Positions 1-60,000 of a stretch of DNA of 60,000 bases are shown piece by piece (the first letter of the stretch is position 1; every line of letters begins with the position of its first letter). Origin of the DNA: Callorhinchus milii. Taxonomy: Eukaryota. Below the pieces are notes generated by a model. It made no database searches. It worked only from the letters and a program-made list of their open reading frames with translations, and had not been told where the DNA came from. Location of the stretch: assembly GCF_018977255.1 (NCBI RefSeq), contig NW_024704742.1:87608001-87668000 (forward strand). The letters run 5' to 3'. The translations under genes and the position numbers were made by a program.

Positions 1-350
1 TGATCTGATAGGGGTGTTTAAAATAATTAAGGGAATTGACAAGCTGAACAGTGGATGTTTGTATCCTTTGGTAATAGGATCCAAAGCAAGGCGCATAATC
101 TTAAATTAAAGCTAAAACAGTTAGAAGTCAGGTCAGAACACATTTCTTCACACAGAGTTGTGAAAATATGGAATGCACGACCACAGAGACAGAATCAGTG
201 GGATATTGAAATGGGAGATGGATGGTACTTGGGAATTATATTAGAGTGTGGAAAAAAGGTAGTGAAATAGGATTAAAAGATCTAGCACAATTTAATAAAC
301 TGGCAGAAGAGCCCTGATCAGCTGAATGGCCTCCCTGATTCCTTGTTCCT
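1..350 (+). mobile_element. old CR1 3' fragment
   Basis: Degenerate DLIGVFKIIKGID and HRVVKIWNA motifs plus CR1-type 3' UTR. Similar fragments occur at about 980-1130, 4020-4450, 10090-10440 and 53300-53630. Confidence 0.75.
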
Positions 351-3300
351 AAAAAATCCCCCAGTGAATCTATATAAATGACCTGAGACTAAAACGGACC
401 TAAATTTTGAGCTTGTCCTCAATCTCACAGCAGCCTTCAAACCATTTATATTTCCATCCTTCTCCGCTGCTTTTCTTCCTGGGCCACTTTTGCCAGTCTG
501 TATTTTCCTAGTTTCACTCTTATCTGTCCCAGTGACTTCACCATGTCTCCTCCTTCTCCTCTTGCTCTCCCCCCTCCCCCAAGCAGGGTCATGTGTGGCA
601 TTCCTCAGGCTCTATCCTTGGTCCACTTCATCTTCTCGTCTCCATGATCCCCTTTGATGATGACATCATCTGCAGGCATGGGGTTCATTTTCACATGTAA
701 ATGAATGCTGTTCAACTCTACCACTCCTTTCCCACCCTTGATTTCAGGACTACTGTAGAGTGACAGATTGCCTGTCAGACATCAAGTCTTGGATAAGACC
801 TAACGTCCTTCAACTGAAAGTCCATACAGCTGAAACCTTACCTCAGTGATCACAGTTCACATTTGAGCTCTTGTATGGAGCTGTTTGACTGTGGGAGTTC
901 TACATCTAAGTATTGTAGCAAGTGTTAAATAGTTAACACACAACTCTGGCTTTCTGCTTCCACTCTTGATTCGAGGACCACTATTGTTCTCACTGTTGTT
1001 CTGAGGGATATGGTGGAAAAAGCCTGGATGCAGGACCAGGCATAGGATCTAGGATAGGTACTCATATGGAGTATAAACACCAGCTGGGCTGGATGGGCCG
1101 AATGGCCTATTTCTGAGCTGTATCTTCTATGGAGCATGCCTGTAAGACATCAAGTACAGGATAAGCATTAAGTTCTTTAAACTGAAAGTCCACATAACTG
1201 ATCATCCAGCAGTTAAATCCTTCAGTGTTGCTTTGGGAGGGGGAAGTGTGAAGTGATAGGAAAGAGATCGCATTGTCTGGACCTCTCTTTGCTATGATCT
1301 CTATTACTCCCAATGTGGGGGAGTAAGCAGGGTGCTTCTTGGGGTTGAGCTGGCTCCAAGGTTACGGGCTTGGCGATGGAATGTCAGAATCTATTTACCC
1401 TCTGCGGTGTTCATACTAACCCAGTTTCTGAGCCAGCTGCCTCTACAGTATTCCAGGGCACTGCTGATGACACCACGGCCAGCCTTGGAGGGGCAAACAG
1501 ATCACTGGAAGAAGGGATTCTGGCACCTGTGAACGCTGCACGCCCAAAACTAACAGGGAGAACACGCAGTGGGAATTATACCAGTTAATGCATTCAGTGG
1601 CAAGCTACAGTTTTAACTGGTTAAACTCCAGCATTTTGGGACATATGTGCATTTGACCGCCAGGAAGGTTGAAGGCAAACTAGATGGACCTTGGTCTTTT
1701 TTTTGTCTAGCATTTCTTACATTTTTTTGTCTAGCATTTCTTATGTTCAAGTACCCGACATACATTCTTGGGTCCCCATGCCTTGGCTCTCACCAGCATA
1801 ATACTAATACTCTGCTTAATATTCTCTGGAATTAGGGAGAAAAGGCACATTTCATTTCAGACACACAGAAATGTCCATGTGTAGGTGAAAATACCTAGGG
1901 GAAATGGTTTGGTATCCTTTTATAGATTGGTCTTGGTCATTCTATGCTATCTTTCTTCTCTTCTCCAAAGTGGGAGGTGGGAGGGAGATGTAAGTCGGGA
2001 TGGTCTGGAATACTTTCCTACATTCTTTTTCCTCCAGAAATTGATGAAGGATCCTCCAGAAATCGATGAAGGATGGTACATTTCCTTTCTTCGCGCCCCC
2101 TACCCCCCAAAAAAAATGTTTTAAATAGAGTGTCTGAAATCTGCAGATTAGAACCTGCATATTAGTGTGCTAATATTAGCACAGAACAAGCAGTAAATAT
2201 CAACCAGTCGGAAAATTTATGCGTGAAAGGAATTTGCTCAAAACTGTTTCTGTTCCCTTGTTTATTGAGCGCTTGTTATCTATAAAATAATATTGTGCTG
2301 TTATCAGTAAACTAGTAACATTTTTAATCCACCACAGATTATTTTGTGAATTTTTACACTGCCAGAGTATTGAGTGCTTGTTCCAGAGGTTTTACATCTA
2401 AAGCATTCATTGCTTCAGTTCTGTGTATTATGTTCAGAGGTTTCAGTAAGCTGCAAAATTCATTGTTGCTGAAATCGGTCAGTGAAGTGAGATGTAAACT
2501 TTGTTTGTAGGAAGAAGCAAATATTTCTGAATTTGCTCAGTGGCAATTTGGTCATTCAAACCATACTGTCACTCCCCAGTAGCCTTGTGGATAAAACTAA
2601 TGGATAACAACAAGATAACAGGGTGTTTCCTCCTATTTTCTCTCTCTGCTGCCCTCCTCTTTGTCCTCTCGTGAAGGCGTTAATTATTAATGGTGTACTG
2701 ATCCATAGGCATTGTAGTGGGTACATTAATTTGGATTGAGAAAGTAAACACAAAACCGTACTATAGGATAATAATAATCCTTGCATTTGATATAGCGCTT
2801 TTCAAAGCGTCTCTAGACGTCTCAAAGCGCTTCACAGAGTATGCTGTAAAGTGAATTGACCAAATGTTTGTGGACGAAACACGGCAGCCAATTGCGCACA
2901 GCAGTGTCCCACAAACAGATGCACCAAGTTAGCAGAACAAGAGCAGATGGATTTAGAGTTTGTAAAGGGCAATTTCAGGACAGAGAACTGGAAGGTTTTC
3001 TTTACCAGGGGGTACTGAACAACTGGAACAGGATGGGTGATTGAGGCCAGTACATTGGAATTCATTTATAAAAAACAGTGTGATGACCAAAGGGTGGCGA
3101 ACTGAAAGGATGAGATCACGTGAAACGACGGTTTGGTTACCTGAACTGTTGTTGTAGTAGTATGACCCGCGTCAACTTGATTCAGGTGTTTGCACTATCA
3201 CCTCTGAGTCAGAAAGTGGGTTCCAACCTTGTGTTGAGGACTTTAAGATCATAGACTAGGCTGACACTCCAATCTGGTGCTGGGGAGCGCTGTGTTGTCA

Positions 3301-6300
3301 GAACTGCTGTCCTTCAAGTGAGAAGTTGAAATTGAGATCCTGTCCGCCTGTTCAAGTGGATTATGGAATAAATATTGGAAATTCTCCTGGTGTCCTAGCC
3401 AATAACCCACCCAGGTAAAAGCAAAAATTGGTCAGTCACTTCAGGGATGTTTGTGTGACTTTGATGTGTGCAAATTGACTGTCGTGTTCACCTACAAATA
3501 CTATCACTGCACTTACAGAAAATTCTGTGACACTTCCACTTGACAAAGTGCTATATCAAACGCAAAGATCATTGCCAACAGTGAGAATTGAGTAAGTCTA
3601 GATGGTGAGCACTAGCAGACAATTTGACTGGAAGCCATTCCAGCCGTGTCTAGTCAGGTCTGCATTGACTCACAAATCAGCAGGTACACGGATACCGATC
3701 AGAAGTGGAGAAACTTGGCTGAGTTCTTTGCTGCGCTGAGCTAACACTGACGCCCAATTGTAGCATCTCCAGCTCATGTCCCTGATGAAATCAGCTAACT
3801 CAACAAGGATCATACCTGTTGTCATTAGTCTGCAAGGCTTCACATTTATTTACTCGTGCAGCGTGAGAGACAACAGGATCTTAAACGTCAGATTGCATAG
3901 AACGAATTCTGCATGACCAAGGAAGGCATCCATTAGGAAGTTAAAAAAATACTTCTTAAATATTTGCGAATGGAGAGATAGCTTTGCAAGCAGTGTCTAA
4001 TTATCCGTTAAGTTTGCTGAATTCTGATGGGAGTACTCAATAAAATGTACATGTAAATGTGAGCGAAATGTAAAGTGATTCACTTTGGTAGAGAAAAAGG
4101 GGGAAGAGAATCTACACAGAATGGCAATATCTTGCAAGGAACTGAGGAGCAAAGGGATTTGGGAGGGCAGGTAAGTAAGTGAATGTGGGAAAGGCTTTAA
4201 AGAAAGCTAATAGCATGGGCATAGAGTACAAAAGTAAAGCAATAATGCTGAACAAATCATTGCTTAGGTCACAAATGGAATACTGATTCTAGTTTTGGAT
4301 ATCTCACTTTAGGAAAGCTATTAAGACCTAAGAGGGGGCACAGAAGGTTTTGAGAATGATTTCTGGGGATAAAGTTGTCATTGCTTTGTGAGCCGATGTG
4401 GACTTGATGGGTCGAATGGCCTCTTTCTGTGCTGTAGATTATGTTTCTAATGTCAATCTCTGTTGTGAAGAAGCAAAAGTGAATTACCAATTTACCACCA
4501 ACAACAACAAATTGTATTCATGTAGCGCCTTTCACATTGGGAGGATTTCCCAAGGTGCTGGACGGCTGAGGGTTTGTACCCGAACTGGGGGTTGGATTCG
4601 GGAGGGAGTGGGTGTGGAAAGATGACCGAAGCCGTGGTCAAAGTGGAAGGTCTTGAAGGAGGTGAGAGAAGAGGACAGACTAAAGTATCCGTGATGGATT
4701 TCCAGAGAGTGGGGGCAGAAAGGCTGAAGCCCAACTGCTGATATTGGGTTGGTAGGGTGGGGGACATGTGCCAGCTGAGCGGAGGGAGCAGGCAAATTGG
4801 TATGGTTTTATCCCATCATCAGTCACAGCATATAACTGCCCCGAAATACACTTTCACACTATGCAGTGATTGACATCAACAGAGACCATAGATATTCAAA
4901 GGATGAAAATATTTACTATTATGTATGTGACCTTCCTCTCCCCTCTTCCCCCCCCCCCCCCCCACCACGGTTCTTTTATCAAGGAAGTGAAAATTGAGAT
5001 ATGTGATGAGATAATTATCACATGATCAAAAATCAAGGTTTGAGACTGTCGATAACCGAAGACTGTCCTTGGATATGAATGCTTTTTCTCTCTCTCTCTT
5101 GCCTTGTTCTCGCTCAACCTTCTGGAGGGTCTGGGGCTTGGATGCTAAGCTTCTGTGGCTGCGATTAGGGTTGGCTTCTCAGTAATCCAAAAAACAAAGC
5201 GGCACTGAAATGTAGTGTTCCTCGGCTGTCAAATCCTGCAGCAACCATCGGCAGTTACAGGCTTTATCATTCAACAATGGCTCGGGAGGGAAAGTGGAGA
5301 GGATAGGTCTGGGGCCCAGCTTTAGTTATCGAATGGCTCAACTGCAATTTTCAAAGATGTGATAATTATCATAAGAAATGTAGCAATTTTCGGACCAAGG
5401 TCTTTCTGCCTAGAGAAAACCTACAGTTTATGAAAATCCAGATTAGGTGATCAAGATTCAGAATTAATTTGCGAGCCTGACACATTTTAGATCAGTGGCA
5501 CGCTCTGATGTCAGACACAATAACTTGCATTTACATAGTGCCCTTTATACGGGCAGTGTCTAGGTAAACAGGCGTGTGGAGTAAGGAAACTTGCCCAAGA
5601 TTTCACCCTGCTGGGAATCGAACCCAGGTCTCTCACTTGCGAGGCAAGTGCTCTAACCACTGAGCTACATGACACAGGAAACGTGTATCAAGGCAGTGTT
5701 CAAAACTATATTCATTTTTGTTGTCTTGGCAATTTTCTCCTCTTTCCCTCTTGGATCCTCTGGTGACTCTTGCATTCATCGTAGCCATGAACAAGGAAGT
5801 GGGAGTGAGGAACAAGCAATTGGCTCAGAGTTAAGAGTGGAGGACACAGGCAGAAAAATGGGAATAGACGAGTTTGCAGAGGTAGGGAGTGACTTGATTG
5901 TGATAGGATCTAAAGCTTTGAATGAGGACCTTGAAGTCAATCTGTTGGAGCCAGTGGAGCCTGGGGGGTAATGGGCATGTAGAATCTGATGGAGGAGGGA
6001 ATACTGTCTGCAGAGTTATGAATGAGTTATACCTGAAGGAGAGTGAAAGTATGGAGGAGAGCATTGGAGGTATGTAGCCTCGAGCTGATGAAAAGCATAA
6101 TTGAGGGTTTTAGTTGGAGAGGCGGGAGATAGGGGTAAAGGCAGCAATGTTAAGGATTTCAGCAGCAAAATTCAATTAAAATTTGTTCACTTGAATCGTG
6201 CTCTGTGAAGGATAGCAAGTCCTGACACATCCACTATTTGTCACAGAGCGGGATGGGGTTTTGTTTAAAGGTCGTTTGTGTGTGACGGCAGGGCACAGTT

Positions 6301-6883
6301 CAGCAAACATGGGCTGCACCTTGTCTTTCAGTGGTAAAGTAGAAGATAAGGCGCCCAAACGCTACTGTGTGTGGGCCGATTGGTCCGCCAGCAGAGCGAG
6401 AGTTGTACTCCCCTGACGGACCCATTTTCACGGCCCAGCCTTGACTGACATTCAGACTGCAGTCCTTTACAGTGAGTGAGTTTCCTGGTTTATCGGCTAC
6501 ACTGTTGAATGGAATGGCATGTGGTAGTTAAGCACGTCGTCTCTGGGGGAGGGTGGGACGGGGAGGTGGGGAGCGCACACGGGATGCTGAGGAGATTACC
6601 AGGGTGAACCTATCCTGATTTGGAAACTTGCCTACTGTCAACTGATATGGAGTGGCATTGATAAGTGGGTATGGCAGGGAGAGGAGTTTGTAGCCCAACT
6701 TGTGGCACCCTATGGACTAAAGTACAATTTGCAGATAAGAAAACAGATAACACGGGGGAAATGAGTTGTGCAGCAAAAACAAACTGAAAACATTCACTCC
6801 AACATACTTGTCGTTCTTTGGTTGCCCACAGTCAACTTGAATTCTGTTGGGTCTTGTGCCGTTCTATCAAATCATCGGCCTAT

Positions 6884-7192
6884 TAATAATCCTTGCATTT
6901 GATGTAGCACTTTTCACGTCTTCTAGACGTTACAAAGCGCTTCACAGAATATACTGTAAAGTGAATTGACTGTATATTTGTGGGCGAAATGTGCCAGCCA
7001 ATTACATACAGCAGTGTCCCACAAACAGTCGTGGATTGAAATGATCAATTTATTATTATTTTTTTTTCTTGAGGGATTATTATCAGGCATGTGGAGTAAG
7101 GAAACTTGCTCAAGGTTTCACCCTGCCGGGAATCAAACCCAGGTATCTTGCTTGCAAAGTGAGTGCTCTAACCACTGAGTTACAGGACTCCA
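6884..7192 (-). mobile_element. full-length tRNA-derived SINE
   Basis: Reverse-complement copy running from taataatccttgcatttg to aaccactgagttacaggactcca. Truncated copies also occur near 2770, 8850, 15080, 15770, 21190, 23180, 29170, 33020 and 37335. Confidence 0.9.
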
Positions 7193-10100
7193 CTATTATA
7201 TTAGTGGGGCAGAAAATGAGGTTTTAAAACCTGACTCCTGACAGGAACAACAGCTTGCATTTATATAGCATGCTTCACTTAGGGTAACATTGAAACACAT
7301 CACAGATTGAATTGGATACTGAGCAAGGGAGGGGGGGAGTTGGGGGTCGTGGGGGGAAGGTAGCCAATGGCAGGAGATAGTATTTGAGACGAGACTTAAA
7401 GGCAGAAAAAGAGGAGACGAGACAGACTCACGAGGGAATTCCAGAAGGTAGGGGCGTAGTGGAGACTTGGCCATTGATGGTGGTGCGGAGTGGGCAGGGG
7501 ATATGCATCAGGTCCGAGTTCATTGAGCGGAGAGGGCAAATGGAGGAGTGGGGTAGGAGGAGATCAGTGAGATAAGGGGGTGCCAGTGAATGGATGAATT
7601 TGGAAGTGAGGGTGAGGACCTGGGCGATGTGGAGACTGGTGAGGATAGGGGTGATGGGTGCATAGCATTTGGTGCAAACAATGGAGTTTTGGACAAGTTG
7701 CAGGGGGAGACTAGTGAGGAATGCTTAACCACAAGTATATCATGGCAACCCATGGGAATTCTGCTCTAATAGGATCTACTTCCAGAATCAGGTTCACTTC
7801 TACCATGTCTGGGCAAGAGTTGTTCTTGTGACTCTGAGTCACTATTTATTAAATCCAGGCAATCCATCTTTTCCACTCCTCAGTGTAACATGTTGCTAAC
7901 ATATGCACTGATTGCAGTGATTAACTTAATAGTTTGTCTGCAAACCACAATCACTGCGCTTTACAGCAAATTCTGTGAAGCGCTTTGAGACGTCCTCCTA
8001 ATGTGAGAAGGCACTATATAAGATGCAAAGATGTTTATTATTATTTATCTCAAGATAGAGTGACCTGACTGGCTTGTATATCTTGGTCTGCCAAATTTTA
8101 AGAAACTAGTAACCAAACATTTAACAAACTCTGGTGTGAGGGAAAACCTCCCTCTTACCTTCCTTCCCTGTTCCATGATCCGCATTATCTGTAAAGAGAT
8201 TTGAGACATTCATCCTGCATGAAAGGTGCTGTCCTTAAGTGCGAATTGTGAAAATATAATAAAGATTCAGTAGGTCAGAAAAATTGAGGAATTTCCCAAT
8301 TGTGTAACTGCTACGATCTAACTATTCTTGCATTGCCATGTGCAATGTTTCTGGGTGAGGGATCGTTCTGTACAGTACTTGTTATGTGCTGGGCTTTGGT
8401 CGGTGACCATGACATATCTAGGGGGAGGCGTACTGTATTCAGCAAGCCCGCGCACGTTCCATTTATATAAATCATCAGTTATTGTTTCCTGGGTCCCAGA
8501 GCACATTAAGCAGTGTGACAATACAATCCTTGAGAAAAGTTGGGAATCAGCATTTGACGTCTTCAAGGGTAATCGTGCTGCAGCCCCCAAACACTGATGC
8601 GGAACACAGTGTCTCTACCAGAGATTGACAGCGGCTCATGATTTGGCAAGTGTTTTCCTACCCCACCCCCCCCCCCAACCGTGCAAAGCAGACTACTTCA
8701 GATCAGACGCATTTTAATTTCTATTTTAATTTCTGGTATCCAGTGAGCAAACAGCTCAGTTCATCCCTGTCTTCCTTCTCTGTTGAATGTTCATTATGAC
8801 TTCCTGGAATATAGTGGACCGAATTTTTGATGCCTTGTTAACTAACATGAATAATCCTTGCATTTGATGTGGCGCCTTATCATGTCTTCTAGATGTCTCA
8901 AAGCGCTTCACAGATTGTACAGTAAAGTGGAGTGATTGTATATTTTGTGGGTGAACATGGCAGCCAATTTGCGCACAGCAATGTCCCACAAACAGATATG
9001 AAGTGAGTGACCAATTTTATTAGGGAGTTTGTGGCCAAGACACCAGAGAAGCTCCCTCCTTCAAAGAGTGCCTGGGATTTTTAACTTCCATGTAAACAGG
9101 TCAAAGTAGCAAATATAAATAAAATAATAAATCAATAAATAATAATAAAGAAGGCTTCTTATCTGCACATATTGAGACAGGACCCATTGTAGTTTTGCAA
9201 AATACAAATTGGCTACTATGCTAACCAAAAGCTTCTGTCATCAGGAATTATTCTGTCACTATCTCTTTTTCTCTCACAGGTACAACTTTCGGTCTCAGCT
9301 TCTTTCTCTACCTTTCTATCTCTCTAGCTGATATTCCTTACCTGAAACCTAAAATTATTGAATAAATACACTTACCTGACTTACCCAGTTCACAGTCTGG
9401 CAAGGGCAAATTGCAGACCCAGGAAATGTGTGGACGACTGCACTTTTTGTTTGCCGAACAGAGTTTATTTTGCAGAGGTATATGTAACATGCTAGATACA
9501 TGTAGCAGGCTTCTTCCCTCAACCTCCAATATCTTGATCAAGTGGACCATTATTTATGCGTGAGCTCCGGCAGTATTAGCACGTTATTGGACCAGGGTTT
9601 GGGGCATCGTAGCTGAGCCTGATCCTGTCCAGATATAATGAGAGCACATGCACACCTGCAAGGATTACTGAATAGTTATCAGAAGCAGGAACCCTAGTTG
9701 ATCTTTTCCCCTCTAACCCAGGAGCACGAAGCCAATTTTGGTATCTCCAGTGACATTCTGGCTAAGTCATCACAGACCAGGGATTGAACCTGGGACATTG
9801 GAGTCTGTGTGGCTCAGCTACTCACTCAGTAAACTTGAAGAGCTATCATGAGAGCTAACAACTGAATTTGTGTTTGTTTTTTTAAATTCTGCACAGTATA
9901 ACAACTACTGGATATGTAAAATGCAGCAATGTAAGACTAACAAACCATTTGAACCGCTCGATCAGTTTACTGCTATAGGAAACTGCTGACTTTGATCCAG
10001 AACCCTAGTGTCTTAATATATGTCTGTACTACAGTATTCACTATGCTTCTTTTTAATCTGATTATTGAATGGAGATTAGTTTCTGCAGCTCATGTCCAAA

Positions 10101-12829
10101 TGAATGTCTAAAACTAGGGAGCACAAATATAGAAAAGCTACTAGTGGATCTAGTAGGGAATTTAAGAGGAGATTCTTGATTCAGAGGGTGGTGAGAATAT
10201 CAAACTGACTGCTGGAAACTGGTTGAAACAGAAAGCAGGAAAGGATGCATACATGAAGGAGAACGGAATAGAGGGGTATGGGAGAGGGGATTGGGAGGGA
10301 TGGACACTCATTTGAAGTATAACTATTAATATAACAACAACTTGCACTTAGATGCTACCCTGCCCTCCACGCAGAGCGCTTAATACAGACTAATTGAGCT
10401 TAATAGCCTGTTTCTGTCCTGTAACATTCTATGTAATTCTATAAAATGAAGCAATACTGAAGCATCTGGTCAAAGACAGGTGAGAATTGAACACTAATTT
10501 TACTTCTGCCTTTACCCATCCCACCTCCTTTACCCTCACCAGTACTTTTGTTTTGTCAGCAGGTTTTCTGTCTGACATAGAAACCCTTCACTATGCTTGA
10601 GTGTCCAAACCAAATTGGAAGTTCCACATATGCATGGAAATTGTCATCTTTCATCCTTCCCCACCCCCATACTTGAAATTATGTGAGGTTTTAACTATTA
10701 AGTCACTTCAGGGGACAAGTACTGGACCAATTGCACGATGTTTGAAAAGTGCTACAATGAGTTGCTTTGGAATGTTTGTTTGTTCATTTGATCAGATTTT
10801 TTAAAAATACAAAGAAAACTGCATTGCTTGCATTGCTCTATTCACTCAGACTGCTGTTCAGAGGTAGATTTGTTCACTGGAACCTAGATTGGAAAAAGAG
10901 AGTACTGAATGTTCCCACAGCATGACCAGTTGGCCGGAGGGCTGTTTCTTTCCTTTCTTGTGGTTTATCTCCTTTTGAGTCTAACTCGAGGAAGCGTTGC
11001 CTTATAATTCCTTTGGCTCTTGCGTTGTGCAGTGGATTTTTCTAAACAATCAGCACTGCAGTCAAACGGTTCACATTTGGACTGAAAAAGATCCACAGCC
11101 ATAATTCAAAATGTAAAAATCTCCACGGTTGATCCATTTTCTTTTGTCTATTAGTAGGGTACAGTGTTGGCCTGGTTCAGTTGGTACCATTCTCATCTCT
11201 GAATCAGAAGTTTGTGGGTTCAAGCCCCAGTCTGGACTTTAGGTCATAATCTCTGCTGACACTCCAATGTAGTGAAGGGGATGCTGCATTGTCAAAGATG
11301 GTGTCCTTTGACAAAATAAAATTGGTCATTGATCGCTTGCCTACAAATACTGTCACTAAACATGTTACAGTAAATTTTGTGAAGAGCTTTGAGATGTTTT
11401 GACGGTGTACTATATCTGATGCAAAGATTATTATAACAGTGGATCCCGAGCAAGTGCAACAGGCTCAAATCAAACCAAAAAAAAGGTTGCATGCACCTTA
11501 ATGTATCCACAAGTGAGGATATCCTTATGTTGCTACAAGGCAGTCAGGATATAGGGTGGGCATTTGAGCACTTGCATGCAAAAAATAATGTAATGCACAG
11601 TGTTTTATCTCATCATCTCTCGGTTCTCTTTCCCTGGGTCAAGCATCCCCTGCCATGGGTGGGTGACCCACATCTGGGATAGCTGCATCTGGGCTCATCT
11701 TCACTGTGTGGAGGAACCTGGTCCATCTGTACTATGATGCGTCTGAAATTATTGTGACCACAGCAAAGTGAAGGATCCACCCTGGGTCCTACCACTCTGG
11801 GCAGTGCAGATCCCCATTGCACACAATACATGTCATTCAAATATACTGTGTACTGAACAACAGTTAGGGACAAGTTTGTAGCATTATTTTGCATCAGTAA
11901 AATTACTTAGTTATATTTGTGTGGGGTGCGGGAAGGATTAGTAGTTTTAAAAAAAGAACAAAGGAAAATTGTCGAGGATGCTGTGGAGAGAAGTCAGGGT
12001 AAGAGATCCAAACAGTGTGATCTGAACAGCAGAGAACACAAACCGGGTTGCAAATGCTGGAACCAAGTGCGGCCAATATGTGCTTAATGCAGCATGTCAC
12101 TACAACTACAACAATTTGCATTTATTTAGTGCAGTGGTTGCCAACCTTTTTGGTCGTCCAAAAAATACATTTTCTGGATTTCCTGCTGGAGACTCAGTCC
12201 AGTTGTGAGGTGCCAATAGCACAACTGTTTTATTAAGGAGCTTTTTTTCGACCCCATTAAGAGTACAAAGAGCATTGTGTTCTTTGGAGTGAATGTTGGC
12301 TGATCGATGGCAAGCTGGGAGTGAGTGAGTTATAGGTAGGAATCTAATCCAGGGCACCTCACACTGAAAAAGAGGGACAGAAACAATAGAATTCTGACTT
12401 TGTACTCGCTGAAAAATGTTTATTGTGACTCATAGATTCTTTTGCCATGTTTGTTTTTTTGATGAGACTTCAAACTGGGTCCCTTCTGCCTATTCACCTG
12501 GATGTTAAAAATCCCAAGGCACTATTCAAAAAGAAAAGGGAATTTCTTCTGGTGTTTTGGAGCACATTCGCCTCCCTCCCCCCCAAAAATATTGGTCATT
12601 CACTTCATGGCTGATTATGGGACATCGCTCTGCACAAATTGGCTGCTGTGTTCCCTACGAGTAGTCAGTGTACTTTACAAAACCTTTGAAGCGTTTTAAG
12701 ATGTTTTGATGTGATAAGATGGGATATCAAAATGCAAGGATTATTATAACTCCTGGAGCAGGTGAATTGACTGCTGTGGAAATATATTCGGCAGAGGTGA
12801 CACAGCAATCATGATGTTAACAAAGTAAG

Positions 12830-13992
12830 TGGTTGACCACTCTATCCTCATCCACCGCCTCTTCTCTCACCTCAACCTTCACAATTCAGTCCTTGAATGG
12901 TTCAGATCGTACATCTCACGCTATCTCCACTTCGTGTCCACAAACAGTTTCTCTTCTCGCCCCCGCACTGTCTCGTGTGGCGTTCCTCAGGGCTTTAACC
13001 TTGGTTTCCCCCACCTTCACTATCTACATGCTCCTTCTTGGTAACAACATCCGCAGACATGAGGTCAACTTACACATGTATGCGGATGACACCCAACTGT
13101 ACCTCTCTGCCTCCACCCTTGACATCAAGTCCTGGATGAGAGCTAACTTTCTTCAGTTGAACATCAACAAGACCAAGGCCCTCCTGATTGGCGCCCGTCA
13201 ACTCCTCCACACCTCAGATGCTGACAGCATCACCATCCGTTGGATGCACACTCCATCTTACTAAGCCAGTCCAAAACCTTGGCATCTGGTTTGACCCTCA
13301 ACTATCCTTTCAACCCCACATCGTGCCATGACCTGCTCTGCCTTCCCCCACCTCTGCAACATCTCCCGGCTCCTCCACTGGCTCACACCGCAGGCCTGCG
13401 AAACCCTCATACACGCATTCATAACATCGAGGCTTGACTATGCAAACACCTTGCTTGTCGGCCTCCCCAACTTCTCCCTCCATAGGCTGCAGATCATCCA
13501 GGACTCTGTAGCCCGTGTACTGTCCCACACCAGGCTCCGTGACCCTATCACCCCCATCCTCGCCGGATACAGTTCAAGATCCTAGTCCTCATCTTCAAAG
13601 CCCTCCATGGTCTTGCTCCCCCCTACCTCTGCGACCTCCTAACTCCCTACCATCCTGCCCGCTCCCATTGCTCAGCGGGCTCTGGCCGCCTTCACATCCC
13701 CCGCCTCATCTGCCCCACCATTGCCAGGTGGGCCTTCTGCCACTCTGCCTCCATCCTCTGGAACCCAATCCTGCAGTCCCTCGCCCCCTCCCTTGCCTCC
13801 TTCAAGATCCATCTCAAGACCCTACTCTTTGACCGTGCTTTTGATCACCCTCCTTCCCCCCACTGCCCTTCACCCTCCCCAACCCTGACCCCCAGCTCGG
13901 GTCCAAAACACTGACTGTCCAGAGCCTTGGGACATGCTCCCGATGTGAAAGGCGCTATACAAATGTAATTTTGTTGTTGTTGTTGTTGTTGG
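12830..13992 (+). mobile_element. L2-clade LINE 3' part with (TTG)n tail
   Basis: Motifs [31 protein letters not shown] and FITSRLDYAN. Ends in gatgtgaaaggcgctatacaaatgtaatttt(gtt)n. Confidence 0.92.
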
Positions 13993-16900
13993 TTAAAGCG
14001 CTACAAGGTGATGTAAAGTTTTAAGCGCCATGCATACAGTAAATCGTATAATCGCCTAAATCGTACATTCACCCAAGTCCCATTCAGCTTTGAGAAATTT
14101 CGACATATATTGCGGTATGAAAAGCTCTTTCCTTTAGCCTTAAACATCCTGTCTATAGATACTTGCAGTCACTACACTATACAGTAAATCGTATGAGGTG
14201 CTTTCAGACCTCCACCTGACATGAAAGATGCTATATCAAAGAAAAGGAATTTTTTTTATTCGTCCATGCAGTATCAACTGAAATTGTTCCAGGAGTGAAT
14301 TAACTCTGAATGTAAAACATCAAGATTGGTGGACACTTGACAGGCTCCGAGAGACTATCCTGGGTGAAAGTTGCTTTAAAAATGCAAGTTGTTAAAATTT
14401 TTGTGGGGTTCATTAAGTGGTCAACATCTGAAGATCAGCAACCAAAATCATTTCCCCTTCAGAACAAAAGATAGTTAAATCCAAACTATTCAACCTTTCT
14501 ATATCCATCGTAATAGCTTTTGTGATTTACTAAATGGTGATAGCAGGCATTGTTAATTGGCTAGTATTGGAATAACAAGGATCTGTCCGAATGAACTATC
14601 TCGGAGAGACAGCCTCTTATTTGCTGGTGGTTTGGTTTGCTTGTGTTTTCTCTTTCTCTTTTTAAACAATATGGCCCACATGCCAAACAATTGCACAGCC
14701 ACAACGTAGCCGAGAGGTACTTGGCTCAACCGAGATGCCCGATTGTTCATTAAATTCAGATTAAATGAGATCAGCTTGGGATCATTGCCCTTAACAGAAG
14801 GAGAAGAAGAAGAAAATTGTCAGCCTGCCAACTTGCCTGAAAGGGAGCCCTGAAACAGACTAGAATTTCTCCCCTCAGTTTTTGGTTCCCTTTTTTGTTC
14901 GTAGACCTTTCCAATTGCTCAATGCTGGAGGCTGAAGGGAGCTGGTGAACCAACGAGCATACTCACTGAGCTCAGCTCACCTGCGCCTGGACTGCCATTG
15001 ACTCTCCAATAGCATTGAAACAAAATCCTCGTAAATATGTTCTTTTGGGTGGGATAGTGGGGACATCAAGCGGACTGGATAATAATAATCCTTGCATTTG
15101 ATATAGCGCCTCATCACGTCTTCGAGATGTCTCAAAGTGCTTCACAGAATATACTGTAAAGTGAATTGACTGGATGTGGAGGTCACAGGAAGTTCAGTGG
15201 ATAGCAAAGCTTATCGATTACTCTGTCTCACTGCCAGGCTATCACCTCGCTGAGAAAATAACTGAGGCTGTAGCAGAGGATCTAAGCTAATACGGCATGG
15301 GAGGGGAAGAAACTTGATGTGAGAAATGCAGAAAATAAAATAACCTTGACTGGTGTGGAGTATAAACATCAGCATGGACTTGTTAGGCCGCATGGCGTTT
15401 CCATGCTGCACTTTTTTCTATTAATCTATTTTTGTAGAGCAGATTGGTGACCCTCCTCCAAATTCACCGAACTGTGGATAACAGCCTAACATCCCTTTGC
15501 AGTTTGTGGGACGTTGCCGGTGCAGATTGGCTGCTGTATTCGTCTACATAACAAACGGTCACTATACTTCAAATAACACATTGTTTGAAGTGTTTTGCAA
15601 CATTTCGAATGTGATAGGCACTGTTTCAAATACAAATGTTATATTTTACCAGCACACATTGCATAACAACGGTTTACGTTAGTTGGACTTGCTGTATAGT
15701 GCTAAAGATTCCTGTTTTTTGTCTTTCATTATTTAATAAAAATTAATTTCATAAGAGGGGGAAATCTTAGGCAGGTTTCGTTACTCCACACGCCTCTATT
15801 TACCTAGCAGTAAGTAGGACTTTAGTCGTTAGTCGACTTGTGGATCACTTCCCGGAATAATAATCCCTTCCCCCAAAAAATAACAATTTGGTCACTCAAT
15901 CCACGACTGTTTGTGGGACACTGCTGTGTGCAATTGGCTGCTGCGTTTCACCCACAAAATAGAGAGAATCCACTTAACAATATATTCTGTGAAGCGCTTT
16001 GAGACATCTCGAAGATGTGATAAGGTGCTATATTAAATGCAAGATTATGATTATTAATACACATCTAGCCCTGAAAGTGCCTTCAATACTTTGACTAAAG
16101 ACCAATTATGCTCACAAAATTAGTCGGGGAATAAAGGGGTTTAATGTTTCATATACGCTTTGGCAGAAATTAGTAATTATTATAATAACCTTTGCATTTG
16201 ATAGTGTCTGAATGTACTTCAAAGAGTTTTCTACAAAATGTAATGACTGCATACTTGCAGGCTAATGTAGCAGTCAATTTGGACCAGCAATGTCCAACCA
16301 ATAACCATGAAGTGAAGGACCAATTTTTTTTCTCTCTTGGGGATTGCAAGCTGGGGCACTGGGAGAAATCCCTTCTCTTTCCGCATAGTGTTATGGGATC
16401 TTTAATGCCCACCTGAACAGGCAGATAGAACCTCATCCAAAGGACGACACATTGAACAAAGCAGCTCTCCCACAGCACTGCACTGGAGTGTCAGCCTGGA
16501 CCCTGAGCTCAAAGTTTTATGTTTTCCTTATGCTATGCTTTTGGGAGAGGGAACGCCGAAGTTGTTGTATATTCAAACTGAAAAAATCTGAAGGAATGCA
16601 TGGATACACTCATAGGAGAAAAAAATTCACTACCTTGGCAACCGAAAAGGAAATTTGAAAAAGACCTGTCCCATCTCTCTTATCTGCCCTTTCCTTTTAG
16701 CCAGTCATCACATTCCAGTTTGGAGTTATGTGAGTGCGGTAATAATTAATTATACCAGCCGAGTAATAATTAATTATACCAGCCGAGTAATTTACCCAAA
16801 GTAAAATGTATTTATTTTGGGTTTATCATTATACATTACGGTAAAATTCAGCACAGTACAGTCTGAGGTCTGTTGTACGTACTTCTTTTAGAAGATACAG

Positions 16901-19454
16901 CACTGCTCGTTCCCCTTTTATAAGCCAATACAATGTTCCTGACTGCTTCACTGTACCTCATGTACTGGGCAGCGCACCAGCAGGACCATTGGTAGTCACT
17001 GCAGGCTGGCTGGGCGGTTCAGAGCTACACCTTTTTACCATCTGAAATTCGCCATGTTAAGATGTTGGTGAGCTTTGGGAATTTTCCAAATTTCTGCACC
17101 ACCTTACAGTTTTTTATTCTTCTCCTTGAATTTGATATCATGTCAGGAGGATGTCTCAAAGCACTTCACAGGATATACTGTAAAGTGGAGTCACTGTGTA
17201 TTTTGTGGGCCAGCGCAGTTAACCATGTGGTTTTCAGACCTTAATCGCTCGCTACAGCTCAACGTCTCAAGGGTCTGGTAAGTGCAAGTCTGTCACCAGA
17301 GGGGCATTGTGGAAGAGAATGGCCAAACTAGAGTGATCGCACCAAAAGGAGGGATGTAATTGTCATCAGCATGAATTATAAACGTATCAACACGAATCTC
17401 AGCTGAATTTCCTTTACAGCTTTCAAACCGCATTTCACCACGTGAAAGTAGGAAATAATACTATTGTTTTTTTATTTGCTGAAATGGTTACAGCCTGGCA
17501 TATTAAACGGAGGCAGTGGTCTTGCCCAGTCTGCCCCCATCATTGAGGTGCTCTCAACAGTGAGTTTGGGGGTTTGATCACCGACAGTTTCGAACTTCTT
17601 GATCGTGGATTGCCTTAATCCCTGAGTGCCCACAAGATAGACTATACCTCAATGATTGCTCTACTGGCACAGTTAAACTGTACTGTTCAGTTTATTTTTA
17701 GTATGGGATGGATGTGATTGGCTGCATTTTGAACCCAGTGTTTGCACTGTGGCCAGTTTCCGCTTTCAGGCTGTATTTTATTAAACTATTTGAAAATTGA
17801 TCTTGATGTTTTGTCACGTGTATCCATAGAACCATCAAAAATTACAACACAGGAAAAAAGCCTTTCGGTCCATCCTGCCTGTGCCGGCTCTCTAAAAGAA
17901 ATCCATTCGGTTTCATTTACCAGCCTTTTTCCCATACCCCTGGAGATTGTTCTTTAAGTATTTATCTAGTTTCCTCTTGAAAGCTAATGTGGATCTTGTT
18001 TTGACCACCACAACAACAGCAAAATTACACATAGAGCGCCTTTCACTTTGGGAGGACGTCCCAAAGTGCTGAACAGTCAGGTGTCAGGGCCCGAGCATGA
18101 GGGAGGGGTGGTGTAGGGGTGAGGGAAGTTAGAGAGATGGGACGGAAACCAAAGGCACAAACGGCAGGGAACGGAAACCTCCTAACCCTCCCCATTACAG
18201 AAGCTCCGTTCATAGGCAGTGGCTGATTGGGAACAAATTAGAATGAATTTTGCTGCTGAAGTTCAAGCTCTGTGGGGCTCATTATCAAATGCAAGGATTA
18301 TTATTGTAACTCTTCCAAGACACTTAGTAATGGTTAAGCAAAAATGCAATTTTTTTAATTAAATAAAATCTAGAATTGAGTTTTTAAAAAAAAGGAAAAT
18401 ATTGATAACTTTCTGCGCGTAATATGTTTCATATATATTTTAACCCCTCCGATCCCCATGCCTCGCGCACACATATACACATCATTTCATATATTCTTCA
18501 AGTTAATGTGACAGAAATGCAATAAATGGTGATGCAATAAATTTCTGATGTCAAGAGATAATAAGCAGAATAATCCTTACATTTGATATCGCAGCTTCCA
18601 CTGTTCAAAGCACTTCACAGGATTTTATTGTTAAGTGTAGTGATGATGTGTATTTTGAAGGTGAATTTGGCAGCAGATTTGTGCACAGCAATGTCCTACA
18701 AACAGCCATGAATAATGACCAATTTTATCTGTAGGAATTGTTGACCAGGGCAGTGGGAGGAACTCCCTTCTCTTTCTGAATAGTGATTTAGGATCTTCAC
18801 GAACAGGCAGATTGGACCGCAGTTTAACGTTTCATCCAAAGGAAAGCACCTCTGATAATGTGGTGCTCCTCCAGTAACTATTCGAGTGTCAGCCTAGAGC
18901 GTGAGTTCAGAGTCATGATGTTGGTCTTACACTACACCATGCAAGGCATCATCTGGAGCCATTCAGAGAGCTACAGACTCCACTTACACCACTCTTGAGC
19001 TAGGCTGTCAACCTGGTTCAGTTGATAGCACACTCACCTCTTAGTGAGACTACTGAGCGTTCAAGCCCCAGGTCAGGACTTTGAACTCACTATGCAGGCT
19101 GACACTAATACATTGCTGGGGTAACCTCCATTGAATTGCCATCTGTTGATGAAACATTAAACTGAGGTCTCATCTGCCTGTTCACACGGATGTTTTAAAG
19201 ATTAGATGGCACAGTTCAAAATCTCAATATCCTAGCCAAATTCCTCCAGATAAAGTTGGTCACTCAATTCTTGGGTGTTCGCTATATTTGTTTACAAATA
19301 AACTTAGAATTGTAAAATCCTGTAAAGAGCATTGGTAATTTTTGACGACATAATAAAGTGCAATATTGAATGCAAATATTATTAGTTTACATTATTCAGA
19401 TTAGAAACTCAGCTTGTGGAAACTCTCAATCTACGCATTTATTACATCTAGACC

Positions 19455-19811
19455 TGTGGAGTCCTGTAGCTCAGTGATTAGAGCACTCACCTCGCAAACG
19501 AGAGACCTGGGTTCGATTCCTGGCAGGGCACAACCTAAGTGAAATTTCTTTACTCCACATGTCTCTGTTTCCCTAGCAGTAAGTAGGAACCCGATTGTTA
19601 GTCAATTGGCGGATCGCTTTTCCTGGGATAATAATTATAATGTCACTTCAATCCACGACTGTTTGTGGGACACTGCTGTGCACAATTGGCTGCCGCATTT
19701 CACCCACAAAGTATACAGTCAATTCACTTTCCAGTATGTTCTGTGAAGTGCTTTGGGATTTCTAGAAGATGTGATAAGGCGCTATATCAAATGCAAGGAT
19801 TATTATTATTT
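19455..19811 (+). mobile_element. full-length tRNA-derived SINE
   Basis: Head TGTGGAGTCCTGTAGCTCAGTGATTAGAGC, B box GGTTCGATTCC, shared core and (ATT)n tail. An L2 3' fragment follows to about 20087. Confidence 0.92.
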
Positions 19812-21911
19812 AGGCTCGACTACCCCAACTCCCTGCCTTCAGCCTCTCTGCTCCCACCCTCTGGAACTCCATCACACAGTCTCTTTGCCTCACTCCCTCG
19901 CCCTTCAATGCAAGTCTCAAGACCCTCCTCTTCAACTGCGTCTTCGGTCACCCTCCTACCCCTACTCTCACTGCCCTCCACCCCTCCTGATCCCAATCCC
20001 CTGCTTGGGTCCAAATCTCTGACTGTCCAGCGCTTTGGGACATCCTCCCGATGTGAAATGGGCTACATAAACGTAATTTTTTGTTGTGCGGTGCACCAAG
20101 TGAGTATTGGGCTCGGCTGTAGTGCTGTCTGCTCTTACAGTTAAATACTCTGCCAACACTCAGTGCCCACGCACACGCATGTAAGTACCCTAAAAGCAGA
20201 GTGTAGAATTGGCCCACAGCATGAGTCAATACCTTTGGGTGAGAAGAAAAGTCAAAAAGTTGCGAACTCTTCATTGTGGTCTCGTAACTGACCCGGACAA
20301 TGGTTTTCTGTGTAATCGGTAGCGTTGTGCTGCATAATTTGGTCTCAGTCCAGGATAAAAGATAGTACCATGGCTGGAATCAAGTGTACAGTATAATTGG
20401 GGAATTAGCTAGCAGTTTACAAAAGATTATTGAAAAGCAAGATAAAAATATGTTCGCGGCAGAGCTTGAGCGAGTGAGAATGAGCCTCTGTGCTTCATGC
20501 TGCTGATCTATACTCTCCTTCAAAGTTGACCTCAACTTTGTTCGGACATCCAAAGTTTTCAGTTCAGATTTGTCCTGACAAGAAGTGGAAAAGTCACAGC
20601 GGGTTCATCAAAATTGCAGACCTTTATGAGGCTGGTAGAGAAATACAGTTCAGCCCTGAGCTGACATTATAGTTTCAGAATTCCAAACAGTCCCAGGCTT
20701 TAAGGCCATTTAAGATTGCACAGAATTGTGGAAAATTGCTAAATTATGAAGTCTGTTTTCTGCTGTTCTTTTTAAAATAAAGTCTCCAATTTAAGATTGA
20801 ATTGAAGAATTTTCCATATTCCAGCGTAAATTTTAAGATGCGATACTTTCACTCTTTTAGACGAGTTGGAATTTCAGGCCTATAACTCAGCAGGTTTTAC
20901 AGGCAGCCCCGAGGAGAATTGATGTTTACATAAATAAAAATTGATGTTCCCCTACAAATACAGTCACTACATTTTACAGCAAGGCTCTTTGAGATGTTAC
21001 GACAATGTGAAAAGGCTCCATAATCAAATGCAAGGATTATTATTATATACAGGATGATGTCTATTCTGTATTAATCACGACTAGCATTTAGTTCCTTCTT
21101 TAGTTTCTTAGCAATAATAGTAATCATACTCACATTTGATACAGTGTCTTTTCACTCATAACACCTCACATATAATCTGGTGATTGATCTCATAATAATA
21201 ATCCTTGTATTTGATAGAGCGCCTTATCACGTCTTCAAGATGTCTCGAAGCGCTTCACAGAATATACTGTAAGGTAAATTGACTGTATATTTTGTTGGCA
21301 AAAACAAAGTAATGTAAGCAAACGAAGGCCAATATTAAAAGTTTTTGTTATAAATCAAAAATTATGATTATAATTTTTTTGGACTGATATGCCAGATATA
21401 TATAGTTCTTTTTGGTCAGCCATCTGACAATTCCAAACCAAACTGAGATCCATATACACAATACAAATTTCATTTGTATAGCGCCTTTCATGTCCCAAGG
21501 CGCTGGACAGTCAGGGATTTGGACCTGAGCAGAGGATAGTGGAGGGTAGGAGGGTGGCTGAAGGCTCAGTCGAAGAGGAGGGTTTTGAGACGCGCCTTGA
21601 AGGAGACAAGAGAGGAAGGCAAAGGGACCGTGGGGTGGAGTTCCAAATAATAATCCTTGCATTTGAAAGGGTGAGGGCTGAAGGCCTGACGGCCGATGAT
21701 AGGAGGGGTCGGACGGGGGACGTGGAGCAGGTCACAGCCTGCTGAGTGGAGGGAGCGGACAGGTTGATATGGGGTCAGCAGGTCCCAATATTGGGGATGG
21801 GAAAGCTGTGGAGGGCCTTGAAGGCGAGGATAAGGATTTTGAATTCTATCTAAATGTTTGACACCGACACATAAAGATTTCCCTGGATCTAAAATGGAAT
21901 GTGTACTCTCT

Positions 21912-23146
21912 GGGACAGTGAGGTCATCACTACACCCGGGACAGTGAGGTCATCACTACACCCGGGACAGTGAGGTCATCACCACACCCGGGACAGTGAG
22001 GTCATCACCACACCCGGGACAGTGAGGTCATCACTACACCCGGGACAGTGAGGTCATCACTACACCCGGGACAGTGAGGTCATCACCACACCCGGGACAG
22101 TGAGGTCATCACTACAGTGAGGTCATCACTACACCTGGACAGTGAGGTCATCATCACACCCAGGACAGTGAGGTCATCACTACAGTGAGGTCATCACTAC
22201 ATCTGGGACAGTGAGGCCATCACCACACCCGGGACAGTGAGGTCATCACTACAGTAAGGTCATCACTACACCCGGGACAGTGAGGCCATCACTACAACCC
22301 GGGACAGTGAGGTCATCACCACACCCGGGACAGTGAGGTCATCACCACACCCGGGACAGTGAGGTCATCACTACACCCGGGACAGTGAGGTCATCACTAC
22401 ACCCGGGACAGTGAGGTCATCACTACACCCGGGACAGTGAGGTCATCATCACACCCGGGACAGTGAGGTCATCACTACACTTGGGACAGTGAGGTCATCA
22501 TCACACCCAGGACAGTGAGGTCATCACTACAGTTGGGACAGTGAGGCCATCACCACACCCGGGACAGTGAGGTCATCACTACAGTAAGGTCATCACTACA
22601 TCTGGGACAGTGAGGCCATCACCACACCCGGGACAGTGAGGTCATCACCACACCCGGGACAGTGAGGTCATCACTACACCCGGGACAGTGAGGTCATCAC
22701 CACACCCGGGACAGTGAGGTCATCACCACACCCGGGACAGTGAGGTCATCACTACACCCGGGACAGTGAGGTCATCACCACACCCAGAACAGTGAGGTCA
22801 TCACTACAGTGAGGTCATCACTACACCCGGGACAGTGAGGTCATCACCACACCCGGGACAGTGAGGTCATCACTACACCCGGGACAGTGAGGTCATCACC
22901 ATACCCGGGACAGTGAGGTCATCACTACACCCGGGACAGTGAGGTCATCACCACACCCGGGACAGTGAGGTCATCACCACACCCAGGACAGTGAGGCCAT
23001 CACCACACCCGGGACAGTGAGGTCATCATCACACCCGGGACAGTGAGGTCATCACCACACCCAGGACAGCGAGGTCATCACTACAGTGAGGTCATCACTA
23101 CACCCGGGACAGTGAGATCATCACCATACCCGGGAAGTGAGGTCAT
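21912..23146. repeat. 26-bp minisatellite array 1 (GGGACAGTGAGGTCATCACYACACCC), roughly 50 units including 17-bp deletion variants
   Basis: Direct head-to-tail repetition with no spacers. Confidence 0.97.
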
Positions 23147-23625
23147 AAGAACCTAAGAAATGCCAGATGAAAAGATAATAATAATAATAATCCTTGTATT
23201 TGATAAAGCGCTTTTCACGTCTTCGAGACGTCTCAAAGCGCTTCACAGAATATATTGCAAAGTGAATTGACTATATTTGTGGGCAAATCGCGGCAGCTAA
23301 TTGCACACAGCAGTGTCCCACAAACAGTCGTGGATTGAATGACCACATTTTTTTTTAAGGATTATTATCCCCAGAAAAGCGAATCGCCAATCGACTAACA
23401 ACCATGTTCTTACCTTCTGCTAGGTAAGCAGAGGCTTGTGGAGTAAGGAAACTTGACCAACATTTCACCCTATCGGGAATAGAAGAAGTCAAAGGAATAA
23501 AAAAGACCAAGTCCATTTAGTTTGCCTTACATCTTCCTGGCGGTTGCATGCACATATGTCCCACACTATCTATGTACTATATCCCATAATTTTATTATTT
23601 CCTAAAAGAAAACTATCTAATCTGT
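23145..23625 (-). mobile_element. CR1 3' end fragment with a nested SINE, between the two minisatellite arrays
   Basis: The tail cataagaacctaagaaatgctagat... is the reverse complement of the CR1 end at about 1630-1748. A minus-strand SINE interrupts it at about 23176-23480. Confidence 0.7.
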
Positions 23626-23777
23626 GTTTGAAAGGGAGGGAGCGAGGCAAAGGAACCATGGGATGGAGTTCCACAGGGTGAGGTTTGAAGGCGGGGGACG
23701 TGGAGCAGGCCACAACCTGCTGAGTGGAGGGAGCGGAGAGGTTGATATGGGGTCAACAAGTTGCACTACAATGATAC

Positions 23778-24391
23778 CATCACTACAGTGAGGTCATCAC
23801 TACACCTGGACAATGAAGTCATCACTCCAGTGAGGTCATCACTACACCTGGGACAGTCAGGTCATCACTACACCTGGGACAGCGAGGTCATCACTACACC
23901 TGGGACAGTGAGGTCATCATTACACCTGGGACAGTCAGGTCATCACTACACCTGGGACAGTCAGGTCATCACTACACATGGGACAGTGAGATCATCACTA
24001 CAGCGAGGTCATCACTACACCTGGGACAGTGAGGTCATCACTACACCTGGGACAGTGAGGTCATCACTACAGTTAGGTCATCACTACACTTAGACAGTAA
24101 GGTCATCATTACAGTGAGGTCATCACTACACTTAGACAGTAAGGTCATCATTACAGTGAGGTCATCACTACACCTGGGACAGTGAGGTCATCATTACAGT
24201 GAGGTCATCACTACACCTGGGACAGTGAGGTCATCACTACACCTGGACAGTGAGGTCATCACTACATCTGGACAGTGAGGTCATCACTGCACCTGGGACA
24301 GTGAGGTCATCACCACACCTGGACAGTGACGTCATCACTACACCTGGACAGTGAGGTCATCACTACATCTGGACAGTGAGGTCATCACTAC
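23778..24391. repeat. minisatellite array 2 of the same family (GGGACAGTGAGGTCATCACTACACCT), roughly 25 units
   Basis: Same unit with CCTGGG in place of CCCGGG, plus 25-bp and 17-bp variants. Confidence 0.95.
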
Positions 24392-25798
24392 CATCCAACC
24401 TCTACCATGTACAGGATACTTTCAGCGCTGACTTTTTCAGAGTAAAGTATTGCTCCGACATTTGCTAAATATAAATGGAGCATTTGGCTTGGATCCATTC
24501 TGGACCTACATAGCCATGTATAGAATTGGAAAAGGCCATTGTGTATATCTCTGGCTGGCTGGTCACAAAGTTTTTTTTTAAAACAATGAAATGATCTTAC
24601 TGCCCTCCTCTCCAACAGCCCTCAAGTGATGTCTTCGCTAAATAACATTGGAACTCCATCTTGAGTTTGCTGACACAGTCTCTAGCCCCATCAACTCTCT
24701 AAGTCGTCTATTCTACGTACTTGCAATTCTCTGTACACCTTCCCTCACCTGAACTTGAGTCCATGTCCTCCTTGCTTTATATTTCCCCCCCCCACGTTGA
24801 ACGTATTGTTAAGGTTTAGTTTTTCTTTGCCCTTTTGGATCTTGCATACTTTAATAAGATTTACCTTTGACATTATGCAGAGGTTTTTTTTAAAAAAATG
24901 ATGCCACAAAGAGTGAACCCACGTTTATATTCAGAACGTATCAGTGCTGAGCTGAAGTATCTTGGCAAGTGCCAAAACTGGTCCTTTACACCAGTCATTT
25001 CGTTCACGTTGTCTTGTGGGAGAAACAAATTGTTCTTTCAGTTCTGATTGTGTGTCCAGGGGATAGCATGACACGAGTGAAATTCAAGGCTGTTTGCAGG
25101 CTTCGGGGGATCATGAACCAGGCTGAGGAACAATGCTATCAGGGCAGTGATAGAGTGGAACAGGGGAGGGGCCCCAGCTTTGGCCAACAAACAATTAAGA
25201 CAAAGTGACAAGTGCAGATGCAGTTTTAATATCGCAGTTTATTGTCTTTTTTTGTTTTGGGAGAAACAAGAAATGTCTGATTGAAAGCTTATGTGCAGAG
25301 TTAAAAGACTAAATACAACTTATGATAATAATAATACTTGCATTTGATAAAAACGCCTTATCACGTCATTGAGATGTCTCTAAAGTTTATTCGGATGAAG
25401 AATATTGATTGAATGAGTTTCTTGCACCAGTTTTCATATCTTTTTTTTGTATCTTCCAGCGCCATTTAACTCTTGTACTCTTTTTATTCTGTTGTGAAAC
25501 AGCCTGCTTTTGGGATGTGGGGAGGAAAGTGAAAGGAATTGAAATCAAGGATCACAAACCGTATGAAGTACAAACTGTTAGCGAATCGCTTCCGGACTGT
25601 ACAGCATTTCTCAGTGATAACCTCACTCACACGGTACAACATTCCAGAGCCTTACTCACAGGCGATGTTATCAGGATGTACTACGTCAGCAGTAATATTT
25701 GGTTCTTCCGGAGTGGGAATGTGTTGGGGGTGGGGGGGCTGTGGAGGGAGGAGAGAGGAGATACCCTTTCAAAACGCCCTTGAACTGGCACTAATGTA

Positions 25799-26415
25799 AG
25801 CCTGGCTCAGTTGATAGCACTCTCGACACTTACAATATAAATTATATTTATATAGCGCCTTTCGGTTGGAAGGACATCCTAAGGCCCTGGACAGTCAGGG
25901 ACTTGGACACAAGCTGTGGATCGGGGAGGGTAGGAAGGTGGCTAAAAGCTCGGATTTTGAGAGGCGCATCGAAGGAGGCAATGGAGGGTGCGAGGTGAAG
26001 GGAATGTGGGATAGAGTTCATAGGGTGGGGGCAGTAAGGCTTAAGGCCCGGCCGCCGATGGTGAAGTGGGCCGGACAGTGAATATGGAGCAGGCCAGAAC
26101 CTGCTGAGCGGAGGAAGCTAACAGGCTGATATGGGGTCAGCAGGTTGCAGAGGTAGGGAGGAGCAAGGCAGTGGAAGGTGTTGAAGGTGAGGATGAGGAT
26201 TTTGAACTCTATCCTCTGGAGGATAGGGAGCCAGTGGGGCTGGCAGTGGAGGTGATGGGGTCACGGAGCCTCGGGCCAGAGAGGACTTGAGCTGCAGAGG
26301 TCAGGATGATCTTTGTCAGAAGGATGTGGGTTCAAGCCACATGTTAGGATTTTGAGCTCACAGTTGAGGCTGATGCTCTAGTACAGTGTTGGGGGAGCGC
26401 TGTGTTGGCAGACTG
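25799..26415. mobile_element. older SINE head split by a minus-strand L2 3' fragment
   Basis: agcctggctcagttgatagcactctc at about 25799 resumes as gtcagaaggatgtgggttcaagcc at about 26314. Uninterrupted versions of this SINE occur at about 11170, 19005 and 30577. Confidence 0.65.
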
Positions 26416-27707
26416 TGTGACTTGGTCCGAGAAATCAGCCTTCCCATTGCCTGAAAATAATGGGAATCTGGCCTCAAGCTTGGCTTTCCATCTCGTGGAG
26501 GTGGGGTGAAAACACCTTCTCTTCTCTCCCTCCCCTCGCATTCCCCTACCTCCTTCCAGTCCACCATCTTCACCTCTCCTGTTCCCTCCCATGTCATTTG
26601 TAATAATAATCCTTGCACTTGATAAAGCATATTTAATTTTGGGATGACATTGCAAAGCGCTTGCCGTACATACTGTAGTGACCGTGTGTTTTGTAGATGA
26701 ACGTTGAAACATCGCAACAGCTACAAACGAGGCGAGGGAGGTTGTGAGTGGAGAGTAAAGTATTGCTAGCAGGAGGGAAGGCCAGAGGGAGACTGGCCCT
26801 AGGCCGCTCTTCTGCACCCCTGGTGGCTGGTCTTAGAGATAAATGTAGAAACCTGTTCTTTTTGGTCAGCCGGGTGTCTGACACACGTGGAAATCCATCA
26901 CCATGCTTAAGAGCATCCAAACCAATCTTGAAAATTCCATCCCACCTCAACATAAAAATCCCAGAGATAGATTGTTGGAATGGAATGTGCACTCTCTCCC
27001 TGGAGGGACTCATCCTGTTCATCTAATTCTGGAAAATATTAGGCGCAGGTTGGCAAGAGCCAAGGCTTGGGTACGCCAGAGTGTGCTTTGGCGTAACTGC
27101 TGGAGTCTAACCAGCTAAAACCACAATCCTTGCCATTGATATTGCTCTCAGGCAAGCTTTCCGGCTGCTTGTCTAGTTTGGACCACTCTTATCTGTTAGG
27201 GCTTTGGCTTGTAGGGTTAACAGAAGCTTAGGGTTAACAGGAGCTGAGTGTGAAGATTCCCTTCTCCCAGTGACTTGTCTGCCCTTCCAGGACCTGCCGA
27301 TGAGCCCGGCTATTGTTGTTGTAGTTGGTGAGAGAGAAAGGAGGCCTTCAATTCATCGAATCAGCCAGTGACGTCTCGAAGACGTGATAAGGCACTATAT
27401 CAAATGCAAGGATTATTATTACAATAAAATATTTGAAAATATTTTAAATAATTTTAAGTACTGAAACTCTTTATAATATAGTTTAGTTTTATAGAGCAAC
27501 TTTCACATTGGGGAGGATATCTCAAAGTGCTATACACCCCACTGCCGTGTTCCTGGAGCGTAACTTCTTCAACACCTTTGCCTTCACTGTTGCTTGAAGG
27601 TGTATTTAAAAGACTGGTGCATTGTCACAGCGAATGCCTTTGACACCCTGTTCTGTAGTCACAGTGAATTGAATGCCTTTGACACCCTGTTGTCTTCTGT
27701 TTTGCAG

Positions 27708-27994
27708 AGGGGCGCTTGCATCTTCAGGACATTCCATCTATAACCAGCAGAGGGCACCTGGAAGCCACCCCGGACCTGGTAGTGGACTCTTCCTACTACA
27801 GCAACTTTTATCAGCCATCTCTGTACCCAGCTTATTACAACAACCTTTACAACTATCCACAGTACCAGATGGCAGTGGCAGCAGACTCGCCTGCTTCTGA
27901 CGTGGGCTCCACACTGGGAGGGACAACTGTGAAAAACAGCCTTCGGGGGCTTTCAGCGTCCATGGTGACTGGTCAGACAACAAACCAGTGGCAG
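27708..27994 (+). CDS. dmrt1: dmrt1 internal coding exon (exon 3 equivalent, P/S/Y-rich region)
   Basis: Acceptor ttttgcAG at 27706-27707 and donor GTagg at 27995. Open frame (E)[60 protein letters not shown]...VKNSLRGL...GQTTNQWQ matches vertebrate DMRT1 exon 3 as I recall it (EGRMVIQDIPAVTSRGH...NQWQ). Starts in phase 1 and ends in phase 0. Confidence 0.95.
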
Positions 27995-29621
27995 GTAGGA
28001 TTTGCTGTGCACCCCATTGTTTCACGTTAAGTATACTCGGGCCAGGTGCTGGAGGGCAACAGTGGAATTGTTCCCCAGTTTAAAGGAAAATGGGGTCAAA
28101 ATGTCTTGGAATAGAGCACTCTCTCTCCCCTCTCTCACACACATGAACTCTTCCCCTCCCCTCCCCCCCCCCACACACACATACATAAGCTCTTGAGCAC
28201 ACCACATATAATGTCTCTCTTTCCGACTATCGCATACACACACATGAACTCTCTCTTCCCCCCCACTCCCTCTCTCTTTTCTCCCTCTCTCTCTTTCACA
28301 CGCGCAGATTAGATATGTTTGGTATGGACAGCTGACTAACCATCAGCTGATGTCCCAGAACTTATTGGGACAGGGTCCTGGAGCACTGACCAGTTATCCT
28401 AACCTTGTTACAGGACTGAATGTTTATTTGATGCAGAAACACAAGTATATTAATTTTAGTCAGCCAAGTGTCTGACACCTGCGGAAACCCATCACCATCC
28501 TTAAGAGTATCCAAACCAAACTGTGAATTCCATGAATTGCACCAACACATGGAAATCCCAGAGATGGATTGTTGGAATGGAATGCGCACTCTCTCCCTGG
28601 AGGGACACATCCTGCTTTCCTAATACTGGAAAGCATTAAAGCATTAGACGCATGTTGGCAAGAACCAAGCTTTGGGGACTGTAGACTGTGCGTTGGGGTA
28701 TTGCCATTGATCTCGCTACATTTAATAAACAAGTCATGCAGCCTTGAGTACTACAACAACAACAACAAAATTATGTTTGTATAGCGCCTTTCACGTCGGG
28801 AGGATGTCCCACTACTGACCGTCTCTCATTTGTGGTTTAAACCTAATCCATTTGTTGCAGATTGACCCCAATAATTATCTCCTTTTTACGTACCAGCTAA
28901 ACCCAACATGTTTTCATGTTGGGTTTAGCTGGTGCATCCCATAAGCTTACCCGTCCATGTACAGTGCACTGTATATTGAGAGCAAAAGGATTTACTTTGT
29001 CACTTGCTTTGATTTTCAGAGAAATGAAAGTGACGAGAAGGTAAGATGCTTGTTATATCCTTGCCCCTCTTTACAGCTATGATTTGTTTTTGCCCCAACA
29101 ATTTTAAAGAGTCTTATGCACAATTGTTTAATTAATTATTATTAGGTACAACACATCAAAAAAAATTGCTCACTAAAATCCACGACTGTTTGTGTGACAC
29201 TGCTGTGCACAATTGGCTGCCATGTTTCATCCACAAAATATACAGTCAATTCACTTTATAGTATGTTCTGTGAAGCACTTTGAGACATCTCATTGACACG
29301 ATAAGGCGCTCTGTGAAATGCAAAAGCAAGGATTATTATTATTAAACTTCATCGCCCTCAATTTCCCAGCAGATCAATTTCAAGATCCTCACTTTTACCT
29401 ACAAATCCCTGTACATGCTCAGCTTCCTCCTTTTATGACCTTCTCCAGGCTCAGACTCAGTTTGTATATTTAGAAAATATCAGACCCTTATATTACACAG
29501 ACAAGCATATCCTGTGGATATTATGAGACCTAGCATCTGTAACTTATGGAGAATATTAGACTCTGTACATGAGAGAGTATCAGATTCTTTGCATATTATA
29601 GAGATTATTTCAGACTATATA

Positions 29622-30473
29622 CAATAAAACTCATATAAGTTGTGGAGTCCTGTAGCTCAGTGGTTAGAGCACTCGCCTTGCAAGCGAGAGACCTGGGTTC
29701 CAGGCAGGGCGAAACATTGGGCAAGTTTCCTTACTCCACAAACCTGATAATAATCCCTCAATAAAAAAACCTAATAGTAAATGGTCACTTTATTCCACAA
29801 CTGTTTGTGGGACACTGCTGTGTGCAATTGGCTGCTGTGTTTCGCCCACAATCAATTTGCTTTACGGTATATTCTGTGAACTGCTGCGAGACATCTAGAA
29901 GATGTGAAAAGCGCTATATCGAATGCAAGGATTAGTATTATCATTCGGGACTTAATTTAATTTAATATGACTTATGTGAAATACAAGTTGAAAACTAAGT
30001 CGTATAAAAGCAAATTTAATCAATAATTTACACTACCCATGTATAATTGAACGCAGCTGGTGAGTGTGCATGTGGTGACAGATCAAAACTAAGCTTCCTG
30101 CGATTCAATGCATCTTGACCTATCACCACATGGTCAACTTGCCGGCAAGCATTGGAATTGCATTGACGCGGGAAATGAAGTTCTTCTGCGCATGTGTCGA
30201 TGGGTCAAGACTGCAATTCCCGCGCTTCAATGTAGCCGGCTGGAAAGTGAGAATACATCAACGGTCAGGACGTCATTTCCCGTGATTCGATGCAGCTGGT
30301 AAGTGCGTAAGTAATGGAGATAGGGGAGCAGCAGCAGATGAGTTAGGAGGTGAATAAAACAAGTAGTGCAAATAAATGTAAGTAGTTTTGATAGGAAACT
30401 GAATGGGACTCAGGTGAATGCACGACTTGTGATTTTACAATTTATAAAGATAAGACTTATGTAAGTTTTACTG
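29622..30473. mobile_element. non-autonomous Tc1/mariner (Tigger-like) DNA element
   Basis: Imperfect terminal inverted repeats TA|CAATAAAACTCATATAAGT ... ACTTATGTAAGTTTTACTG|TA with TA flanks, and a partly self-complementary, CpG-containing interior. Confidence 0.65.
29641..29942 (+). mobile_element. full-length tRNA-derived SINE nested in a MITE
   Basis: Same head, core and tail as the other copies. Sits just inside the left terminal inverted repeat of the 29622-30473 element. Confidence 0.9.
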
Positions 30474-31198
30474 TATATCATAGAGAATATCAGATTCTGT
30501 GTATACTATAGAGAATATTAGACTGTATACATAGAGAATATCACGCTCTGTGTATTTTAAAGAAAATATCAGACGTCAGCCTAGTTCAGTTGGTAGTACT
30601 CTTGCCTCTGGGTCAGAAGAATGTTGGTTCATGTTCCATGTCTCACGGTGGGACTTTGAGCTCATTGTTTAGGCAGACACAGTACAATGTTGGGGGAGCT
30701 TTGCACCGTTGGAAGTGCCGTACTTCGGATGAATCTTTGAACCAGATATCATCTGCTTGTTAAAGATTCCATGGCAATATTTAAAAAGGAAAGGCTTTCT
30801 CCTGGTGCTGTGGCCAACAATTACCCCTCTCAAATAAAAATGACAATTTATTTTAATGCTTTTTGTGGGATATTGCTACGTGCAAATTGGCTGCCATGTT
30901 CGCTTGCGAATGCACAGGCATTACACTTAACAGTAAATCCTGTGAAGCGCTTTGAGATCTTTCAACAATGTGATAAAAGCACTATAAAAGTGCTTTTGAT
31001 CACCCTCCTTTCCCCCTTGGACTCCACCCTCCGCAATCCCAACCCCCAGCTTGGGACGTCCTCCCAACATGAAAGGCGCTATACAAATTTTGTTGTTGTT
31101 GTATATTAACTGCAAGGATTAAAACATCAAACCCTGTGTATGTCATAGAGATCAGAAGACTCTGTATGTTAGAGAATAGTGGACTGTATATTGTGTTA

Positions 31199-31374
31199 TA
31201 AACTCCTGATAACTCACCACTCCAAAGGAAAAGGCCTAGTGATGAGTTATCAGGAGAGGCGAGTTAGGCATATGTAAAAATCCACAAATAAATATGGCCG
31301 GGATATAGACAGAATGATGACTTGAGGGATGGTGACAAATTAAGCCGGGGTCAAGTTATCAGGAATTTACTGTA
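31199..31374. mobile_element. Tigger-like MITE
   Basis: Inverted termini TAAACTCCTGATAACT ... AGTTATCAGGAATTTACTG|TA. A related partial copy at 34852-34929 runs into the assembly gap. Confidence 0.7.
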
Positions 31375-33989
31375 TTATAGAGAATAGTATGCTGCACAGA
31401 ATCCTGCAAAAGATTCTAACCTGCCTTATAAATGAGTTTGCTGGTCAGCACTTCCAATGTATATTGCATTATGTGAACCGTGAGTTCAAAGTTCCCAATG
31501 AGGTGAGAGTGCTACCAACAGAGCCTGGAAGAGTCAATGGCCTGAAATTACAATTACAGTGGTCAGAAAGCTATGGGACGTCTAACGTGGACGGAAATAT
31601 CGATTTTGAAATTCCGGATTGAATCCAAAAGTGAAGCATCTACTCTTGAATCTCGCATTTCTGGTAAGTTTAAATTACATGTTCTCTTTTCAGAGAAAAA
31701 AACCTTATATATAAATTGATTGTATAAACGTACACCCAAAAATGTTTTTGAAGTCTCTAATACACTTACAAATTCTACACTAAACTTTAGGGCATAGTTG
31801 CAACACATCTACTTTTCTAGTTGCTTCAGAAATTGTTTCTGTGGCTGTAGTCACCTGTTTCACAGTTAAAACTCCCTTTTTTGTGTTCTCTCAGATGAGT
31901 GTCGTTTTCTAGCTACACTCCATCCACCTCAGAGCTCAGAGACTACACATGGATATGTCAGGAGGCTCAGAAACTGCTGGCAATGACAAGGATTTGTCAC
32001 TGACAAACATCTGCCAAGGGAGGGTAGGCAAGAGGATCCACTGGCTGCAGTGCATCTTTATGGAATCTGCTGAAACATCTTGAAGCCTTGCAGACGAGAT
32101 ATGCCAGCCACAAGAAGCACGTACGTGCCTTCTCCACGATCACTTTGTCCCCCTCAACATCCCCGAGCCTTGTGGAGGGAGAGTGCTTGTTCAGTTGAAC
32201 CAAGCGCAGTGTCATTGTGTCACCAGCAGCTCATGTTATGCTGTACTGTTGCACTTCACCTTATCGATAGCTCATTCATGAGGGCAATGTCTGGATGTCT
32301 TTTCATTTGAAACTGATGGTAGTGGGAATTACAAACTCACTGCTAAGGGCAAAATACGCCACTCTGTTGGCCTTTAATAGTGTGTTTGTACTGTAAAATG
32401 TTATACAATTGGACAGGTTTGTTTCAGTCAGTCTGTTCACTGCTCTGATGAGTACCGAGTTACCCTCAATCATTCTGCTCTGGGATGTTTCCATTCAGAG
32501 GTTTGTGAAGGTAGCTGTTTTGAAGGCCTTCCCACAGGAGTTTATTCACATGAAGTACTTCAGAGCACTGTACAGTAGTGAATATATTTATAGTTATCAA
32601 AGAAGAACTTGCATTTTTATAGTGCCTACAATGTCGAACAACTCAAAGCCCTTCTCAGGAACCCCTTTGTCTATTGTAGTGATTGTTTCCATTACAGCTG
32701 CACAGCTTATTTCACAGAATATATTATTCTCCTGTAATAATTTCCAGTGCTCACAGTAAAAGACTGACTTGTGCCTCCAGTCTATTCTTTCAAACTCAGT
32801 TCATACATTGGCTGACCCTTTCACTACAGTGGCCTCTCTGCCTCTGAGGTGAAGCAATTCGAGCCATAAATTTAATGATGAGCAAAGAATAATCCTCAAG
32901 AGTATTCACACAACACACATACATGGACTGGCACAAGGTGGAGATAAAAGACAAAAACTGAGAATGAGAATGTTGGAAATATGAAACAAAAACGATAAAG
33001 CACGAGAAACATTAAAGCAATCCTTGCATTAGATATAGCGCCTTATCACGTCTTTGGGACGTCTCAATGCGCTTCACAGAATATACTGTAAACTATATTT
33101 TGTGGGTGACACACGGCAGCCAATTTCGCACAGCAGTGTCCCACAAGCAGTCATGGATTGAGTGAATTGGCCAATCAGTGGTGTGGGTTAAGTGATAAGA
33201 CATAGACCGATTGCTGATAGTGTATTTGGCTTTTTATTTGTTCGTTTAGCAGTTCGCTTGGGTTAGTTGCCAGGCAGGTAATATTGAACTCTTTTTCGTG
33301 CCACTGCAGCAAGTAGTGGTAAACTGTTCGGCTGACCTTGTAAATGATTTTAGTGGAAATAACAGAAGGTGGCGCTAATATCATGGTGTGTTGAACTCTT
33401 CGTGCTTTGGTTTCTCTGACATTTGCCATTGATTTTCCTTTCGGGAGTTGTGTAAAATCGTAGGACACAGGTGACCTGACAAATAACACTGGATGAAAAA
33501 CTGCTCAGCCCACCCTAATAGTGTAGTGGATAGAGCTGTGGCTTAAGGACCAATTTGCTGGTTCTTGTCTCAGACACAACTCAACAAGAGCTATACCAGG
33601 AACGTGAAAAGCACTATATCAATAATTATATATATCTATTTATAGATTAAAGCTCCCATGGCACTACTCAATAAGAGAAGGGAATTTCTCCCAATGTCCA
33701 GCCAACAATCCACCGCTTAAAATTGTTCATTCACTCCTAGTTGTTTCTGGGACATTGCTGTGTACAAATTAGTTATCACTAGACTTCACAGTAAATCCTG
33801 CGAAATGTTGGGACATTTATGAGACAAGACTCTATATTAAATGTAAGGTTTATTATTTCAGATATGAAAGCAGAAGCTAAAAGTTAATTTCATGAGTTAC
33901 TCCTTTCATATTCAGCTGAACACGATGTAGAATTAAATCAGCTGTATAAAATAGATCATTTCCAAGCAGATTAAAACATTCCAGTCTCA

Positions 33990-34211
<222 letters not shown>

Positions 34212-34929
34212 TTAAAGGATACATGTTTAAAGCAAAATCAGTTCTGCAATTGCACATCAGTCAAATAATAAAACACAAATTACATGACTTCAACTCAGAT
34301 TCTTTCCATTCTAGAGCCTGTTCTATATCATCCAAGCTTATTATTGCTTTGAGATTGCAGTAAAGTACAAAGAACCATTTATGATTGATTGATATGAGTG
34401 TCTCTTCTCCTCCAACCTACTGATAATAGTCTAGCATTGCAACTACTGCATTTTTATCTCACATTCCATAGCTACACAAAGTCCTTTTTTGCCAGCTGTA
34501 CCATTTACATAAAGCAGATAGCATATCTAGTTGCTTCAGTGATAAGTAACTAGATAGGTGGTCATGCAGCTCACACACTCTGGAATTGCTAACTTGCACT
34601 TATACAGTGTCTTTCAAACAGAACAAATGTTTCAAACTGCTAAATTATGATAGGGAGAACCTATCACCTACCATGTATACTTAACCTAACACAGTTAATC
34701 CAGAGACAATAAAGAGTGGACTCCAGATATGAACAATGTCATTTTGGATTCTTATCATGGTTCACATTTAAGAAAAGCCAGATTGTTTGGGGCAAGCATT
34801 GAGAATTCTAGAAATTGTGCATTGGAAACCAAGAGCAAGCTTTTGTTAAATGCAGTACATGCTTGATAACGTGTCATTCCAAGTGAAAAGGGTTCAATGA
34901 CAAGTTATCAGGAGGGTGAGTTGGGCATA

Positions 34930-34954
34930 NNNNNNNNNNNNNNNNNNNNNNNNN
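34930..34954. other. assembly gap (25 N)
   Basis: Run of N. The true size is unknown. Confidence 1.
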
Positions 34955-35450
34955 TCCAAAATTCTGCACCAATCTTAAAAATACAGACGGTAATAAGGCC
35001 AAGGCTATGAGGAAATTTGAGCTTCTCAATCGGAAAATAAAATAAAAATGTTTTAAAACGGTGCAGGCCTGCCTCCGTGGCTCGCTTGGTAAGAGTGACG
35101 CTAAGTGATGCTTGAAGACTTTCCTCTTTGACTGTGCCTCCCCCCTTGCCCCATACTATGACTCAATCTACGACTGTTTGTGGGATGCTGCTACTCGTAA
35201 TTCGCTGCCACGTTTCGCTCATCAATCCATTTTAAAATATATTCTGTGAGGCGCTTTGAAACGTCTCAATGACGTGATGCACAGATTATTATTAAGTGCT
35301 CTGAGACTCTACCTCACATGCAGAGCACTATATACTCAAGAGCACACAGCATTGTCTATGTTATTCTGTGATGCAAATCAGGAGATTCTTGTTTTGATCC
35401 CTCATGTGTCCTGAGTCAAGGAACTCAGGACAGATGAGGCATCCAAACTA

Positions 35451-35560
35451 CAGGGTGACCAAAAAATCGTGATACCATTTACAATGTCCAAAAAGTCTTA
35501 GAAGAAATTATGATTTTTTTTAGATAATAGGGTAGTTATCACGACTTTTTGGTCACCCTG
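35451..35560. mobile_element. 110-bp mariner-like MITE
   Basis: Terminal inverted repeats CAGGGTGACCAAAAAATCGTGATA ... TATCACGACTTTTTGGTCACCCTG, with TA on the left flank. Confidence 0.8.
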
Positions 35561-37744
35561 TTTGCATGACCTAGTTTGCATGACCTTTAGATTACCCTGT
35601 TTGTTGGCATCACGTTTGCACTGCACACGTTATCATTGTTTGCAGAACTCCTTCCTGCTTAACCACATTCAGATAAATCTGTGCAGGGACACAAGGTCAG
35701 GTATAACACCCCTAACTGTGATGTTAATCTTCTTGCTTTTGTTAACTCTTTGGGTATTTTAATAATATGCAAAAACACAAGTATTTTAACTTGCATTTAT
35801 ATAGCGCCCTTCGTGCAGGGTACCGTCCCAGAGAGCTTGACAGTGGTGGAGTCTGATAACGAGTTGGGGGAGAGGGAGTGGGGAGATGACCATAAGCACA
35901 ATCAAAAAGGAAGGTCTTTAGGCAGTATTTGAAGGTGGACAGGGAGTGGGCAAGGCGAGGGATTGAGGAACAGAGTTCCAGAGTTTCAGGGGTAGTGACT
36001 GAGGCACGGCCATTGATGGTGGAGCGGAGGGGACGAGGGACAAACAGGAGGCTGGAGCCAGTCGAGCAGAAGCAGCAGGTAGTGGAGTGGGGAGTAAGCA
36101 GGTCAGAGAGGTAGGGAGGTTCAAGGGCATGAATGGATTTGAAAACGAGTGAGCAAATCTTTAAATCTTGAATTAGTAGTTATTTATACAAAGTGAATCA
36201 TTTAATCACAAAGCTCATACCAGGCAGGGCAGCAGTGAGGGGTGTTATATCTGACCTCGTGCCTTTGGACTAGGGATAGCGGGACAACAAATTGAGCCTG
36301 GCAGAGGGTGTGTGTGGACGTTGTGTGAACAGGTGCTGGGTGTTTTGTGACTGTTAACATTCACTACCACCATCTGGCCTCAGGGATGAAGAATTGGAGA
36401 TTTTGCAATGGCTGCCCAAACAGGAAACCGTGGCTGTCACCAGCACCATGGAACTGCCCCCCAGCATGAGACATCTGGGGCCAGGAGCAACGGCAACCTG
36501 TGTTTATACAGCATCCTTCATGCATGATAGCGTCTTGAAGAGCTGTACGGGAGCACGGTTAGATGCTGCCACTGTAGGGGGAAGGGGAGGTGACAACAAA
36601 CGCAGTCGAAGAGGTAGGTCTTAAGGTGGGATTTAAAGATAGATGAGAAGAGCCGAAGCAGAGGGATTAAGGCAGGGAATTCCACAGATTGGGGATGTAG
36701 TGGCTGAAACCACAGCCCCCAGAGGTGCTGGAGGATATATATTACCCTAACAGGGAGAAAATTAAAGTATGATCTGCCCCCACGAAGAGGAAATACTGGA
36801 ATAGAGCTCACTTGAGCACTTGGTTACTAGGCTCAGGGTGGGCTTGTTCTGCCCGAGAGGCAATCCGGGCACCTGACTTGCTCGGGGGGTCGTGAAGACA
36901 GGTATCAAGTCCGCATTGTATTTAGACAATTTGGGGCCTAGCGAGTTTGGGATGAGGGTTGGGGGGGGGGGGTTGTCTACAAGGACAGCCCTCGTTGCCT
37001 TGAGGAACACATTTCAGTCTAATTCGCTTAAAGGGGGTAAGTGGGGCATAACTTCACTCAGCAAATTAAAAAAAAGGGAGAAAATTAAAACTGAATGGAC
37101 ACGTACCAAAAAAAAAGCCTTGGAGCCAAGGTCCTCGTAAGTCGGCGTGATGGATTTGGGGTGGGTGTCCTTGGAAGAAAGGCACCTTATGTCCCGAGCT
37201 CCTCTTTAAGAGCAAGTTGCCATTTTGCCTGTGTCTTGCTGACGAGTGCTCCATCCGTGTTTTTTTTAAAATAACTTAAGAGTGTCCAATTATGTTTTTC
37301 TAATATTTCTCCCCATGGATACACACCTCTGCCCCTTCTAGACATCTCAAAGTGCTTCACAGAATATACTGTAAAGTGAATTGACTGTATATTTGTAGGT
37401 GAAAGCACAAATGAAAGGAACCACAATCTTGCAGGATATTGAACTACTTTGGAGTGTACTTGCTTTCAAAATGCTGTTTTTTGAAGCTTCTCTAATTGAA
37501 CACTGCAATTGTATAAACATGACACAAAATGGTGCTTATCAGAAGATACATAAGCATCTCTGTTTTCAGGAAAGAAATGAGAATTGGAATAAAATTGGAA
37601 AGTTACTGAACTGAATTGCTGTACTTGTGATTCCACTCTGCCAAATAAACACAAAAGTTTGTTTAAAGAATGGAAACCTAAAGGTCATCACTGGCACAAA
37701 TCAGACATCGAAATGTCCCTTTGAACCTGTTATTTAATCCCATC

Positions 37745-38675
37745 TTGGCTACACTTTACACCACCCCCCTCCCCAACCAATGTGGCGGTGGACTGGCCCT
37801 CATTTCCCAAACTTCACTTGGTCTATCCTCCTATTCCTCTAGCTGTTTCTTCTCCTTTGAGCACCTTACCCTCCACCATCCCTCCTCTCTCTCCCTCAAA
37901 ATCCTCCTAGTTTACCATCCCCCAATCCTCCTGGCTCCTTCCTCACTGATATCTCCTCTTCTCCCATCCCTGTTCCTCTGCACTGAACACCTGCTCATAA
38001 TGGGTGATTTCAACCTCCACTTAAACTCTCCACCTCCTCGGATTTCACTGCCCTCCTCTTCTCCCTAAACCTCACACTCCACATTAACTCATCGACTCAC
38101 AACCGTGGCCACCCCCTCGACCTCGTAATCACATATGACCTTAACATTTCCGACCTCTATCACGGACAAGGCCATCTCGGATCACTTCCTCATCTCCCTC
38201 TCTTCCTGCATCCCCCTCCCCTCTTCCAAGCCCGCCACCATTTTTTCCACCCCTGGAAGAAGCTTCCCCCTGAATCCCTCACAAATGCCCTCTCTTCCTT
38301 GGAACTCTTCTCTCTCTGGTTCTCCACCCACAGTGATCCTGATGCAGTCATCAAGCTGCTGAATGACCGTCTCTCCATAACCTTCAATTGCCTGGCTCCC
38401 CTGAAATCCAGGGTTGTTTCCAAATCAACCCACTCCCCCTGGTACAACAGTCATCTCCGCTCACTCAAAACACAAACCTGGATGCTCGAGCGCAGATGGC
38501 AGAAATCCAACGTTAAGATTCACGGCCAGCTGTGGCTCGAGCATCTCCACACCTACCCCTCTCCCTTTCACAGAGCAAAACTGACTTTTACTCCAAAGTC
38601 ATCCTGTAGACAAACAACAATCCAAACACGCTGTTTCCCACCATCCATCACCTCCTTTATGCACCCCCTCAAGTT
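37745..38675 (+). mobile_element. L2-clade LINE fragment (endonuclease region), degenerate
   Basis: C/T-rich strand with motifs GGGLALI, MGDFNLH, GHPLDLVIT, ISDHFLI and PWYNSHLRSLK spread across frameshifted frames. Confidence 0.85.
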
Positions 38676-41517
38676 CATAAGAACATAAGAATTAGGAGCA
38701 GGAGTAGGCCATTCGGCCCTTCGTGCCTGCTCCGCCATTCAATAAGATCATGGCTGATCTTCTCACCTAACTCTGATTACCTGCCCTATCCCCATATTCC
38801 CTAATCCCTCTATCTTTCAAGAATCTATCAGTCTCAGCCTTGAAATAGTTCAAGGACTGAGCATCTACAGCCTTCTGGGGTAGTGAATTCCATACGTTCA
38901 CTACCCTCTGAGTGAAGAAATGTTTCCTCAACTCTGTTCTAAGAGGCTGACTCTTAATTTTAAGACTGTGACCCCTGGTTATAGATTCTCCTACCAGGGG
39001 AAACAGTCTCTCAGTGCCTACGTTATCCAGCCCTTTAAGAATCAATATGATCCCCCCTAATTCTTCTGTACTCTAGAGAATACAGCCCTAGTTTATTCAA
39101 CCTATCCTCATAGGTCAGTCCCCTCATCCCAGGAACTAACCGAGTGAATCTACGCTGCACCCCCTCTAGGGCAAGTATGTCCTTTTTTAAATAAGGAGAC
39201 CAAAACTGCACACAATACTCTAGGTGCGGTCTCACCAAAGCCCTATACAGTTGCAGCAAGACTTCCCTACTCTTATATTCTAAACCTTTCGAAATGAACG
39301 CTAACATGCCGTTCGCCTTCTTAGTTGCTTGCTGCACCTGCAAACTAACTTTTTGGGACTGGTGTACAAGGACACCCAAATCCCTTTGAATACTAACACT
39401 ATCTAACTTCTCCCCTTCCAGAAAATAATCTGTTCTTTTATTCTTGCTACCTAGGTGAATAATTTCACACTTGCTAACATTGAATTCCATCTGCCACCTA
39501 CTTGCCCACTCCCCTGCCTATCTATATCTTGTTGCAATCTTTTTGCATCATCCTGAGAGCTCACTCTGCTACCTAGTTTAGTATCATCCGCGAATTTAGA
39601 CACATTACATTCAATGTCCTCGTCCAGATCATTGATGTAAATGGTAAATAGCTGAGGCCCAAGCACTGATCCTTGTGGCACTCCACTAGTTACATCCTGC
39701 CAATTCGAGAATGATCCGTTTATCACTACTCTCTGCTTTCTACCCGATAGCCACTCTTCTATCCATGTTAATATTTTCCCATTAATCCCGTGGGCCTTGA
39801 TCTTGAGTAACAGCCTTTTGTGTGGCACCTTGTCAAATGCCTTCCTAAAATCCAAATATACCACATCTACTGGTTCCCCCTTATCCAACCTGCTGGATAC
39901 ATCCTCAAAAAATTCTAAAAGGTTAGTCAAGCATGACTTCCCTTTTGTAAAGCCATGTTGACTCTGCCTAATCTTTTTATGGTCTTCCAGGTATCCCATA
40001 ACTACGTCTTTTATTAAGGACTCAAGAATTTTCCCTACAACTGACGTCAAACTAACTGGTCTATAGTTTTCCCTATTTTCTCTCCCACCCTTCTTAAATA
40101 GTGGAGTTACGTTTGCAATCTTCCAATCAATGGGAACTTTTCCAGTATCCACAGACTTTTGGAAGATTATAGACATGCCATCCACTATCTCAGTAGCCAC
40201 CTCCTTTAAAACTCTCGGATGCAGGCCATCCGGTCCAGGGGATTTATCGGTTTTAAGACCCGACAATTTACCTAGAACCATCTCTTTACTAATGTTAATC
40301 TCCCTAAATTGCTCGCTAACATTGTCTTCTTGGTCCTCTATTTTTGGTATGTTTCCAGTGTCTTCGATTGTGAAGACTGTAGAAAAATACATGTTTAATG
40401 ACTCTGCCATGTCTTTGTCCCCTATTATAATTCCTCCGGTCTCTGCCTGTAATGGACCCACATTCACCCTCGCTAGCCTTTTCCTCTTTATATATTTGTA
40501 AAAACTCTTGGAGTCTGTTTTTATGTTCTTTGCTAGTTTGCCCTCGTAATCTATTTTCTCCCTCTTGATCAATTTTTTGGTCCTCCTCTGTTGTTCCCTA
40601 AAGTTCTCCCAATCCTCGGGTTTACTACTCATCTTCGCTGTTTTATAGGCTTTTTCTTTTGATTTGATACTTTCCCTAACTGCTCTAGTTAGCCATGGCT
40701 GCACCACCTTTCCCATGGCATTCTTATTCCTCAAAGGAATATGTGCTCGTTGGGAATTTTGCACTATCTCCTTGAATGTCTGCCATTGCTGGTCTACCGT
40801 CAAATCTTTAAGTTTAGTCTCCCAGTTTATTCTGGCTAAATCCTCTCTCATACCAGCAAAGTTGGCTCGATTTAAATTGAAGACTTTTGCTTCAGACTTA
40901 ACTACTTCCCTCTCTAACTTAACGCTAAATTCCATCATATTATGATCGCTTTGCCCTAGAGGAGCCTTAAGTTCCAGTTTGCTGATCAGCCCTGTTTCAT
41001 TACACAAAACAAGGTCTAATATGGCTTGTTCCCTGGTCGGCTCCTCAGCATATTGATCTAGAAAATTATCTCTAATACATTCTATAAACTCCTCTTCTAT
41101 GTTACCTTTCCCAATTTGGTTGTCCCAGTCTATGTGCAGGTTAAAATCACCCACAATTAGTGTCTTTCCTTTGCTACATGCTCCACTAATCTCTTGATTT
41201 ATACCTTGAGCGATACTTTGACCACTGTTTGGGGGTCTATAAACTACTCCCACTATAGTTTTCTGCCCCTTGAAGTTACGTATCTCTACCCATACTGACT
41301 CTACATCTTGCTTTTCAGATTTAAAATCTTTCCTCTCTACTGTTTTTATCCCATCCTTTATTAGCAGGGCCACTCCCCCTCCTCGTTTACCACATCGCCT
41401 ATCTTTCCTATATACCACGTAGCCGGGAATATTCAGTTCCCATCCCTGATCACCCTGTAACCATGTCTCGGTGATGGCTACTAGATCATACCGGTTTGTC
41501 TCTATTTGTGCAACTAT
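38676..41517 (-). mobile_element. CR1-clade LINE, nearly complete ORF2 (APE endonuclease plus reverse transcriptase) and 3' UTR, 5'-truncated
   Basis: ORFs 39451-41601, 39035-39490 and 38767-39045 join across two frameshifts. Motifs AITETW, VGDFN, SDHN, KSPGPDG, YRPVSLTS, LDFRKAFDKVPH, GVPQGSVLGP, KFADD, RPHLEYCVQFWSP. The 3' tail is (TTCTTATG)-like at about 38676-38692. Confidence 0.97.
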
Positions 41518-42073
41518 TTTGGATGTTTTGGCTAAATGGTTCTGATGCCATTGGGCAAGTTTTTTGCCTTTTCTTTTTTTCAAAACTAACATTTTGGACA
41601 ATAAGGATCCCTGATTGAGTTTTTATTAAAAAAACTAAATCTAATTCTAAAGTCTAATTATTTCTGAGTAGCTCAGACCAGCAGTCTAAATCTCCAGTTT
41701 ACCATTTAGAGGATTTGTAATTGAAATAAATAGTGTAAATGAACAATTGATTATGAAAACTGGCATGGTAACTGCAAAAGGGCAGAGATTAAAAATATCA
41801 GGAATTTATCGAGGAGGGTTGGCAAAACCACTCCATGCTGTTCAGCGCACAGCATTGTTTGTGCTGATATGTGGCCTGTTTAGCAGCCAGAGTGTGATTG
41901 GTGATGATATAGCAATGCCATTAACAAAACAACTGGCTTATTTTTAAAGTTAAAATTATATAATGTGAGTGATTTGTATAGCAAGTATATTTTATTAACA
42001 AATATCGCAATCGCATATTCATAGATGTTCTTTATATAGAAAACCTAATTCTTTAAAAATGTGGGATTTGCAG

Positions 42074-42175
42074 GAACGCATCCGCAACCACAAGTATCGG
42101 AGCCTGGGAGACCTGGAGAAAGATGTCAATCTGCTGTGTCATAATGCTCAGACATTCAACTTGGAAGGATCACAG
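42074..42175 (+). CDS. smarca2: smarca2 bromodomain exon (ERIRNHKY...EGSQ)
   Basis: ttgcAG / GTcgg boundaries, 102 nt, phase 0-0. Encodes [34 protein letters not shown]. The residues GDL, CHN and GSQ fit SMARCA2 rather than SMARCA4 (NDL, CQN, GSL). Confidence 0.95.
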
Positions 42176-43882
42176 GTCGGTTTTATGTCCTGTTAGACTA
42201 TGGTTTTGTGTGTCTCGGTGGTGTTTGTGCAGTGGTTAGCGCAGTGGTACACATTTGGGCATCATAAATATTTAAACTGCGCAAAAATTGGAATCTTCTG
42301 TGAAAAAAACATTTTGTAACTGGTGGAATAATAGCTGCCCTGACTCCCGAGTACTGAGCAGCCAAGTTCCCAACTGGTGCTATTCATTCAATAGTTTTGC
42401 TGTCTATAATCTACCAAAGGCCACAGCCCATATCATCTGTCTAACATTTTCTGCCTTAGCCCAGCCATGCCAGGTTTTTAGAAAATGATGTATTTGTGAA
42501 TACAATAAACGGTCCATACAAGTTATTGCAGAGATTGTTGGTACATGTTCCTACTATAAGTAGTATAAATCGATACTTGCTCACACTCTTATTATTGAGT
42601 GTTTAGAAAGCAGTAGTTGTTTGTGATCAATTCTGGGAGGCAGTCCTGAAAGAGCCCGAATGCTAAAACCTCGAGGTACCAACGCTCTGAGGAGATAGCT
42701 GCGAGCAAAGCTTAAGAGAGCAGTTTTGTGGGATATAGACATGGGATTTTTATGAAAAATGTTAGTTTAAATGAACAGGCAGCAGTAAATGCTCTCTTAG
42801 TAATTCTACATGTAAATATTGTGATAAGAAATTTATTCTAACTGAAATGTTTCACACGGTGAGAGTCCTCAATCACGTCTGATTTCACAGCTGAATAGTT
42901 ATGGAACTTTTTTAAAAATAGCCTAATCACATTGACCTTCACAAATTGACTTGGGAAAATATGCAGAGGCAGAAGGATGCCTATGTTCAGCTTTATCGAG
43001 TGACAACCCTGGAGTAGCAGACGATAGAGAAATATTTACTCCAAACAACTTCTCATGCTTTGGTTTCCTTTTCATGCTGTAGGGTAGTAGGAAGCTTGTT
43101 TAAAACAGTAATTTTACTGCTATCTGCCAAGTCAAAATGGAAAAGAACCATATCGGTGTTGGATATCATTATGACTATCAAAAAAAGTCGTACATTTTAC
43201 GATATATAACAGTGACCCAAACACAAACCCACCACCCTCCTCAAGTTCTCCGAAAACTCGAGCTTATTGAAAAGTTTTGTTTGAAATTTAAATGAGTGCA
43301 TTATTATTGCAGTAGAGTGGACCCGCAGGTTACTGGACTCTGGGTATCTGCAATTTATCCTGAGTCAGACTGAGCCAACAACAAAAAGCATTTTCTGCAT
43401 GTAGATCCTGGCCAGCCAAACTCTCCTAGTTCATGTCAAAGCTGCACTGAGCAGCCTCACTCACTGTCCTTGCTGGCCTTCACAGTAGTCAGGAATATCA
43501 ACTTGGACTCAGATTGTTTGAGTCGACGGGCTGGAAGATAGCTTATTTGCTATCTCCTGCTCGCTGCATTCAACCAAATAATTTGTTTGGAGGGGGTGAG
43601 AGCTACACTTCTTTGGAGAGAAATTTAATCAAGTTGTTTCAACAATTTCCACCAAATGTTCAGTCTGGTGTTAAATAATTCACAGTAAGTTCTTGTTAAT
43701 TTGTAGGTAACTGGACAGAGCTTTCTATAAATAGCATTCCACTCTAAGCGGTACAACAAGAGCATCGTGTCCTACCCACTGAATAATACCAACCCATCGA
43801 AATAGCAAAGACCAGAGTTTGGGATGTTCTAGTTTTCAGTTTCGAGAGCAGGTGGATATTTTAATCCTTTGTCTTGTTGCAG

Positions 43883-44015
43883 ATTTATGAAGATTCCATT
43901 GTTCTTCAGTCAGTGTTCAAAAGTGCCAGACAGAAGATCGCTAAAGAAGAGGAAAGTGAGGAGGAAAGCAATGATGATGACGATGATGATGAAGATGAGG
44001 AGTCAGGGTCTGAAA
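43883..44015 (+). CDS. smarca2: smarca2 exon (end of bromodomain plus acidic tract)
   Basis: ttgttgcAG / GTgag boundaries, 133 nt. Encodes [44 protein letters not shown]. Confidence 0.95.
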
Positions 44016-44380
44016 GTGAGTCTGAAAATTTGAAGATAGGTTCCAAGCTCAATCCTTTCTCTGACATTGGTGAGTTTGGTACATTTGAGCTTAGGGCTCT
44101 CAGACTAGTGATGTGGGTAGTGGGGTGGAAGGAGTAGCCAGTAGCTCTACCTGATCAGAATCCATAAAGCCCTTTTCTTCCCCTCCCCCATAGGAAAATG
44201 CATACCATTCACCCTTAAGTTTACAGCAGAGGACTACTGTTGCCTGTGGAATGATTTGCCCATTATGATTTGTTGTTCTGCTGTTTTACACACCAGATAA
44301 TGTGTTTCTGATTTGATGCAGTGTTCATTGAATAACAATGTGCCATGTTCATTTTTTTTCCCCCTCTGAATAACTTGCAG

Positions 44381-44526
44381 CGAAGTCCGTCAGAGTTAAA
44401 ATAAAGCTTGGTCGAAAGGACAGTGACAGAAGTCGTGAGAAAGGGAAAAGCAAGAAGCGTCTAAGTCGTGCTAAAATTAAGCCAGTCGTGAGCGATGATG
44501 ATAGCGATGACGACCAAGAAGATAAT
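44381..44526 (+). CDS. smarca2: smarca2 penultimate exon (basic tail)
   Basis: cttgcAG / GTaag boundaries, 146 nt. Encodes (T)[48 protein letters not shown], in frame with both flanking exons. Confidence 0.93.
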
Positions 44527-45816
44527 GTAAGTCTCACTTATGATAGCTTTAATACTCCAAATTGTATTCCAAATGTGACCTGAAGGTTCGAATCAGCAGC
44601 TACTGAAGTGAATCATTGGTTACATTTGTCATCTTCATTGCAGAACTTTCTGTGAAAATTCTTTTTAAGTCCTCTGTACCTTTAGCAGAAGTTATTTTTA
44701 CAAATGGCTGTCGTGAGCATTGTCACCAAAAATATAGTCCTTGTTTTGATTGAAGTCTTTCATTTTGTGAGCTTTTGTATGAGTAACAGACTGAGAATTC
44801 ACCCCTCCGCATCTTCTTTTCATTCTCTTTCGTATGGTGTATACACACAAACAATTGCACATATGCCTTCACTATTGTTACTCATTGACCACTGCAACGT
44901 GCAGAGTAGCTCTACATTTCCTTTGCCTGCTGGGAGAAAACATGTTTCTACTCTGAACCGCTGCACAATAATATAATTTGCCCACAAAATATCCTGTCAA
45001 TTCCCTTTATTGTATATTTTGTGAAGCACTTTGAGACGTTTCGAATATGTGATAAAGCACTGTATCAAATGCAAGGATTGTTATTGTAATTGAGATGGGG
45101 AACTTGTGTTTGGGGTTTGGGTACTGAACCTTTAGGCCCACACTCACTTGTTCAGATGAGCTGTCTGGCATTGCCACCTGAGAGGCTTTTATCGTGTTTT
45201 ATTTTCACATTATAAATGGAGTTCTATATTGTTTCTTTTTTCTATTTTCCCTTTTCCACCACCACCCAAAAAAGCTTTATTAATTATGATATTGAAGAGC
45301 AATGATACTCATCCTAATCACTTGTGTTGAATTAACAGCATTTACCTTCTCGTAGCAGTGGTTCACATTATGCGCCTGTCGTGTTCAAAAGAAACTGTGG
45401 TTATTTAAAGTTGTTTAATGTTATGACCATTTTCAATGTGTGTAAACTGTAAAGGAAACTAAACTGCCTGGCGAGCGTTTCTGATGTTTCAAGAGTAATA
45501 ATGAGATTTTTGTTTAACATGTATAGAAATGACATTGGATGTGGGATAAACGTAAAAATCAAGTTGCTTAATGCTGTGTGATTCTATGTGGATTTTTAAT
45601 TTGGTATCACGTTCACAGCAAAATTTGTTTAGTGCCTTTCACATCAGGAGAACGTCCCAAAGTGCTGGCAGTCAAGGATGTACATTCCAGCTGGGGGTTG
45701 GGATCAGGTGGTGGGGAAGGTGGGGGTGACTGAAGGCACGGTTGATTATCAGTCATGTTAAATCCCTTATCAAGATTAATGGTTTGTTTAATCTCATGTT
45801 TCCTTTTTCATCCCAG

Positions 45817-45852
45817 GACCAGTCAGACGGCAGTGGCAGTGACGATGAGTGA
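45817..45852 (+). CDS. smarca2: smarca2 terminal coding exon
   Basis: Polypyrimidine tract plus cccAG, then DQSDGSGSDDE and TGA. Resembles the SMARCA2 C-terminus (EQSEGSGTDDE). Confidence 0.9.
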   Translation, partial: DQSDGSGSDDE

Positions 45853-46430
45853 TTTTATATATTTAAAAAAAATGAATTGCTTCATGGACAAATCTTACTT
45901 TCAGCAACTTTCAAATGTTTTGTTGCACAGCCATCCATAAATTCCTTCCTCTTCTATCCCGCCTCCACCTCCCAATTTGCCCTTTTTCTGAAAAGTAAAT
46001 CTGTTAGTAAAACAGTATAATCTTTAGTTTAGTTTTATGTAGGCATGATTGCAGTTAAACAAAATAATAATTTTGTAAGTATACATATGTTTGCATCATA
46101 TATTTGCTTTATGCTTGTTGAATAGAATAAAAAGGCTTTTTGAATTGTTATCAGTTTATATATACATCAAACATGCCATAGCTTTTTCTTTTCGCTTTCC
46201 TAAAGATTAATATCCTGACAGCTTTAAACTTGACCGTTACGATTCAAGTGAAAATATGTCATTATGCACATCCCCTTTTTAGTTCATTTTATTTGAAAAC
46301 ATTGTTTTGCAACCAGTGCTGGTAATGAGCTTTTCCTTAAGTGTACTTAATTCTTGCTTTCTTTGCACAATGTCTTTGGTGTAACTGATTGCCCAAGGCA
46401 AATAAAATCCAATTCAGTTGTAAAGCGTGG
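45853..46430 (+). other. smarca2: probable smarca2 3' UTR with candidate polyadenylation signals
   Basis: AT-rich, repeat-free stretch after the stop codon. AATAAA at 46126-46131 and 46401-46406, the latter followed by a GT/T-rich tract. Confidence 0.6.
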
Positions 46431-46789
46431 GCTTTTTTTGTCTGAGTGTTTATTTAATAACTAGTTGAGATTCAGGAAAATCTGACGCTTCGCTGGGAAT
46501 TTTGAAATGTTTGTATTCCCACAATTGAGCTCAAGATTAGTTAAAGGGTGATCCTTTAAATATAAAAAGTGTATTTTGTGATTTTCCGGTGAAGAATTTT
46601 TTTGGACCTTGTGTAAAAAGTTGCACGAAAACTAGTGTATTGTTTTTCAACCGTTTTTTTTTCGTGGAAATGTTGAATTGGCAGTTGAATTGTCCTATGG
46701 CATCAATGAGAAAGCTGACGTCGGAACAGTTTTGTGACGTATATTGGTGGCTTCATGGGAGATGATGAAACATATCCAAACCCACCTTT

Positions 46790-48470
46790 TCCCATGGAAT
46801 AACAGTCACCTCCACTCACTCAACACAAACCCAAACACTCAAGCGCACCTACCATCTCTTCCTTTCACAGGCCAAAACTGACTTTTTACTCCAAAGTCAT
46901 CCTGGAGACAAACAACAATCCAAAGGCACTGTTTTTCACCGTCCATCACCTCCTCCGTGTACCCCCTCAAGCCCCCTCTATCTTCACATCAAATGCCAAG
47001 TGCTTAGAGGTCCTAGACTTCTTTGCCTCAAAGATTGAAAACATCCACTTGGCTGCATCATCCTCCCTCTATCGATCCCTCTAGTTTCTCACACTACTGT
47101 CCTATTTCCAACCTCCCCTTCCTTGCCAAAGCCTGGGAATGCATTGTTGCAGGTCAACTTGGATCACACCTCTTCCTTGAGGCCCGGCAGTCTGGTTTTC
47201 GCCCTGCTCACAGCACAGAGATGGCGCTTGTCAAAGTCAAACTACATTCTCTATTTGTGACCAGGACTCCCTCTGCCACCTTGTCCTCCTGGATCTCTCT
47301 GCTGCGTTTGACACAGTCGACCACGCCATCCTACTCCACTGCCTCTCCTCCCTCATCCACCTTAGTGGGACTGCACTCGCATGGTTCGAGTCCTACTTAA
47401 CCAAACGCTGCCATTTCATCTCAGCAAATGGTTTCTCCTCCTGCCCCCACCTGGACACCTTCTCAGTCACCAGGGCTCCATCCTTGCCCCTTTTTTCCTT
47501 ATCTATCTGCTCCTTCTGGGCGATGTCATCCGCAGACACGGGGTAAATTTCCACATGTATGCGGATGACACACAAATCTATTTTGCCTCCTCCATTACCA
47601 ACTCCAGGTCCGCCAATGTTCTATCAGCTTGTCCGAGTGCAAGCTTCCCGCAGCTGAATGTGGACAAGACGGAAGCCATACTCCTCGGCTACTGTCAATG
47701 TCTTCACTTCTGCGGTTCTAAACTCCTCAACCTCCCTGTGTTCTCCCTCAGACTCACTGAACCAGTAGGGGAGGCAGGACAACAAGGGGTCGAATTGGAC
47801 GCAATCTAAGCATCCGGTTCGACCCCCAGCTGTCTTTCGTCCCCCACGTCAGGTCCTTGACCATGACCACCTTCTTCCACCTCCGCCACATTGCCCACCT
47901 CCGACCTGACCTTACCCCAAATGCAGCTGAAACCCCTGTTAATGTGTTTGTCACCTCCTGCCTGGATTACTCAAACCCACTTCTTGCCGGTCTCCCCAGC
48001 TCCACTATTCAAAAGATCCAGCTCATTCAGAACTCTGCCGCCTGCATACTGACCCGGACCAAACTCCGTACCCCAATCTCACCAGTTCTGGCCAAGCTCC
48101 ACTGACTCCCCATCACCGAACAGATCGACTTCAAGATCTTCACTCTCGTGTTCAAATCTATTCACTCCCTGCCACCTCCCTACCTCTCCGACCTCCTCAC
48201 TCCCTGATACATCACCCGGCGCCTCTACTCAACTGGCACTGGCCTCCTGCTCATCCCTCGTACCCTCCTCCCCACCATCGGCGGTCGCACTTTTAGCCAC
48301 TACGCCCCAAAACTCTGGAACACTCCCTCAATCCTTTCGCCTTGTCCCCTCTCCCCCTTGATCATGCTTACGGCCACCTCCCACGCCGCCCCTCAGAGTC
48401 AGGCTCCACTACTGTTAAGCTCTGTGAGACTCTACCCTGCGTAGAGGGCACTATATAAGTGCAAGTTGTA
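46790..48470 (+). mobile_element. L2-clade LINE 3' part (RT region to tail), degenerate
   Basis: Motifs [43 protein letters not shown] and IQNSAACIL, with the L2-type 3' end (gcactatataagtgcaagttg). Confidence 0.9.
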
Positions 48471-51049
48471 TATATTTTTTAAAAACCCAAGAGAATCCCA
48501 AGGTGGCAATAGTGATAAACTGATCTGATTAATTCAAAGAAAAATGTAACAATGTTGGATTGTTAACTAAGAGACATGTACTTATACCTGGAGACATACT
48601 GATCCCACTCCCAGTACCTTCCCATCAGATGGAGTAGCATGTTGTGAACAACGGGTACTGGAGTAAAGACCTTTTTTTGTGAACTGAAAAGTGTTTTTCT
48701 TGTCATTAAAATTAAACTTTTTTGATACTTAAAAGAGGAAATCCCAGAGAGACAAAGGTTCAGATGCATTACATAATTTTAGCTTTGCTGCATGTTGGGG
48801 AGAGGTATTGCTCGTTTCTCTTTATTTGACAAATCATTTAAATTGGATTTGTGCTCCTTTATGATTTGTAATGCATTTCCTTCTTTCCTCATAGTTGTGT
48901 AATTGCTTGTGGAATTTTGGATCAACCAATGTCAGAGAAAACTGTGTTTTAAACTTGTCAATAAAAAAAATCTAATCTATGAATTTTGTGCATCATGATT
49001 TATTCCATTTAAAGTTCCTGAGGTTCAAAATGCTTTCAGTGTTTATTGTTTCAATTTTATCAATAACCTGAATCAATTTACATTGTGGTTCTAAAATTAA
49101 CTCATTTTTTCTTTCCTTCGGTACGTTAATATAAGATTACCCTCTATTTCTGGACTGCCTGTTTTAACTTGATTTAAGGGTGCCAAAACTGGCACTTAAA
49201 TCGTACCAGATTTCTGCACAATTTAACATAGAAACATGGGACACGAGAAATGAAATCTCAGTGCATTAGTTGGGTTAATCTTAACATGATTTTTGTAACA
49301 CTAATTATATTACACTCATGATTGTATAGTACATATTTTAGTCAGTGAACTTATGCAGGAGATAGTAATGTTCACAATCCTCTAACTGACTACATTATTG
49401 CATTTGGTTGCTAGTGCCTGAAATGCAACTGGTTTACTTTGGACAAAATATAGAAACTACCAAGTGTGCACTAATTCTGGGAAGGTGCACTTAGGCCAGG
49501 AAGACGCACAACCAGTTGCCATTCTCTCAGGAGACTATTACCTCTAGAGATGCAATGAAAACCTACATTAGGAGGGTGATTGTCATCTGCTTGAACAGAG
49601 GTTACAGATTTTTTTATTTCAGTCCCAAGTCACTAATACTGCCTTGTGCTTGTGTCCCAAAGTGAGGCTGCTGCCAGACGGTGCTGCAACCTTAATTAGG
49701 TGTAAGCCTGAGTTGGACCATGTTAATAGAATAACCTCTAATCAGGTTGGAGATTAGTCAGTGTCTCAGAGTGGTGATCCAGGTCACTGAAGTCTGCTTT
49801 TGATCAGTTTGTTTTTCTGTCTGCCAATATTTCACTAATTTCTGCCCGGAATTAACCTCCTGCACTTTGCCAGGTTTTTTTTTGAATTGTGCTTCAGTAT
49901 TTGTGACTTTAATTGTTTGACCTTATGTTACCCACTGAACAAAATAATTAAAATGGGTGTGGACAAACTGGACAGCCCTGTCAACCGTGCAAACCATACT
50001 AAACTGACCTTGCTGTGCCAGGAACAATAGCCTAACTGGTGCTTGGTCACCCAAATGTGATGGATTTAAAATGTTGCAATTTAAATGCTATATAATGCCA
50101 GTGAGCCATCACTTCAAGCAATCTGAACAATCATTGAAAAATTCACATTTTTTTTGAAAAGGTGTAATTAAACTATAGTGATGAAATCTGCCCTAGAAAT
50201 TGTAACCATCTGACTGACTTTCGTTTTGAGAATTACTTCCTAATGGGGAATACTCTGTCAGAATATTAAGGAGGGTTGGGCAGGACTGATGATATTTTCT
50301 ATTCCCAAGATAGTTCAGTGCTGTTTTGGTCATGAGACTGAAGAGTTTTTTTCACATTTCAGTCACCATATGATTCAAGTGTTTTGTAAGAGATTTAACC
50401 CTATAATTTCTGATTTTGTACAAATTGACACCAGGCAATGTTATACTTTCTGAAAAAGGGAATTCATGTGCCAGAAAACATAGTTCCGTACACAACTTAT
50501 CTTGCATTTCACCCTGTAGTGGTATCAGCATAGTTCTCGTCTCACACCAACTTTGAGGACTTTCCTCACAGACTTGTGTTGACTCAACCTTTTTAACAAA
50601 TTATGTGTCGTGATTTGAGTAAGAATCTGCCTGAGTATATGTCGCTAATTCGATGATGGCTCCCTCACAAGAGTAGATTGGAACTATTTTTAAAGTGTAT
50701 TGATGATGTTCTGGGATCTCAGATTTCTGGCTAGAGCAAGAAAATCCAAACTGCATTCAGTTAAGATCTTGCCATTATTCAGCTACAGCAGTGGTGGCCA
50801 ACCTTTATAGTCAGCCAACAAAATACATTTTCTTGATTGAATATTTCTTGATTTATGGCATTTCATGATTTTAAAAATTGGAAACACATTACCAATCGAA
50901 CACAGATTTACCTAGACTTGCATGAATGTTCAGGGGTTGTTTCTTGACTGCCCTGCGAGCCACAGTTTGGCCTACAAAAATCCACAGTCACTACACTTTA
51001 CTGCAAAGTACTTTCAGATATCCTCCTAACATAAAAGGCAGTATAAAGC

Positions 51050-51475
51050 CATTCGGGGAGAGGAGTCAAGACAGATCAGAGGCTGAGCCTGGCGAGCAGC
51101 ATAGAAGGAGCGGCTGAGGTAAGCTGGGAACAGGCGGAGCTACGAAAAAAAAGAAAAAGTGACGTTGGTGTGACGTCACTTTCAACAGCAGAACCAGGGA
51201 GACATCGACAAACAAGGAACTGTCAGAAACTACAACACTGACGACAAATAAAAACAAAAATAAAAAATATATATATATATATTGAAAACACTTTGAGAAG
51301 ATGATGTGGCAAATGAAATGCGAGGACTGTGACATGGGAGTTAATGGAGGGCGCCCTGAGGGCAACTTCATCTGCAACAAGTGCAACTCAGGAAGCTCCA
51401 GCTGAGGGTAGCTGAGCTGGAAGCCGAGGTGCAGACACTGCGCTCCATCAGGGACAGTGAGAGGTTCCTGGATAG
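51050..51475 (+). mobile_element. second copy of the same CR1 5' UTR/ORF1 start, opposite orientation
   Basis: Aligns by eye with the reverse complement of 52548-53294 once the SINE at 52726-53041 is removed. Confidence 0.85.
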
Positions 51476-53294
51476 AGGTTGCTGACCACTTGAGCCTGCA
51501 GCTCACCAATCTTGTTTGCTAAAGTCCATGCATTTAGGCATATGCACTCCAAGACCAACTTGACCTGTTTTGTGCTCCACCCCCCCGTTTTATTTCTCCA
51601 TTTTCTAGCTCTTCGTTTTTTGCATTCCCTTCCCCCTCAAAACTAATTTAAACCCTCCCCAACAGCATTAATTAGCCTGTCTGCAAGGACATTCACCCCA
51701 GCCCTGTTTAGGTGTAACCTATCCATATAGTACAGATCCCACCTGCCCCAGAACTGGTCCCAATGATCCATAAACCTGAAGCCCCCTTTTCTGGACCATT
51801 TCTCCAGCCAAGCATTCATATGCTTGATCCTGCCATTATGGTACTTATTTGCCCGAGGCACAGAGAGTAATCCACAGATCACCACCTTGGATGTTCTATT
51901 CTTTAGTTTGTTCCCCAGCTTTTGATATTCTCCCTGTAGCGTCTCAGCCCTTTTTTTTAACCAATATCATGGATCCCCACCTGGTCCACCATTTCTGGAT
52001 GTTCTCCTTCCCCCTGAAGAATTTTATCCACCCGTTCCGTGATGTCTAAGACTGTTGCACCAGGCAGGCAACATACCATCCTTGACTCCCGTCTTTGGTT
52101 GCAGAAACGCCTGTCTATACCTCTCACTGTTGTATCCCCTATGACAACAGCATTGCTCCTGTTACCTGTGTCCCTCTGTTCAACCAATCGGTTTATACTT
52201 TCCCCTTGGAGGTACCAACACTCTCAATGTTCAGTACAGAGTATCAGTTTGAGAGTGCTACACTATTGGGGGCATTCTGCCCTGCCCGTCACCTCTTCCT
52301 ACCATGCCGGACAGTCACCCAGTCATTTTCCATCTGAACCCTCGGTGGCTGTGGGGTGACCACCTCCTGAAGTGTCTGGTCCATCAAATCCTCACATCCA
52401 CTGTACAAGTTTGAAGCCCAAAGCTCCATCACCACTCTCTTAGGGGTCCCATTATCTGCAGGATTGATAAAGCTATCCTGTCCCTGACCATTAACCAGAT
52501 GCAAGCATCTCCCGAGCCTCAGGGGAGTGATGGTTTCCTCCATTATACTGTCCAGGAACCTCTCACTGTCCCAGATGGAGCGCAGTGTCTGCACCTTGGC
52601 TTCCACCTCAGCTACCCTCAGCTGGAGCTTCCTGAATTGCACTTGCTGCAGACGGAGTTGCCCGGGCTCAGGGCGTCCTCCATTAATTCCCACATGTCAC
52701 AGTCCTCACATTTCATTTGTCACATAGTAATAATAATAATCCTTGCATTTGATATAGCATTTTTCACATCTTCTAGACGTCCCAAATTCTTCACAAAATA
52801 TACTGTAAAGTGAATTGACTGTATATTTGTGAGCGAACGCGGCAGCCAATTGCGCACAGCAATGTCCTACACACAGTCATGGATTAAAAATGACCAATTT
52901 AGTATTGTTTTTGTTTTTTTAGAGGGATTATTATTAGGCGTGTGAAGTAAGGAAACTTGCCCAAGGTTTCTCCCTGCCTGGAATTGAACTCGGGTCTCTC
53001 ACTTGCAAAGCGAGTGCTCTAACCACTGAGCTACAGGACTCCACATCATCTCACACAGTGTTTTCAATATATATTTTTTTTACTTTTTGTTTTTATTTGT
53101 CGTTAGTGTTGTAGTTTCTGACAGTTCCTTGTTTGTCGATGTCTCCCTGGTTCTGCTGTTGAAAATGATGTCACACCAACGTCACTTTTTCTTTTCTTCG
53201 TCTATCCGACAGTAGCTTACCTCAGCCACTCCTTTTATGCTGCTTGCTCTGCCCAGGCTCCGCCTCCACTCTGTCCTGACTCCTTTCCCCGAAT
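51472..53294 (-). mobile_element. CR1-clade LINE 5' part: 5' UTR, degenerate ORF1 (zinc finger/coiled coil plus SGNH esterase) and first codons of ORF2
   Basis: Minus-strand motifs LQLRVAEVEAKVQTLRSI, DWVTVR, AVVIGDTTVRGIDRRFC, VCCLPGA and DRLHLNRAGVNVLA, followed by the ORF2 start LECICLNAWTLANKIGELQAQV. Confidence 0.85.
52726..53041 (-). mobile_element. full-length tRNA-derived SINE nested in CR1 ORF1
   Basis: Reverse complement of the same SINE family. Target-site duplication CACAT at 52721-52725 and 53042-53046. Confidence 0.93.
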
Positions 53295-56200
53295 GACAAT
53301 AGATTAGAAAGGGAAAAACTGTTTCCACTGGTGGACTCGAGGTCACAGATTTAAAACAGTATCTAAAAGAAGCAGAGGGGAGGTGAGAAGAATTTTTTTC
53401 ACGCAGCGAGTTGTTCGAATCTGGAACGCATTGCCTGAAAGTGGAGGCCGATTCGATAACAACTTTTAAAAACGCAGTGGACGGGTATTTGAGGAGGACG
53501 GGTTTGCAGGGTTATGGGGAAAGAGCTGGGGAGTGGGATTGACATTACATTGCTCTTTTCAAAGAGCCGGCACAGACTCAATGGGCCGAATGGCCTGTTT
53601 TTGTGCTGTACGATTCTATGACTCTATGAAAGCTTGGCAATCCATTGTCCTTAAAATGAAGCTTCAATCATAAATGGAGTTTAAAAAGTCACCAGAAAAC
53701 GTTGAGATGCATATCACGTCAACAAATAACTGAAGAACAACGGGTTAACATTTTGGAAAGAAGCCTTTACCGGAAACGGACTTGTTGGGCCGGAGCAAAC
53801 ATTTGAGAATTGAAAAGTAAAGTAGGGCAAGACGAAGAAACAAACATATTAAGGAAACAGTTGAAAATTCACGTCTACAATAATAACTAATCCCAAAGGG
53901 AGGCAGTTAATGGAACATCAACAGATATTTTAAAATGCTGGAAAGAAAATGTTAAAGAGGCCGTACATGCTACAAAGGTAAACTCAAGGGATGGCTTTTA
54001 AAGCATAAGTACTGCCCTGCCCAATAATGTTCCAGATAAATTGGTAATTCACTTTATGACTGCTTGTTGGACTTTATGCATAAATTGACTACGTTTGTTA
54101 ACAATTACGCACTCGTTATACTTGACAGCGATTACACGTGAAGTGCTTTGACATTTTGAAAATACAAGCACCTTTTTGAAATTATTATTAATTCATTGCT
54201 AGGATATTTACCTAGCGCTGCAAGAATCTGATAGTACAGTGTAATGTGGTGGTGGGGGGGTGGGGGATTGCATTGTGAGACGTTAAAAAACCAAGATCAC
54301 GAATGAATGTGGACTTGAAGGATCCTATGACACTATCGGAAAAGAGAATTACATTTTTTCCAGTGTCCTGGCCAACAATTTACCCAGATAAAATTGCTCA
54401 CTCACTTAATGGCTGTTTGTGGGCTGCTGCTGTACCTAATTTGGCTGCCGTGTTCACCTGCAAACAGTACTAGACTTTGCAGTAAATCCTGTGAAGCGTT
54501 TTGAGATGGTTCAACGACATGATAAGGTGGCTAGCAAACACAAGGAATTTTATTATTATAATAATTGCACAGAGCTAAGGAGCAAATATTGCTGAATGTA
54601 GAAATGTTTCTCCTTAATCACAGGGTTGTTTCAGTTCTAGAATGCCCACAAGCAGTGCACCATGGCAAATTGTTTCCCTTGCAGTGCTGGGCAATTCAAA
54701 TCACTTCCAATAGTAGCACAATTTGGAGCCGAACACGGCATTTCTATTCCCTGTTCTAAAATTGCTTTTTACTAAAATTGCTCTCAACGTAGTTTAACAG
54801 GCAGTCTCCAGCGCAATACACTTCAAGTTTGTAACCCCCAATTTTGATTTATATACAGTATATATAGCAAAACCTGCTGAAAGGAATGACCTCCTTGGGG
54901 ACAATTCTAAGGGAAAGTATTATTGATCTCAACAAGGATTGCAATCATCTTAAGAAGCATCTTAAAATAATTGCTAACATCTTAAAGGTTGGGTTAAGAA
55001 ACCAACCAGAATTGTTTCTGCCAGTTAAAGAACTAAGTATGAGCTTATTAAAACTGCTGCAACAACGTCAGATATCTAAGGCAGAACAATGAGAATTTAT
55101 ATTTATACAGTGACTTTTTAAATCAAGAGGATGTCACAAAGTGCTTCACACAACTGACTGGGAGCCCGAATGGGGGAAGATAGGCAGAGCGGGGAGAGAA
55201 AAGGAGGCTGAAAGCAGAGTAGAATTAATGTCACTGCTTCCTTTAAGTGAACACTGGAATTGACTATTCAAAAGGCATTCTTTAGGCTCCTATACATTTA
55301 AATTATCATTCCTTATTAAATGGCACCTCTTCACAAGTCCCTATGAATGCAGACTATGTTTAATGCCGGCATCAATAAATCACATGTCCGGAACAAAAAA
55401 TCAATCTAGGTAATTTTAAAACGAACAATCCTACAACTTATGAAAAAGCTAAACCAATAACAGACAGAGTACTTGCAATGCATAACATAGAAGGAGAAGC
55501 TGCACTATATTCATTCAGATTCAGTTTCATGCATTATGCAGGAAGGGAAGCCTTTCTAGGCAGTTCACACACAATGGCAACAGTAATCTTGAGAAAGCAT
55601 ATCGACGCTATAAAGATTTGCAATTTTGCCTGTTTCAGTAATTTTGCAGTACAGTATTCTAAACTGCAGCTTCATGGTTTGATGCAAATGGTACAGTCAG
55701 CAAATACAACCAATCATTATATTGGCTCTAATTAGAAAACAAATTGTATTCTTCCCATGTAATTGGTTTATCAACATAGTGTTGTTAGGTTTCTCCACTT
55801 GATGTGATAGTTGACAAGTCAGACATCAATAATATAAATATAATCAATAATAATCCTTACATTTAATGTAGCGCCTCATCACCTTGTTGAGGTACCACAA
55901 AGTGTTTCACAAGATTTTCTGTAAAGTGGAGTGACTTTTTTTTGCAGGTGAACCCAGCAGCCAACCTACACACAGCAACAACATTCCACAAATAGCTATG
56001 AAGCAAAAGACCCATTTTGTCTGGGAGATTGTTGGTCAGAATACTACAAATATGTAGGAAATTAACTATTCCCACTGTTCAGAAGAATGTAAACTGTATC
56101 TAACTCAACAGTCAATCAATCCCCTCTGCCTAACCCTCCACCACAGACATTGATCACAACATAGACATTGCCCTAACACTGCATTGGGGACAGATTTAAT

Positions 56201-57072
56201 ATTTGTGTTCAGTTGCTCAGCAGCAGCTTGCTTCCAATTGCCCTAAAGTTTTTAACAAGGTATTTGGGTTCAGGACAAACCAGTCCACCAATTGTCCCAG
56301 ACATGAGCCTGTTTCCTATCAGAGGAATAAAAGAACACATCAGTCAGTTGGGAGATGTTTGTCTGCTCCCCTTCGGTACTGTTTTTAAAAAAAAGTTAAT
56401 ATACTTTACAGTAATTGATTTGCAGTTTAGACTTCTGCTTTTGGCAGAATCAGTGATATGTTTCCTTTGCAATTGGCCACACTGCTGCTATTGGCATTAT
56501 GGAAGCCATCTACCCAACTAAATCCCCATCAGCCAGGAAGGTACTGGCTTTGATTACTGTCAGTCAATGGTACCTGAGGAAGCTGCAGGGATGGTGCAAT
56601 TGGCTTTTAAATCCATTGTTGCTGCTATAGCCTGCACTTGTAGTTTTATACTAGTCTTTTGTGCCTTGCAAAATCTCTTGCAAAAGCCCTTGAAGACCAG
56701 ATATATGGGGATATCTTTCAGTGCATACCTCTTTGAAACACGATGCTGATCTGCAGGCAATACATCACTGATTTGCAGCCACAGCAGCTCTTGTGGGCAA
56801 AGTAAAATAATCGTTGCATTTGATAACAGTTCAGTATCACGGTGACTCTTCAACATAATGCATGCTTTGTGCTGCTCCAGTTATGTTTGGTAGTCTCTGA
56901 TCCTCTTTATTGTGTGATTATCAGATTTTTCACCCAAAGAGGCGCACTGTTTTTTAGATGGCCTTTAAGTTACCAATTTTCTGATGGGCTTAAAAACTAT
57001 CTAAGCAAATTCTAATTTGGGCTGAGAGCAGATCTTTCTTCTTAGTATTCTTAGTATTGTTTTGAAATACAG

Positions 57073-57167
57073 AAGTGCTGTAAAGCAACTCTATGGACCA
57101 CCAGCTTCAGAATGGAAATGTGATGGAGAGGAAGACTGTAGTGATGGAAGTGATGAACATTTCTTTG
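57073..57167 (+). pseudogene. vldlr: decayed LDL-receptor class A exon of the VLDLR-like gene (most like repeat 1)
   Basis: 57113-57167 reads WKCDGEEDCSDGSDEHFF, then a phase-1 GTagg donor. The last Cys is replaced by Phe and the N-terminal three Cys cannot be recovered in frame. The 5' boundary is uncertain. Confidence 0.7.
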
Positions 57168-58499
57168 GTAGGTGACTTGAGGGTTAAAGGTGTTCAGACT
57201 GACTGGCTGCTTGTATGTTTGAACTCTACATCCATTAACCAGCTACCAGCTACAACTACTTTTAAATTAGATTGGATTTTCTGCTAATTCAATACAATTT
57301 ATCAATCAATCTGGGCTAAAAAGTTGCAGCGAAACGTATTTGTATAACCAACTCTTTTAATATGATCTGCAGCACAACAGAAGATGCTTGTAAATAAAGC
57401 TTATTCTTTGTGGAGGCGGGTGGGCATCTCGTGGAGCTGGTTTGAAATTGTGGAATTAAGACAACTCTTGTTGATGGAACTGGAAAGGGTAAGGTTCTTC
57501 CCACTTGCTCTTGTGAACCAACCCTGCAAGCCAAAGTACTAGCAGCTGCAAGTTTGCCAGCCAGCACTCTCAATGATGAGTTTGCTGTTTTAGATGACTA
57601 AGCTCCAGCAGTACTTCAACCACACTCTGGGGTCCCCAAGTCTTGGCTCTCACCAAACTGTATCTAATGCACTGGAGAATTGATTAAGTGACGTGTACCT
57701 CCAGAGAGTGCATTACTGGTTCCAGATGGAAATTTCCATTTGTAGGTGGCATGCATACGACATTCTGTCTGATTTGGTTACTAGTAATGCATTTCTAATT
57801 GTGCCAGACACCCAGCTGACCAAAAAAAGGATACTTACAAAACTAATAGAGAAGGCTTTCATAACACAAAGCGAATTAACAGGAAGTGTGGAAACGTGGA
57901 TGTGAGAAGAGAGTTTTGCTCCCAGGGACTAGGATTGGTTGGGATGAAGTGATGTTCCTGTGTGTTTGCACCATAAACACATGATTGAACACGATGAGTG
58001 TTGGGGTGACATTTATGAAACAGTAGTAAAAATGTAGGCTTTAGAATAGGGGTGGAGGGATGACAGAGTTGGTATTGTTTAACTGGTCATTGTAAGAAGG
58101 GCAAAGAATTGTTTTGGAAGCACAACGTACCAAGATGTTGAATCTGTTAGAACAGAAATAGGCCATGCAGACAATTAGATTGGCAGTAGAGATGCTATGA
58201 ATGTCTTTACTTCAGTTTGCGCATTAAATTAGACCTTTCCAGAAAACTTAAACTTTATCTTTATTAATGCGGAAAATAAGTAAATTTTGCAGCTTCAATT
58301 TAACTTTTAAAAATTTTAAAAATCGTAATGTGGAACCTCTTTAAAACTAGAATTAGTGTGTGGGGGAAGAAGGGAGAAGGAGAGCGGCGAATTAGAGGAA
58401 AGAAAAGGACTGAGTCTTGGGTGTTTCCAATTGAGACAAGTTGTCAAACGAGCGGAGCCAACAGATCTCAACGTTAAATGGTGATTTTGTCTTTTCCAG

Positions 58500-59203
58500 C
58501 CCAGTCCACTTGCAGTTCTCTAGAACTCACATGCTCCAGTGGCCGATGTGTTTCTCAGACTTTTGTGTGCAATGGGGAAGATGACTGTGGTGATGGAAGT
58601 GATGAACAAGGGTGTCGTACATCTATCTGGAGTCCTGTAGCTCAGTGGTTAGAGCACTCGCTTTGCAAGCGAGAGACCTGAGTTCAATTCCAGGCAGGTC
58701 AGGGCGAAACCTTGGGCAAGTTTCCTTACTCCACACAGAGCCTAATAATAATCCCTCCAAAATAAAAAACAATAATAAATTGGTCATTTTTCAATCTACG
58801 ACTGTTTGTGGGACATTGCTGTGCGCAATTGGCTGCCGCGTTCGCCCACAAATATACAGTCAATTCACTTTACAGTCTATTCTGTGAAGCGCTTTGGGAC
58901 GTCCTCCCGACGTGAAAAGCACTACATCAAATGCAAGGATTATTATTATTATTATTATCTGTGGGCCACATGAGTTTCAGTGCAAGAACTCTGAGTGTAT
59001 CCCACTGACCTGGGTGTGTGACAACAATGCTGACTGCACTGATCGATCTGATGAATCTCGAGACAGCTGTGGCCATACCCTTCCTCCTCCTGTGACCTGT
59101 TCTCTGAGTGAAATGCCATGTGATTCAGGAGAATGTATCCACCACCTATGGTACTGCGATGGTGGGATTGACTGCAAAGATGGAAGTGATGAAGCTAATT
59201 GTT
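58500..59203 (+). pseudogene. vldlr: VLDLR-like three-LDLa-repeat exon (exon 5 equivalent) disrupted by a SINE
   Basis: ttccAG acceptor and GTaag donor. 58500-58628 plus 58961-59203 rejoin into a 372-nt open exon: [63 protein letters not shown]...[28 protein letters not shown]. The 332-bp insert brings an in-frame TGA at 58679-58681. Gene identity rests on repeat sequence, exon structure and position downstream of smarca2. Confidence 0.88.
58629..58955 (+). mobile_element. full-length tRNA-derived SINE with (ATT)n tail, inserted in the vldlr exon
   Basis: tRNA-Ala(TGC)-like head GGAGTCCTGTAGCTCAGTGGTTAGAGC with A/B boxes, tail ATCAAATGCAAGG(ATT)n, and target-site duplication TATCT(G) at 58624-58629 and 58956-58961. 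Confidence 0.95.
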
Positions 59204-59738
59204 GTAAGTCGAAAATTCTATAAGCTTTAGGTATGTACATGTGGGAAGGGGCACATGAGGACAGATTTGTGGGTCTCCTAATTATCACAAGCCAGTTCTT
59301 TCTGCTCTGAATTCCATGCTGTTTGATGGGGTTGTTGTGCCAACAATCTGGTGAAAATCTTTCTGAGGAACTATTTGAAGGCTCTAGAACCTCATTTCAT
59401 ATCTTAGATCTTCATGGGAGTGAGTGGCTTTTACTCAGTAAAATACTGTAANTTTTTTCTGACTTTAGGACAATCGCTATAGCATAAGATGTTTTCTGCA
59501 AGCGAGGTAACTTCTGGGGATTGCATTATACATTGGGGATTTTGAGCCTTTCTTTGTTGAAACATGGAGGGAATGGTTGTCGTTCAAAAAGAATGGGGCA
59601 AATTGTGAACATTGCTAACCTATCGGAGCTCTTGTGGCTAGTTTTATAATAGTCAAGTCTTTACATTCAAATCGTTTGCATGCTAAATATTAATGTGAGA
59701 AGATTTCCTGCAACATTTCACTTCCATTTTTGTATCTG

Positions 59739-59861
59739 CTGCTCAAACGTGTAGACCAGGTCAGTTCAGATGTGGTAACAGCAGCTGCATCCCTGAAAGC
59801 TGGGAATGTAACAAAATGATGAACTGCATTGATGGCAGCGATGAGGTCAACTGCACGAAAG
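59739..59861 (+). pseudogene. vldlr: VLDLR-like single-LDLa exon (exon 6 equivalent) with mutated acceptor
   Basis: 123-nt frame AQTCRPGQFRCGNSSCIPESWECNKMMNCIDGSDEVNCTK, then a GTagg donor. The expected acceptor position (59737-59738) reads TG, not AG. Confidence 0.85.
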
Positions 59862-60000
59862 GTAGGTGTCCGATCTGAATTATAGGCTTCAAATGTTCAA
59901 TAAATGTTCTCTCCTTAAACGTTTATCATTCTTTCCTCCACAAGTCAGACATCAATAATATAAATATAATCAATAATAATCCTTGCATTTAATGTAGCGC

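What the first reader, a model, noticed from the sequence alone, without database searches (positions are those of the whole stretch)
58500..59203. SINE insertion knocks out a VLDLR-like coding exon; the pre-insertion frame is exactly restorable
Seen: a 332-bp insert (SINE plus one TATCT target-site copy) splits the codons ...TCT ATC T|GT GGG CCA.... Removing it restores a 372-nt exon with three six-cysteine LDLa repeats. The insert adds an in-frame stop and a frameshift. Established: VLDLR (LR8) is the vitellogenin receptor in egg-laying vertebrates and a reelin receptor. Inference: a null allele is best explained by a redundant duplicate. Decay of an oocyte-important gene would suit a male-limited segment, though this is speculative.
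Basis: partly seen in the sequence, partly recalled or inferred. Interest (0 to 1): 0.7.

Follow-up and report, generated by a model that had tools for sequence, protein, structure and literature searches.

The report
SINE in dead yolk-receptor duplicate
A common jumping element sits inside an exon of an already broken spare copy of an egg-yolk receptor gene in the elephant shark; a working copy lies close by, so this is ordinary duplicate decay, useful mainly because it exposes two faulty public gene models.

Summary
Observation confirmed. Exon 58500-59203 holds a 332-nt tRNA-Ala-head SINE with a 5-6-nt target duplication, a stop at 58679 and a frameshift. Without it the exon is 372 nt and encodes three six-cysteine LDLa repeats.

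The species is Callorhinchus milii or nearly identical. The exon belongs to a partial tandem copy of chondrichthyan VLDLRc3, 96% identical to an intact copy that RefSeq model XP_042202724 reaches downstream. RNA-like contigs from two runs stop at this exon's splice sites and carry only intact-copy letters.

The copy is broken independently of the SINE: its upstream LDLa exon lost its 5' half, its downstream one lacks an AG acceptor, and 4 of 7 amino-acid differences hit near-invariant positions. No signal-peptide exon was found. The SINE is more likely a passenger than the killer.

'Male-limited segment' is not supported. The window shows the usual DMRT1-SMARCA2-VLDLR order, with the middle missing at a 25-N assembly gap. 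Whether other animals carry the insertion was not resolved.

By-product: RefSeq's VLDLRc3 model is chimeric, and its truncated 'DMRT1-like' model is probably a gap artefact.

The parts
58500..58628 (+). 5' half of the LDLa-4/5/6 exon of the dead VLDLRc3 copy (copy A); acceptor AG at 58498-58499
   Evidence: RNA-like contigs of the intact copy stop at 58499
58629..58960 (+). 332-nt insert: tRNA-Ala-head SINE (CmiSINE/SINE2-1_CM type by description) plus one target-site copy; (ATT)n tail 58939-58958
   Evidence: family description in PMC5499810
58624..58628 (+). left target-site copy TATCT (right copy 58956-58960; both extend one base)
58679..58681 (+). in-frame TGA inside the SINE head
58961..59203 (+). 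3' half of the LDLa-4/5/6 exon; donor GTAAGT at 59204
   Evidence: RNA-like contigs of the intact copy stop at 59203
57073..57167 (+). remnant of the first LDLa exon of copy A: only the 3' half is recognisable, last Cys is Phe, 95 nt between the nearest AG and the donor (not a multiple of 3)
59739..59861 (+). LDLa-7 exon of copy A: preceded by TG instead of AG; 3 of 40 residues differ from the intact copy, all at conserved positions
42074..45852 (+). last four coding exons of SMARCA2 (42074-42175, 43883-44015, about 44381-44526, 45817-45852), the usual upstream neighbour of VLDLR
   Evidence: Pfam bromodomain; best PDB matches SMARCA2/SNF2L2, 70 bits vs 61 for BRG1; exon borders
34930..34954 (.). 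25-N assembly gap; DMRT1 exons 4-5, DMRT3, DMRT2 and most of SMARCA2 are missing exactly here
27708..27994 (+). DMRT1 exon 3, identical to C. milii DMRT1 (mini-exon at 29020-29040; RefSeq's short terminal exon at 31895)

Best explanation
The window is the ordinary DMRT1-(DMRT3-DMRT2)-SMARCA2-VLDLR block of the elephant shark. A recent local tandem duplication copied the 5' LDLa exons of the VLDLRc3 gene, with their introns, to a position about 11 kb after SMARCA2 (copy A, 57-60 kb). The intact, transcribed copy B lies downstream, outside the window. Copy A apparently lacks a signal-peptide exon and has decayed at close to the neutral rate. An abundant LINE2-mobilised SINE then inserted into its LDLa-4/5/6 exon, leaving a short target duplication. 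Shown: insertion anatomy, intact sister copy, independent lesions, gene order. Inferred: the mechanism (target-primed reverse transcription, established for SINEs), that copy A was dead from birth, and that the SINE is a neutral passenger rather than the first hit.
For: RefSeq XP_042202724 (P0002, 139-Mb contig): residues 1-172 match the window almost letter for letter and residues 174-824 are a second, intact module, so both copies lie in one colinear model. Copy A is 95.7% identical to that module and 68.7% to VLDLRc1; they group 100/100 inside a chondrichthyan VLDLR clade supported 97/98. Ohishi et al. list this accession as C. milii VLDLRc3. Lesions other than the SINE: half-lost first LDLa exon, missing AG at the LDLa-7 exon, and 7 of 163 residues changed, 4 of them where the 34 other modules are near-invariant (F 34/34, D 33/34, G 33/34, D 30/34). 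7 changes over about 389 nonsynonymous sites is 1.8%. In the 305 exon bases covered by intact-type RNA-like contigs there are 3 differences, all nonsynonymous. RNA-like runs X5 and X6 show only intact-type letters at 3 of 3 listed diagnostic sites. DNA-like run X1 has copy-A pieces with 0 differences (records 6, 7, 8), and X1 and X4 also hold pieces 2-6% different, so two versions exist beyond this assembly. The scan for a signal-peptide exon between 45000 and 57075 returned none, while 10 of 10 family N-termini pass its hydrophobicity cut. SMARCA2's last exons lie just upstream on the same strand.
Against: The order of events cannot be read from one genome, so the SINE could have been the first hit. 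The filled and empty junctions were not seen in any run, because SINE contigs from the whole genome swamped the joint table. Fixation of the insertion is therefore untested. Contigs collapse close variants, so rare copy-A transcripts would be invisible. 3 nonsynonymous of 3 is also unremarkable under neutrality (P=0.48) and is a small sample. The insert differs from the local majority at 18 of 305 columns (5.9%), more than the roughly 2% per lineage since the duplication; subfamily differences or gene conversion between A and B must absorb this. The signal-exon scan was controlled only for hydrophobicity, not for the donor rule. Copy B's DNA was never seen directly; its place is inferred from the RefSeq model.
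Confidence: 0.72

Rival explanations
1. The SINE was the inactivating first hit on a duplicate that was briefly functional, and the other lesions accumulated afterwards.
For: The insert's distance from the local SINE majority (5.9%) is not smaller than copy A's protein decay (1.8%), so it may date from near the duplication. Both splice sites of the SINE exon are intact, so inclusion would truncate the protein.
Against: No signal-peptide exon was found upstream, which suggests a partial copy from the start. At least two other lesions would each break the copy. The 5.9% is an upper bound from five older local copies.
Confidence: 0.12
2. Copy A's exons lie inside intron 1 of the live VLDLRc3 gene, whose first exon is in the window but was missed. 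They are pseudo-exons that are skipped; skipping the phase 1-1 exon keeps the frame, so the SINE costs nothing.
For: The exon is symmetric. The homologous exon 5 of ApoER2 (LDLa 4-6) is naturally skipped (PMC7410921, passages). RNA-like contigs carry only copy-B letters. RefSeq strings A and B into one model.
Against: No candidate first exon between SMARCA2 and the first remnant. No 2-kb bin there has CpG o/e above 0.51.
Confidence: 0.09
3. A and B are two haplotypes of one locus falsely assembled in tandem, so the SINE marks a true null allele.
For: The same neighbourhood has an assembly fault: DMRT1 sequence is represented twice, on the 139-Mb contig and on a 470,678-bp contig.
Against: 7 of 163 residues, several independent lesions and intron pieces up to 6% apart are too much for ordinary alleles. 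Pieces shared by both versions have per-contig depth 17-26, against about 9-12 (14 if one outlier is kept) for unrelated SINE-flank contigs, as expected for two loci (rough, because the tool warns that depth is no copy number).
Confidence: 0.04
4. The segment is a male-limited (Y-like) haplotype with a truncated DMRT1 and a decayed ovary gene.
For: DMRT1 exons 4-5 are absent from the window and RefSeq annotates a DM-domain-only 'DMRT1-like' protein here. VLDLRc2 and c3 are ovary-only in catshark (PMC10015161). No X-like scaffold was found in C. milii, so its sex locus is open (PMC12318234, passage).
Against: The truncation coincides with a 25-N gap. Right of the gap come SMARCA2's intact last exons in canonical order. 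An unplaced 470,678-bp contig carries DMRT1 exons 3-5 and overlaps the window from at least 6018 to 29040. The DMRT1-DMRT3-DMRT2 cluster is reported as conserved in C. milii (PMC6737965, passage). DMRT1 exon 3 is 100% identical in both models. All 4 best-holding runs have 0.61-0.77 of the region's words (their sexes were not examined). Copy-A-only pieces are at about 0.65-0.8 of single-locus depth, not clearly 0.5 (weak).
Confidence: 0.03

Closest known systems
Chondrichthyan VLDLRc3 / VLDLRc2 (Ohishi et al. 2023, PMC10015161; C. milii XP_042202724)
   Same: 96% identical to the intact module of that accession; same exon layout; tandem position after SMARCA2; multi-module receptor family, ovary-expressed in catshark.
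   Different: This is a partial, decayed extra copy of the 5' LDLa exons. No such copy is mentioned in the passages, sections 8, 9 and 11 or supplement part 2 that I read, and the accession used there begins with 172 residues from it.
CmiSINE (SINE2-1_CM / SINE2B-1_CM; Luchetti et al. 2017, PMC5499810)
   Same: tRNA-Ala-derived head, about 330 nt, microsatellite tail, very high copy number (302,861 insertions reported; many thousands of contigs laid).
   Different: Assigned by description only; I had no consensus to align. This copy is closer to the local majority (5.9%) than the family averages (12.6% and 17.2%).
Canonical VLDLR / LR8 (VLDLRc1), the vitellogenin and reelin receptor
   Same: Same family and same three-repeat exon (human VLDLR chain 8ufb residues 166-246 match).
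   Different: Only 69% identical to C. milii VLDLRc1, which is intact and separate (P0026, P0258).
Truncated DMRT1 duplicates used in sex determination (Xenopus dm-W, medaka dmy; recalled, and seen in search listings only)
   Same: RefSeq's model XP_042202683 here keeps the DM domain and lacks the C-terminal exons.
   Different: The break falls at an assembly gap, the missing exons are on an overlapping unplaced contig, and exon 3 shows no divergence.

Membership tests
tRNA-derived SINE (CmiSINE type) | tRNA-derived head | tested here: met
   tRNA-Ala by ARAGORN; Rfam RF00005 49.6 bits, E 1.7e-9
tRNA-derived SINE (CmiSINE type) | interspersed high-copy repeat with a simple-repeat 3' tail | tested here: met
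   34 blastn hits in 60 kb including itself; (ATT)n tail; depth pile-up in 4 of 4 runs
tRNA-derived SINE (CmiSINE type) | target-site duplication | tested here: met
   5-6-nt direct repeat; its length is ambiguous because of overlap with the tail and head
tRNA-derived SINE (CmiSINE type) | CORE domain and L2-2_CM-like tail, alignment to the SINE2-1_CM consensus | not testable with these tools
Chondrichthyan VLDLRc2/c3 | groups with chondrichthyan VLDLR rather than LRP8 | tested here: met
   tree of 38 rows, 164 columns: 100/100 with the C. milii module, clade 97/98, LRP8 outside
Chondrichthyan VLDLRc2/c3 | excluded from LDLR and Lrp13 | not tested
   no LDLR or Lrp13 row in my tree; rests on 96% identity to an accession that PMC10015161 placed in VLDLR with LDLR and LRP8 rows, and on SMARCA2 synteny
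Chondrichthyan VLDLRc2/c3 | orthology to c3 rather than c2 | tested here: inconclusive
   multi-module rows form an open polytomy; the name is taken from the paper's table
Chondrichthyan VLDLRc2/c3 | complete receptor: signal peptide, LDLa cluster, EGF and propeller, transmembrane segment | tested here: not met
   copy A has broken LDLa exons and no detectable signal exon, and no EGF or propeller exons lie upstream in the window; sequence beyond 60000 not seen
Unprocessed duplicate pseudogene | keeps introns; has an intact parent; carries disabling lesions | tested here: met
   three exons with introns; parent in P0002; SINE, lost acceptor, half exon
Unprocessed duplicate pseudogene | no functional transcript | tested here: inconclusive
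   only copy-B letters in 2 RNA-like runs, but contigs drop rare variants
Sex-limited (Y/W-like) segment | present in one sex only, hemizygous | tested here: inconclusive
   sexes of the runs not examined; rough depth ratio 0.65-0.8
Sex-limited (Y/W-like) segment | sequence-supported rearrangement or diverged DMRT1 duplicate | tested here: not met
   the join is a 25-N gap, gene order is canonical, exon 3 is identical in both models

The most novel reading that the evidence does not exclude
The 25-N gap hides a real deletion-type junction. The window would then be a non-recombining, sex-linked haplotype of the DMRT1 block in a chimaera whose sex locus is unknown, carrying a DM-domain-only DMRT1 and a decaying copy of an ovary receptor, with the SINE as a sex-diagnostic marker.
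Probability: 0.03. Interest if true: 0.85.

Novelty: new member of a known kind. Interest (0 to 1): 0.2.

Why it matters
On the best reading it matters modestly. It is a clean, datable example of birth and death in the tandem VLDLR expansion of cartilaginous fishes, and the insertion is a usable presence/absence marker. Its practical value is annotation. The N-terminal 172 residues of RefSeq XP_042202724, used in print as C. milii VLDLRc3, come from a dead copy, with a predicted intron (58637-58980) drawn around the SINE. RefSeq's truncated 'DMRT1-like' XP_042202683 is probably made by an assembly gap and could mislead searches for the chimaera sex-determining gene. It would matter much more only if the segment proved sex-limited.

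Tried and rejected
No whole genome was held, so copy B's DNA and the unplaced contig could not be read.

Laying four runs on 55600-59440 (4 of the 24 runs listed) did not show the filled or empty junction. SINE contigs filled the joint and loose-end tables (682 joints and about 200,000 pieces not shown), and the tail was skipped as a repeat. No RNA holder was on record; X5 and X6 are guessed to be RNA.

A six-frame search for the lost 5' half of the first LDLa exon found only the other LDLa exons. Motif and tblastn searches found no DM-domain exon, no DMRT1 exon 4/5 and no EGF or propeller exon in the window. Pfam on 119 of 119 plus-strand frames of 48 aa or more between 29050 and 57060 (LINE ORF region left out) gave one bromodomain and two RT fragments; the 98 minus-strand frames were not scanned. 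The two sides of the gap share only short repeat matches, so no overlap join was seen.

In-frame rescue by RefSeq's predicted intron 58637-58980 was considered and doubted: the donor is GTAGCT, the product loses the start of LDLa-5, and no RNA support was seen. My early guess of a Deu-type SINE was dropped after reading PMC5499810.

PMC8302630 (passages) gave nothing on gap handling and is not used. PMC12952989 (passages) concerns another chimaera: its putative X lacks Dmrt1. Literature searches: 'VLDLRc3' gave 1 paper; VLDLR + vitellogenin + shark gave 1; two searches listed nothing on this duplicate. Earlier-findings look-ups were empty.

Full report
1. The observation. An AG at 58498-58499 and GTAAGT at 59204 bound a 704-nt exon. 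TATCT occurs at 58624-58628 and 58956-58960 and extends to a 6-nt repeat, so the cut can slide by one base. Leaving out 332 nt gives 372 nt, phase 1 to phase 1, open, with six cysteines in each of three LDLa repeats (Pfam hits on both halves). With the insert the frame stops at TGA 58679-58681. The insert has a tRNA-Ala head, an (ATT)n tail and 33 relatives in the window, the four near-full-length ones 88, 86, 80 and 73% identical. Its description fits the CmiSINEs of Callorhinchus milii: tRNA-Ala head, LINE2 tail, 302,861 copies (PMC5499810; I read parts 1-2 of 6). I had no consensus to align. It differs from the majority of five other window copies at 18 of 305 columns, the least of the six copies compared.

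2. What gene it is. The 3' half of the exon finds C. milii proteins at 98% identity. RefSeq XP_042202724 (P0002, 824 aa, 139,202,109-bp contig) begins with this window: residues 1-20 at 56743-56802, then the remnant at 57073-57167, then both halves of the SINE exon with a predicted intron 58637-58980 drawn around the SINE. From residue 174 it continues into a second, intact run of LDLa, EGF and propeller domains that is not in the window. So the window holds copy A, and a near-identical copy B follows downstream; that position is inferred from the colinear model. Over LDLa 4-7, copy A is 95.7% identical to B and 68.7% to canonical VLDLRc1. In a tree of 38 rows (37 modules from 32 chosen proteins plus copy A; no LDLR or Lrp13 row), copy A groups 100/100 with B and two Ensembl fragments. 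That group sits inside a chondrichthyan VLDLR clade at 97/98, with LRP8 outside. Ohishi et al. (PMC10015161; abstract, passages, sections 8, 9 and 11, supplement search and part 2 read) describe three tandem chondrichthyan VLDLRs. c2 and c3 have repeated ectodomains and are ovary-only in catshark, and XP_042202724 is listed as C. milii VLDLRc3. My tree does not resolve c2 against c3.

3. Copy A is dead for several reasons. (a) Its first LDLa exon keeps only the 3' half, ends in Phe for the last Cys, and spans 95 nt between the nearest AG and the donor; the missing half is nowhere in the window. (b) The LDLa-7 exon (59739-59861) is preceded by TG, not AG, and RefSeq skips it. (c) Seven of 163 residues differ from B. 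Four hit columns where the 34 other modules are near-invariant (F 34/34, D 33/34, G 33/34, D 30/34), one gives a residue seen in none of the 34, and two are ambiguous in direction. That is 1.8% of nonsynonymous sites. (d) No ATG-hydrophobic-donor exon was found between 45000 and 57075, although 10 of 10 family N-termini pass the hydrophobicity cut; the donor rule was not controlled. I infer a partial duplicate that decayed about neutrally from birth. The SINE is one of several lesions, and its rank in time is unknown.

4. Other individuals and RNA. Four runs hold 0.61-0.77 of the region's words; 16 more hold small shares, mostly explicable by the SINE. I laid two of the four and two RNA-like runs. 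In X5 and X6 the exon contigs stop at 58499 and 59203, the predicted splice sites, and continue into unlaid sequence. They carry the copy-B letter at all 3 listed diagnostic sites (58526, 59105, 59144), all nonsynonymous, with no synonymous difference in 305 bases (P=0.48 under neutrality). So copy B appears transcribed and spliced; copy-A RNA was not seen but could be lost in contig building. DNA-like X1 has three pieces identical to the window (58329-58515, 58992-59214, 59185-59440). X4 has one such piece (56395-56586) and a mosaic exon contig. Both also hold pieces 2-6% different, and X4 has two overlapping versions near 58100 that both differ from the window, so there may be more than two copies or gene conversion. 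As a rough ruler, unrelated SINE-flank contigs in the joint table average depth 12.0 in X1 (10 of 11 rows; one single-contig row of 128.7 dropped, about 14.4 with it) and 8.9 in X4 (7 of 7 rows). Copy-A-only pieces are at 9.4 and 7.2, and shared exon pieces at 19-26. This fits two diploid loci better than two alleles or a hemizygous copy, but the tool warns that depth is no copy number. Against a firm conclusion: the SINE junctions themselves were not visible, so whether the insertion is fixed is open.

5. The sex-linkage idea. The window contains DMRT1 exon 3 (27708-27994; Pfam; 100% to C. milii DMRT1) and its mini-exon, but not exons 4-5 or any DM domain. RefSeq has two models. XP_042202683, on the 139-Mb contig, keeps the DM domain and ends in a five-residue exon at window 31895. 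XP_042201382, on a 470,678-bp contig, has exons 3-5, and its first 17 residues match window 6018-6068. A 25-N gap lies at 34930-34954. To its right are the last four coding exons of SMARCA2, intact, ending at 45852, and then copy A. DMRT1-DMRT3-DMRT2-SMARCA2-VLDLR is the usual vertebrate order (recalled), and the DMRT cluster is reported conserved in C. milii (PMC6737965, passages). The simplest reading is that the unplaced contig belongs in the gap. I could not check that it carries DMRT3, DMRT2 and SMARCA2. C. milii shows no X-like scaffold (PMC12318234, passages), so a small sex locus is not excluded in principle, but nothing here points to one.

6. Mechanism and rivals. Best reading (0.72): partial tandem duplication, neutral decay, and a passenger SINE inserted by LINE2 machinery (an established mechanism, inferred here from the tail and target duplication). 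Rivals: the SINE as first hit (0.12); pseudo-exons inside the live gene's first intron, skipped in frame as ApoER2 exon 5 is (PMC7410921, passages) (0.09); false duplication of alleles (0.04); a male-limited segment (0.03). One loose end is that the SINE's distance from the local majority (5.9%) exceeds copy A's decay (1.8%). Older comparison copies and subfamily differences probably explain this, but it keeps the first-hit rival alive.

7. Novelty and verdict. A SINE in a pseudo-exon of a recent duplicate is a known kind of event. I found no description of this copy: 'VLDLRc3' occurs in one held paper, and searches listed nothing on it; subscription papers, figures and unread supplement parts may hold more. 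The lasting value is two annotation warnings, the chimeric VLDLRc3 model and the gap-truncated DMRT1 model. Interest 0.2; new member of a known kind.

Noticed in passing
window 27708-34954: DMRT1 exon 3 and its mini-exon end at a 25-N gap. RefSeq builds a DM-domain-only 'DMRT1-like' protein here and a second, DM-less DMRT1 on an overlapping 470,678-bp contig. Probably one gene split by assembly, but it mimics a dm-W-like truncated duplicate.
   Followed up: partly
window 42074-45852: Last four coding exons of SMARCA2, intact, with AATAAA at 46126 and 46401. Together with the gap they show that the DMRT3-DMRT2-SMARCA2 interval is missing from this scaffold.
   Followed up: yes
proteins P0002, P0021, P0257 (outside the window): Ensembl-derived models join the propeller of the VLDLRc3 module to a second module and a transmembrane tail, so the genes listed as C. 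milii VLDLRc3 and c2 may be one two-module receptor. The shared propeller differs at 3 residues between the two models, hinting at alleles or further copies.
   Followed up: partly
protein P0002 residues 174-213: The intact module goes from the first LDLa repeat straight to repeats 4-6, without repeats 2-3; no remnant of those exons lies between 57167 and 58500.
   Followed up: partly
window 39454-41622 (-): 723-codon LINE ORF2 (endonuclease and reverse transcriptase), continuing in shifted frames to about 38770, inside a SMARCA2 intron; relatively young.
   Followed up: no
window 21912-24391: Two blocks of a 26-bp minisatellite with 17-bp variants inside DMRT1 intron 2, split by a SINE copy.
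   Followed up: no
window 51146-53198: Long inverted repeats (95% and 93%) around an ORF with a weak GDSL/SGNH esterase-like match at 51646-51966, probably nested LINE ORF1 fragments facing each other.
   Followed up: no
window 5603-5674, 19459-19532, 52969-53040: The three other 'tRNA-Ala genes' called by ARAGORN are heads of the same SINE family.
   Followed up: yes
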